Shown: in pieces, positions 1-32,000 of the stretch | Layout: every line of letters starts with the position of its first letter | Position numbering within the stretch: position 1 is the stretch's first letter | DNA from: Formosa sp. Hel1_33_131 | GTDB lineage: Bacteria; Bacteroidota; Bacteroidia; Flavobacteriales; Flavobacteriaceae | DNA: 32,000 bases | Reading direction: 5' to 3' | NCBI RefSeq assembly: GCF_001735745.1 | Contig: NZ_CP017260.1 | Coordinates: 1,980,001 to 2,012,000 of the forward strand | The notes under the pieces: model-generated | What the model was told of the DNA's origin: nothing | What the model saw: the letters and a program-made list of their open reading frames with translations, nothing else | The model's database searches: none | Program-made: the position numbers and the translations under genes

Positions 1-635
1 CAGTGTTCTTTGACTTCTTCAGCACTCCAATAGCTGTCAATCAATGGTACTTTGGTTACATACTTTGAAGCCACATCAACGCCTTCTTCCCATTTGGAAG
101 ATATGTACATATTTTTAATGGAACGCGTGTTTTCATCCATGAGCTCGTAACGGCAATTGGCTGTTTGTTGTCTCTTAACTCGGTTGATGGTTTTGAAATC
201 GTTTGACAAAATATACTCTGGGCATCCTAAATGCCAAAATTCTAAATCTGCAATTATTTCTTTAAAAAAACGCTTCATCTGGTTGCGCTTCCAAAATTCA
301 TGTATATCTGGATATTGGTGAATACATTTTTGTTGAATAATCCGTTTGTCGTCTTCGTGTGATTCTGAGGCGATTATAAAGCCCGAACCGTAATGGGCTT
401 TCCTGTTGGTTCGCAAACCAGAACGCAAGGAACCAGCACCTCTAATTTTTTTAAGAACTTTTTGAGGATAGTCATTGTTAGCACCCCAAGCTGCAACTTT
501 ACCGTCTTCGTCATCGGTGTGTAAAATAACCGTGGTTACTTGTGCATCTGTTTTTTTACTCGAAGCAAAAGAAACGACCGCTTTTACATTGCCACCTGTA
601 ACGGCTACATCATTGCCGTAAAATTGTGTGCTCAT
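1..635 (-). CDS. Phage protein, 5' part only (211 codons, continues past left edge); putative portal by position
   Basis: Hand translation of the minus strand from ATG 635-633 (MSTQFYGNDVAVTGGNVKAV...) stays open to position 3. It is missing from the ORF track because there is no stop in the window. Its start overlaps the upstream stop (TAATG), and it lies just after the terminase genes. Confidence 0.5.
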   Translation of the reverse strand, partial: MSTQFYGNDVAVTGGNVKAVVSFASSKKTDAQVTTVILHTDDEDGKVAAWGANNDYPQKVLKKIRGAGSLRSGLRTNRKAHYGSGFIIASESHEDDKRIIQQKCIHQYPDIHEFWKRNQMKRFFKEIIADLEFWHLGCPEYILSNDFKTINRVKRQQTANCRYELMDENTRSIKNMYISSKWEEGVDVASKYVTKVPLIDSYWSAEEVKEH

Positions 636-976
636 TAGTAGTGTGTTTTTTTTCCATTAATCGAGGTGATTAATCGGATATGAATTTTTTTAGTTTCTCC
701 GTTTTGAAGTTCTAAATTTCTGGTTCGGTTTTCGTAATGCCGTGGGTTTCGTTTCACTCCTGTTGGTGATTGCAATGCAACCAACATAGAAGCCATTGAA
801 GGTGTGGATTTTTTGGAGCGTAATTTTTTGACTTGATTATATTCTAAATGCTTGCCTCCTGTTTTTGAAAATTTTTGATAAGTTCTAAACGTCACATCAA
901 AAGGAATTGCGTTCCCTTCATGATCGACTCTGTCTATAATTGCGACGGCAGATTTAAAATCAAATCTATTTTTCAT
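635..976 (-). CDS. Hypothetical phage protein, 113 aa, basic
   Basis: ORF track. A conserved promoter cassette lies at 981-1015 immediately upstream, and the stop overlaps the next start. Confidence 0.6.
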   Translation of the reverse strand: MKNRFDFKSAVAIIDRVDHEGNAIPFDVTFRTYQKFSKTGGKHLEYNQVKKLRSKKSTPSMASMLVALQSPTGVKRNPRHYENRTRNLELQNGETKKIHIRLITSINGKKTHY

Positions 977-980
977 AATG

Positions 981-1015
981 CTAAATTAGGAGCATTGCAA
1001 TTTTTAAAATAGGAC
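981..1015 (-). promoter_or_regulatory. Late-promoter-like cassette GTCCTATTTTA-N16-TAATTTAG
   Basis: The minus strand reads GTCCTATTTTA (1015-1005), 16 nt, then TAATTTAG (988-981). The start codon is at 976. Confidence 0.55.
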
Positions 1016-1288
1016 ATAAAAATTTTGTGAGAATTTGAATGAGAACTTCATTATTTTAAATCAAAACATCTGTTTTTTTCTGAATTACATTAATAAATTG
1101 TTTATTCCGTGCCAGTTTTACTGTTAAAATCTCATATTTTTTTTATTAAATTATTGATTTTCAAATTTTTATGTACTTTTTTTACCCTCTCAAATCTCTT
1201 TTTTGACAGTTCCCAACGCCGCATCCTTAGATAAATGACAATTGCCTGTATCGAAAACTAGGGATATATGAATTTTAGGTTACGAAAA

Positions 1289-2806
1289 TCAAATAAATAG
1301 AGGAAGCGTCCAGTGTTCCTTGTCTTCCTTCAATAAATCTTTGTAGATGTCCCAGATAGGGATGTCGAATGCATCCGGTAGGTGAGTGGTGTGCTGTTGC
1401 TTCATGCTCTGGTTACGTTCGTCCTTCTTGACCTTCTGAATGCCATTCTTATCCTCAGCAGCTTCAGCGCGCTCGAGTCCAATGATAAGATCCGGGTTGT
1501 TTTGTTCGTTGATTGCGATGGATGGATAACGTGAACTGGTAGCCTTCAGCATCATGTTCATGAGTATATATTTCCCATTGTGAGGGGCCACAGGCTTACC
1601 TTTACTCTTATCATACACCGTCCACCCCTTCGATTCCAGTAGCCGCACGAGGACATCGCCATAGGTGTCGTTCGTACCCTTCTTGACTCGGGCGTTACCA
1701 TCGTGACCATAATAGAGGTGAAGGACCTTGTTAGGCAGCGGCGCATAGTATTCCACAAAGTTATTAACGAGATCCTCGAGGTCTCGTGTCTCACTAGACT
1801 GAGACGCCCACATGGATTTAAGTACTTTGTATTGATTAGGCAAAGATTGACTAATCACAGCAGAGATAAATACCCCCCAATCGATCGAAAGGATAAGAGG
1901 ACGCCCCTTATCAATGTCATTGTCCTGTTTACAATTGAAAGACTTCTCTGTATAATTAGCGGTAATTCCCTCCAGATAATCGTTATTATAATCGGTATAA
2001 TAATGACTCTTTTTAAGTTGAGGATAAAATCCATTAAGAATCTCCTTAGGCCGTATATTTAATATTTCAGCATTGTAATATAAATCCGATGGTGATTCGT
2101 CCTTCATCTCTTCAAACCATTCTTCCCGTAAATTAAACTTATTGATTAAAGCACTCGCTTTGATAAAGGCATATTTCTCAGGCTTCTTTTTAGCCACTTT
2201 CTCAATATCCGTAAACCAGCGCCCTTTCTTAGTTAAAGGAGTAGAAGAGGCATAAATCTCAGCACCGAGCAAAGAACAATTTTCAAAACGGGCTTCTTTA
2301 GCTCTGTTGGTAGTTTTTACATTCGTAAATAGTTTCTCTGGATCAAACAAAGAAGCTTCATCTCCTAAAATACCAAATGAATTCAAACCACGTCCACTAT
2401 TCGGACTATCGAGCGATACCAATTGAAAAACAGAACCATTCGAAAAATGTATAATGTTATCCCATTTGTCAGGCGCATAGATAGGCTCAGCAAATCCAAG
2501 TTTAGCACCTTTTTTCCCAACAACATAATCATAACCTTCATAAATCCCCAGAGCTGCCAAACCGTTTTTTGTTGATGGAAGTGTCCGGGACAAAATCTGT
2601 TGATACGTAGAACCAACCAAAGCAAACGAAGCACCAGGCATTTGCTTTACCATTTCCTTCATGAAAAATGCCAGAATAAACGATTTACCCGTGCCTCGAC
2701 CCCATTCAAGATATATCTTCGTTTTTCCCAAAACAGTAACCGCCAAGACAGCCGCCAACTGCGCCGCATTCAAAACAATATCTAAGTACTTGCTTACTTT
2801 ACTCAT
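1289..2806 (-). CDS. terL: Terminase large subunit
   Basis: Walker A GRGTGKSF and Walker B-like ILGDEA, about 505 aa. I chose the start at ATG 2806 (MSKVSKYL), which overlaps the upstream stop by 8 nt (ATGAGTAA). Confidence 0.85.
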   Translation of the reverse strand: MSKVSKYLDIVLNAAQLAAVLAVTVLGKTKIYLEWGRGTGKSFILAFFMKEMVKQMPGASFALVGSTYQQILSRTLPSTKNGLAALGIYEGYDYVVGKKGAKLGFAEPIYAPDKWDNIIHFSNGSVFQLVSLDSPNSGRGLNSFGILGDEASLFDPEKLFTNVKTTNRAKEARFENCSLLGAEIYASSTPLTKKGRWFTDIEKVAKKKPEKYAFIKASALINKFNLREEWFEEMKDESPSDLYYNAEILNIRPKEILNGFYPQLKKSHYYTDYNNDYLEGITANYTEKSFNCKQDNDIDKGRPLILSIDWGVFISAVISQSLPNQYKVLKSMWASQSSETRDLEDLVNNFVEYYAPLPNKVLHLYYGHDGNARVKKGTNDTYGDVLVRLLESKGWTVYDKSKGKPVAPHNGKYILMNMMLKATSSRYPSIAINEQNNPDLIIGLERAEAAEDKNGIQKVKKDERNQSMKQQHTTHLPDAFDIPIWDIYKDLLKEDKEHWTLPLFI

Positions 2807-3368
2807 CCTCTTCCACTTCTTGAAATTCAGCATCTACCGTCATGTCGTTGAAGTCTAAAACACCCGTTGTCAAATGGCTTATAATCGCATCCGTCACCTC
2901 TTTAGGAATAGACATCTTAACAGGCTTATTGTCTAGTTTTTCAGGGTTGTAATTAATGGCATTTTCATTGTCAATATCTGAGTATTTACCCAACAAAGTC
3001 AAAGCCGTTCCTATGGCTTTCAGGTCCTTTGCCTTAATAGCCATCAATAAATACTTATGCGAATATTCATACAAGATTGACAAAGTGCCATCTCGATCCG
3101 CTTTCATCACATTACCAAACAACCGCTCTGCATCCCGAAGATCCCGATAGGCTTGCGCGCGACTGATTTCGTATTTTTCCATTAAAACGTTGGTCGATTG
3201 CTCTCTGGAGTGGAAATTTTGACGCAATGCAAATGCCGCCAACCAACGGTCTTTTATTTCTGTTTGGTTGGCGGTCAGTGGGTATTTTGTAGAATCCTTG
3301 TAATACGCAAAAAGCTTGTCAAAAGTAGAATCGCCTGTTTTTATTGTTGGTAGTTTTGATATTGCCAT
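2799..3368 (-). CDS. Putative terminase small subunit / DNA-binding packaging protein
   Basis: 189 aa directly upstream of and overlapping terL. It has an HTH-like segment (ISRAQAYRDLRDAERLF) and an acidic tail. The call rests on position only. Confidence 0.45.
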   Translation of the reverse strand: MAISKLPTIKTGDSTFDKLFAYYKDSTKYPLTANQTEIKDRWLAAFALRQNFHSREQSTNVLMEKYEISRAQAYRDLRDAERLFGNVMKADRDGTLSILYEYSHKYLLMAIKAKDLKAIGTALTLLGKYSDIDNENAINYNPEKLDNKPVKMSIPKEVTDAIISHLTTGVLDFNDMTVDAEFQEVEEDE

Positions 3369-3372
3369 AATA

Positions 3373-3407
3373 CAAAACTGGCAATTGTCAACTTTTTAGA
3401 ATAGGAC
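3373..3407 (-). promoter_or_regulatory. Late-promoter-like cassette GTCCTATTCTA-N16-CAGTTTTG with palindrome-like spacer
   Basis: Minus strand has GTCCTATTCTA (3407-3397) and the box CAGTTTTG (3380-3373). The spacer contains TGGCAATTGTCAA. ATG is at 3368. Confidence 0.55.
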
Positions 3408-3435
3408 AAAAAAAAACTACCTTTAGAAGTAGTTT
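3408..3435 (-). terminator. Intrinsic terminator after the ParB-like gene
   Basis: Stem AAACTAC/GTAGTTT (3414-3420 / 3429-3435) is followed on the minus strand by a U9 run (3416-3408). It overlaps the stop codon at 3434-3436. Confidence 0.65.
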
Positions 3436-3823
3436 AATTTTCAATCATAACTAAAAAATTTAGTATAATATCTCCAAAAACTTCATCTAAAATATCAGTA
3501 TCCCAAAAACCAACCGAAACGTTCGAAACAATATTATATTCCTTAAACTCCTGTTCCGAAAGTGTGCGGTTTGGAAGTCGCACATCAATAAGCTCCTCGC
3601 CCCGTCCTAAGTCCATCAGCACCTTAACACGTTGGTGACCGGCTATGATAGTCAGATCCGTATTAACTACCGGGATTTCAGCCAAATTGTAACGTTTCAA
3701 ACTTTTTTTAAGTTTTTCCAGACGTTCTGGAGTAATTTTTCGAGGATTGTAATTGTAAGGAACCAAGTCCTTAACCTTTCGTTGTTCCGTGTGCCATTCT
3801 AAAGGCGCTAATGTTTCACTCAT
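3434..3823 (-). CDS. ParB-like nuclease domain protein
   Basis: N-terminal ParB/sulfiredoxin-type motifs (NPRKITPERLEKLKKSL, IIAGHQRVKVL). ATGA overlap with the upstream gene. Confidence 0.75.
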   Translation of the reverse strand: MSETLAPLEWHTEQRKVKDLVPYNYNPRKITPERLEKLKKSLKRYNLAEIPVVNTDLTIIAGHQRVKVLMDLGRGEELIDVRLPNRTLSEQEFKEYNIVSNVSVGFWDTDILDEVFGDIILNFLVMIEN

Positions 3824-4536
3824 TTCTCATTTATTAAATTAGTTAATTGTTGCGCTTCATACTCATGCTGGAGCAACGTGCGCTCCGCCTTTTCAAAAGC
3901 AATTTTTAATTTTGTAGAATCCGATTTGGACAATTTTTGTCCAAACTGTTTTTTAAGGACTTCAACCTTCTTTTTATGCTTAGAAATTGTCGCTTTTTTA
4001 TTCCCTCGAGTTTGAATCAACTGAGCTGGCGTCAAATCCTCAAAACTCCGAGGCTTGATATTCAAAACAACCTTGTGTTTCTTGTAATAATCCAATACTT
4101 TTTGAGACGTTTCAATCGCATCAAACAGATCTTCAATCATAATACACAACTTCAAAGCCGCCCCTTCTTCGTCCGGATGGAGCGCAGTAAGCTGCAAATG
4201 CAAAGAACAGGCACGTTTATAATTAGTGCTTTGTTCAATCAACATCGGATGCAATCCTATTGGCATTTCATTAATCCTATAAAATCCTCCAGAACTATGT
4301 TTGGTCACCACAGGCGTTGGCGTCTGAATCTTGGTTATAGGCTCTTGATCTTTAACACTAGGATCTTCAGCCTCCCGAAACTTCCCAAGCTCATACGCCA
4401 ACTTCTCAGCATTGGCAAGGCTTTCTTTTCGCAAAAACAACCGAACCAAATTGGCACTATGCCCTTTTATGGACGCATACAATAAAACACCTTCGTTGTA
4501 TTGACATCCGCCATCAAACCAATTATTAATTTTCAT
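3820..4536 (-). CDS. Hypothetical phage protein, 238 aa
   Basis: ORF track. It has its own promoter cassette upstream and is translationally coupled to the ParB-like gene. Confidence 0.6.
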   Translation of the reverse strand: MKINNWFDGGCQYNEGVLLYASIKGHSANLVRLFLRKESLANAEKLAYELGKFREAEDPSVKDQEPITKIQTPTPVVTKHSSGGFYRINEMPIGLHPMLIEQSTNYKRACSLHLQLTALHPDEEGAALKLCIMIEDLFDAIETSQKVLDYYKKHKVVLNIKPRSFEDLTPAQLIQTRGNKKATISKHKKKVEVLKKQFGQKLSKSDSTKLKIAFEKAERTLLQHEYEAQQLTNLINEK

Positions 4537-4540
4537 AGCG

Positions 4541-4575
4541 TAAAATTGACAATTGTCAACTTTTTAGAATAGGAC
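4541..4575 (-). promoter_or_regulatory. Late-promoter-like cassette GTCCTATTCTA-N16-CAATTTTA containing the perfect palindrome TTGACAATTGTCAA
   Basis: Minus strand has GTCCTATTCTA (4575-4565) and the box at 4548-4541. The palindrome is at 4546-4559. ATG is at 4536. Confidence 0.55.
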
Positions 4576-4577
4576 AT

Positions 4578-4605
4578 AAAAAAAACCACTGTTTAGAGTG
4601 GTTTT
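4578..4605 (-). terminator. Intrinsic terminator after the secreted-protein gene
   Basis: Stem AAAACCACT/AGTGGTTTT followed by a U8 run on the minus strand. Confidence 0.65.
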
Positions 4606-4628
4606 AATTTTTATTTGAAAGTCAAATT

Positions 4629-5081
4629 CTATACCAGATAATTACCAGTCCAAAATTCATTTTTTAAGTTATTTGATACAGAATCTTTAAAACTACAATA
4701 CGGTTGAATCCTATATCTAATCGCATGGTTCTGTAAATCAATCGACTCATTTAATTTTTGATTATAAATTAAATTCAGATCACCAATAGGACTTCCGGGG
4801 TCCATAAACGAGTAACTATCCGGACTGGAATTTGAAGTTAAAAAGTAAGTTTCAAAAATAGGTGTCGATACATCTGGAGCTTCCGTAAACTGAAACACCG
4901 AACACTCTAAAAGAATTGTTGAATCCGTTACCGTACTTGTATCTGAAACAGTCAGAACAATAGGAACGTCTTGAAACACATCATTGTGGGAATCAACAAA
5001 AATAGGAACCGTGGCCACGCTAGCACTGGCAATTGATAAGAACCCGAAAAATACGAGTAATAGGCTAAATAAATTTTTCAT
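4629..5081 (-). CDS. Secreted protein, 150 aa, with N-terminal signal peptide
   Basis: I moved the start to MKNLFSLLLVFFGFLSIASA (ATG 5081). The upstream part of the tracked ORF covers the promoter cassette. The gene is bracketed by terminator-promoter cassettes. Confidence 0.6.
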   Translation of the reverse strand: MKNLFSLLLVFFGFLSIASASVATVPIFVDSHNDVFQDVPIVLTVSDTSTVTDSTILLECSVFQFTEAPDVSTPIFETYFLTSNSSPDSYSFMDPGSPIGDLNLIYNQKLNESIDLQNHAIRYRIQPYCSFKDSVSNNLKNEFWTGNYLV

Positions 5082-5117
5082 AGAAATGAATTTTAAGATT
5101 AATAATTTATTGAGTAC

Positions 5118-5152
5118 CAAAATTGACAATTTCCAAAATTTTAAAATAGGAC
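5118..5152 (-). promoter_or_regulatory. Late-promoter-like cassette GTCCTATTTTA-N16-CAATTTTG
   Basis: Minus strand has the motif at 5152-5142 and the box at 5125-5118. The spacer holds TTGACAATTTCCAA (12/14 match to the palindrome). Confidence 0.55.
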
Positions 5153-5181
5153 AAAAAAAAGCCACTCCCTAAAAGAGTGAC
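5153..5181 (-). terminator. Intrinsic terminator after the 188-aa structural gene
   Basis: Minus-strand RNA GUCACUC-UUUUAGG-GAGUGGC (one G-U pair) followed by U8. Confidence 0.6.
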
Positions 5182-5216
5182 TTTTCCCACCAAATCTAAC
5201 TAAAATTTGTTTTGTA

Positions 5217-5783
5217 TTACGGAGCTTGAACCGTAATAGCACCCTTATAAATAGGGGCATCATACAACTGCTTATCTTGAAAAACAAGCGTAGTTGTGTT
5301 TTCACCTTCCGTAGTGGCTTCAATCTTACTTGAAGACTCCAATAAACGCCCTGCATATTTTGCAGATCCAATCTGTCTCACTTGACCGTTTCCAAATTCT
5401 GGTGCCAAAACAATTAAGTCTCGACCTTTACACAAACGCTTAAATCCTAAGATCTCAGCTTTGGATCCTAAAATTTGAACCGTCAATTTATTTTCTTGTG
5501 CCGGAGACATTGTTGGACTTCCAATCTGAGCCGTTTCCAAACCAACCGTTTCCGAGATCGCTTTAATTTTGGTAAACCCAAAACCAGCGTTGAAAGTATG
5601 ATCGGCCGCAATTTCAACCAAACCTTCCAAAGTCGTTGCAGCACCAGTACCACAACGTGGACTCGGTTCTGTCAGCGATGCAAAATTCTCTAAAAATCCA
5701 ACGTAAACTTCCGTGTGCGAAAAACCTCCAGTAACTTCACAATCCCCTGCGCCGCCTATTGCTTCTACTTTTATTATTGCCAT
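5217..5783 (-). CDS. Putative virion structural protein, 188 aa
   Basis: ORF track. It sits in the head module two genes after the capsid gene. I recognised no motif. Confidence 0.5.
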   Translation of the reverse strand: MAIIKVEAIGGAGDCEVTGGFSHTEVYVGFLENFASLTEPSPRCGTGAATTLEGLVEIAADHTFNAGFGFTKIKAISETVGLETAQIGSPTMSPAQENKLTVQILGSKAEILGFKRLCKGRDLIVLAPEFGNGQVRQIGSAKYAGRLLESSSKIEATTEGENTTTLVFQDKQLYDAPIYKGAITVQAP

Positions 5784-5784
5784 G

Positions 5785-6246
5785 CTATATCTCTTTTAAA
5801 AGGTTAAATTTAGACTTAATCAAATCAGCCATAAGAGACTTATCCTTCACAGCTTCAGAAGCTTCGTACTTATCCCCCTTAAATCGGAACGCGTTCACGC
5901 CAAATTGATAGGTTTTATTGCCAGACTCATAAACAGCCCCTTCGCTATCGTCTGTTGTTTCAGCTTTTTCAGCCAACTCAGCACGAAGCAATTCAACAAC
6001 ACCTTCAGAAGCCTTCAAAGCTTCTTTACCTGTTTGAACTTTTGTCTTTTCAGCCGTTAAGTCAACAGTAAGCGTATTGTTTTTAGTATTGGAAACTTCC
6101 AGAGCTTCTTGTGTTTTGGCAAGCTGTCCATTAATAATAGGATGCTCTGCAACCTTAATCAAATTGCTTATTTCCGTATTTGTAGCACCTTCCGGAACTT
6201 GAATTTCAAGTTCCGCCGAACGTGCTAATAATTGTTCTTTATTCAT
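5785..6246 (-). CDS. Coiled-coil head-module protein, 153 aa
   Basis: ORF track. The sequence is Glu/Lys/Ala-rich and helical, and the gene lies directly after the capsid gene. Confidence 0.5.
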   Translation of the reverse strand: MNKEQLLARSAELEIQVPEGATNTEISNLIKVAEHPIINGQLAKTQEALEVSNTKNNTLTVDLTAEKTKVQTGKEALKASEGVVELLRAELAEKAETTDDSEGAVYESGNKTYQFGVNAFRFKGDKYEASEAVKDKSLMADLIKSKFNLLKEI

Positions 6247-6270
6247 AGTTTCTAAATTTTAAAGGTTATG

Positions 6271-7224
6271 CTATACCCAGCTACTTACGTAAACGAGTTC
6301 GTTATAGCCAAATCCAAGGCCTTCCCACCAATCCGTCATCAAAAAGACTTCTCTTTTGCTCTCTTCAACTTTTGGTTTGTTCATTCCATTAGTACGTCTT
6401 AGGTACAAGAAATTATCAACAGGCGTCGCCCATAAGTATTTTTCACCAGCCATAGACGGCAATCCAACCAATTCACAGGTAGTAAAATCAATCGTTGGTT
6501 TGTTTGGATCGTAATTAATATCCATTCCGTGCGTATTACGCTTATCTCGGTTATACCATTTCAAAATCTTCGGATCCATATAAACGCGCATTTTTGTGCC
6601 AGCCAATGCATTGTCAAAACTATCCGTAAACTCTTCGATCACATCAAAAGCATTTGCTTGAGTAATAGCAGCACTCAGAGCTACCGACTGCATTGGTTGA
6701 GTTGTATTTGCCAAACCATCAACCAATAATTTCTTAACCCCGTCCAAAGTAGCAACTGCAGCACCAGCAGTACCAACAGTCGCAGCGGCATACGTTCCTT
6801 TAAAATAAGCTTTCAACTCCAGGTCCTCAGCCATCTGTGGAATGACATCATTTTCTAACATGTAACGGACAATTGGCCAGTTCTTGCGCTCAGCTTCGTC
6901 AATAGAACCTAAGAATCCTAACCAAGACCCTTTTACATCGTCTGGAAATAATTCTAAATCAATTTTTAAATTGCGCAAACGAATTTCGTTTGGTAAAAAT
7001 TCCAACGTCCCTTTGGCCGTAAAATTCTTTTGAAACTGTTGAACAATTTCACCCAATCGAGTGTTGGCAAATCGATACACTTCACCATCATATACAATGG
7101 GTTTTGCATAACTGGTCGTTTTTGATTTCTGGCGCAATTGCGTCATTAATCGTTTTTCGTTTTGTCCTTCTGGAATATAGTAAGACCCAAACTGAGTCAC
7201 TATTGCTGTTTTTGTTATTCCCAT
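6271..7224 (-). CDS. Putative major capsid protein
   Basis: 317 aa, immediately downstream of the prohead protease-scaffold gene. The size and position are typical of a capsid gene, but the fold was not verified. Confidence 0.65.
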   Translation of the reverse strand: MGITKTAIVTQFGSYYIPEGQNEKRLMTQLRQKSKTTSYAKPIVYDGEVYRFANTRLGEIVQQFQKNFTAKGTLEFLPNEIRLRNLKIDLELFPDDVKGSWLGFLGSIDEAERKNWPIVRYMLENDVIPQMAEDLELKAYFKGTYAAATVGTAGAAVATLDGVKKLLVDGLANTTQPMQSVALSAAITQANAFDVIEEFTDSFDNALAGTKMRVYMDPKILKWYNRDKRNTHGMDINYDPNKPTIDFTTCELVGLPSMAGEKYLWATPVDNFLYLRRTNGMNKPKVEESKREVFLMTDWWEGLGFGYNELVYVSSWV

Positions 7225-7242
7225 TTTATTTTTTTTTTGAGA

Positions 7243-8565
7243 TTAATAATTCATATCTGCAGAGATGTCCATCCCTTCGATTACATTCGGATTGTCGTCG
7301 TCTGCATTTTCAGGACCATCTAAACTCGTTGATGGCTTAGCACCATCCGCAGCACCATATTCTGCAACCAATGCAGAGAGGGCTGCAACACCTTGTTCGT
7401 TGCTCATTGTAGCAGCACCTTCTACTTCAGCAGTTGCCAAAGCATTTTGGATCGCTGTTGTAACCGTTGTACTCGTAGCGGTTAAGCCTGTTATTTTTTC
7501 ATCTAAAGCAGTGGCTTCAGTCGCCGCCGTAGCTATTGCCGTGTCATTTTCAGACAATCGGTTTTCAAGCGCAGTGGCTTGTGCATCCGTCAAAATGATG
7601 CCCTGTTCGGTTTCTCCTTCAGCAAAAGAACTTCCGATGACTGCCTCTATTAAAGGCACTTTTAAATCGCTCATTGTATTTTTTTTAGAGTTATTTTTAT
7701 TTGAATTATTTGGAGTCGTTTTTGACAGTTCAAAAACTTTATCAATTGCAGTTTGTAAGGTTCCAATCTGGTCGATTAGACCGTTTGACAATGAATCTTC
7801 AGCATTATAAACGCCACCGGACAAAACGGATTCGTTTAAATTACTTCTAACTGAAGTCATATCGTTATGAAATGTGTCGACAATAGGATCTAAAACATTT
7901 TTTATATAACCTTTAGGGTCACCGTTCAATAAGTCCTCAAAGTCTTTATTTTTGTCAGTTGATTTTGTAGCATATTCTGTAATCACCTTAGCTCCTTTTT
8001 TTTCATAGAAGCCTTTCATATTAACAAAACTTGTCATCGCTCCAATACTGCCAATAGAATCAGCACGTTTATTGGCAACAACATGACTCGCAGCACTGCC
8101 TATATAATAAGCAGCACTACACATCAAACCATCGGTATAAGAAACAACAGGTTTTGAATAGTTTTTAATAAAATCGTGAAATTCAGGCGTTCCTGAAACT
8201 TGACCGCCACCGCTATCAATATCTAAAACAACACCCTTACAATTCGGATCCGACTCGTGTCGAGCCATTATTTGCTGTTTGGTCTTAGTCCCATTAGGAC
8301 CACATTCTTGATTGTATTTAAAAATTGGATTTTTTAAAGAAACGACTAAAACATAACCATCTTTATTGGTTTGGTTATTAAATGTTTGAGCAGAAACAGA
8401 AACAGATCCTTGCACTATAAATTCTTCAGAAATAAAATCTTCTTTATTTGAAGCTGGCATTTTTCCACTTAAAATGGAATATAGAGAAGGTAACAATGTA
8501 TGTCCGTAGGATTCATTTATAAACCAACGACCACCAACTAAAGAATGTAAATTATTTAAATTCAT
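7243..8565 (-). CDS. S49-family (SppA/ClpP-like) prohead protease fused to an Ala/Thr-rich scaffold-like C-terminus
   Basis: Motifs VVLDIDSGGGQVSG and MCSAAYYIGSAA are typical of S49 peptidases. The C-terminal ~150 aa are low-complexity, helical and acidic. Confidence 0.8.
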   Translation of the reverse strand: MNLNNLHSLVGGRWFINESYGHTLLPSLYSILSGKMPASNKEDFISEEFIVQGSVSVSAQTFNNQTNKDGYVLVVSLKNPIFKYNQECGPNGTKTKQQIMARHESDPNCKGVVLDIDSGGGQVSGTPEFHDFIKNYSKPVVSYTDGLMCSAAYYIGSAASHVVANKRADSIGSIGAMTSFVNMKGFYEKKGAKVITEYATKSTDKNKDFEDLLNGDPKGYIKNVLDPIVDTFHNDMTSVRSNLNESVLSGGVYNAEDSLSNGLIDQIGTLQTAIDKVFELSKTTPNNSNKNNSKKNTMSDLKVPLIEAVIGSSFAEGETEQGIILTDAQATALENRLSENDTAIATAATEATALDEKITGLTATSTTVTTAIQNALATAEVEGAATMSNEQGVAALSALVAEYGAADGAKPSTSLDGPENADDDNPNVIEGMDISADMNY

Positions 8566-8589
8566 TTATAACATGCTTTTTGCACGTTA

Positions 8590-8624
8590 CAAACATAGCT
8601 TCACCCTACTTTTTAAAATAGGAC
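8590..8624 (-). promoter_or_regulatory. Late-promoter-like cassette GTCCTATTTTA-N16-TATGTTTG (perfect -7 box)
   Basis: Minus strand has the motif at 8624-8614 and TATGTTTG at 8597-8590. ATG is at 8565. Confidence 0.6.
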
Positions 8625-8642
8625 ACAAAAATAAGAGGGACT

Positions 8643-9116
8643 TTAATCATTGATAAACACGGGTTTCTGTGGAATTTTTCCAGATACAAGCACTTTAATT
8701 GCAGAGCCATCCTCGTACTTAATTCCATTAACCAATTGATATTCCAAAGCCAACGGACACTTTTTAGAACCATATATTTTTTGTTGTCCAAAATGCTTAA
8801 TCCCAACCAAAATCACTTTTTTATGTATTCGTTTATTCAAATACGTATCCAATTCTTTCGTCTGAATTTGACACGTAAATTCTCCTTTAATATTATAGAC
8901 AACTCCAGCCTTTGTTTTTTTGGATGTTTCTCGGATTTTTATAGACTCTCGGACGGGCAAAATATCAATGTGATCCGTAGGAGGATTAATAACAATACTG
9001 GAGGCATTGGCATTGGTCAGCAAGTCAGGGCAACTCGTTACATGGTCAATTTCATATATATTAAAACTAAACCAACCGCCTGGCTGTTCGTTTAAAGAGG
9101 TATTTATATCTGCCAT
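8643..9116 (-). CDS. Hypothetical phage protein, 157 aa
   Basis: ORF track, in the late operon. Confidence 0.55.
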   Translation of the reverse strand: MADINTSLNEQPGGWFSFNIYEIDHVTSCPDLLTNANASSIVINPPTDHIDILPVRESIKIRETSKKTKAGVVYNIKGEFTCQIQTKELDTYLNKRIHKKVILVGIKHFGQQKIYGSKKCPLALEYQLVNGIKYEDGSAIKVLVSGKIPQKPVFIND

Positions 9117-9190
9117 TTCAATTTAATTTTAGGACAAAAAAAAGTTTACCGAAAAATGTCCGACCCGTTTTCCTTTGTACATATCTGTTT

Positions 9191-9685
9191 TTAAAGCTCT
9201 TTATTATCATTTTTGTCCATTTTACGATCCCTGTAAAATCCTTTATATAAAGTATCAGCACTAATTTCATCCTCGTGAATGTCGTAATGTCTCAAAAACT
9301 GAGAGATCGCACGCACCGTATTTTGTTTATTGATAGAATCGTGGTCGGAATTAAAAAACTTCAAACCACTACCAACAGAGACTTCGATATAACCATATAA
9401 ATCATTCAAAAACACCTTATGAATCATTTCTGCAAGGTCCTTTAATTTAAGACCATTAATATCAAACCCGACATCTTTCACTATGGAAGATGGAATCCCG
9501 AGCGAATAAAAATCCAATCCGGGAATGTGTTCCTTTGATTTTCTGTATTGTTTGTCCAACAAATTAACCAAATACCTACCAAGCCAAGATTTTCGACTCA
9601 CACAATGCTCAGTCCCATATTTTGCCGTCAAATATTTTTTTAAATACGATTTTACAGGAACGTGAAGCGTTACTAATTTACTCAT
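9191..9685 (-). CDS. Hypothetical phage protein, ~164 aa
   Basis: ORF track. The start is probably MSKLVTLHV (9685); 9691 is an alternative. Confidence 0.55.
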   Translation of the reverse strand: MSKLVTLHVPVKSYLKKYLTAKYGTEHCVSRKSWLGRYLVNLLDKQYRKSKEHIPGLDFYSLGIPSSIVKDVGFDINGLKLKDLAEMIHKVFLNDLYGYIEVSVGSGLKFFNSDHDSINKQNTVRAISQFLRHYDIHEDEISADTLYKGFYRDRKMDKNDNKEL

Positions 9686-9725
9686 AAACAATCTGATTTA
9701 TAAGCTATTAAGATACGAAATTCTA

Positions 9726-9971
9726 CTAAATTCCTGTACTTTTTATCTCATAACTTTTCCCAGAAATGAGTTTTTTAAATGTCCTTTTTGTTCCAGTAGT
9801 AGGATATTGCACTTCAAAATAAGAAACGCCTTGTTTTTTTAAAGTTTCAATAATTTTTAAAGAAGCAGCTAAAGTACCATCGGTTTTCACATCCACCAAA
9901 ACCAGAGTCGGTACCTTTTTCACCAATTTTGAGACTCTTTTTTTGACTGTTACTAATTTTTCAGTTGCCAT
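9726..9971 (-). CDS. Hypothetical phage protein, 81 aa, first gene after the late promoter at 9996-10030
   Basis: ORF track. Confidence 0.5.
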   Translation of the reverse strand: MATEKLVTVKKRVSKLVKKVPTLVLVDVKTDGTLAASLKIIETLKKQGVSYFEVQYPTTGTKRTFKKLISGKSYEIKSTGI

Positions 9972-9995
9972 TTTGTATATTTTTTTAAGTTCTTA

Positions 9996-10030
9996 CAAAC
10001 ATACTTCGCTCCAAAAAAATAAAATAGGAC
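9996..10030 (-). promoter_or_regulatory. Late-promoter-like cassette GTCCTATTTTA-N16-TATGTTTG (perfect -7 box)
   Basis: Minus strand has the motif at 10030-10020 and TATGTTTG at 10003-9996. ATG is at 9971. Confidence 0.6.
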
Positions 10031-10063
10031 AGTTTTTTGAGTAGGGCTCATTTTCAAAGCAAA

Positions 10064-10324
10064 CCGTTCATTTGTTCCAAGATTCTACTTAAAATACTGA
10101 TAATAAAACAGTTACACCTATGAACGCCTTTATTTTTATCTTGGAACATAATGAACGACACAATCCATGTTCCAAGAAATCTTGGAACAATAAAAACGCT
10201 GTTCATTTTGTTCCAAGATTTTTAATATAAAATTAATAGATTAAATACATACTTAACTACTTAATAATTAAATAGTTATAGTAAATAATAAATACAATCT
10301 TGGAACAAATGAACAAATGAACGG
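10064..10324. repeat. Iteron cluster: six copies of ATCTTGGAACA(nAATGAACG) in both orientations around an almost pure A/T core
   Basis: Forward copies are at 10138, 10179 and 10297. Reverse copies end at 10083, 10178 and 10219. The A/T stretch is 10220-10296. Confidence 0.8.
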
Positions 10325-10366
10325 TTAATCCCAATGGTTTTTAGTTTTACTAGTTTTTTTAAATAT

Positions 10367-10420
10367 GGGGGTGTGGGGGTTTGGGTTTTTGGATGGAATT
10401 GAATGGATGGGATGGAAGGG
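10367..10420 (+). repeat. G-rich tract (G5, G5, G3, ..., G3, G3)
   Basis: GGGGGTGTGGGGGTTTGGGTTTTTGGATGGAATTGAATGGATGGGATGGAAGGG, read directly from the sequence. Confidence 0.7.
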
Positions 10421-10477
10421 ATATAAATAGGACCACAGCACGCGCCACTGGTTTATGGGTTCATAGGATCTCTAACT

Positions 10478-10502
10478 AAAAAAACCGCCCGAGGGCGGTT
10501 TT
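10478..10502 (-). terminator. Intrinsic terminator ending the early operon (also usable on the plus strand)
   Basis: GC stem ACCGCC/GGCGGT with loop CGAG, followed by U7 on the minus strand. Confidence 0.75.
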
Positions 10503-10524
10503 GAAAAGGATTTTTAATTCATTG

Positions 10525-10590
10525 TTAGCGATCGATAAAAGCTGTATTATCCCGACACATAGCTCCGTTAATACGGACTTTTGTTGACAT
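10525..10590 (-). CDS. Mini-ORF inside 71-bp element copy 1: MSTKVRINGAMCRDNTAFIDR (21 aa)
   Basis: Hand translation. It is conserved with the mini-ORFs in copies 2 and 3. Coding status is unproven. Confidence 0.3.
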   Translation of the reverse strand: MSTKVRINGAMCRDNTAFIDR

Positions 10591-10601
10591 ATACGGTAGT
10601 T
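10531..10601 (-). repeat. 71-bp conserved element, copy 1
   Basis: 65/71 identical to copy 3 by hand alignment. On the minus strand it begins at the stop codon of the upstream gene. Confidence 0.8.
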
Positions 10602-10839
10602 AAGCACAAGCTCTATTGAGTGCTTCGATTGTCCATTTTATTGCTGTATTAACATCCCCGTGTTTGCCATTATCTCCCATCCCTTGACAGTATGGTAATA
10701 ATTTATGGTCGTGTCTGTGATAATTTCCTCCTACTATTCCATTGTCAAACACTACTTTTTTCCATAACCATTTTCGAGTTAAGAGCCAGTGCTTAACACG
10801 TGGTATAGTTAATTGGGGTTTTTCTGCGTTATTCATCAT
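10600..10839 (-). CDS. Hypothetical phage protein, 79 aa
   Basis: ORF track. Confidence 0.5.
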   Translation of the reverse strand: MMNNAEKPQLTIPRVKHWLLTRKWLWKKVVFDNGIVGGNYHRHDHKLLPYCQGMGDNGKHGDVNTAIKWTIEALNRACA

Positions 10840-10915
10840 TTGTTATATTTATTAAATTTCTACTAAATCTGTAGGTTGTCGGTATCTAATCCCCAACTAA
10901 CCATACCACCATCCG

Positions 10916-11404
10916 TTAACTACAAGCACTACCTTCTTCTACCAACCAGAGATTAGGAGACATAAAAGGCTCTAAATCATAAGGTCGTTTACCATCGTGC
11001 AAGGCATATTTTATTCCGCTAATATGTTCCAATTTTACTACGGTAAATACAGAGCCTTGAACCGTATCTACTTTATCGCCAACATATATTTTTTTATTAT
11101 CTCTAGTTTTTACACCTGTATATTCTTTTTGTTTCATTTCGTTTCTAATTAAGCTTAGTACTACTATCTTGTTTGCTTCGATATAAGCAAGTGCTTCTTT
11201 GCCATCTATCCTAATTTTGTTTGGTTGTTCTTTATATCTTTCGTGATTAAACTGCACATACGCCACTTTAGTTTCTCCGTGTCCACAACAAGCGTTCATA
11301 ACATTTTTTAAAGTGCCAATACACCCATCGTGACCTTCTGGTGTTCGGTGCTTTTTACAATGCAAACAAAATTCTTTTCCTATGCCATCTAGGTAATTAC
11401 CCAT
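10916..11404 (-). CDS. Cys/His-rich (putative zinc-binding) phage protein, 162 aa
   Basis: Cys/His cluster CLHCKKH...GHDGC...ACCGHG. I chose the start at ATG 11404 (MGNYLDG) over the TTG at 11425. Confidence 0.55.
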   Translation of the reverse strand: MGNYLDGIGKEFCLHCKKHRTPEGHDGCIGTLKNVMNACCGHGETKVAYVQFNHERYKEQPNKIRIDGKEALAYIEANKIVVLSLIRNEMKQKEYTGVKTRDNKKIYVGDKVDTVQGSVFTVVKLEHISGIKYALHDGKRPYDLEPFMSPNLWLVEEGSACS

Positions 11405-11523
11405 AATTTTAAAAGTTGCTAGCAAGGGCTATAATTCATCCCTTGCTAATGTTAGTATTTAATTTGATAGTTCGTTTTGTATAGGCACGAAATCATAGCC
11501 CAGAGCCGTTATAAAACATTACC

Positions 11524-11844
11524 TTATTTGGTAGTGTCATATACGGTTTCTGTTTCACCATTCGGTTTTCTTTTCCTTATTTTTAAGGGGTCAAAGTGTT
11601 TCATGTTTGTAATCCCAACTGGGATGTCGTACCAATCATTTGGAAAACCTAAACAACAGTATTCTAATTTCTCGCCTTCTTCAACCAACGGTAACGGTTT
11701 TATAACATCGGATATAGGCAAATTATTTACTAATCTTTCGTACATTTTATCAAATACCTCATACTTTTTATCGCTGTTAGTTATCTCCATTCCTTTAATG
11801 AATAACCATTCTAAAGCACTTTTTTCTTGTTTTGTAAATTCCAT
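11524..11844 (-). CDS. Hypothetical phage protein, 106 aa (full-length parent of the duplicated 5' fragment)
   Basis: ATG start at MEFTKQEKSALEWLF. Its 5' 46 codons plus the leader lie in the 189-bp repeat. Confidence 0.55.
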   Translation of the reverse strand: MEFTKQEKSALEWLFIKGMEITNSDKKYEVFDKMYERLVNNLPISDVIKPLPLVEEGEKLEYCCLGFPNDWYDIPVGITNMKHFDPLKIRKRKPNGETETVYDTTK

Positions 11845-11897
11845 TTGTTTAGTCTTTTTAAATCCGTAAATAATCAACCCATATCTGCGCACCGTTA
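11709..11897. repeat. 189-bp perfect direct repeat, copy 1
   Basis: Base-for-base identical to 13883-14071 by direct reading. The ORF-track shadow ORFs are also identical. Confidence 0.9.
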
Positions 11898-11901
11898 TAA
11901 A

Positions 11902-12123
11902 CTATGCTTTGGTTATTGCTTTTTTGCGAGGTTTAGGTTGTAAATATTTAATGCATTTTATAAGTTCTTCAATTTCTGCAATGTTCTGCTTTAAATCTTC
12001 AGCGTATTGCTTCTTTTCTATTGTATCTAATTCAGGGTTGTTTATGCCACAAACATTACTGCCTGCACAATCTTGGTTGTGGTTTAATTGGCGCATTAAA
12101 TATTTTATGATGGTCTGTTTCAT
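11902..12123 (-). CDS. Hypothetical phage protein, 73 aa
   Basis: ORF track. I preferred the ATG at 12123 (MKQTIIKYL) over the GTG at 12153. Confidence 0.5.
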   Translation of the reverse strand: MKQTIIKYLMRQLNHNQDCAGSNVCGINNPELDTIEKKQYAEDLKQNIAEIEELIKCIKYLQPKPRKKAITKA

Positions 12124-12236
12124 TTTATTAAATTTCGTGCTTATTTTCCGCACATTTCATATACAATTCCGTTACTTCGCTAAGTCGGGATACTTTGCGG
12201 AGCGGGTGATTCTTATAGAGTAATCAAAATATTTAA

Positions 12237-12500
12237 CTAAAAAAACATTCTTTTCATTTCGGTGTTGTCACTTTCCGATGGAATGAGATAAGGTCTTAAG
12301 TCTAAAGCCCCACATATCTCTAAGTACACACCTAGCGGCATTGGTGTTTTGATTTTGAAATAACCTATCAAAGTAGGCTCGCTTACTTCTAGGATCACCA
12401 CGAGCTTTCTGATGGTTACTTTTTTTTCCTTCATTCTTTTTTTTAAGTAGGACATGATTAGCTGCTGCCCTACTTTTGATGCTTGCTTGTAGTTTTTCAT
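12237..12500 (-). CDS. Putative HTH DNA-binding protein, 87 aa
   Basis: The segment VTIRKLVVILEVSEPTLIGYF resembles an XRE-type helix-turn-helix. The gene abuts the upstream gene (12500/12501). Confidence 0.5.
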   Translation of the reverse strand: MKNYKQASKVGQQLIMSYLKKRMKEKKVTIRKLVVILEVSEPTLIGYFKIKTPMPLGVYLEICGALDLRPYLIPSESDNTEMKRMFF

Positions 12501-12773
12501 TTATGCTTTTTTAGTTTTTGTTATCCAAGTATTCAGAGGTTGATTAATTGATTTCAACTCTTCATCGCTCCAATCTGTATGTTCGCCATCAACAATCTTA
12601 CATAGCTCATACTCATGTCCCTCTTTAAAATCAAAACTATTTACATCTAGTTTTTTAAAAGCATTGTAAGCGTCTTTTAAGTCGTCAAATTCTGTTTTGA
12701 TTTTTGCGTTACCATAATTTAAGTCTAGTTCTTGTGAATTTTCGTTTCTCCACACTAATTTGTAATTTTTCAT
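12501..12773 (-). CDS. Hypothetical phage protein, 90 aa
   Basis: ORF track. Confidence 0.5.
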   Translation of the reverse strand: MKNYKLVWRNENSQELDLNYGNAKIKTEFDDLKDAYNAFKKLDVNSFDFKEGHEYELCKIVDGEHTDWSDEELKSINQPLNTWITKTKKA

Positions 12774-12968
12774 AATTTTTGGGTTTTTGGGTTATTTTTT
12801 TTAATAATTATTACATTTAATTTAAGGTAGTTGCTTCCTTGCAACACTTCGAAGATACGTGTTAACTTAAATATATACAAGTTTTATTTGAAAAAACTTT
12901 AGTATTTTAATGCTTTTTATGGAATTATCAATAAATAAGATGTTTTATTGAATATTATTTAAAGGTTT

Positions 12969-13052
12969 TTACTCTTTTTTTGTCCATCTCGTTCCTATGA
13001 AGATGATTAGAGCTATCATTTCTATTGTAAAAAGTGTGATCAATGTTTTCAT
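12969..13052 (-). CDS. 27-aa hydrophobic peptide MKTLITLFTIEMIALIIFIGTRWTKKE
   Basis: Hand translation. It has an ATG start 4 nt after the stop of the mini-ORF in element copy 2, and one predicted TM helix. Confidence 0.3.
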   Translation of the reverse strand: MKTLITLFTIEMIALIIFIGTRWTKKE

Positions 13053-13055
13053 GTT

Positions 13056-13163
13056 TTAAAATAGGTGTTTTGCTTTTTTGTTTATATTCCAAGCCTTGAA
13101 ACACTCGATAAAAGTTGTGTTATCCCGTGATATATACCCGTTAAGACACCTTTTAGTACGCAT
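13056..13163 (-). CDS. Mini-ORF inside 71-bp element copy 2: MRTKRCLNGYISRDNTTFIECFKAWNINKKAKHLF (35 aa)
   Basis: Hand translation. It is homologous to the mini-ORFs of copies 1 and 3. Confidence 0.3.
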   Translation of the reverse strand: MRTKRCLNGYISRDNTTFIECFKAWNINKKAKHLF

Positions 13164-13174
13164 ATACGGTAGTT
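13104..13174 (-). repeat. 71-bp conserved element, copy 2 (most diverged)
   Basis: It shares the TCGATAAAAGTTGTGTTATCCC and GCATATACGGTAGTT ends with copy 3. About three quarters of positions are identical by eye. Confidence 0.7.
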
Positions 13175-13184
13175 AGCCACAAAT

Positions 13185-13388
13185 TCACTCAATTTCGGTG
13201 GTTTGTTTGGCTTTTATACACTTGTAACCTTCTCGTTTAAATTTTAGCCAAGAACATCTTTCACCATTCCATAGCTTCATCCACTTTTCAATTGAAGCGG
13301 TTCTTGTTCTTTCAAATGTGTATGGTAATATAAATGTTCCGTTCATGGAAGCTATTACCCATCCTTTATCTATTTCTTTTGATTTCAT
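13185..13388 (-). CDS. Hypothetical phage protein, 67 aa
   Basis: ORF track. Confidence 0.5.
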   Translation of the reverse strand: MKSKEIDKGWVIASMNGTFILPYTFERTRTASIEKWMKLWNGERCSWLKFKREGYKCIKAKQTTEIE

Positions 13389-13477
13389 ATTTCGTTTTTT
13401 TTAATCCGTTCATCAGTTGCTAACATTATCTATAAATGCATTGAAACGCATTATAGATTTAGCGTTGTAGCTAATGC

Positions 13478-13771
13478 CTAAAGAGCTTTAAGTCTATCAA
13501 TCTCGGCAGCTATCAACGCACCAGCTTTTTGAAGTTCACGAATACGATCTTCAGGTGTCGGTTTCCACCACTTTCTTTCAAATGGCCAAATATGTGGTGT
13601 GCTGTCATAACCTTCTGATGTGGTTCTCCTGTAAAGTTCAGCAGAAGCATAAGCTGCTGCTGCGTGTGCTAAATCACCAGTATTGTGCTGTGCATCGTGT
13701 TCGGGTGTCCAGCCTTCTTTTTCAATTTGTCGCTGCCTTTCTTCGGCAATTAATTCAATTCCAGTTTTCAT
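13478..13771 (-). CDS. Hypothetical phage protein, 97 aa (alternative ATG at 13840 would add a hydrophobic N-terminus)
   Basis: ORF track. The conserved-looking core is IAEERQRQIEKEGWTPEHDAQHNTGDLAHAAAAY. Confidence 0.55.
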   Translation of the reverse strand: MKTGIELIAEERQRQIEKEGWTPEHDAQHNTGDLAHAAAAYASAELYRRTTSEGYDSTPHIWPFERKWWKPTPEDRIRELQKAGALIAAEIDRLKAL

Positions 13772-13871
13772 AATTAAATTTTCGTTTAAGGCACTGGCTA
13801 CAACAATGTATAAAAACAAGCCGCTGAAAAGCCAGTGCATAATTTCAGCGTTTGTCGTGGCGGCCAGATTT

Positions 13872-14018
13872 TTATACTTGGCCGGATATAGGCAAATTAT
13901 TTACTAATCTTTCGTACATTTTATCAAATACCTCATACTTTTTATCGCTGTTAGTTATCTCCATTCCTTTAATGAATAACCATTCTAAAGCACTTTTTTC
14001 TTGTTTTGTAAATTCCAT
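13872..14018 (-). pseudogene. Truncated 5' duplicate of gene 11524..11844 (46 identical codons, then GQV-stop)
   Basis: It lies within copy 2 of the 189-bp repeat. The reading frame diverges exactly at the repeat boundary (13883). Confidence 0.7.
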
Positions 14019-14071
14019 TTGTTTAGTCTTTTTAAATCCGTAAATAATCAACCCATATCTGCGCACCGTTA
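13883..14071. repeat. 189-bp perfect direct repeat, copy 2
   Basis: Identical to 11709-11897, offset by 2174 bp. Confidence 0.9.
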
Positions 14072-14080
14072 ACTGCAAGG

Positions 14081-14521
14081 CTACGATAAAGCTCTAATCA
14101 ACATTATTGCTCGCAAATTCGCCTCATTACTTCCTTCTGCCGTTCCATTTTCATCTCTACCATTCCAAAGATTTTCAGGGAACACATAAACAGAATATTT
14201 TTCTACTTTTTCCAATAGCAATACACCAAGTTCGGCAACTGTAAAAGCAGAGGAGTTTTCTACATTATAGCCATCTTCAAGTTGCAGTTCGCTTTCATCT
14301 GTAATTAAATAAGGTTCGGGAGCATCTTCACCGTGTTCCCAATAAAACTTTGATTCTTGTTTTACACCTAATTCTTTCAATTCTTTCGCAAATTCGGCAT
14401 TACATACTTGCTCTTCTAATTTCATTTTGTTGTTATTTGACACCTTTTTTACTTCATCAATTAAAGTGGCTTTGTATTCTCCTGCTAATTCTCTGTTGCT
14501 AAATGTTAATTTAGTTTTCAT
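14081..14521 (-). CDS. Hypothetical acidic phage protein, 146 aa (the frame stays open upstream into element copy 3; alternative start ATG 14641)
   Basis: ORF track. I preferred the MKTKLTFSNREL start. The 14081..14716 extension reads through the 71-bp element. Confidence 0.55.
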   Translation of the reverse strand: MKTKLTFSNRELAGEYKATLIDEVKKVSNNNKMKLEEQVCNAEFAKELKELGVKQESKFYWEHGEDAPEPYLITDESELQLEDGYNVENSSAFTVAELGVLLLEKVEKYSVYVFPENLWNGRDENGTAEGSNEANLRAIMLIRALS

Positions 14522-14581
14522 AGTATATGTTTTAAGGTTATACCAGTAATATACGACTGATTTAAAGTAATTAAAAGCTTT

Positions 14582-14652
14582 GTCGATAAAAGTTGTGTTA
14601 TCCCCACACATAGATCCGTTAATACGGACTTTTGTTGGCATATACGGTAGTT
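14582..14652 (-). repeat. 71-bp conserved element, copy 3
   Basis: Its mini-ORF MPTKVRINGSMCGDNTTFIDKAFNYFKS... is in frame with the downstream gene. Confidence 0.8.
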
Positions 14653-14679
14653 GTAAACAAGCCGCCAATCTATACGCAA

Positions 14680-14711
14680 GTGTTGTGAAAAGGGCGGCCA
14701 GTTCACAACAC
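14680..14711. repeat. Perfect 10-bp-stem hairpin GTGTTGTGAA-N12-TTCACAACAC with a GGCC-containing loop
   Basis: Read directly from the sequence. No U-run follows on either strand. Confidence 0.7.
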
Positions 14712-15132
14712 TGCATATAAAAAATAGCTTGGCCATTACTTTTTAATCAACTTTCGGCCAGTACTTTATTTTCTTGGCCAACGCTTTTAATTTCGTCAAC
14801 TAATAAACCCATCTTTCTAATCCATTGGCCATCTTCTAAAATTTCAAGTGGGCAAAATTCAGATAGTTCGACCATATTAACAAATTTGCCATTATACAAC
14901 CTAGAGTGAAAGTCACAATGTAATATTTCCCCACTTTCGGCCACCCAAATTTTTTGCATATCGTGGCCTAAATCTGCAAGTATCAGTTCTTTAAAAGTTG
15001 TCTTGGCCAACCATTGGTCAAATTCCTTTTGGTTGTTAAATTTCTCGGCCACATACTTCGGTTTTAATTCAATTTTATTCATCATTTTTGGTTTTATGGC
15101 CAACGCTTCAAAAAAATAAAGTGAGGATGGCC
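14696..15132. repeat. Cluster of 11 GGCC sites (consensus YTYGGCCA) over one small gene and its flanks
   Basis: Hand count of GGCC starts: 14696, 14731, 14756, 14776, 14827, 14939, 14965, 15005, 15047, 15098, 15129. Confidence 0.8.
14747..15085 (-). CDS. Hypothetical phage protein, 112 aa, carrying 7 GGCC sites
   Basis: ORF track. I preferred the ATG-ATG start at 15085 over the TTG at 15103. Confidence 0.55.
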   Translation of the reverse strand: MMNKIELKPKYVAEKFNNQKEFDQWLAKTTFKELILADLGHDMQKIWVAESGEILHCDFHSRLYNGKFVNMVELSEFCPLEILEDGQWIRKMGLLVDEIKSVGQENKVLAES

Positions 15133-15187
15133 TGTTTATATTTATTAATTTCCGTGCTTTAACACGCTACTTTTTATATGCTTTTCG

Positions 15188-15535
15188 TTATAAAAACTTA
15201 AAACTCCCAAAATTAGCAACCACCGTATAAGGGTCTCCAGTAATCGTTGGGTCCGTAATTAGTTCTGTTTTATATCTGTGCAATAAAAAAGGCACTCCAT
15301 CCACAGAATAAAACCGTTTTTTTACAGAGGCATAGTCAACGCATTTACAGCGTTCTTTGATAAAATCACTAAATTCCAAAGGAGTCTTAAACTCAAATCC
15401 CTTACGTTTCAATCCAGCAATAGCATAATAATCTAGGGACCTGTTTTGTTTATATCTGAAACCTTGAATTAATTCATCTTGTATATTGCTAATGAATTCA
15501 AGCTGTTCGTTGAGTTCTTGATCTGTATATTTCAT
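15188..15535 (-). CDS. Hypothetical phage protein, 115 aa
   Basis: I moved the start to MKYTDQELNEQ (ATG 15535), just after the upstream stop at 15537. Confidence 0.55.
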   Translation of the reverse strand: MKYTDQELNEQLEFISNIQDELIQGFRYKQNRSLDYYAIAGLKRKGFEFKTPLEFSDFIKERCKCVDYASVKKRFYSVDGVPFLLHRYKTELITDPTITGDPYTVVANFGSFKFL

Positions 15536-15536
15536 T

Positions 15537-15794
15537 TTAGATGTTTTTTTGTTCATCAATTTTCTTTTGAGCATCAAAATAATGCGCATATCCTTCGTGT
15601 ATTTTTTCAGTCCATTCCGTGCCTTTAGAGTGGTACATTTTTTTACCTTCAATGATTTTAGAAGCCCCTAACGAGAAATCTTTAAGCTCATTGAACTCAA
15701 CCACTAAAAAATAGAACACGCCGCAAGGCACTGGGTAAATGCGGATGCCTAAAGCGTTACAAAACGCCATACGTTGACTTTGTTGGAGATTCAT
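15537..15794 (-). CDS. Hypothetical phage protein, 85 aa
   Basis: ORF track. ATGA overlap with the primase stop. Confidence 0.55.
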   Translation of the reverse strand: MNLQQSQRMAFCNALGIRIYPVPCGVFYFLVVEFNELKDFSLGASKIIEGKKMYHSKGTEWTEKIHEGYAHYFDAQKKIDEQKNI

Positions 15795-18700
15795 ATATCT
15801 GCTTTTATGTCTGTTAATTCTTTACTAAACAACCCGGGATCTTCGTCCTCGGGGTCTCTGTCCGTATTTTGTTCCAACGTGACCAGTCCATTTTTACGCA
15901 TCATAGTGTAATTGAAAGCATAACAACTCTGAGATCCTGCCGCCCCAAAATGTTTGGAAGGAACCAGACCAATAAAATAAGGGCGCGATTTAAAATAACT
16001 GCGCAGCGTGGTCTGTCCAATCACATCAATTCCTTCGCGCTTGGTTGCTTCTTTGTTATAGTCTTGATAAACGGTCTTTAAGCGCAAATACAAAATTTGA
16101 TCGCCGTTGCTGTTTTTGTACTCAACCTTTCTTCTGTTTTCAGTAAGATTAAAAGTCGGATCTGTATCAATTTTAAAATCTTTTTTATCATTAATCATTC
16201 CGTGTTCAAACATATATGTCACAATGTTCCAGAATTCAGTGAGTCCATTACTATCCGAAATCAATTCAGAATTATCAATAATCAATTTCACACAAAGCGT
16301 TTCAACTTCAGCTTCCGTAAATGGAAATTTTATTTTATCCTTTAAAATAGCATAAGTGGTATAAAGCATCGAAACATTTCCGAACATACGCTCCTGATAC
16401 GTTTCTGAGCTTAGAAGCTTTTTTAAATGCCGCTCCGTTTCAGCGTGGACCAATGGCAACCTTTGCTCAAAATACGATCGATGCTTCACAATTTTAACCA
16501 CCAAACTACTGATCCCAGAATTACTCCAGTTCAATAATTTATTATATTCAGACTTCTCTTCAGCAGTAAAACCTTTTACTTTGTCCAACAAAAACAACTG
16601 CGATATAGTTCGAGTAGCCAGTGCATTTTCATTATACGTTGGCATAAACTGTCCGGCATAATAAACCGCAGAATTAATTTTGTCAATCGAACTTCGGTTC
16701 GTTCCAACGCCGTTTCCTTTCTCCCGTCCGTTTCCATTCCAAACCCCCATCAATAGATCCGCAACCTCCGGACGTACCGCCTTATCCTTATATTCGTCAC
16801 AAAAATTAACTGCATTCGTAGTCCGGGTGAGCCTCCGAGACAACCCAACGTGTGTGGCTTGTGTCAAATCCAGAGCTGGCAACCGATAATAAAAGAAGTT
16901 TTGCAGGATCTTTCCAAACCCCGATTTTCCAGAATCCTTTTCACCAAAACCACCCAACAAAGGGAAAAAATCGTAATGCGCCAAAAAGAGATCCCGAAAC
17001 AACGCCCCAAAATTAAAGAGAATACCAGTAATGCCTTTCTCTTTAAAAACAAGAATCATTTGTTTCTGCCAATCCTCTAACGTAATACCAGACTCCTTAT
17101 AAACAAAATACCGGTCATTCTCGTACTTGTCATCGCCCTGTTGGTTGTCTTGATGCATCACTGAAAATGCCGGAGAATAATAATTATCTATTTTTTGATT
17201 ATATTCGTTTTCAACCGCATCAATTCCTTCTAAATTCATGATGCCGTATTTATTAACCGATCTGAATTTCCCTTCCCAAAACACCCCATTCGCAAAGGCA
17301 TAAAAACCTTTGGTATTCCATCCCATCGTCAGCAGCTCGAGTGCCGGTTCAAATTCTTCTTCAAATCGATACACAAATTTGTCAAAATGTTCTGTTCGTA
17401 CACCATTATGAGTCAAAAACATGAAACCGCCAATACGAAAAAGGTATTTTCTAAAATCATTGAAATTTGCAAGCATATCACTATCAAAATCAATCAGTTT
17501 CTTTTTGCCTCTTAAATTAGTGATTTCACAAAGGCGTTTGTTTTCCTTATCTCCTTGTATATGGAACAGGGGTTCCATCTTAAAAGTAGTCCCTTGAAAA
17601 AAGGTGGTGTTTGTGGTTCTTTGGAAATGGTAAGAATTGCCAACCGTTACAAATCCATGACCTTCCATATATTCATCTTTATCTGCACCATCAGGCAAAC
17701 GAACCCCACGCATCGAAAGCTTGCCGCCTTCAGTTTCTTTGACCTCCGTGGATTTTACTTCAAACTTTCCAATTTCAGCCTTGAGCGTAGTGGCTCCAAT
17801 TTGCAATAATTTTGCAACTTGCTTCACATACTCCGTCCGTTTTACCTCATGCTTTATTAAAAATAAGGTTTCAGCCACATCCGTCACCGCCTTCGCTTTT
17901 TTGTAAGGATCAATTTTTTGTACCTCACTTAATTCTTGTGTTTTTTGGGCTTTCAGTTGTCTAATATTTTTGGAAACATCTTTGTTTGTTTCTTTGGCGG
18001 CTTTCAGTTCATCGCCTTTCAAATCCGTTAAATCAATTTTAACATTCAATTCTTCTTCAATCAACAAATCAAACTGTTTTGTAGTTGAGTCCAAATCTGC
18101 TTGATACCGATCGCGAATCATTTCAAATTGAGACGCTTTATACAACACGGCATCCTGTTTGTTGTCGTTGATCCAAGTATGCATATCTAACTGAATCCGT
18201 GCAAAGCTGTCTGGATCTTCTCCATCCGGGAGGATGCAGATCGATACATTCAATCCATAAGACAGACACAAATCAATATCACCATCTTTTTTGAGCATCG
18301 TCCGTAAGCCTGCTGGGTCACCATCGCGCAATAAAATAACTTCTTCAGCATATTTTTTTAAAAGCTGCACATGTTTCGTTGTCAGAGCCGTACCGCACGA
18401 TGCTACCGTGTTTTCGCAATTGTGCTGGTGCATGGCAATTACATCCGTATAACCCTCCGTTAGAATGACCGCACCGAGCTTGTTAATCGTTCGCTTTGCT
18501 TGGTACAACCCGTATAAAATCGAAGATTTGTCATATATTGGATTTTCCTTTGAATTCAAATATTTATAACTCGAGTCAAGTTTTGGATCGTTCGACTGAC
18601 GGCCGCCAAAACCAACAACGGATCCTTTTTCGTTGTGGATTGGAAACATGAGGCGGCTTCTAAAAAAATCGTAGGTAGAAGATTCTTTTGTTTTTATCAA

Positions 18701-19246
18701 CCCTAATTCTTTGGCCGTCCCAACAGTGGCTTTTTCAATCGCCCATTTAGTCAGCTTGTTTTGGTCGCAACTGTACCCTATTTCAAAATTGATAAGACTG
18801 TCCTCGTCAAAACCTCGATCGGCTATCATTTGCTTTGCCCAGTGCGACGGTTTCAATTTTCGGAACGCGTTCACAAAACTGCGATTTGCTTGTTTTGTAA
18901 GCGTGTACATTTCTGTTTTAATATCCCTTTGTCGTTGAACTTCTGGAGTCACAGCTTCTTCATCCAAAAAAATGTTGTGAATTTTAGAAATGATTCTCAC
19001 CGCATCCAAAAAATCTACAGATTCATGTTGCATGACAAATGCAATCCCATCACCACCAAAGCCAGTGGAATAGCATTTAAAAATCTGTTTTACTGGAGAT
19101 ACCACAAACGAAGCTGTTTTTTCTGTTGCAAAAGGAGACTTGCATTTATAATTACTTCCGGCTTTTTTTAATTCCACAAAATTAGCAATCGTTTTTACGA
19201 TGTCGGATTCTCTAACTCTGTCTATGGATGCGTTGCTATAACTCAT
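15791..19246 (-). CDS. DNA primase (CHC2 zinc finger + Toprim) fused to a large C-terminal P-loop domain; putative primase-helicase
   Basis: It has a zinc-finger region (CKSPFATEKTASF...FKCYSTGFGGDGIAF), Toprim motifs (ILTEGYTDV, LLRDGDPAG) and a Walker A-like GEKDSGKSGFGK near residue 760. Confidence 0.85.
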   Translation of the reverse strand: MSYSNASIDRVRESDIVKTIANFVELKKAGSNYKCKSPFATEKTASFVVSPVKQIFKCYSTGFGGDGIAFVMQHESVDFLDAVRIISKIHNIFLDEEAVTPEVQRQRDIKTEMYTLTKQANRSFVNAFRKLKPSHWAKQMIADRGFDEDSLINFEIGYSCDQNKLTKWAIEKATVGTAKELGLIKTKESSTYDFFRSRLMFPIHNEKGSVVGFGGRQSNDPKLDSSYKYLNSKENPIYDKSSILYGLYQAKRTINKLGAVILTEGYTDVIAMHQHNCENTVASCGTALTTKHVQLLKKYAEEVILLRDGDPAGLRTMLKKDGDIDLCLSYGLNVSICILPDGEDPDSFARIQLDMHTWINDNKQDAVLYKASQFEMIRDRYQADLDSTTKQFDLLIEEELNVKIDLTDLKGDELKAAKETNKDVSKNIRQLKAQKTQELSEVQKIDPYKKAKAVTDVAETLFLIKHEVKRTEYVKQVAKLLQIGATTLKAEIGKFEVKSTEVKETEGGKLSMRGVRLPDGADKDEYMEGHGFVTVGNSYHFQRTTNTTFFQGTTFKMEPLFHIQGDKENKRLCEITNLRGKKKLIDFDSDMLANFNDFRKYLFRIGGFMFLTHNGVRTEHFDKFVYRFEEEFEPALELLTMGWNTKGFYAFANGVFWEGKFRSVNKYGIMNLEGIDAVENEYNQKIDNYYSPAFSVMHQDNQQGDDKYENDRYFVYKESGITLEDWQKQMILVFKEKGITGILFNFGALFRDLFLAHYDFFPLLGGFGEKDSGKSGFGKILQNFFYYRLPALDLTQATHVGLSRRLTRTTNAVNFCDEYKDKAVRPEVADLLMGVWNGNGREKGNGVGTNRSSIDKINSAVYYAGQFMPTYNENALATRTISQLFLLDKVKGFTAEEKSEYNKLLNWSNSGISSLVVKIVKHRSYFEQRLPLVHAETERHLKKLLSSETYQERMFGNVSMLYTTYAILKDKIKFPFTEAEVETLCVKLIIDNSELISDSNGLTEFWNIVTYMFEHGMINDKKDFKIDTDPTFNLTENRRKVEYKNSNGDQILYLRLKTVYQDYNKEATKREGIDVIGQTTLRSYFKSRPYFIGLVPSKHFGAAGSQSCYAFNYTMMRKNGLVTLEQNTDRDPEDEDPGLFSKELTDIKADI

Positions 19247-19427
19247 TCTTTGATTTTACTAGTGTATTATAATATTCTTGGACGTTCATCTTAGGTAAAA
19301 ACACCGCTTTTTGAGTGGTATTAAAGACGGATAATTTTAAACGCTTCTCAATTTTGTTTTCAATCGGGGTTGAGAATTTCCGCCTTAACTTCAATCGTTT
19401 TTGTAAGTTTCTTTTGTATGTTGACAT
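19236..19427 (-). CDS. Very basic 63-aa ORF overlapping both neighbours; doubtful
   Basis: ORF track only. It overlaps 19360..19563 by 68 nt in another frame. Confidence 0.25.
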   Translation of the reverse strand: MSTYKRNLQKRLKLRRKFSTPIENKIEKRLKLSVFNTTQKAVFLPKMNVQEYYNTLVKSKNEL

Positions 19428-19563
19428 AGCGGTTTAGTTTAGTTCTATAATAATCATTTAACCCTTTTTTGTCTTTAGAGCTAATATTCTTGTCTTGGTC
19501 GGTCAAACTCATCTGATGCTTCAGCTCGTCGATGCGGTTGTTTATATACGTGATTATGCTCAT
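19360..19563 (-). CDS. Hypothetical phage protein, 67 aa
   Basis: ORF track. Its start overlaps the upstream stop (TAATG). Confidence 0.5.
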   Translation of the reverse strand: MSIITYINNRIDELKHQMSLTDQDKNISSKDKKGLNDYYRTKLNRYVNIQKKLTKTIEVKAEILNPD

Positions 19564-19727
19564 TATTTTTTAGTTTCACTTTTCAGAAACGCGCTAAAAG
19601 CTTTCACTTCAGAAGGTTTGAATTCATTGGGCGTTCTGGTGATTAAATTAGAATTACTGTCTCTGTACACTTCCTTTCCATTGATGGAGTAGGTGTCGTC
19701 GCCTGTTTTTTTAATTTCTATGACCAT
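19563..19727 (-). CDS. Hypothetical phage protein, 54 aa (MVIEIKKTGDDTYSINGKEVY...)
   Basis: Hand translation; it is below the ORF-track size cutoff. It overlaps the upstream gene by 10 nt and the downstream start by 1 nt. Confidence 0.45.
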   Translation of the reverse strand: MVIEIKKTGDDTYSINGKEVYRDSNSNLITRTPNEFKPSEVKAFSAFLKSETKK

Positions 19728-19921
19728 AATTGAAGTATTTCTTGATACAAACAGTATGCATTATAGCACGTAAAAACCCCGATAGCAATCCCCGGTACAC
19801 CCCAGATCACCAACCATTTTTTTTCATTTCTTTTAAAATGATTTATAAACTGAATGGCATAAAAAACAAGCATCGCAATCCAAATAATTTGAAGTACAAT
19901 AAATATAAATAGGTGGTTCAT
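19718..19921 (-). CDS. Small membrane protein, 67 aa, two predicted TM helices
   Basis: ORF track. There are two hydrophobic stretches separated by HFKRNEKK. Confidence 0.55.
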   Translation of the reverse strand: MNHLFIFIVLQIIWIAMLVFYAIQFINHFKRNEKKWLVIWGVPGIAIGVFTCYNAYCLYQEILQLWS

Positions 19922-20014
19922 GATTTTTATTTTTATTTGGGATGATAGAGAGAAGGCTTATAAACTCCCTATCTGCCCCAAATTGGTTAACTTTTTTTAG
20001 CCTTTTTGGTTATA

Positions 20015-20131
20015 TTAATTTGCAAACGATGCTCCGCAGTCATGACAACTAAAGCTGTTATATCCATCAGAACAATGATTTGCAACTTGCTCTAAATTAT
20101 TACTATTACACATTATACAATTGCCCATCAT
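20015..20131 (-). CDS. 38-aa CxxC...CxxC zinc-ribbon-like peptide (MMGNCIMCNSNNLEQVANHCSDGYNSFSCHDCGASFAN)
   Basis: Hand translation. ATGA overlap with the stop of the LuxR-type gene. Confidence 0.45.
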   Translation of the reverse strand: MMGNCIMCNSNNLEQVANHCSDGYNSFSCHDCGASFAN

Positions 20132-20718
20132 GCTATAATTTTATACTGAATTGATAAATAGAGTAATTCCGTTTTAGTCGTCACCCCAAGGGCCCTAAAC
20201 AGTCGAGACTTATGAAAGTCTAGTGTTTTGGTAGTCACCCCAAGCGCGGCCGCAATGGCTTTGTCTGGGAGGTTATCGGCTATAAAATCAACGATCACCA
20301 ATTGGCGAGGTGTGAAAACATGATTTTTGATGTTTATATTTTTTGAATCCCATAACAAGCTAGGACAGTTCCGGGAGTCTCTAAAGTTTTCGGATGGGGC
20401 TAGTTTCCCGTTTTTGATGTCTGGAGTTGCGTCGAGGCTTCCGTACATATAATAAGTGTACAATTCTACTTGTGTACGTAACTTATCAGACACTTCGGAC
20501 AAAAAAGCAATGGCCGTATGGTCTTTTAAATACGCGTTTTTTAGAAGTGTATAATAGTACAAAGGCAAATCACTGAAGTAGTGATTATTCCCATTTTGCA
20601 TCCAAAGGACTTGCTTTGTTTTTCGGACGCCAATAAATTCAAGGTTTGAATCATTAGGCATGAGCCCAGCAATTTGTGGGTAAGCTTTAAAATTTGTAAT
20701 TTTGACATTGTTAATCAT
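20128..20718 (-). CDS. LuxR/GerE-type HTH regulator with an uncharacterised N-terminal domain
   Basis: The C-terminus (TPRQLVIVDFIADNLPDKAIAAALGVTTKTLDFHKSRLFRALGV) matches the LuxR_C HTH pattern. Confidence 0.75.
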   Translation of the reverse strand: MINNVKITNFKAYPQIAGLMPNDSNLEFIGVRKTKQVLWMQNGNNHYFSDLPLYYYTLLKNAYLKDHTAIAFLSEVSDKLRTQVELYTYYMYGSLDATPDIKNGKLAPSENFRDSRNCPSLLWDSKNINIKNHVFTPRQLVIVDFIADNLPDKAIAAALGVTTKTLDFHKSRLFRALGVTTKTELLYLSIQYKIIA

Positions 20719-20744
20719 AGGTTTAAGAATTTGATTAATAAAAA

Positions 20745-21014
20745 TTAAACATCCGCAGTTCCAGCTGCGGATTTTTTATGCAATAAGTTTTCTCTTTTTT
20801 GTTGTAGTGCTAATCGTTTATCAACGACTCTATATATAGCTGCCTCAATTACATCATGGCTTTCACCATTCATCACATTTGTAATATGACTGGTTGAGTA
20901 GGACTGACCGCCCTTGTTAAACTCTTTAGAAGTATTCAATTCTTCTTGAATCAAAGGAGCGCATCGATACCCTATGATGTTTTTAATCGATTCTTTGTCT
21001 GTGGCTGTTATCAT
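20745..21014 (-). CDS. Cro-position early protein, 89 aa (paralog of 24294..24569)
   Basis: It is the first gene of the leftward operon, divergent from the CI-like repressor. It is ~60% identical to the paralog by hand alignment. Confidence 0.65.
   Translation of the reverse strand: MITATDKESIKNIIGYRCAPLIQEELNTSKEFNKGGQSYSTSHITNVMNGESHDVIEAAIYRVVDKRLALQQKRENLLHKKSAAGTADV
20751..20772 (-). terminator. Hairpin ATCCGCAG/CTGCGGAT overlapping the 3' end of the cro-position gene, followed by a U-rich tract
   Basis: 8-bp GC-rich stem. The minus-strand downstream sequence is GUUUAAUUUUUAUU. It lies 27 nt before the LuxR-type start. Confidence 0.5.
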
Positions 21015-21054
21015 GGAAAAACCCTATTTGTTTGTTTCGTTTTTTTCTTTTACT

Positions 21055-21082
21055 TTACTGACGTATTACTGACACAAATATA
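21055..21082 (-). promoter_or_regulatory. Leftward early promoter -7 box TATATTTG (21082-21075) with adjacent TTACTG direct repeats (operator-like)
   Basis: TTACTG occurs at 21055-21060 and 21066-21071 (11-bp period). The same layout is conserved at 24610-24637. Confidence 0.55.
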
Positions 21083-21110
21083 GCATATAAATATACTAGT
21101 ATCCAAATTT

Positions 21111-21485
21111 ATGGTAAATAATTTTACTAATATTAAAAAAAGAATACGTCAAATAGCTAAAGACAAGAACATTAGCTATGAGAAATTATATAAAATAATT
21201 CAAATGACAGACGGAAGTTTTAAAGGTTCTGCCATAGATAGGCCCATAAATTCTGACGCAATAGTAAAATTATATACTCATTTTCCAGACATTAATTTAG
21301 AATGGTTAATCACTGGCCAAGTGAAAACCCCCACAAATGCGGTTCATGAGTCGTCCAATACGCCCGATTTTAAAGCGAAATACTTAGATGTCGTAGAAAA
21401 TTACATGATACTTAATAATGAAAATTCCGAGTTAAGACAGGAACTGAAAACCTTAAAAAAACAATTATTAATTAAAAATGAATAA
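21111..21485 (+). CDS. CI-type phage repressor (HTH N-domain, coiled-coil C-terminus)
   Basis: The domain end INLEWLITGQ is typical of the phage CI repressor HTH family. There is a leucine-zipper-like tail, and the gene is divergent from the early operon. Confidence 0.7.
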   Translation: MVNNFTNIKKRIRQIAKDKNISYEKLYKIIQMTDGSFKGSAIDRPINSDAIVKLYTHFPDINLEWLITGQVKTPTNAVHESSNTPDFKAKYLDVVENYMILNNENSELRQELKTLKKQLLIKNE

Positions 21486-21514
21486 ATAACCCCCTAATTT
21501 AATACCTACTTATT

Positions 21515-21970
21515 ATGAGAAACACAATTACAGCCGTCCTTTTACTTTTTATGAGTTTTGGTTATGCTCAAATTAAAAAAATAGAAGTCACCAAACCAAC
21601 AAGAATTGGCAAAGTTGGTAACTTTGCTGTTACAGAATTTTTTTGTGAGAAGGCAAATAACACTTATAGATTTACTTTTAGAGATATAAATTACACCCAT
21701 TTAACGGAATACAAATCTTTTGAATTTGACGATATAGACAATGCTTTTGAAAATTTATATAACCTAATAATTGAAGGATTTAATAAACCACCAAAAGATG
21801 ACGTTTTTATAGAATTGCCTGAAGGTGTTTTAAAGCTCCATTTTATTAAAGCAGTTGGAATTGTAAATATGAATATGGATTTCTCTAAAAATGGTATATC
21901 TGGTCTCTCGGGCTGGCTAACAAAAAGGAAAGTAATTAAGTTATTTGGTAAAAAGAAAAAAAAGAAATGA
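21515..21970 (+). CDS. Secreted protein, 151 aa, co-oriented with the repressor (lysogeny-expressed moron candidate)
   Basis: Signal peptide MRNTITAVLLLFMSFGYAQ and a poly-Lys tail. Confidence 0.6.
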   Translation: MRNTITAVLLLFMSFGYAQIKKIEVTKPTRIGKVGNFAVTEFFCEKANNTYRFTFRDINYTHLTEYKSFEFDDIDNAFENLYNLIIEGFNKPPKDDVFIELPEGVLKLHFIKAVGIVNMNMDFSKNGISGLSGWLTKRKVIKLFGKKKKKK

Positions 21971-22098
21971 AAAACGAGAATTCAATATCATTTAAGATCA
22001 CCGAAAACGAAGACGACGGACTTTCTTTAGCCATCGAGAAACTACTCAAAAAAGAGCGTTTGTCCCAACAGATTCCCAATGAGAATATAACTAACTGA
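21967..22098 (+). CDS. 43-aa acidic ORF (MKNENSISFKITENEDDGLSLAIEKLLKKERLSQQIPNENITN)
   Basis: Hand translation. ATGA overlap with the upstream stop. Confidence 0.3.
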   Translation: MKNENSISFKITENEDDGLSLAIEKLLKKERLSQQIPNENITN

Positions 22099-22100
22099 TA

Positions 22101-22389
22101 GTCAATATCAAAAATGGTACATTATAACCTTGCCGAGGTCACGAATGAATAGTACAAACAAAAAAAACACCAAGCTTGCTTGAGTGTTTTTTTGTTTGTA
22201 CTATTCTCAAAGCGGAGCTTTGTCAAGATCATGGAATAATCTTGTTAAGTTCCTTAGAAGTAAAAATAAAGAGCTTGTTTTTTTATTAGAGTTTTCAAGC
22301 AGAAACAAAAATAAAAATCTATGATTTTTGGCTTTCTATTTAGACTACGGAGCTTTGTCAAGATCATGGAATACTCTTGCCGAGGTCAC
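22101..22389. repeat. Three copies of a ~42-bp unit CGGAGCTTTGTCAAGATCATGGAATAnTCTTGCCGAGGTCAC (22101-22142 degenerate, 22213-22244 3'-truncated, 22348-22389 intact)
   Basis: Read directly from the sequence. Confidence 0.7.
22147..22206. repeat. Long hairpin with a ~23-bp stem (one bulge) and a 13-nt loop containing CAAGCTTG
   Basis: GAATAGTACAAACAAAAAAAACAC pairs with GTGTTTTTTTGTTTGTACTATTC. It is a possible terminator of the repressor operon. Confidence 0.6.
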
Positions 22390-22508
22390 ACTTGATACTC
22401 AATAAAATGATTAAAATGGGTGTAATATATGACCGCTCAAATAAAGATCACTATTTACTTTGATACAAAAAGACTAAAAAACAACCCTTACTTTGTTACA
22501 AAATATAT

Positions 22509-22516
22509 TATATTTG
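22509..22516 (+). promoter_or_regulatory. Perfect Bacteroidota -7 box TATATTTG, 26 nt upstream of the ATPase start
   Basis: Matches the TAnnTTTG consensus. I found no well-spaced -33 TTTG. Confidence 0.4.
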
Positions 22517-22541
22517 CACTTACTTTATAACATAGTATATT

Positions 22542-23909
22542 TTGATTTTAAAAAGACATCTTACAGCACAATTGCATAAATGGAAAATCAAATCCAATCG
22601 AAAACCTTTAATTGTTAGAGGTGCAAGACAAGTTGGGAAAACTACTTTGATCAATGCCTTTTCAAAAACTTATAAAAATCGCTTATACCTTAACTTAGAG
22701 AAAAAAGCAGATAGCCAGTACTTTGAACAAACGGATAATGTAAATACAATCATTGAAGCTCTATTTATTTCAAATAACATCATTTCGAAAGATATCGGTA
22801 ATACAATACTTTTCATTGATGAGATACAAGAACAGCCAAAAGCAATACAGCTTTTGCGATATTTTTATGAAGAGGCTCCTGATCTTCATGTTATAGCAGC
22901 AGGTTCTTTACTCGAATTTGCACTTAAAAATGTTAAAAGTTTCCCTGTAGGAAGAGTTGAGTTTTTATATCTATATCCTTTTAATTTTATAGAATATTTA
23001 GAAGCAATTGATCACAGTACAGGTCTAGAACAACTAAATAATATTCCTATAAATAACGTTGCTCATAAAACGTTACTCGATTTGTTCAATAAATACACCA
23101 TTATAGGTGGAATGCCAGAAGTAGTTAGTCAATTTGCCAAAAGTAACAGTATCGTCGATCTCTCCTCTATTTATGAGAGTATTTGGAGTTCCTACATTAG
23201 TGATTCAGAAAAATATACAACGAATACAACGGCCAAAAATGTGATTAAGCATATTATGTCATCAGCGGCATATGCTGTTGATGAGCGAATTAAATTCCAA
23301 AATTTTGGCAATTCTAACTATCGCTCAAGAGAGGTTGGCGAAGCAATGCGGAATTTACATCAAGCAAAGGTTATTCAACTTATTTATCCAACGACTGCTA
23401 CCGAACTTCCTATAATACCAGATTTAAAAAAATCACCTAGACTGCAATTTTTGGATACGGGCATACTTAATCATATTTTAGGTATTCGAGCAGAGATGTT
23501 GGTTTTAGAAGATTTAAGCCAAAGTTATAAAGGTGCTATTGTACCACATATTGTAACTCAGGAAATCATTTCTATCCAAAGTAATAAGTCCGAATTACCT
23601 AGTTTTTGGGTAAGAGAAAAAAAGCAAGCATCATCTGAGGTGGATTTGGTCTTTGCGATGGATGGAAAGCTAATTCCAATTGAAATTAAATCAGGAAGTA
23701 CGGGCTCATTAAAATCACTTCATCAATTTATAGAACGCACAAATCATCCCTATGCTATTAGGATGTTTGCAGGGGAGTTTTCAATACAAGAAACAAAAAC
23801 ACCCAGCGGAACCCCATACTTACTGATGAATCTACCTTACTATTTAGGAAGCCTAATTCCTCACTATGTCACCTATTTTATAAAAAACTATCAATTATCT
23901 AAAACATAA
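22542..23909 (+). CDS. AAA+ ATPase with C-terminal PD-(D/E)xK-like (DUF4143-type) domain
   Basis: Walker A GARQVGKTT, Walker B ILFIDEIQ, and a C-terminal EVDLVF...IPIEIKSGS motif. The start is TTG; there is no in-frame ATG after the upstream stop at 22533. Confidence 0.8.
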   Translation: MILKRHLTAQLHKWKIKSNRKPLIVRGARQVGKTTLINAFSKTYKNRLYLNLEKKADSQYFEQTDNVNTIIEALFISNNIISKDIGNTILFIDEIQEQPKAIQLLRYFYEEAPDLHVIAAGSLLEFALKNVKSFPVGRVEFLYLYPFNFIEYLEAIDHSTGLEQLNNIPINNVAHKTLLDLFNKYTIIGGMPEVVSQFAKSNSIVDLSSIYESIWSSYISDSEKYTTNTTAKNVIKHIMSSAAYAVDERIKFQNFGNSNYRSREVGEAMRNLHQAKVIQLIYPTTATELPIIPDLKKSPRLQFLDTGILNHILGIRAEMLVLEDLSQSYKGAIVPHIVTQEIISIQSNKSELPSFWVREKKQASSEVDLVFAMDGKLIPIEIKSGSTGSLKSLHQFIERTNHPYAIRMFAGEFSIQETKTPSGTPYLLMNLPYYLGSLIPHYVTYFIKNYQLSKT

Positions 23910-23930
23910 TTAATCCGACCTAGGTCATTT

Positions 23931-23969
23931 AAAAACAAAGCAAGCTCAAAATAATGAGCTTGCATTTTT
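23931..23969. terminator. Bidirectional intrinsic terminator
   Basis: Stem GCAAGCTCA/TGAGCTTGC is flanked by an A-run and a T-run, between convergent genes. Confidence 0.7.
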
Positions 23970-23990
23970 GAATTTGTAAAGGTGTTGATT

Positions 23991-24161
23991 TCATATAAAG
24001 TCCAGAGAGTAGCCTTTGATATATGTTTCGATCATTAAATAAATAACACATAAAAACATTAAAGCCCATATAGCTGCAGTTTTATACTTTTTATCTTGAT
24101 AATAGATGCTTATTAAAGTGCCGTAGCCCATAAGTAGTACAATATAAATAATTATTATCAT
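23991..24161 (-). CDS. Small membrane protein, 56 aa, two predicted TM helices
   Basis: Hand translation (MIIIIYIVLLMGYGTLISIYYQDKKYKTAAIWALMFLCVIYLMIETYIKGYSLDFI). It is in the same relative position as 19718..19921. Confidence 0.4.
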   Translation of the reverse strand: MIIIIYIVLLMGYGTLISIYYQDKKYKTAAIWALMFLCVIYLMIETYIKGYSLDFI

Positions 24162-24171
24162 GTGTCTTAAT

Positions 24172-24270
24172 TTATCGTTTTATGAATCTCAAAAACCTTA
24201 ACGCCTGAGTCCTAAATTCATTGATTTGCGGATAAGGACTAAAAGTTGTAATTTTGTAATAGTTAACCAT
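24172..24270 (-). pseudogene. 32-codon remnant of a LuxR-type regulator gene (MVNYYKITTFSPYPQI...)
   Basis: The N-terminal 16 residues align with MINNVKITNFKAYPQI of 20128..20718. The upstream DNA (CATAGATTTAAT...) also parallels 20716-20745. Confidence 0.55.
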
Positions 24271-24293
24271 AGATTTAATTTTTTGCGAATAAT

Positions 24294-24569
24294 TTAAAGT
24301 TTCGAGATTGCAGTTACATCCGCGTTTTTTTTATTGATTAGGAATCTTCTTTTTTTTTGAATTTTCAAACACTTTTTGACAACTCTGTAAATAGCCGCTT
24401 CAATGATCTTATGTTTTTCACCGTTCATTACATTAGTGATATGTCCTTTAGAGTAGGGCGCACCAACTTTATTAAATTCGTTACTATCAATTAATTCCTT
24501 TTGAATGAGAGATGCATATGGATGTCCGATAACGCTCTTTATTGATTCTCTGTCCGACTTATTAATCAT
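24294..24569 (-). CDS. Cro-position early protein, 91 aa (paralog of 20745..21014)
   Basis: It shares the core HITNVMNGE.H..IEAAIYRVV and is divergent from a second CI-type gene. Confidence 0.65.
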   Translation of the reverse strand: MINKSDRESIKSVIGHPYASLIQKELIDSNEFNKVGAPYSKGHITNVMNGEKHKIIEAAIYRVVKKCLKIQKKRRFLINKKNADVTAISKL

Positions 24570-24609
24570 AGAAAAATTCTATTTTTTTATTTCATTTTTT
24601 TCTGTTACT

Positions 24610-24637
24610 TTACTGATGTATTACTGTTGCAAATATA
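24610..24637 (-). promoter_or_regulatory. Second copy of the leftward promoter (-7 box TATATTTG at 24637-24630) with TTACTG repeats
   Basis: TTACTG occurs at 24610-24615 and 24621-24626, with the same spacing as in module 1. Confidence 0.5.
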
Positions 24638-24679
24638 ATATAAATATCTAAAAAATAAAAATAATTATCTAATTATTTA

Positions 24680-25033
24680 ATGACGCATAAAGAAAAAATA
24701 TTGCAATATCTTAATTATAAGAATATAAAGCCCACTTGGTTTTGTAGGACTTGTAAATTTTCTAATGGCTTTTTAGACTCTGGAAAGTCTTTTGGGACGG
24801 ACAAATTAGCTATTATTTTAGATAATTATAAAGATTTAAACGTGAAATGGTTGCTTTTTGATGAAGGCGATATGCTTTTATCGGACACAAATATTGTAAA
24901 TGAACCTCATTCAAATTACGGAAAAGAGGTTAAAGAAATGCTTTACGACCAAATTGAAAAAAACTTAATATTAAAGACCAAAAATAAATCTTTGCAAGAA
25001 AGCATCGAGAACTTAAAAAAAACGGATCAATAA
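24680..25033 (+). CDS. Second CI-type repressor-like protein, 117 aa
   Basis: LNVKWLLFDEGDM matches the CI HTH-domain end motif. It has a coiled-coil tail and is much less similar to 21111..21485 than the cro-side paralogs are to each other. Confidence 0.6.
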   Translation: MTHKEKILQYLNYKNIKPTWFCRTCKFSNGFLDSGKSFGTDKLAIILDNYKDLNVKWLLFDEGDMLLSDTNIVNEPHSNYGKEVKEMLYDQIEKNLILKTKNKSLQESIENLKKTDQ

Positions 25034-25048
25034 GTTTCTGATTAAGTC

Positions 25049-25081
25049 AAATGTTTCTCCACTATCAAACATTTTTTTTTA
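25049..25081 (+). terminator. AT-rich hairpin plus T9 run after the second repressor gene
   Basis: AAATGTTT-N10-AAACATTT followed by a T-run. Confidence 0.5.
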
Positions 25082-25153
25082 CAAATCCACACGATTTGAT
25101 ATTTTCCTTCAAAATATAAAACCAGTTAACTATCTTTGAGTTTTAATATACAG

Positions 25154-26182
25154 ATGCAAGAAAAAATTATTGTTACAGGCGGTTGTGGTTACATTGGGTC
25201 CCATACAGTCATCACATTGATTAACCACAATTATGAGGTGGTGATCCTTGATGATTTGTCAAATTCCAATGTTCAAATTTTAGATCGAATTGAAAAAATT
25301 ACAGGCGTTAGACCTCATTTTGAACAGGTCGATTTGAAATCTTCTGAAGCAACCCAAGCTGTTTTTAAAACCCATAAAGATGCAAAGGCAGTCATTCATT
25401 TTGCAGCCCATAAAGCAGTGGCGGAATCCATTCAAAATCCGTTGATGTATTATCAAAACAATCTTTTTTCATTAATCAATACATTGAAAGCGCAGCAAGA
25501 TAATGGCATCAATCACCTTATTTTCTCGTCTTCGGCAACCGTTTATGGAAACCCTTCCACAATGCCCATTACCGAAGATGCCCCTACCCAACGTTCATTT
25601 TCTCCTTATGGAAATACTAAAAAAATTGCAGAAGAAATTCTAGAAGATTTCACCAATTCACAATCAGAGATATCCGTCATTTCATTGCGTTATTTTAATC
25701 CTATTGGAGCGCATGAATCCGGACAAATAGGGGAGTTCCCCACAGGAATCCCAAATAATTTAATGCCTTATATCACACAAACAGCTGCAGGTGTGAGAGA
25801 AAAACTAATGGTATTCGGAAATGATTATCCAACCAAAGATGGCACGCCCATTAGAGATTACATCCACGTGGTGGATTTAGCAGACGCTCATTTAAAAGCA
25901 CTCCAAAGACTCCTCGATCCATCGTCCACTCAACCCCTAGAAGTTTTTAATTTGGGAACAGGAAAAGGGTACTCGGTACTCGAAATGATCAAAGCTTTTG
26001 AAGCGGTGAGTGGAAGCCCATTAAACTATGAAATCACAGAGCGAAGACCTGGCGATGTCCCCGAAATGTTTGCATCTACAGCCTTGGCGAAACAGGTGCT
26101 GAATTGGGAAGCAACCCGTGGTTTACAAGAGATGATTCAGTCTTCATGGACTTGGGAACAAAACCTTAGAAACGAGCTTTAA
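25154..26182 (+). CDS. galE: UDP-glucose 4-epimerase
   Basis: Rossmann motif GGCGYIGSH, catalytic YxxxK (SPYGNTKK), typical length. I preferred the ATG at 25154 over the TTG at 25136. Confidence 0.9.
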   Translation: MQEKIIVTGGCGYIGSHTVITLINHNYEVVILDDLSNSNVQILDRIEKITGVRPHFEQVDLKSSEATQAVFKTHKDAKAVIHFAAHKAVAESIQNPLMYYQNNLFSLINTLKAQQDNGINHLIFSSSATVYGNPSTMPITEDAPTQRSFSPYGNTKKIAEEILEDFTNSQSEISVISLRYFNPIGAHESGQIGEFPTGIPNNLMPYITQTAAGVREKLMVFGNDYPTKDGTPIRDYIHVVDLADAHLKALQRLLDPSSTQPLEVFNLGTGKGYSVLEMIKAFEAVSGSPLNYEITERRPGDVPEMFASTALAKQVLNWEATRGLQEMIQSSWTWEQNLRNEL

Positions 26183-26206
26183 TAATTTACACAACTATTT
26201 TAAGAG

Positions 26207-26914
26207 TTAATGGCAGTCGTATTGTGAATCGATTTGTTGTTCTGTGACCATTTCTGAAGGCGATATGTATTTAATCCCCAGCCCCATTCCGCGCAGAATA
26301 AATAATAAGCCAATAACCACGACAAACACGGGAATGGCTTTTAAGATGTTTTGTTTTGCTTTTCCTTTTAAAAAATTCCCTAGATAAATTGCAACCGTCA
26401 TCAACGGAACGGTACCCAGTCCAAACAGCACAAGATACAAGGCACCATACGTCGCGCCACCACTTGCCAAGGAACCAAACACCGCCATATAAACCAATCC
26501 ACAAGGCAACAAACCGTTTAAAAACCCCAATACAAAAAAGGTTTTAGAACTCTTTTTTTTCAAATGTACACCCATCGCACTTTTCAATTTTGCGACGAGC
26601 GCATACAATGGCTTTGAAAAATTATATTGACTGAATATTTTTGAAGGGATTAAAATCATCACAATCATACTCACGCCAATAAAAATGGATAATTGCTGTT
26701 GAATGCCAAATAAATTCAGACTTTTTCCTAGCAGTCCAAACACAAAACCCAGCAGTCCATAGGTGAACAATCGTCCTATATGATAGCTTAGTAATTGAAA
26801 AATGCGCTTGCTTCTGTTTGTGCGATCAAGAGGTAATAAAAACGCAATTGGGCCACACATTCCAATACAATGGAAACTTCCTAACAACCCGAGGACAAGT
26901 GCTGACCACAACAT
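26207..26914 (-). CDS. Polytopic membrane protein of the DsbD_2/TauE-like family associated with cbb3 oxidase maturation clusters
   Basis: HCIGMCGP motif in the first TM helix and multiple TM helices. It is the last gene of the cco cluster. Confidence 0.7.
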   Translation of the reverse strand: MLWSALVLGLLGSFHCIGMCGPIAFLLPLDRTNRSKRIFQLLSYHIGRLFTYGLLGFVFGLLGKSLNLFGIQQQLSIFIGVSMIVMILIPSKIFSQYNFSKPLYALVAKLKSAMGVHLKKKSSKTFFVLGFLNGLLPCGLVYMAVFGSLASGGATYGALYLVLFGLGTVPLMTVAIYLGNFLKGKAKQNILKAIPVFVVVIGLLFILRGMGLGIKYISPSEMVTEQQIDSQYDCH

Positions 26915-27369
26915 TAATACACGATTTTTTCTTTATACATAAACGCTTTATCTTGATAAATCCAGTCAATGGTAATGTTCCAACGGCCACCTATCAAATT
27001 TTTATCTGGAATGTGTAGTTTACGATCCTTAAAAATGAGTGGTAATTCAAAATCCAACTGCTGATTAGAAGGTCTGTAGAGCGCAATGGTTCCTTTAATT
27101 TTTGAGGTATCAAATTCTGTAGGGAATACAATCAGCCATCCAGTTGGTACTTTTTTACTCTCTATTTTTTCGATAAGATTTTGCGTATTTGTTTCCGCAT
27201 CGATCTCGTTTTGATACGCCATTTCTTTGGCATAATAATCCTCTGTGACCAGATCATGACTGAATTTTTCATCCGTACTCATTGTAATTACAAAGTAGAG
27301 AATAAAGCTAATAAACCCCAGCATTACAAATACAATTCCTGTTCCCCAATTCCATTTCATTTTTTTCAT
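26914..27369 (-). CDS. FixH/CcoH-like protein
   Basis: 151 aa with one N-terminal TM helix, directly after ccoG. Its stop and the downstream start share position 26914. Confidence 0.65.
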   Translation of the reverse strand: MKKMKWNWGTGIVFVMLGFISFILYFVITMSTDEKFSHDLVTEDYYAKEMAYQNEIDAETNTQNLIEKIESKKVPTGWLIVFPTEFDTSKIKGTIALYRPSNQQLDFELPLIFKDRKLHIPDKNLIGGRWNITIDWIYQDKAFMYKEKIVY

Positions 27370-27375
27370 CTGTTT

Positions 27376-28797
27376 TTATTTATAACTTCTAGGTCCTAAA
27401 AAGGCGGTGGTGATGGTTTCAATCAGCCGCTCACCACTATAAATCCCTATTTTCAATCGGTCTTTGTCGCCCGTTAAGGCGGCGGCATTTATTTCTATAA
27501 ACAATGTGCCTTCGGCAAATTTTTCTTTTTCTATTGTAAAATCACTGTGAGACACTAGTTTTATAGTCCCTTTATGGGATAGCAATTCAAACCGAATTCC
27601 ATCGATATCCGCAACGGTTTTATTGAAAATTTTATAGGTATAGACATTACTGATGATATTATTTTCTTTGTGTTCATACAATTCCCCAGGCAATCTAAGA
27701 AACTGTGCTTCTACATCATTGCGCAAAAAAAGCATCCCAATGAGTACTACTGTGACAATCGCCAAGACTGCCGTATAGCCTTTGAGGCGTGGCGTAAAAC
27801 TGAACTCTTCTTTCTTTTCAATTGCGTCTTCACTGTCGTACCGAATGAGTCCTTTGGGCAAATCAACTGCTTCCATCATATAGTCGCAAGCATCAATACA
27901 GGCGGTACAATTGATGCACTCTAACTGCGTGCCATTCCGAATGTCAATGCCAGTGGGGCAGACGTGCACACATGCAAAACAATCAATACAATCGCCTTTG
28001 CCCGTTTCGGGTCGCTCTTCGTTTTTTTTAAACTTCGCCCGTCCCGCTTCTTTTTCACCCCGTTTATGGTCGTATGCAACTACAATGGATTTGTTGTCTA
28101 GCAACACCCCTTGCAAGCGTCCATACGGACACACAATTATACACACTTGTTCTCGAAACCAAGCAAAAATAAAGTAGAAAACAGCAGTGAAAATAAGGAG
28201 AGAAATAAGTGTGCTTTGATGTTTTAAAGGTCCATCTGATATGTAGCCTAACAGTTCGTCGCTCCCTATGAGATAGGCAAGAAACACATTAGCAATTAGG
28301 AAGGAGATGATAAAAAATACGATCCATTTGAGCACCCTTTTTTTTATTTTTTCAGCGTTCCAGGGCATTTTTGATAAGCGGATTTGTTTGCCTCTATCTC
28401 CATCAATCCAGTATTCAATTCTTCTAAAAACCATTTCCATAAAAATGGTTTGAGGGCAAATCCAACCGCAAAATATACGCCCAAAGGCGACCGTAAATAA
28501 AATGACAAATACCACCCCAACAATCATCATAATCACAAAGAGGTGAAAGTCTTGTGGCCAAAATGGAATCCCGAAAATATTAAATCGCCGCTCTAGCACA
28601 TTAAACATCAAAAATTGATTGCCACCTATTTTGACAAAGGGTGCCGCAAATAAAAATACAAGTAAAACATAGCTTACATATTTGCGGTAGTCATACCACT
28701 TTCCATCTGGTTTTTTAGGAAATACCCAAGCGCGTTTCCCTTCGGTGTTTAAGGTTCCAATTGTATCTCTGAAATTATCTTGTCCTTGTTCTGCCAT
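27376..28797 (-). CDS. ccoG: Cytochrome c oxidase accessory protein CcoG (FixG), 4Fe-4S ferredoxin-type
   Basis: Cys clusters CIDCFACVHVCP and CINCTACIDACD, a CPYGRLQG motif, and N-terminal TM helices. Confidence 0.9.
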   Translation of the reverse strand: MAEQGQDNFRDTIGTLNTEGKRAWVFPKKPDGKWYDYRKYVSYVLLVFLFAAPFVKIGGNQFLMFNVLERRFNIFGIPFWPQDFHLFVIMMIVGVVFVILFTVAFGRIFCGWICPQTIFMEMVFRRIEYWIDGDRGKQIRLSKMPWNAEKIKKRVLKWIVFFIISFLIANVFLAYLIGSDELLGYISDGPLKHQSTLISLLIFTAVFYFIFAWFREQVCIIVCPYGRLQGVLLDNKSIVVAYDHKRGEKEAGRAKFKKNEERPETGKGDCIDCFACVHVCPTGIDIRNGTQLECINCTACIDACDYMMEAVDLPKGLIRYDSEDAIEKKEEFSFTPRLKGYTAVLAIVTVVLIGMLFLRNDVEAQFLRLPGELYEHKENNIISNVYTYKIFNKTVADIDGIRFELLSHKGTIKLVSHSDFTIEKEKFAEGTLFIEINAAALTGDKDRLKIGIYSGERLIETITTAFLGPRSYK

Positions 28798-29114
28798 TAT
28801 GGGGTCTTGTTCGATTTTCTTAAAAGGAGTAGGAAAATGGCATCAAAAACTCCGACTACCGAATGCTTTGTGTCTGGAGGAATCTCAAAAGAATCGAAGC
28901 GTTCCAGTCGATAACTAGACGTTGCCGTATTAAAATCGATTTCCCCTTGTACCACCATGATTTTTGCTTTAGAAGTGGTTAGATTTTCTGGCAATTCAAC
29001 ACCCCTCCGCAACCCGATGACAAGGAGTGTTTTGTCCGCTTTATCATAGATTTGCTTGATAAGCGGTTTTTTGCTTTTTGAGAGCGATTCGGATATTTCA
29101 TTTATGACTAGCAT
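28797..29114 (-). CDS. Hypothetical 105-aa protein between ccoP and ccoG (possibly cupin-like)
   Basis: ORF track. Its stop shares position 28797 with the ccoG start. The fold call is weak. Confidence 0.45.
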   Translation of the reverse strand: MLVINEISESLSKSKKPLIKQIYDKADKTLLVIGLRRGVELPENLTTSKAKIMVVQGEIDFNTATSSYRLERFDSFEIPPDTKHSVVGVFDAIFLLLLRKSNKTP

Positions 29115-29196
29115 CGGGTTGTTTTAAATTCTCATCACAATTTTAAGTTTATAGTGTCAAATACGATTTCTTTAATTTTATTATCATTGATTTTCC

Positions 29197-30078
29197 TCAC
29201 TCTGGATCCACCCATAATTCGCCTTCAGCGTCTTTAGGTTCGGCAGGCGTGGTTCCTTGAAAACTCAATACATAACTGGCTACTTGCGCTCTTTCCAAAG
29301 GTTTTAATTCGTTTTTCCAAGCAATCATTCCTTTTCCACTTCGGCCTCCTTCTGAAATGGTATTAAAAATGTTTTTAATACCGCCTCCTAATATCCAGTG
29401 TTCATCGGCTAGGTTAGAGCCAATTCCGCCACCGCCATCTGCTTTGTGACACACCGCACAGTTCGTTGTAAAAATAGTTTTACCCGCTTTTAAATCTCCA
29501 CTTTCTGTGAGCAGGGTGACGGTACTTGCATCCACTAGATTTTTAGCAGTTTTTTTCCATTTTTCAACTTCTATTTTTGCGTCAGCAACCGCAATTTCGT
29601 ATTCTTCAATTTGATTGTAATCGTTCAATACTTCAAAACGTACGAGATACACAACGGCAAATAAAATAGTGCCATAAAAACCATAGACCCACCACGGCGG
29701 TAATTTGTTGTCCAATTCTCGGATGCCATCGTAGTTGTGATCTAAAATAATTTCAAACTCTTCTTCGACGGCTTTGCTGCCTAAAGCAGCTTTGTATGTT
29801 TCTTTGAACCATGTGAATTGGTTTGCTTTTTTTAAGGCAGCTTTTTCGTCATATCTCTTTTTGGCTTCGGGTGATAGCGTTTGGTATAGAATCCTTTGCA
29901 AAGCACCCACACATATTTCTCCTGCAATATGCACAAAAATGATAAACCCATAGATCCCCCACAGCCAAGGTTGTTCAATAAAGGAAGAGGTTTCATCGGT
30001 AGTGCCAATCCAGTTCAAAAATAGAAATCCAATGAGGGCGACTCCAAAAACCCTTAAAAATGATGCGGTTGTTTTCAT
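29197..30078 (-). CDS. ccoP: cbb3-type cytochrome c oxidase subunit III (mono-heme form)
   Basis: Two N-terminal TM helices and a single CAVCH heme-c motif. It overlaps the ccoQ-like stop. Confidence 0.85.
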   Translation of the reverse strand: MKTTASFLRVFGVALIGFLFLNWIGTTDETSSFIEQPWLWGIYGFIIFVHIAGEICVGALQRILYQTLSPEAKKRYDEKAALKKANQFTWFKETYKAALGSKAVEEEFEIILDHNYDGIRELDNKLPPWWVYGFYGTILFAVVYLVRFEVLNDYNQIEEYEIAVADAKIEVEKWKKTAKNLVDASTVTLLTESGDLKAGKTIFTTNCAVCHKADGGGGIGSNLADEHWILGGGIKNIFNTISEGGRSGKGMIAWKNELKPLERAQVASYVLSFQGTTPAEPKDAEGELWVDPE

Positions 30079-30272
30079 AACAGTGATTGATTTGGGTTGA
30101 TAGTATCGTCATTTAAAGGGAGGTTACTCACTTCTTCAATATGTGCTTTATTTGCGGTAGCCACCCACCAGAATAGCACCACAAAAAAAATGAAGAATAT
30201 AAGTAATGAAATCATGGGGTAAATTTGTACGCCATCAATGTTCTCTAGGTTTCCTTTTACATATTTTAACAT
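30075..30272 (-). CDS. ccoQ: CcoQ/FixQ-like small membrane subunit
   Basis: 65 aa with one TM helix, located between ccoNO and ccoP. Confidence 0.65.
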   Translation of the reverse strand: MLKYVKGNLENIDGVQIYPMISLLIFFIFFVVLFWWVATANKAHIEEVSNLPLNDDTINPNQSLL

Positions 30273-30275
30273 AGC

Positions 30276-32000
30276 TTATTTATTTAAATCTATTAGGGAT
30301 GTAGCACCCGTTTGTATTTTTATATCGGTTCCAAGACGTTGCAAATATGCTATCAATGCGACCACTTCACGGTTGCGCATTTCAATAAAATCTTCATCAT
30401 TTTGTTGTGCATATTTCTTGTCCGCTTCATAGGTTTTTGCAAAATCGGGATCGTTGTATAAATTTCGCTCTATTTCAGTGCCTTGTTCTAGCATCCATTG
30501 TTGAGCCCCTTCTATTTCTTCTTCTGTATATGGAACCCCAAGTGAGACCATCGCTTCCATTTTCGCTTCCGTATCGCTTTTATCTAATTCACTATTAATA
30601 AGCCATTTATAAGCGGGCATAATAGAACCTGATGAGGTCGTTTGTGGGTCGTAGAAATGGTTCAAATGCCAGTTGTCACTGTATTTCCCACCGATACGTA
30701 AGAGGTCAGGCCCCGTCCGTTTGCTTCCCCAAAGAAAGGGGTGGTCGTACACAAACTCGCCCGCTTTGGCATATTCGCCATAGCGTTCGACTTCACTTCT
30801 GAAAGGACGTACCATTTGAGAGTGACAGCCCACACAACCCTCTCGGATATAAATATCTCGACCTTCTAACTCTAAAGGTGTATAAGGTTTAACACTCGAA
30901 ATTACAGGGATGTAATCATCCACAATTAAGGAAGGTATGATTTGTACTACCCCACCAATGAGAATGGCGATGGTTGCAAAAATGGTTAATTTCACAGGGC
31001 GTCTTTCCAACCAAGTGTGGTACGCTTCTTTTGAAGTTCGCTTCTTCGTGACTTTTTGAAGTGATGCTGCTTCGGCAAGTTCATCGGTGACTTTAGAGCC
31101 TGCTCTAGCGGTTTTTATAATATTGTAAACACCTATTAACGCGCCTACAATAAACATGGTACCGCCAATAGCTCGCATCCAATACATTGGAATGATTTCC
31201 GTGACTGTTTCTAAAAAATTACCATACGTAAGCGTTCCATCTGGATTGAATTGTTTCCACATAGAAGCCTGAATAAATCCTGCCACATACATTGGTAAAG
31301 CGTACATAATAATTCCTAACGTCCCGATCCAAAAATGCCAGTTCGCAAGTTTGGTGGACCACAGTGTTGTTTTGAATAATTTGGGAACCATCCAATAAAC
31401 CATTCCAAATATTAAGAAGCCGTTCCATGCCAATGCTCCCACATGAACGTGTGCAATCACCCAATCGCTAAAGTGCGCAATAGCGTTTACATTTTTAAGA
31501 GAGAGCATCGGCCCTTCAAAAGTGGCCATTCCATAGCCAGTGATGGCAACCACCATAAATTTTAAAACAGGATCGGTACGGACTTTGTCCCACGCCCCTC
31601 GCAAGGTGAGGAGTCCATTAATCATCCCACCCCAAGACGGCGCAATTAGCATGATTGAAAAAGCAACCCCAAGGTTTTGTGCCCAATCGGGTAGGGTAGA
31701 ATAGAGAAGGTGATGGGGTCCTGCCCATATATAAATGAATATTAAGGACCAGAAGTGAACGATGGATAATTTATAGGAATATACAGGTCTGTTGGCAGCC
31801 TTCGGTACAAAATAATACATCAATCCAAGAAATGGGGTGGTTAAAAAGAATGCCACCGCATTGTGTCCATACCACCATTGTACCAACGCATCTTGTACGC
31901 CCGCATACATCGAATAACTTTTGAGCGCACTGACAGGAATCTCCATACTGTTAACGATGTGTAATACGGCAACCGTTACAAAGGTTCCTAAATAAAACCA
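30276..32000 (-). CDS. ccoNO: Fused cbb3-type cytochrome c oxidase subunits I+II (CcoNO), 3' portion; the gene continues past the right edge
   Basis: Heme-copper oxidase TM core with conserved His residues and a C-terminal CVGCH mono-heme domain. The frame stays open upstream of the tracked Met (…WFYLGTFVTVAVLHIVNSMEIP). Confidence 0.9.
   Translation of the reverse strand, partial: WFYLGTFVTVAVLHIVNSMEIPVSALKSYSMYAGVQDALVQWWYGHNAVAFFLTTPFLGLMYYFVPKAANRPVYSYKLSIVHFWSLIFIYIWAGPHHLLYSTLPDWAQNLGVAFSIMLIAPSWGGMINGLLTLRGAWDKVRTDPVLKFMVVAITGYGMATFEGPMLSLKNVNAIAHFSDWVIAHVHVGALAWNGFLIFGMVYWMVPKLFKTTLWSTKLANWHFWIGTLGIIMYALPMYVAGFIQASMWKQFNPDGTLTYGNFLETVTEIIPMYWMRAIGGTMFIVGALIGVYNIIKTARAGSKVTDELAEAASLQKVTKKRTSKEAYHTWLERRPVKLTIFATIAILIGGVVQIIPSLIVDDYIPVISSVKPYTPLELEGRDIYIREGCVGCHSQMVRPFRSEVERYGEYAKAGEFVYDHPFLWGSKRTGPDLLRIGGKYSDNWHLNHFYDPQTTSSGSIMPAYKWLINSELDKSDTEAKMEAMVSLGVPYTEEEIEGAQQWMLEQGTEIERNLYNDPDFAKTYEADKKYAQQNDEDFIEMRNREVVALIAYLQRLGTDIKIQTGATSLIDLNK

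What the first reader, a model, noticed from the sequence alone, without database searches (positions are those of the whole stretch)
981..10030. Six copies of a fixed-geometry promoter-like cassette (GTCCTATTYTA - 16 nt - YAnnTTTR) in front of late genes
The same architecture recurs on the minus strand at six sites: 1015-981, 3407-3373, 4575-4541, 5152-5118, 8624-8590 and 10030-9996.
- An invariant GTCCTATT(T/C)TA is followed after exactly 16 nt by an 8-mer matching or nearly matching the Bacteroidota -7 consensus TAnnTTTG. Two copies are perfect (TATGTTTG); the others are TAATTTAG, CAGTTTTG, CAATTTTA and CAATTTTG.
- A start codon follows 4-36 nt later.
- The invariant 11-mer sits where the canonical -33 TTTG would be but does not match it.
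- Three copies directly follow a hairpin plus U-run terminator, giving terminator-promoter insulator units between single genes.
This looks like a phage-specific late promoter class. It could be read with a dedicated phage factor (the LuxR-type protein 20128..20718 is one candidate) rather than by the standard host promoter grammar.
Basis: partly seen in the sequence, partly recalled or inferred. Interest (0 to 1): 0.65.

Follow-up and report, generated by a model that had tools for sequence, protein, structure and literature searches.

The report
Flavobacterial phage late-gene promoter cassette
A prophage of a marine Flavobacteriaceae bacterium places the same 35-base signal in front of each block of its virus-particle genes; related phages across many genera carry the same signal, and it is most likely a switch-on site read by a phage regulator that earlier work took for a quorum-sensing protein.

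Summary
GTCCTATTYTA occurs six times in the window, against 0.05 expected. All six copies lie on the minus strand, in intergenic DNA, exactly 16 nt upstream of a box resembling the Bacteroidota -7 element. All six sit in front of late genes: terminase, head protease and capsid-region genes.

The cassette is not peculiar to this prophage. In 412 kb of terminase-anchored DNA from Polaribacter, Tenacibaculum, Algibacter and Arenibacter prophages and from viral contigs:
- 89 copies lie on the late-gene strand and none on the other strand.
- 76 of 77 unique copies keep the 16-nt spacing.
- In 33 of 77 the ATG starts exactly 4 nt after the box, where published Flavobacterium spacing puts the transcription start. 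That predicts leaderless mRNAs.

Distant cultured relatives (Leef_1, Ingeline_1, 6H) carry lineage variants with the same geometry. Early, lysogeny and host-flank DNA lacks the cassette.

The LuxR/GerE-type gene at 20128-20718 is the only non-structural gene shared by all four lineages. Its N-terminal domain matches no known family or fold.

Best reading: these are activator-dependent late promoters that keep the host -7 box and replace the -33 element with a phage-specific site, analogous to T4 MotA or Mu C promoters. Neither transcription starts nor protein binding have been shown. I rate it a new variant of a known kind, of moderate interest.

The parts
9996..10030 (-). Late cassette 6, the first in transcription order. 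It consists of GTCCTATTTTA (10030-10020), a 16-nt spacer and the box TATGTTTG (10003-9996). The predicted start is about 9991 and the ATG is at 9971. It drives ORFs 9726-9971, 9191-9691 and 8643-9116.
   Evidence: position numbering from PMC6847099
8590..8624 (-). Late cassette 5: GTCCTATTTTA, 16 nt, TATGTTTG. The ATG is at 8565. It drives the head maturation protease (7243-8565), the capsid-position gene 6271-7224, and ORFs 5785-6246 and 5217-5783.
   Evidence: phrog_53, E 3e-50; orthologous sites lie upstream of the protease gene in relatives
5118..5152 (-). Late cassette 4: GTCCTATTTTA, 16 nt, CAATTTTG. The ATG is at 5081. It drives a single signal-peptide protein, 4629-5081.
5153..5188 (-). 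Intrinsic terminator (hairpin plus U-run) abutting cassette 4.
   Evidence: folding energy -16.6 kcal/mol
4541..4575 (-). Late cassette 3: GTCCTATTCTA, 16 nt, CAATTTTA. The ATG at 4536 starts 4 nt after the box, the leaderless-type arrangement. It drives ORF 3820-4536 and the ParB-like gene 3434-3823.
   Evidence: phrog_620
4576..4605 (-). Intrinsic terminator abutting cassette 3.
   Evidence: -9.9 kcal/mol
3373..3407 (-). Late cassette 2: GTCCTATTCTA, 16 nt, CAGTTTTG. The ATG at 3368 starts 4 nt after the box (leaderless-type). It drives ORF 2799-3368, which sits in the small-terminase position, and the large terminase 1289-2833.
   Evidence: phrog_2
3408..3435 (-). Weaker hairpin plus U-run terminator abutting cassette 2.
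   Evidence: -7.5 kcal/mol; it fell below the G+C threshold of the scanner
981..1015 (-). Late cassette 1: GTCCTATTTTA, 16 nt, TAATTTAG. The ATG at 976 starts 4 nt after the box (leaderless-type). It drives ORF 635-976 and, beyond the window edge, the portal-region genes.
   Evidence: A metagenome contig of the same phage (L001) continues into genes of 449 and 317 aa and a seventh cassette at L001:3574.
20128..20718 (-). Candidate cognate activator, 196 aa. Residues 131-195 form a LuxR/GerE/NarL-type helix-turn-helix. Residues 1-130 form a domain with no known family or fold. It is the second gene of the early operon.
   Evidence: for the protein; for co-occurrence
21075..21107 (-). Contrast case: the canonical host-type early promoter, TTTG (21107-21104), 21 nt, TATATTTG (21082-21075). 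It lies in front of the cro-like gene 20745-21014 and the LuxR-type gene and has no GTCCT element.

Best explanation
The six cassettes are late promoters of a temperate Flavobacteriaceae phage related to Polaribacter phage Leef_1.

Anatomy. Each cassette keeps the -7 box of the host primary sigma factor (nAnnTTTG, at -12 to -5). The host -33 TTTG is replaced by a phage-specific element, (T)GTCCTATTYTA(AAA), at about -39 to -29.

Proposed mechanism (inferred).
- Host RNA polymerase cannot use these promoters well by itself. The -33 element is missing, and T-12 is absent from roughly two thirds of sites across the family.
- The prophage therefore keeps its late genes silent.
- After induction, the canonical early promoter expresses the LuxR/GerE-type protein at 20128-20718.
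- That protein binds the GTCCT element next to, or in place of, sigma region 4 and recruits polymerase to every late transcription unit.

Consequences of the layout.
- Terminator-promoter junctions make each unit separately dependent on the activator.
- At about half of the promoter positions, transcription should begin at the A of the ATG and give leaderless mRNAs.

What is shown: the sequence anatomy, its statistics, its conservation, its restriction to late genes, and its co-occurrence with the LuxR-type gene.

What is inferred: promoter activity, the start sites, activation rather than repression, and the identity of the factor.
For: Counts and geometry:
- Six copies against 0.05 expected, all on one strand and all intergenic.
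- In terminase-anchored loci, which were not selected by motif, there are 89 copies on the late strand and 0 on the other. 76 of 77 unique copies have nAnnTTnn at offset 27 and 55 of 77 have nAnnTTTR. 25 of 77 abut a hairpin plus T-run.
- The information profile shows the 11-mer and A-11, T-8, T-7, T-6 and G-5 conserved, while the 16-nt spacer is not.

Fit to host promoter grammar:
- Flavobacterium -7 boxes occupy -12 to -5, with the start 4-5 nt downstream (PMC6847099; PMC9723704).
- The ATG lies exactly 4 nt after the box in 33 of 77 sites, against 5.5% leaderless mRNAs in F. psychrophilum.

Late-gene restriction:
- 1 copy in 233 kb of early, lysogeny and host-flank DNA.
- The early promoter is canonical.

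Lineage variants with the same geometry:
- Leef_1: 6 copies of GTCCTTTTWW, 1.33 expected.
- Ingeline_1: 6 copies of GTCCTTTTAA, 0.27 expected.
- 6H: 4 copies of CATGTCTTAAA.
- Flavobacterium and Saonia metagenome-assembled genomes: 4 copies each of TGTCCTTTT.

The candidate factor:
- Only the large terminase, the head protease and the LuxR-type protein are shared with all three cultured phages.
- A LuxR homolog is present on 8 of 10 motif contigs of at least 20 kb.
- The order repressor, cro-like gene, LuxR-type gene, primase is conserved.
- Controls lacking the gene show no enrichment.
- No sigma-like domain was found in any prophage ORF.
- The C-terminal domain is a genuine NarL/GerE-type DNA-binding helix-turn-helix.
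- The complement of the motif, AAATAGGAC, matches 7 of 8 core positions of the GerE consensus RWWTRGGY listed in PMC2695774. This is a weak lead.
Against: - No transcription start, expression or binding data exist for any of these phages.
- Co-occurrence of the LuxR-type gene and the motif is confounded by shared ancestry of the phages.
- The recognition-helix sequence does not track the motif variant. L132 and Leef_1 share the helix HSHYDALK but have GTCCTAT and GTCCTTT respectively.
- LuxR/NarL-type domains usually bind inverted repeats as dimers, from general knowledge. This site is asymmetric with no visible partner half-site.
- At the protease cassette, a covarying hairpin begins 4 nt upstream of the predicted start. 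RNA that includes the region between box and start must therefore exist, by read-through or from a different start.
- The 6H variant sits one base closer to the box at 3 of 4 sites, and its statistical support is modest.
Confidence: 0.6

Rival explanations
1. The cassettes are late promoters activated by a phage factor, but that factor is not the LuxR-type protein. It could be one of the many small early proteins of unknown function, or a protein encoded outside the window.
For: The helix-versus-motif comparison is inconsistent. The site is asymmetric, which is atypical for LuxR-type dimers. The window lacks part of the prophage.
Against: No other early protein is shared by the four lineages that keep the architecture. 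No other DNA-binding or sigma-like domain appears in the early operon, apart from a weak Cro/C1-type hit below threshold in 12237-12500.
Confidence: 0.15
2. The 11-mer is an operator for negative control, comparable to the stoperators of Cluster A mycobacteriophages. A phage repressor sits on the -33 region of otherwise self-sufficient -7-box promoters and keeps late genes off in the lysogen.
For: The sites are asymmetric, in one orientation, multi-copy and intergenic, and they overlap the promoter. In F. johnsoniae the -33 element is only weakly conserved, so a -7 box alone might suffice (PMC6847099).
Against: The divergent immunity promoter region (21014-21111) has no copy, although a repressor operator would be expected there. 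The CI-like repressors differ among the lineages while the GTCCT core persists. Most boxes lack the nearly invariant T-12, as expected for weak promoters that need an activator. The exact 16-nt phasing to the box is not needed for a roadblock.
Confidence: 0.1
3. The cassettes are read by host machinery alone. Either they are a variant class of primary-sigma promoter, or a host alternative sigma factor or transcription factor recognises GTCCTATT.
For: The -7-like box is host grammar.
Against: Late genes must stay silent in a lysogen; in Leef_1 the endolysin lies in such a unit. The cassette was absent from the little host DNA in hand and from early regions. None of the six promoter motif classes mapped in F. 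psychrophilum resembles it (PMC9723704). ECF-type promoters have a different -10 region.
Confidence: 0.1
4. The cassette acts at the RNA level. It would be a processing or translation signal placed before start codons within a long late transcript, comparable to the start-associated sequences of Cluster K mycobacteriophages.
For: The ATG lies 4 nt after the box at many sites. A covarying hairpin overlaps the region from box to ATG at the protease gene.
Against: The distance to the ATG varies from 4 to about 140 nt, while the distance from 11-mer to box is invariant. One third of sites directly follow terminators, so a new start is needed there. The conserved positions are precisely those of the DNA -7 element. 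There is no Rfam match.
Confidence: 0.05

Closest known systems
T4 middle promoters (MotA box plus AsiA, 'sigma appropriation')
   Same: The host -10-type element is retained. The -35-region element is replaced by a phage-specific asymmetric box at a fixed distance. This comparison rests on general knowledge.
   Different: The phylum and promoter grammar differ: a Bacteroidota -7/-33 promoter read by a primary sigma factor that lacks region 1.1. The candidate reader is a LuxR/GerE-type helix-turn-helix protein, not MotA. No AsiA-like co-factor was identified. The class is late rather than middle, and many promoters are of the leaderless type.
Phage Mu late promoters (C protein) and middle promoter (Mor)
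   Same: These promoters have a -10 element but no -35 element, and an activator site overlaps the -35 region. A small phage helix-turn-helix activator made earlier in the cycle reads them. This rests on general knowledge.
   Different: Mu C and Mor bind dyad-symmetric sites as dimers. Mu has only four late promoters. The protein family is unrelated.
Bacillus subtilis GerE at sigma-K-dependent late sporulation promoters
   Same: The DNA-binding fold is the same (Foldseek and HMM hits to GerE structures 1fse and 6jqs). GerE sites can lie next to or over the -35 region. The GerE consensus RWWTRGGYN2YY (PMC2695774) resembles the complement of the motif, AAATAGGAC.
   Different: GerE consists of the helix-turn-helix domain alone and is cellular. 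The phage protein carries an additional 130-residue orphan domain. The sequence resemblance is 7 of 8 positions and is untested.
RinA / ArpU / LtrC late transcriptional regulators of Gram-positive temperate phages; P2 Ogr and P4 Delta
   Same: A phage-encoded activator is required for the packaging, morphogenesis and lysis genes of temperate phages. This rests on general knowledge.
   Different: Those systems act at one or a few promoters, typically upstream of the small terminase gene. They use unrelated proteins, and their sites are not fused to a Bacteroidota -7 box.
Phage-encoded quorum-sensing LuxR-type receptors (VP882 VqmA-Phi, ARM81ld LuxR)
   Same: A phage gene annotated LuxR with a C-terminal helix-turn-helix domain. 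This is the reading given to the flavophage genes in PMC8776804.
   Different: The protein has no autoinducer-binding, PAS or receiver domain. The gene sits in the early lytic operon rather than at a lysis-lysogeny decision module. The evidence here points to late-gene activation, and any ligand sensing by the orphan N-terminal domain remains open.
Canonical Bacteroidota primary-sigma promoter (TTTG at -33, TAnnTTTG at -7)
   Same: The -7 box positions A-11, T-8, T-7, T-6 and G-5 are conserved at the right distance from the start codons.
   Different: There is no -33 TTTG. T-12 is present in only about one third of sites. An invariant GTCCT-containing element occupies -39 to -29.

Membership tests
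Canonical Bacteroidota sigma-A promoter | -7 box TAnnTTTG at -12 to -5 | tested here: inconclusive
   Two of the six window boxes are perfect. All six keep A-11 and T-8/T-7. Family-wide, A-11 is present in 76/78, T-8 in 77/78, T-7 in 78/78 and G-5 in 62/78, but T-12 in only 27/78.
Canonical Bacteroidota sigma-A promoter | -33 element TTTG about 19-21 nt upstream of the -7 box | tested here: not met
   The position is occupied by the invariant GTCCTATTYTA, with no G in the TTTG position. The window's own early promoter does have TTTG-N21-TATATTTG.
Canonical Bacteroidota sigma-A promoter | Transcription start 4-5 nt downstream of the box | not testable with these tools
   Only indirect evidence: the ATG lies exactly 4 nt after the box in 33 of 77 sites.
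Activator-dependent phage promoter class (T4 MotA / Mu C type) | The host -10-type element is kept and the -35 region is replaced by a phage-specific box at a fixed distance | tested here: met
   The 16-nt spacing holds in 76 of 77 unique copies, and the spacer sequence is not conserved.
Activator-dependent phage promoter class (T4 MotA / Mu C type) | Confined to one temporal gene class | tested here: met
   Copies occur only upstream of structural, packaging and late accessory genes: 89 against 0 by strand, and 1 copy in 233 kb of non-late DNA. Gene timing itself is inferred from gene function.
Activator-dependent phage promoter class (T4 MotA / Mu C type) | A phage-encoded protein binds the box and is required for activity | not testable with these tools
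   The candidate is supported by co-occurrence and synteny only.
LuxR/GerE/NarL helix-turn-helix family (PF00196), for protein 20128-20718 | C-terminal four-helix helix-turn-helix domain | tested here: met
   Pfam GerE scores 33.4 bits against a cut-off of 23.5. A profile search hits NarL 1je8 at E 1e-7. Foldseek matches NarL, VraR and GerE at 1.0-1.6 A rmsd over about 60 residues.
Quorum-sensing LuxR receptors / two-component response regulators | N-terminal autoinducer-binding domain or phospho-receiver domain | tested here: not met
   Residues 1-130 have no Pfam or NCBIfam hit. A confident model (pLDDT 91.6) has no structural match in PDB or BFVD beyond the helix-turn-helix domain. The N-terminal domain family has only 74 clusters among 1.84 billion representatives.
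Sigma factor (phage or ECF) promoter | A sigma-like protein is encoded and the -10 region differs from the host primary type | tested here: not met
   No sigma domains were found in any prophage ORF of the window. The LuxR-type model shows no sigma-like fold. The downstream box is of the primary-sigma type.
Mycobacteriophage-type stoperators | The same site also serves as the operator at the immunity or early promoter | tested here: not met
   There is no GTCCT cassette in 21014-21111 or at the second immunity-like module.
Start-associated sequences (translation-linked repeats) | Constant short distance to the start codon | tested here: not met
   The distance from box to ATG ranges from 4 to about 140 nt.
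Known RNA families | Match to an Rfam covariance model | tested here: not met
   No family reaches its gathering score anywhere in the window.

The most novel reading that the evidence does not exclude
The flavophage 'LuxR' protein could be the first known activator that replaces -33 recognition for the unusual Bacteroidota primary sigma factor, a functional counterpart of T4 MotA. Its orphan N-terminal domain could be a sensor. In that case the late transcription and lysis timing of a whole group of marine Flavobacteriaceae phages (Helgolandviridae, Duneviridae and many prophages) would be gated by a host or environmental signal. The cassette together with the protein would also form a compact, orthogonal and largely leaderless expression switch for Bacteroidota.
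Probability: 0.2. Interest if true: 0.75.

Novelty: new variant of a known kind. Interest (0 to 1): 0.55.

Why it matters
Transcription control in phages of Bacteroidota is almost unexplored, and the phylum uses its own promoter grammar.

If the reading is right, it provides four things:
- It defines the first phage-specific promoter class for Flavobacteriaceae phages, with a precise and easily scanned signature. That signature marks the late transcription units in prophages and viral contigs of important marine and fish-pathogen genera such as Polaribacter, Tenacibaculum, Cellulophaga and Flavobacterium psychrophilum.
- It offers an alternative function for the 'LuxR' genes that were read as quorum-sensing regulators in Helgolandviridae and Duneviridae (PMC8776804).
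- It predicts an unusual concentration of leaderless mRNAs in a phylum where they are rare. That makes translation initiation without Shine-Dalgarno sequences directly testable.
- It suggests a simple inducible promoter and activator pair for genetic tools in flavobacteria.

Tried and rejected
- Sigma-like factor. I asked whether the LuxR-type protein is a disguised sigma factor. A confident model matches only NarL/GerE helix-turn-helix domains. The idea is rejected.
- Single-sequence structure prediction. It gave pLDDT 32 and was unusable.
- Covariation between recognition helix and motif variant (GTCCTA against GTCCTT). The pattern is inconsistent and extra metagenome loci did not resolve it. 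This remains inconclusive.
- Literature. Searches for the motif string and for flavophage late promoters found nothing relevant. The Leef/Ingeline paper does not analyse promoters.
- Rfam and tRNA scans found nothing.
- Weak 11-mer match at 10423-10433. It has no box at the required spacing and is not a cassette.
- 80-nt early-region repeat. It contains GTCCGTATTAA, which looks similar, but has no box at the required spacing. I treat the resemblance as coincidence.
- Viral-contig pattern scan.
- Locus search with the protease gene returned only two loci.
- Homolog searches. Three timed out before one succeeded.
- Mosaic test. I could not fetch the late regions of some contigs that carry the LuxR-type gene, such as L127 (the terminase search did not return its contig, so it may carry a different terminase). 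I therefore could not test whether the gene travels with the motif on an unrelated structural module.

Full report
**What the window is**

The window has 36% G+C and carries a prophage from at least position 1 to about 25.1 kb.
- Host genes follow the prophage: a UDP-glucose 4-epimerase-like gene at 25136-26182 and cbb3-type cytochrome oxidase genes from 26207 onward.
- On the minus strand, a canonical early promoter lies at 21075-21107. It is followed by a cro-like gene (20745-21014), a LuxR/GerE-type gene (20128-20718), small ORFs, a primase (15791-19246; phrog_6444) and more small ORFs. A strong terminator lies at 10502-10481.
- The late genes come next: three small ORFs, the head maturation protease (7243-8565; phrog_53, E 3e-50), a capsid-position gene, a ParB-like gene, an ORF in the small-terminase position and the large terminase (1289-2833; phrog_2).
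- The nearest cultured relative is Polaribacter phage Leef_1 (Helgolandviridae), with 48% identity in the large terminase and 50% in the LuxR-type protein.

**Checking the observation**

- GTCCTATTYTA occurs exactly six times, all on the minus strand, at the stated coordinates. Shuffles give 0.05 expected.
The ATG follows 4, 4, 4, 36, 24 and 24 nt later.
- Three copies abut a hairpin plus U-run.
- A relaxed scan finds no extra copies in the prophage and none in the host part.

**Is it more than a local repeat?**

A pattern scan of viral contigs returned many loci with two to five same-strand copies. To avoid circular selection, I then collected loci by their large terminase rather than by the motif.
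- Ten came from reference genomes: Polaribacter, Algibacter, three Tenacibaculum, two Arenibacter, an unclassified Flavobacteriaceae MAG, and Flavobacterium and Saonia MAGs. Twelve came from viral contigs.
- In these loci plus the window (412 kb), the exact 11-mer occurs 89 times on the late-gene strand and never on the other strand.
- 76 of 77 unique copies have nAnnTTnn at offset 27, 55 of 77 have nAnnTTTR, and 25 of 77 directly follow a hairpin plus T-run.
- The information profile of 78 unique instances shows a conserved T at -1, the 11-mer, AAA, a 16-nt spacer with almost no information, and then A, TTT and G of the box.
- In 233 kb of early, lysogeny and host-flank DNA from elements of the same clade there is one copy. 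That copy is itself a late-type site on a permuted contig.

**Promoter geometry**

- In Flavobacterium johnsoniae the -7 element occupies T-12, A-11, T-8, T-7, T-6 and G-5, and transcription starts 4-5 nt after it (PMC6847099). F. psychrophilum shows the same -12 to -5 placement (PMC9723704).
- Applied here, the box lies at -12 to -5 and the 11-mer at -39 to -29, over the place of the host -33 TTTG, which is absent.
- Across the 78 unique family instances, T-12 is present in only about one third, as expected for promoters that are weak on their own.
- The ATG begins exactly 4 nt after the box in 33 of 77 sites, including three of the six in the window. The A of the ATG would then be +1, giving leaderless mRNAs.
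- Leaderless mRNAs are only 5.5% of F. psychrophilum mRNAs, and leaders of 10 nt or less are 13% in F. johnsoniae.
- The N-terminal peptides encoded from these ATGs are conserved between phages, so the start codons are credible.
- The early promoter of the same prophage is a standard TTTG-N21-TATATTTG.

**Distant relatives**

Complete genomes of cultured phages that carry a homolog of the LuxR-type gene were fetched.
- Leef_1 has six copies of GTCCTTTT(T/A)(T/A), all on the late strand (1.33 expected). They have the same 16-nt spacing, often follow terminators, and often have the ATG 4 nt after the box.
- Cellulophaga phage Ingeline_1 (Duneviridae; LuxR-type protein 35% identical) has six copies of GTCCTTTTAA (0.27 expected). 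Most are followed by TAnnATTG-type boxes.
- F. psychrophilum phage 6H (26% identical) has four copies of CATGTCTTAAA before late genes, including the protease gene. The box is at offset 26 at three sites and at 27 at one. This last case is tentative.
- Flavobacterium and Saonia MAG prophages, with 47-48% identity in the large terminase, carry four copies each of TGTCCTTTT.
- The invariant core is therefore GTC(C)T at about -39, with a lineage-specific A/T-rich 3' part.
- Two flavophages without the gene, Freya_3 and the first 50 kb of Molly_5, show one chance-level hit each.

**The candidate factor**

- Of 37 prophage ORFs in the window, only the large terminase, the head protease and the LuxR-type protein have homologs in all three cultured phages. 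All other early genes have turned over.
- The gene sits in a conserved position, in the order divergent repressor, cro-like gene, LuxR-type gene, primase.
- A homolog is present on 8 of 10 motif-bearing viral contigs of at least 20 kb. The other two are partial.
- Residues 131-195 form a true NarL/GerE-type helix-turn-helix (Pfam GerE 33.4 bits; NarL 1je8 at E 1e-7; Foldseek rmsd 1.0-1.6 A).
- Residues 1-130 have no family or structural match, although the model is confident (pLDDT 91.6).
- This N-terminal domain occurs in only 74 clusters among 1.84 billion representatives, nearly all of about 190-205 aa.
- The protein has no autoinducer-binding or receiver domain. The quorum-sensing reading in PMC8776804 therefore rests on the helix-turn-helix annotation alone.
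- No sigma-like domain occurs in any prophage ORF.

**Mechanism proposed**

The early promoter makes the LuxR-type protein. The protein binds the GTCCT element at the -33 region of each late promoter and recruits host RNA polymerase, whose sigma factor reads the -7 box. Terminators between units make each unit depend on the activator.

This works like T4 MotA-dependent middle promoters or Mu C-dependent late promoters. I do not file it as a member of either family, because the proteins are unrelated and binding is untested.

**Weak points**

- There is no experimental evidence of any kind.
- The association with the LuxR-type gene is phylogenetically confounded.
- Recognition-helix variation does not track the motif variants.
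- The site is asymmetric, whereas LuxR-type proteins usually bind dyads.
- A covarying hairpin at the protease cassette starts upstream of the predicted start.

**Rivals**

The rivals are another phage factor, a repressor operator, host-only recognition, and an RNA-level signal. Each is weighed in its own section. The main arguments against them are:
- the absence of the motif at the immunity promoters;
- the need for silence in lysogens;
- the invariant distance from 11-mer to box, contrasted with the variable distance from box to ATG.

**Verdict**

This is a real, strongly non-random and widely conserved cis-element. It is best explained as an activator-dependent late promoter class of Flavobacteriaceae phages. 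It is a new variant of a known regulatory logic, with a specific, testable candidate activator.

Noticed in passing
window 8569-8589 (minus strand), and orthologous sites in L135, L138, L075, L014 and others: An inverted repeat or hairpin, TAACGTGCAAAAAGCATGTTA, lies immediately after the -7 box of the head-protease cassette. It is conserved as a structure, with compensatory changes in 3 of 7 pairs across phages. It begins 4 nt upstream of the predicted transcription start, so it is complete only in read-through RNA or if the start lies elsewhere.
   Followed up: partly
window 10532-10611, 13105-13184, 14583-14662: Three copies of an 80-nt repeat, 74-89% identical, lie in intergenic parts of the early region. 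Each contains the small hairpin TCCGTTAATACGGA. Its function is unknown; it could be a middle promoter, a small RNA or a mini mobile element.
   Followed up: partly
window 11709-11897 and 13883-14071: A perfect 189-nt direct repeat, spaced 2174 nt apart. It duplicates the N-terminal part of ORFs 11524-11892 and 13872-14078. This looks like a recent internal duplication in the early region.
   Followed up: no
window 10031-10480; L174 (Leef_1) 29050-29520: A non-coding stretch of about 450 nt lies between the early-operon terminator and the first late cassette. It is C-rich and shares CCCCACACCCCCA with Leef_1. The equivalent gap in Leef_1 is packed with GATTACA/TGTAATC iterons. This is a candidate replication origin or packaging site.
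   Followed up: partly
window 20745-21485 and 24294-25033: There are two paralogous divergent immunity-like modules, each a cro-like gene paired with a repressor-like gene. The first repressor resembles that of Leef_1 (49% over 65 aa). The second resembles Ingeline_1 gp16 (33%). Between them lie a lipoprotein-like ORF (21515-21970) and an AAA_14/DUF4143 ATPase (22542-23909). No integrase is present in the window.
   Followed up: partly
window 4582-5188: A fully insulated single-gene unit, in the order terminator, late cassette, 150-aa signal-peptide protein (4629-5081), terminator. It is laid out like a moron but is driven by the late promoter class.
   Followed up: no
L001:3574 (metagenome contig of the same phage, beyond window position 1): A seventh cassette, GTCCTATTTTA-N16-TATGTTTG, lies downstream of genes of 449 aa (portal-sized) and 317 aa (DUF6712). 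The promoter series therefore continues outside the window.
   Followed up: partly
L080 (IMGVR_UViG_3300031088_000751): A viral contig with about 50% G+C carries two complete cassettes, one of them directly after a G+C-rich terminator. The element may therefore extend to phages of hosts with a much higher G+C content than the Flavobacteriaceae examined here.
   Followed up: no

Follow-up and report, generated by a model that had tools for sequence, protein, structure and literature searches.

A short non-coding element as a probable linker for gene cassette exchange in the early region of a Formosa prophage

Overview

The early region of a prophage within the chromosome of Formosa sp. Hel1_33_131 carries a non-coding element of ~70-80 bases which, with a probability that we put at about 0.7, is a junction sequence and crossover point for homologous recombination or gene conversion in the cassettes of temperate Formosa phages. 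Comparison with marine metagenome contigs supports the view that related marine phages may swap, gain and lose small gene cassettes at this element. According to this model the element closes accessory-gene cassettes of the early region at their 3' end, each cassette would bring its own copy, and recombination between copies would delete, insert, replace or homogenise cassettes, either within a single genome or between that of a prophage and that of a relative infecting the same cell. Crossovers would run through the identical blocks at the two ends, the left-hand AACTACCGTATATG and the right-hand GGGATAAYACAACTTTTA. Such exchange would be driven by homology, probably by a phage recombinase tolerant of short homology, and the conserved blocks may also bear a putative cis-acting function that keeps them invariant.

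Three copies of the element in the prophage

The window analysed here is a stretch of 32,000 nt (contig NZ_CP017260.1, positions 1,980,001 to 2,012,000). A repeat search revealed three direct 80-nt copies at 10532-10611, 13105-13184 and 14583-14662, all in the same orientation, as the initial annotation of this region had proposed, and situated among small hypothetical genes downstream of the primase. The 71-nt element delimited in that annotation located the copies correctly but was drawn too short, since the repeat continues ~10 nt further left, through (G/A)(C/T)TTGTnnnTAAC. Recomputation over these 71 nt reproduced the reported identity of 65/71 between copies 1 and 3 (53/71 for copies 1 and 2, 56/71 for copies 2 and 3); over 80 nt the corresponding numbers of identical positions are 71, 59 and 60. 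Within the window the 14-mer AACTACCGTATATG occurs exactly three times, as does the 22-mer GGGATAAYACARCTTTTATCGA, for which 0.01 occurrences are expected by chance, and a profile search of the window with the element returned these three copies only (E ~5e-22).

Copy 1 (10532..10611, minus strand) is of core type A, and its start overlaps the FORMB_19020 (10600-10839) stop codon. The copy lies ~30 nt upstream of a strong intrinsic terminator, AAAACCGCCCTCGGGCGGTTTTTTT (10481..10502, minus strand), that divides the early/accessory genes from the co-directional late genes, and it has the same context in the metagenome contig L013. Copy 2 (13105..13184, minus strand) has a type B core and follows the stop of FORMB_19080 (13185-13388), with the conserved 14-mer beginning 10 nt past this stop; the earlier placement of copies 1 and 2 at, or a few nucleotides after, an upstream stop codon is thus borne out. 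Copy 3 (14583..14662, minus strand), again with a type A core, has just upstream of it a 13-bp hairpin (GCAGTGTTGTGAA...TTCACAACACTTGC; 14676..14714, minus strand). A similar, covarying hairpin (GTTGT...ACAAC) lies ahead of the element in other contigs, and the 100% identity of two relatives (L017 and L007) to the window stops at 14715, directly before the 13-bp hairpin.

Two cassettes are delimited by these copies on the minus strand. Cassette 1 (13185..14582), between copies 3 and 2, contains FORMB_19110 (146 aa), a truncated 68-aa paralogue, a 120-aa gene and FORMB_19080 (67 aa), and cassette 2 (10612..13104; 2.5 kb) lies between copies 2 and 1. Two partial forms are also present on this strand. 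A solo left arm, GCTTGTAGTTAAC (10915..10927), is found at the end of FORMB_19030, and one contig (L019) is 100% identical to the window up to this arm and then continues into a full type B element where the window has none; downstream of the arm, the window sequence shows no significant similarity to the element's right half. A possible degenerate relative (12140..12206) has a left arm that includes a hairpin and ends in GTAAC; GGAATTGTATATG comes next and is similar to the alternative right half seen in a partial copy, L002b.

Natural variants break in or at the element

We found no match to the element in Rfam, in 50,697 GenBank phages or in 185,579 representative genomes. Marine metagenome contigs do carry it, as the two core types A and B, at 89-100% identity in contigs that otherwise share essentially nothing with the window in DNA or protein. 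This conservation in phage contigs of otherwise dissimilar content removes the concern that the element might be confined to this phage. It is adjoined by no fewer than 12 different left flanks and no fewer than six right flanks, and in every instance (25+) its orientation is that of the upstream genes.

Signs of recombination among copies are provided by the presence of all four combinations of core type and right flank (L001a, L014, L019 and L010), and likewise of core type and column 69. The right end TTTTATCGA is private to the window, where all three copies have it whether of type A or type B, versus TTTTACA in all 10 variants from outside this phage, which indicates concerted evolution.

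The copy-2 locus, which follows the 67-aa gene, is the most telling, with at least five natural variants that have the B core, the copy-3 core, the copy-1 core followed by late genes, or other right flanks. In L052 the copy-2 flanks surround a core 100% identical to that of copy 3, indicative of gene conversion. In L043, window positions 13811-13105 are joined to 10609-7612 via one element, whose copy-1 core runs straight into the terminator and late genes; this junction of the copy-2 left flank to the copy-1 right flank implies that cassette 2 is absent, by gain or loss. Contigs from two independent samples (L049 and L050) continue from the copy-2 left flank into a core of type A, which is followed by a third right flank, whereas L044 keeps the B core and starts to diverge 12 nt past it. 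The 100% identity of L019 to the window ends at the left edge of the element. It is these population variants, breaking inside the element, that favour a recombination linker among the three interpretations left open by the initial annotation. The variants are mostly metagenome assemblies, and chimerism is not excluded for contigs seen only once, although two points make it unlikely: sequence sharing at the left junction covers only ~15 nt, and the L049/L050 arrangement recurs in independent samples. Each individual event may have been a gain or a loss.

Site-specific recombination and mobility as unlikely alternatives

The crossovers occupy at least three different intervals within the conserved end blocks, a scatter that fits homologous rather than site-specific recombination. 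If the element were instead recognised by a site-specific recombinase, be it the tyrosine integrase of a phage or some other enzyme, the early region would resemble an integron or shufflon array in which direct copies permit excision and capture of circular cassettes. The placing of direct repeats right behind stop codons would suit such an array, and several breakpoints coincide with the motif AAC|TACCG or TTAAC|GG. Furthermore, the element lies tail-to-tail with a tyrosine integrase gene in L001, L002, L004, L009, L011 and L019 and is followed by an integrase in L006, with three different integrase types represented among the integrase-adjacent contexts. We nevertheless judge this explanation improbable. 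Besides the dispersed crossover intervals, L052 represents a conversion tract rather than a single exchange, and no element follows the 3' end of integrase homologues at 81-87% identity (L024 and L032). One relative (L036) is integrated with host DNA bordering the integrase gene on its 5' side, whereas the element lies 3' of int, so that attP is not on the element's side. No integrase was found among the window ORFs scanned, the element lacks dyad symmetry or attC-like inverted ends, and the 0 matches in 185,579 representative genomes offer no candidate attB. The attP of a tyrosine integrase was rejected as an identity for the copies on the last count, on the contrary geometry of L036, and also because the copies are internal to the prophage and no tRNA occurs in the window; an integron attC site was rejected since the two element ends do not pair and no integrase is present among the scanned ORFs.

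Seven of the ~12 outside contexts adjoin tyrosine integrase genes, which speaks against a linker in that it could point to a site-specific system. The identical blocks are just 14-22 nt, short for recombination, and their invariance is not accounted for by our results. No recombinase gene was identified in the window. We give little credence to the proposal that a dedicated phage recombinase or nuclease binds or cleaves at the invariant blocks and so actively targets exchange to cassette boundaries. Were it true, it would amount to a purpose-built, integron-like capture and shuffling of accessory genes, possibly for defence or anti-defence, in phages of Flavobacteriia, in which core types A and B would serve as compatibility alleles.

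A selfish miniature mobile element, spreading through an insertion mechanism of its own, is an extremely unlikely explanation; one version would be a 37-nt piece, TACCG...TTAAC, duplicating an AAC target. Unrelated flanks do surround identical cores, short forms (window 12171, window 10915 and L032) seem to be missing precisely what lies between two (T)AAC motifs, and L008 has a 12-nt remnant, AAC|TACCGTATA|. There are, however, no terminal inverted repeats, no consistent target duplication and no associated transposase; the element is restricted to a single orientation and always to gene 3' ends; at 37-66 nt it is smaller than known MITEs; and the similarity of the short forms is marginal (at 10915, not significant). 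A MITE was rejected, as the ends AACTACCG... and ...CTTTTA are not inverted repeats and 25+ instances share one orientation relative to upstream genes.

Coding potential, RNA structure and promoters

The peptides that had been read from an ATG within each copy are all correct, and the copy-3 frame does continue into gene 14081-14521. This ATG might open a translated mini-ORF, encoding a family of small peptides or acting as a spacer for ribosome coupling between the upstream stop and the next gene; it is invariant in 15/15 variants, two frames stay open, the copy-2 frame ends 3 nt before the next ATG and that of copy 3 matches the next gene. It is very unlikely that this is the role of the element, as substitutions do not follow a codon-type pattern: variable columns are distributed 7/5/7 across codon positions, with no codon periodicity, and pN/pS is 0.87 in the ATG frame and just 0.58 in the best of six frames. 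In addition, the ORFs are 21, 35, 46 or 77 aa long, with peptide tails and stops that vary by context, in most contexts they run antisense into a convergent gene, and the copy-2 version is unannotated and absent from protein databases. The suggestion of tiny peptides or leader ORFs is thus not supported. NCBI has cut an older 186-aa model starting at the element ATG to 146 aa, and this ATG is unsuitable as a gene start in annotation.

An unlikely alternative, although one with several points in its favour, is a cis-acting RNA signal at the 3' ends of early transcripts (a stabiliser, processing site or antitermination signal), with the recombination role a by-product of conservation. The constant orientation relative to upstream genes and the position at operon ends would be expected of such a signal, as would the location of copy 1 ~30 nt before the early/late terminator. 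In six contexts a preceding hairpin pairs with the first bases of the element, with compensatory changes (GTTGTAAAA/TTTTACAAC, GTTGTGCTT/AAGCACAAC and GTTGTGTTC/GAATACAAC), but this upstream hairpin is missing from gene-end contexts, including copies 1 and 2, and where present lacks a T-run. A hand-drawn helix between blocks 1 and 4 is 90% paired, compared with 24-57% in a shifted register, yet was derived from the same sequences and does not beat shuffles. Folding z-scores on the transcribed strand (-0.16, +0.93 and -0.66) are no better than shuffled, and RNAalifold retains just four invariant pairs with no covariation. Searches of the window with Rfam 15 covariance models gave no gathering-level hits, and none at E up to 10 on any copy. 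The CCGT-ATTA-ACGG hairpin described previously is confirmed but is limited to copies 1 and 3, being lost in type B; a 5-bp hairpin with a T-run occurs in type A only, on the antisense strand. There is no positive evidence for a reiterated RNA signal.

A sigma-70-type scan detected no sense-strand promoter site in the copies, and neither TTG-N17-23-TAnnTTTG nor a lone TAnnTTTG occurs in or beside any of them. The likeness to the late-promoter 11-mer that had been remarked upon persists as a weak resemblance, missing from copy 2.

Comparison with known systems

By analogy, the element is best read as a linker that would work like the promoter-early stem-loop (PeSL) cassettes of T4-type phages, but without their promoter and terminator. 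PeSL-mediated shuffling (Arbiol et al. 2010, PMC2839356; Comeau et al. 2014, PMC4122927) provides a precedent. Like the element, PeSLs are short, conserved repeats between genes that cluster in the plastic part of the genome with its accessory genes and begin at the stop codon of the upstream gene; of the three copies here, copies 1 and 2 lie at or 10 nt past a stop. In both, recombination between copies yields insertions, deletions and replacements that distinguish close relatives, represented here by L043, L044, L049/L050 and L052 at the copy-2 locus, together with L019 and L017. PeSL units, in contrast, have a strong sigma-70-type early promoter and a stem-loop terminator and number ~50 copies per genome. 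Our element has no predicted sigma-70 or Bacteroidota-type promoter in sequence scans, no stem-loop common to both core types and no stable terminating or attenuating fold on the sense strand, and it is present as three full copies only, in a temperate phage of Flavobacteriia.

The modular theory of phage evolution of Susskind and Botstein (1978) is said to have recognised short conserved stretches at module junctions in lambdoid phages. The element resembles such linkers in that short homology between otherwise unrelated genes would allow crossover and give rise to mosaic genomes, with relaxed homologous recombination by phage Rad52-like recombinases (PMC3945230) as a further precedent. It differs from them as one defined sequence family with two allelic cores, repeated in one genome, for which natural populations directly reveal the exchange products. 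Integron attC sites are likewise direct repeats right behind the stop of promoter-less cassettes in the same orientation, but attC is an imperfect palindrome whose structure, not its sequence, is conserved and which IntI recombines at a single position, whereas the element is sequence-conserved and non-palindromic, has no IntI and shows scattered crossovers. Lambda nut and HK022 put sites are similar in size, reiterated in early operons and composed of a conserved block and a variable hairpin. These, however, lie just downstream of promoters and form defined conserved stem-loops, whereas the element occupies operon ends and has no structure common to its two types.

Significance

Phage genomes are mosaic, yet their exchange points are rarely caught in the act. 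In this case one short sequence family appears to mark cassette boundaries in the prophage of a cultivated, ecologically important North Sea flavobacterium, and natural populations display probable products of all three processes, gain or loss, replacement and conversion. The combination of an isolate lysogen with time-series metagenomes makes this a tractable system for measuring linker-driven accessory-gene turnover in marine Bacteroidota phages. On the reading favoured here, PeSL-like shuffling would extend beyond T4-type lytic phages and would need no promoter-terminator unit.

A repeated element within a Formosa prophage

A repeat search of the window recovered a three-member family of 80 nt on the minus strand, with copies at 10532-10611 (copy 1), 13105-13184 (copy 2) and 14583-14662 (copy 3), in agreement with the initial annotation, which had reported three copies in the same orientation. 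Over the 71 nt delimited in that annotation the identities among the copies are 65/71, 53/71 and 56/71, the first of these, for copies 1 and 3, being the value originally claimed. The peptide strings listed for the copies, the in-frame extension of the copy-3 ORF into the gene at 14081-14521 and the hairpin in copies 1 and 3 were likewise correctly described. The right-end 22-mer, for which 0.01 chance occurrences are expected, is found three times, and a profile of the element retrieves these three copies only from the window (E ~5e-22). A candidate degenerate fourth copy after 10915 was discarded, its similarity not being significant (p 0.17-0.52).

The element sits inside a prophage of the Formosa sp. 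Hel1_33_131 chromosome (2.74 Mb), since proteins of the window map to that chromosome and the stretch at 25.1-32 kb encodes the host proteins GalE, CcoG, CcoP and CcoNO. The genes of the region are all on the minus strand, as are the copies, and run from the primase (AOR28945.1) through small hypothetical genes, among which the three copies are placed, to a strong minus-strand terminator (10481-10502) and the late genes, which include an S49 protease, capsid and terminase. FORMB_19110 is the 146-aa gene that follows copy 3; it and the primase are exact protein matches, and several other look-ups of this kind gave no record. The window yielded no integrase, tRNA or recombinase.

Other features of the prophage were noted. 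The minus-strand motif TGTCCTATTTTAAAA recurs at 969-1024, 3361-3416, 4529-4584, 5106-5161, 8578-8633, 9120-9144 and 10010-10031, approximately 40 nt upstream from the starts of at least six late genes, with a TAnnTTTG box after it at 10003. Probably this is the late promoter mentioned in the initial annotation, with a phage-specific upstream element in place of the host -33 box. A perfect duplication of 189 nt (11709-11897 and 13883-14071) places the first 61 codons of a 122-aa gene (11524-11892) in the cassette between copies 3 and 2 (13185-14582) as a truncated 68-aa ORF (13872-14078); its presence in the metagenome contigs L044-L046 as well shows that the isolate genome was not misassembled here. 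A divergent regulator pair, an 89/91-aa gene opposite a 124/117-aa repressor-like gene, is present in two diverged copies (20672-21485 and 24224-25033) that share a 62-nt repeat and enclose an AAA_14/DUF4143 ATPase, with host genes from 25136. The region 20672-25033 may be a second, decayed element beside the prophage end.

Occurrence and variants of the element

Neither core type, A (copies 1 and 3) or B (copy 2), gave a match in a distant-mode search of 50,697 GenBank phages, nor was the element matched in 185,579 species represented by one genome each. Conservation beyond this phage was nevertheless observed: a 53.7-kb IMG/VR contig (Ga0209199_1000524) contains the element as two complete copies and a half copy, and it also occurs in 17 metagenome stretches. 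A relaxed pattern of the right half yielded two chance matches only in IMG/VR, and a primase-based search there for related viral contigs found none. The 15 sequence variants align without gaps and fall into the two types of the 66-bp core; the window has them in the order A, B, A, and the IMG/VR contig likewise contains both. Invariant blocks (AACTACCGTATATG, TTAACGG, GGGATAA and CTTTTA) are separated by variable patches of 1-4 nt.

The contigs that carry the element have almost nothing else in common with the window, in DNA or in protein. At least 12 left flanks and at least six right flanks could be told apart, the latter including the 3' end of a convergent tyrosine integrase gene, the stop codon of an 83-aa gene that runs convergently and is the last of a lysis/tail module, and the three flanks found in the window. 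The left arm, (G/A)(C/T)TTGTnnnTAAC, provides the last codons ("xCx-stop") of unrelated upstream genes.

Two candidate degenerate relatives in the window (12140-12206 and 15130-15190) and a remnant of the form AAC-TACCGTATA in contig L008 show marginal similarity to the element and hint that most junctions of the region may carry related linkers. A second, weaker junction family, in which ...TAAC is followed by G(G/A)AA..TATAT..GYG..AAGCACGRAAATTWAATAAA-ATG, fills whole intergenic gaps at the same two window sites and in two other contigs (L002 11636-11700 and L032 ~2715-2760); in L002b, a partial copy in the former, the left half of the element is joined to it. Likenesses to dif/Xer sites, ops, DnaA boxes and CRISPR repeats amounted to by-eye partial matches of 6-8 nt and were rejected.

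Probable exchange of cassettes at the element

Among the readings left open by the initial annotation, that of a recombination linker is supported by breakpoints that fall in or at the element. The contig L019 is 100% identical to window 10915-11167. Directly beyond the stop codon plus C the two sequences part: L019 goes on with a complete type B element and the 3' end of an integrase, the window with different sequence. In L017 and L007 the match to the window (100% and 99.8% identity, respectively) extends down to 14715, just before the copy-3 hairpin, beyond which these contigs contain other genes and then one element facing a lysis module.

Contigs encoding the exact 67-aa protein upstream of copy 2 reveal five arrangements of this locus in the population. 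That of the window is found in L045, L047, L048 and L051. L044 retains the B core with another right flank, diverging 12 nt after the element, and in L052 the copy-2 flanks surround a core 100% identical to copy 3, which from its sequence reads as a conversion tract. In L043 the copy-2 left flank leads through a copy-1-type core into the terminator and late genes; positions 1-707 correspond to window 13811-13105 and 630-3627 to window 10609-7612, so that the 2.5-kb cassette between copies 2 and 1 (10612-13104) is missing. Finally, L049 and L050, from two independent samples, have, after the copy-2 left flank, a core of type A and then a right flank of a third kind. It is unlikely that these are assembly chimeras, given that only approximately 15 nt are common at the left junctions and that one variant recurs in independent assemblies; for contigs seen once a chimeric origin is more readily conceivable.

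Other features also point to recombination between copies: core type is combined with right flank in all four possible ways, as it is with column 69, and the private right end TTTTATCGA is common to all three window copies, of types A and B. Crossovers are scattered over block 1, the right block and the sequence just beyond it, a distribution that fits homologous recombination or gene conversion and not a single-site enzyme.

Mosaicism within a gene and without the element was also seen: 35-kb contigs (L053-L056) of an otherwise unrelated phage with a DUF6371-type primase have in common with the window only a 375-nt segment (92%; 14067-14441), representing the C-terminal 114 codons of FORMB_19110.

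Peptide, RNA and attP interpretations

The suggestion that the element encodes a tiny peptide or leader ORF was not upheld in any of the six frames. The three codon positions hold 7/5/7 of the variable columns; the ATG frame has a pN/pS of 0.87 and the best frame one of 0.58, far from typical coding values, and the ORF tails differ in every context, often running antisense into a convergent gene. The copy-2 mini-ORF is absent from protein collections. Gene callers can be misled by the ATG of the element: that of copy 3 was the start of a superseded 186-aa model of FORMB_19110 (UPI00084E1289; 14081-14641), and the current NCBI model has 146 aa (AOR28941.1).

A reiterated RNA signal, the second proposal, received no positive support, as neither covariation nor a structure common to both core types was found. 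Rfam scans of the copies at gathering level and at E<=10 returned nothing, and sense-strand fold z-scores are unremarkable (-0.16, +0.93 and -0.66). RNAalifold kept four invariant pairs (-2.5 kcal/mol) with no covariation, and a hand-drawn two-helix model, derived from these same sequences and 90% paired, has no covariation beyond shuffles. The type A hairpin has the form of a weak terminator on the antisense strand only and is lost in type B.

A separate hairpin does show compensatory changes, in its distal four pairs. It is a 9-10-bp structure, GTTGTnnnn-(CGTTTTAATG loop)-nnnnACAAC, bordered by TATAC...GTATA. In six contexts without an abutting upstream gene (among them L017 1521-1549, L004, L009, L010 and L018) it lies before the element and extends into the first element bases, and a similar hairpin is present at copy 3 (14676-14714). 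This structure cannot explain the core, as it is absent from copies 1 and 2. It occurs once on its own, without the element (L017 1290-1335).

The integrase genes that adjoin the element raise the idea of an attP site. However, four results weigh against it: integrase homologues at 81-87% identity lack the element at their 3' end, an integrated homologue (54% identity) has host genes on the other, 5' side of int, the window copies are internal to the prophage, and no bacterial genome among the 185,579 species matches the element. The homologues without the element have instead a remnant of another integrase's C-terminus. Such remnants immediately follow another, intact integrase gene (L001 8304-8402, L024 5503-5541 and L032 2675-2713), for example ...IIEQSPDF beside int1 and ELPEDYSELLKY beside int2, and indicate repeated integrase replacement at this junction. 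In a related phage (L011 2816-3853) the integrase and the repressor-like gene are separated by a gene for a 345-aa protein whose N-terminal domain is of the type I restriction HsdR kind, possibly a defence gene of the lysogeny module.

Relation to known linkers

Promoter-early stem-loop cassettes (PeSLs) of T4-type phages are conserved intergenic repeats that extend from upstream stop codons in hyperplastic regions, where recombination leads to indels and replacements (PMC2839356, PMC4122927). The element behaves as they do, as a recombination junction in an accessory-gene region, but two defining features differ: a promoter reading was rejected, with no match to a sigma-70-type or Bacteroidota -33/-7 consensus, and there is no common terminator stem-loop. 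For this reason we describe it as PeSL-like, or like a classical linker, and not as a PeSL. Relaxed homologous recombination by phage Rad52-like recombinases (PMC3945230) would be a plausible engine; no Rad52-like gene was seen in the window. The blocks may be invariant because they bind a protein or act as an RNA signal at the 3' end, or because recombination itself homogenises them. The element is real and has not previously been described as a sequence family, and we consider it likely, with a probability of roughly 0.7, that it serves as a recombination linker for accessory-gene cassettes.

Follow-up and report, generated by a model that had tools for sequence, protein, structure and literature searches.

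A probable ancient relic of a phage repressor switch beside galE, and a variable prophage of the same family, in Formosa sp. Hel1_33_131

Two divergent repressor modules lie 3.5 kb apart in the 32-kb stretch of DNA analyzed here (hereafter the window), and they are best explained, with a probability of roughly 0.7 for the reading as a whole, as two unrelated events of one phage family: the switch of a tRNA-integrated prophage (prophage 1), and an ancient, retained, hetero-immune relic of that family (module 2). We regard module 2 as an old, domesticated prophage relic because its divergence from module 1 is saturated, it keeps the stub of a LuxR-like gene, it occurs where prophage 1 is absent, it has orthologues with low dN/dS across related lineages (purifying selection in nine of them), and its CI type and operator-like box pair are found in genuine prophages. 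Most likely the relic still works as a repressor switch, for immunity or for control of a small membrane ORF, a function that we infer.

Prophage 1 and its switch

Module 1 lies at the right end of an apparently complete prophage, encoding a terminase, a head protease, and a primase, for which it is the lysis/lysogeny control region. Its features are listed by window position:

20128..20718, minus strand: LuxR/GerE-type early regulator, 196 aa (Pfam GerE, E 3.4e-8)
20745..21014, minus strand: cro1, the cro-position gene, 89 aa, first gene of the prophage 1 leftward early operon
20751..20772, minus strand: stem-loop ATCCGCAG-N6-CTGCGGAT (terminator scan), overlapping the last cro1 codons
21111..21485, plus strand: CI1, the CI-position repressor, 124 aa, HTH plus coiled-coil tail (phrog_147 transcriptional regulator, E 7e-4)
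21515..22098, plus strand: right-end cargo of prophage 1, a 151-aa secreted protein and a 43-aa ORF
22129..22142, plus strand: attR core, the displaced 3' end of tRNA-Arg(ACG) (pattern count; empty-site contig L016)

A divergent repressor and first early gene are arranged in the same way in L001, L049, L050, and L073. The LuxR/GerE-type regulator is 68% identical to its L001 homologue, which occupies the equivalent position, and CI1 shares 40% identity with the L001 CI across the HTH. No relative of prophage 1 or of the cro-like protein was found among INPHARED phages. The stem-loop at the end of cro1, ~30 nt ahead of the LuxR-like gene, resembles a terminator or attenuator. Phage-borne modules preserve it, L047 showing a compensatory change, and in chromosomal relics it is degenerate.

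Prophage 1 occupies the 3' end of tRNA-Arg(ACG); only some cells of the species carry it. In the empty-site contig L016, an intact tRNA-Arg (6679-6753) ends in the attR core and continues directly into window position 22143 onward, and from 22126 onward the window is matched at 99.5% identity by contigs in which the site is empty and the tRNA-Arg intact. Insertion at a tRNA 3' end, a duplicated core, and an empty site in relatives, the usual features of tRNA integration, are thus all found, while attL and the integrase fall outside the 32-kb window. The prophage is variable, since near-identical metagenome contigs have an empty site; occupied junctions were found in the same samples as empty ones, and the 151-aa cargo gene is absent from three occupied-site variants (L008, L009, and L012).

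A related, hetero-immune module beside galE

Module 2 spans only ~0.9 kb (24172-25033), and its surroundings comprise:

23991..24161, minus strand: orf56, a small two-TM ORF, last gene of the leftward unit
24172..24270, minus strand: stub of a LuxR-like early gene, 32 codons, pseudogene (translation; 77% DNA identity to 20672-20733)
24294..24569, minus strand: cro2, the relic cro-position gene, 91 aa (BLASTP to the module 1 copy)
24680..25033, plus strand: CI2, the retained repressor, 117 aa, a predicted XRE-type HTH plus long C-terminal helix (AF2 model, Foldseek)
25154..26182, plus strand: galE, a host gene outside the module, forming the right-hand border of the relic in most lineages (Pfam Epimerase, E 1.6e-48)

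An earlier note, made from the letters of this DNA, had placed four ORFs in two modules of identical architecture, and all four (20745..21014, 21111..21485, 24294..24569, and 24680..25033) were recovered at those positions and on those strands. Its suggestion that module 2 controls only a remnant operon also agrees with our annotation, in which the leftward unit consists of cro2, the stub, and the 56-aa two-TM ORF. Between a host-type ATPase gene and galE we found the LuxR stub, cro2, cI2, and orf56 only, with no structural, replication, or integration genes. The tRNA-Arg att core, searched for beside galE as a marker of the relic's right end, was not found there, and Rfam gave no match across 19500-25500. 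A possible origin of orf56 from the small TM gene downstream of the prophage 1 LuxR gene (19718..19921) was discarded, the two showing no similarity.

The cro-position proteins, estimated earlier by hand at ~60% identity, match in BLASTP at 53 of 87 residues (61%, E 1e-35). For the CI pair, the idea of hetero-immune variants stands, but the proteins share more than a domain layout, as 25% identity over 114 aa (E 1e-7) represents detectable homology. The proposed common spacer block was likewise borne out: TTACTTTACTGAYGTATTACTG occurs at 21050-21071 and 24605-24626, exactly twice in 32 kb against 0.00 expected, and the entire cro-proximal half of the two spacers can be aligned. Homology further extends beyond the cro-like gene, with 77% DNA identity between 20672-20733, the start of the LuxR/GerE-type gene, and 24224-24285, where the module 2 counterpart is reduced to the 32-codon stub. 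In L035, a 58-aa version of this stub matches the N-termini of phage LuxR-like genes (E 5e-5).

The shared architecture, the 3.5-kb distance, the 61% identity of the cro-like proteins, and the common spacer block could also be read as the product of a recent event in this genome that duplicated the prophage 1 switch in tandem or as a segment. However, the modules have reached saturation at synonymous sites (pS 0.71; third-position identity 49%; dN/dS 0.13), the CI proteins are only 25% identical, and module 2 occurs in genomes and species without prophage 1, so that empty-site contigs and orthologues already refute a duplication, to which we assign next to no probability. Of the two origins put forward in the earlier note, a decayed second prophage or a tandem duplication, what survives is a retained, related, hetero-immune relic, with neither the duplication nor a decay within this genome upheld. 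The immunity or decoy role suggested there is plausible.

Retention of the relic across lineages

Comparison of the locus across host contigs revealed module 2 in all ~21 of them, including every contig that lacks prophage 1. Apparent partial deletions of module 2 in three contigs (L022, L023, and L016) were set aside as 100-N scaffold gaps with 55-nt overlaps rather than variants. Beyond this population, at least nine related Formosa-like lineages share an orthologous unit of cro-like gene, spacer, and CI-like gene, usually with galE next to it; cro/CI/galE synteny is conserved in L035, L038, L044, and L051-L062, in which galE is 85-92% identical. Median dS of the relic CI and cro genes (~0.85-1.33) is similar to that of the flanking galE, and median dN/dS is 0.137 for CI2 (nine lineages) and 0.225 for the cro-like gene. 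These orthologues indicate that the relic is older than the divergence of several species and has been vertically inherited under purifying selection.

Some of these observations would suit neutral, slowly decaying debris of a dead prophage with neither gene functional: the LuxR stub, the degenerate hairpin before it, the weak constraint on orf56 (dN/dS 0.55), a -7 promoter box weakened in some lineages, and the truncated cro gene of L038. Yet both ORFs are intact in nine lineages at dS ~1 (cro2 orthologues in 9 of 10 lineages examined), dN/dS is low for CI (0.14) and cro (0.23), and the 110-nt spacer is nearly invariant across relics, far more conserved than synonymous sites with their median dS of 0.85-1.33. 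The flanks also decay differently from lineage to lineage, whereas the cro/CI pair stays. In L038, loss of the promoter goes together with loss of the gene: cro stops at codon 40 and its -7 box is destroyed, and CI remains intact. Within the population, CI2 showed no reliable SNPs across ~21 contigs, and cro2 carried three synonymous and one nonsynonymous. Neutral debris is, on this evidence, very improbable.

The relic could alternatively be an addiction or defense unit in which CI2 silences a harmful or abortive-infection effector, either orf56 or Cro2. The composition of the leftward unit fits this model, as the two-TM ORF following cro2 and the stub is conserved at 51-61% identity in the window, L035, L055, and L058-L062 (an orthologue in this identity range was also found in L079); a neighbouring AAA_14/DUF4143 gene matches the PADLOC candidate PDC-S01 (E 1.5e-190); and RacR-YdaS/T and DicA-dicB provide E. 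coli precedents (PMC5700373, PMC6832061, 10.1101/2023.04.14.536235). Against it, orf56 is weakly constrained and has no homology to known effectors in Pfam or PADLOC, and it is absent from L038, L044, and L051, all of which keep CI and mostly cro too. Because several lineages keep the pair without orf56, its control cannot be the general reason for retention, and we consider an addiction or defense unit unlikely.

Recruitment of CI2 to regulate host genes such as the adjacent galE appears less probable again. In most lineages cI2 lies directly upstream of galE in the same direction, and cryptic-prophage transcription factors can control host genes (PMC11430063, PMC11879457), but no CI2 box pair was found near galE or elsewhere in the window beyond module 2, galE has its own -7-like box (25131-25138), and the adjacency itself is not constant, with apt in place of galE in L057 and an extra gene inserted between the cro/CI pair and galE in L058.

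Candidate operators, switch proteins, and known systems

The following candidate sites were identified in the two modules:

21047..21075, no strand: three 11-nt-phased direct repeats CTTTTAC-TTTA-CTGACGT-ATTA-CTGACAC, proposed cro-type operator or 5' leader
21075..21082, minus strand: -7 box TATATTTG, putative cro1 leftward promoter (pattern match, Bacteroidetes-type; tentative assignment)
21093..21102, no strand: palindrome ATACTAGTAT, weak candidate CI1 operator, between -7 and -33, once in the window
24602..24630, no strand: three 11-nt-phased direct repeats of module 2, identical to the module 1 copy at 24 of 29 positions
24630..24637, minus strand: -7 box TATATTTG, putative cro2 leftward promoter (pattern match)
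24642..24672, plus strand: CI2-type box pair AAATATCTAA and AATTATCTAA, 21 nt apart, proposed CI2 operators

The 11-nt-phased repeats are common to both modules and co-vary with the cro group across modules, and these sites are distinct from the CI-specific boxes. The shared spacer block tracks the conserved cro-like protein and not the divergent CI proteins, with predicted CI-specific sites in the other half of the spacer. The CI2 box pair overlaps the spacer and -33 region of the cro2 promoter, has no second copy in the window, and is kept in all ten orthologous relics; the prophage-borne CI2-type modules of L049 and L050 have a TTATCTA box pair at the identical 21-nt spacing. An overlapping palindrome, AAATAATT-ATCT-AATTATTT (24659-24678), was at one stage considered as the CI2 operator and dropped as a main claim because wider comparison identified the TATCTA box pair as the conserved feature. 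The candidate CI1 palindrome ATACTAGTAT comes from module 1, and L001 has a different palindrome at the same place. Bacteroidetes promoters follow the consensus TAnnTTTG; the cro2 -7 box ends in TTTG in the window, L051, L053, and L058 and in TTTA in four lineages. The module 2 spacer revealed no canonical promoter reading rightward into cI2.

The CI2 model (pLDDT 79) retrieved a coherent Foldseek list of XRE HTH repressors, headed by the TP901-1 CI N-terminal domain and P2 C (probability 0.96) and including 434 Cro and P22 C2, with rmsd values of 1.5-2.3 Å and weak E-values (0.3-2). Both CI proteins (117-124 aa) end in a single long helix, and Pfam searches matched neither an XRE HTH domain nor the LexA-like autocleavage domain Peptidase_S24. 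CI proteins 45-54% identical to CI2 (HTH 54%) are encoded by L049 and L050, prophages with the gene order cro-like to LuxR-like; no phage CI with at least 70% identity was found, including in a close-relative scan of IMG/VR.

The cro-like proteins form an uncharacterized family of 195 representative clusters without Pfam or PHROG matches, and PDB sequence searches with both cro-like and CI proteins gave no match. The cro-like AF2 model (pLDDT 85.5) is a 4-helix structure for which the fold search returned no match. Since no DNA-binding fold is recognizable, the protein is a Cro analogue by position only; together with the separate sites, the fold and profile searches do not portray it as a small DNA-binding Cro competing at the repressor's operators.

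Under the preferred reading of a retained hetero-immune relic, an ancestral phage would have lost everything but CI2, the spacer, the cro-like gene, the LuxR-like stub, and the small membrane ORF before several Formosa-like species diverged, with vertical inheritance and purifying selection thereafter. CI2, a predicted XRE-type HTH protein that has a helical oligomerization tail but lacks a protease domain, is likely to bind the two TTATCTA boxes, which are spaced 21 nt apart, and because these overlap the leftward promoter we propose that cro2 and orf56 are kept off. CI2 could also repress incoming phages carrying the same boxes, which would amount to superinfection immunity of the repressor type. 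The target of the cro-like protein would be the three 11-nt-phased repeats beside its own promoter, and because both modules share these repeats, cross-talk between resident prophage and relic may occur at the level of cro. The assignment of each protein to its sites, like the benefit to the host, is deduced from sequence patterns.

A bolder and rather doubtful extension makes the relic a host-owned phage sensor, in which a bistable CI2/Cro2 switch, maintained across a clade of species, would flip upon infection by a phage of the family or induction of the resident prophage, triggered through the shared cro-type repeats or a phage antirepressor, and would then turn on orf56 as a small membrane effector or interfere with the phage's own decision; the cro-like family would represent a new switch protein with its own operators apart from those of CI.

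Marine Flavobacteriia dominate the response to algal blooms, and to our knowledge almost nothing is known of the lysis/lysogeny decision of their temperate phages. This locus offers a family-wide switch anatomy (a CI-type HTH, a cro-position family of ~195 clusters, and two candidate operator sets), a natural experiment in one population with and without prophage 1, and a minimal repressor pair whose retention dates back to before at least nine related lineages diverged. Should the relic give immunity or sense infection, it would provide a small, readily testable case of phage regulation captured by a host, beyond the enterobacterial models.

By position, the modules resemble lambda CI/Cro in pairing a divergent repressor with the first early-operon gene and in having heteroimmune variants, but they lack an S24 peptidase domain, use Bacteroidetes-type promoters, and have predicted CI and cro-type sites in separate spacer halves instead of shared operators. 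TP901-1 CI/MOR and P2 C/Cox are similar in their divergent genes around a compact spacer and, according to the structural model, in a small XRE-type HTH repressor with a helical tail and no RecA-cleavable domain. P2 C operators are direct repeats, as are the predicted CI2 operators. Sequence identity of CI2 to repressors of this type is only 13-16%, however, and the partner belongs to an uncharacterized family that differs from MOR and Cox by fold search.

By analogy, the closest counterparts of the relic are DicA/DicC of the Qin and RacR of the Rac cryptic prophages of E. coli. RacR is a CI-type repressor retained for control of the divergent, adjacent ydaS/ydaT (PMC5700373), and CI2 is similarly a prophage-derived CI-type repressor retained beside a divergent unit; for the relic, the retention of CI without cargo in some lineages speaks against pure addiction. 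In the defective prophage Qin, the divergent DicA/DicC pair silences dicBF, and a small protein under its control can protect against phage (10.1101/2023.04.14.536235; PMC6832061). Both loci consist of a divergent repressor/cro-like pair left beside a short leftover operon, with no sequence relationship detected between them. Unlike DicA/DicC, the relic covers only ~0.9 kb, is kept across several species of Bacteroidota, and survives even where the downstream small ORF has been lost. Domestication of a prophage relic is in itself unremarkable, and what is new here is the bacterial group.

Two related switches of different mobility

All four ORFs attributed in the earlier note to two divergent switch modules were found at the coordinates it gave: module 1 (20745-21485, the switch of prophage 1, with cro1 on the minus and cI1 on the plus strand) and module 2 (24172-25033, with a LuxR stub, cro2, a spacer and cI2), followed by galE (25154..26182, plus strand). 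The cro-position proteins (89 and 91 aa, minus strand), estimated earlier at about 60% identity, share 61% identity over 87 residues (E 1e-35), and the window has exactly two copies (0.00 expected) of the intergenic block thought to be shared, TTACTTTACTGAYGTATTACTG. The CI proteins (124 and 117 aa, plus strand), described as sharing layout alone, are instead distant homologues (25% identity over 114 residues, E 1e-7). The cro-proximal halves of the two spacers align throughout, and homology extends beyond the cro-like gene (20672-20733 vs 24224-24285, 77% identical) to the start of a LuxR/GerE-type gene in module 1 (Pfam GerE E 3.4e-8), the module 2 counterpart being a 32-codon stub terminated by a stop. 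One origin proposed for module 2 was tandem duplication of the switch; a recent duplication is opposed by the divergence of cro1 and cro2, with a saturated pS of 0.71, third-position identity of 49%, and dN/dS of 0.13.

Phage genes lie on the minus strand of the window from 1 to ~22125, including:
1289..2833, minus strand, terminase large subunit
7243..8565, minus strand, head maturation protease
15791..19246, minus strand, primase, 1151 aa

The primase is unusually large, with a DnaG-type zinc finger, catalytic core, and Toprim in its first 350 residues and an 800-residue extension partially matching phrog_1139, and is conserved in the related locus L001. No relatives of prophage 1 were found among phages of the GenBank collection. 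North Sea metagenome contigs match the window at 99.4-99.7% identity from 22126 on and carry host genes leftward of this point (ClpS, metallo-beta-lactamase/rhodanese, and an intact tRNA-Arg(ACG)). In these empty-site contigs the tRNA 3' end is CTTGCCGAGGTCAC, a 14-mer that immediately follows the prophage cargo genes in the window (22129-22142) and is thus the attR core. Short occupied-junction contigs share samples with the empty-site contigs, and the exact cro1 protein was found only on 13 contigs, each <2 kb, so that prophage 1 is a minority, variable element. Module 1 is part of a movable prophage in tRNA-Arg.

At the right end of the prophage, the gene for a 151-aa secreted protein (21520-21989) is missing from three occupied-site contigs (L008, L009, and L012), which marks it as variable cargo. 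Between attR and the next gene, a 105-nt unit (22173-22277) is present in one to ~five copies among near-identical metagenome contigs, and the 3' end of tRNA-Arg recurs in degenerate form at 22348-22389 (core 22376-22389); this region (22143-22389) seems to record earlier integrations at the same hot spot. The next gene, an AAA_14/DUF4143 ATPase between the modules (22542-23909, plus strand), matches the PADLOC phage-defence candidate PDC-S01 (E 1.5e-190), so the relic adjoins a possible defence gene.

Presence and absence across strains, the check proposed earlier, separates the modules: all host contigs have module 2, even where prophage 1 is absent, whereas prophage 1 is variable. Across about 21 contigs, cI2 and the spacer had no reliable SNP and cro2 had three synonymous and one nonsynonymous change, with module 2 indels only in one error-prone long-read contig (L017). 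Breaks at 24382-24436 and 25010-25064 (100-N gaps, 55-nt overlaps) recur in independent metaSPAdes scaffolds. The first may be due to SNPs at 24381 and 24396; no SNP accompanies the second, and a second genomic context for the 24382-25064 segment, e.g. a circulating phage, is possible.

Retention and phage origin of module 2

CI2 homologues (66-85% identity) occur in the same arrangement in other lineages: (orf56), (LuxR stub), cro-like, spacer, CI-like, galE, where orf56 is a two-TM ORF (23991..24161, minus strand) ending the leftward unit. In the loci taken as orthologous (L035-37, L044/45, and L051-L062), galE has 85-92% identity to the window copy. The left flank differs from lineage to lineage, and decay of the stub and orf56 has taken different courses (the stub has a stop at codon 4 in L051; orf56 is absent from L038), while the cro/CI pair is intact. 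One lineage (L038-40) has cro cut at codon 40 and the promoter -7 box destroyed, with CI intact. Across nine lineages, median dN/dS was 0.137 for CI (range 0.05-0.25, median dS 1.33) and 0.225 for the cro-like gene (range 0.125-0.5, median dS 0.85), compared to 0.065-0.072 for galE (dS 0.7-1.15), and the 110-nt spacer was almost invariant, its conservation far above that of synonymous sites. These sequence comparisons indicate that module 2 is old, orthologous, and under selection.

As three lineages retain CI without orf56, pure addiction to this ORF is unlikely. Regulation of galE by CI2, which the recurring gene order might suggest, is also unlikely, since apt, not galE, follows the pair in the locus L057, making the link with galE positional rather than functional. 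A more distant CI2 relative (L041-L043; 59% identical, 126 aa) has neither cro-like partner nor galE, adjoins an IS-type transposase HTH gene, and seems to be a further repressor retained on its own.

The cro-like family, with 5 hits in a first word-based search, expanded to 195 representative clusters of 80-95 aa proteins in an exhaustive profile search; none of the 56 members scanned had a meaningful match in Pfam or PHROG. In IMG/VR, the family lies near one end of five prophages. A CI1-type repressor is found in L001. Prophages L049 and L050 encode a repressor with 45-54% identity to CI2, divergent from the cro-like gene, so the CI of the relic belongs to an immunity class of real phages. 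L050 and the related prophage L047 also have a LuxR-like gene farther along the early operon, and a metagenome contig (L073) has LuxR, cro, and CI in the same order. The full-length counterpart of the stub gene is known from phage contexts only, and the direction of transfer is therefore from phage to host. The stub, the CI2-type prophages, and the dN/dS ratios uphold the earlier proposal that module 2 is a retained remnant of a second, hetero-immune prophage. It is well supported that module 2 is a domesticated relic of a hetero-immune relative, beside a live prophage of the same family. Two cro-like-family prophages also share one isolate genome (L047 and L048; IMG/VR UViG_2744054993_000001 and _000002), with nearly identical cro-like genes; CI is missing in L047 and survives in L048 only as a C-terminal piece of 56 aa.

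Control region and repressor architecture

The spacer divides into a cro-proximal half, common to module 1, module 2, and L001, and a type-specific CI-proximal half:
21047-21075 (module 1) and 24602-24630 (module 2), cro-proximal half, three direct repeats with 11-nt period, 24/29 positions the same
21075-21082 and 24630-24637, minus strand, putative Bacteroidetes-type -7 box TATATTTG, repeats directly downstream
24642-24651 and 24663-24672, CI2-type box pair in the window

The Bacteroidetes -7 consensus is TAnnTTTG. The repeats read GTGRTAY in L049/L050, whose cro-like proteins are only ~45% identical, instead of CTGWTRY, and hence track cro type, not CI type; with the repeats common to both modules, cross-talk between prophage 1 and the relic is possible at that level. 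Every CI2-type module, whether on a chromosome or in a phage, carries a pair of (A/T)TATCTA boxes at a spacing of 21 nt, and CI1-type modules carry different sequences there. No second such pair at this spacing was found in the 32 kb, including prophage 1 and the galE vicinity. The boxes coincide in part with the leftward promoter (its spacer and -33 region), a position that, judging from this comparison, would suit its repression. No canonical rightward promoter for cI2 was found in the module 2 spacer. Further right, a -7-like box (TATCTTTG, 25131-25138) precedes the galE ATG at 25154, where orthologues begin (MQEKIIVTGG); the mechanical ORF start, TTG at 25136, is probably wrong.

A GC-rich stem-loop lies ~30 nt upstream of the LuxR-like gene (window 20751-20772, L001 1884-1903, L047 3263-3284), kept in phage-borne modules whichever ORF overlaps it and degenerate in chromosomal relics, with a compensatory change in L047 (GCAG/CUGC to GUAG/CUAC). 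The stem-loop accounts for the protein tail 'KKSAAGTAD' that keeps recurring, and is a possible attenuator gating the LuxR-like regulator.

The CI2 model (pLDDT 79) has a five-helix N-terminal domain and a single long C-terminal helix. Its structural neighbours are XRE-type repressors (TP901-1 CI N-terminal domain, P2 C, ClgR, DdrO, 434 Cro, and P22 C2), with probability up to 0.96 and rmsd 1.5-2.3 A but weak E-values. CI2 has no protease domain, and induction would therefore require an antirepressor or other route. The cro-like protein model (pLDDT 85.5; three short helices and a 30-residue helix) had no match in PDB or BFVD, and the name "Cro" is positional only.

Likely role and known counterparts

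We favour the reading of the relic as a working repressor switch, whose benefit would lie in immunity against phages with CI2-type boxes, in control of the relic's leftward unit, or in both. In architecture, CI2 is nearer to the TP901-1 CI / P2 C class than to lambda CI. The relic thus represents a known type of system in a phylum, Bacteroidota, where to our knowledge such switches are uncharacterised, with a partner cro-like family that is unstudied. It is most similar to repressor pairs that persist in cryptic prophages of E. coli: in Qin, DicA/DicC controls dicBF (10.1101/2023.04.14.536235) and DicB protects against phage (PMC6832061); in Rac, RacR silences ydaS/T (PMC5700373). Cryptic-prophage regulators with acquired host targets are also known (PMC11430063, PMC11879457).
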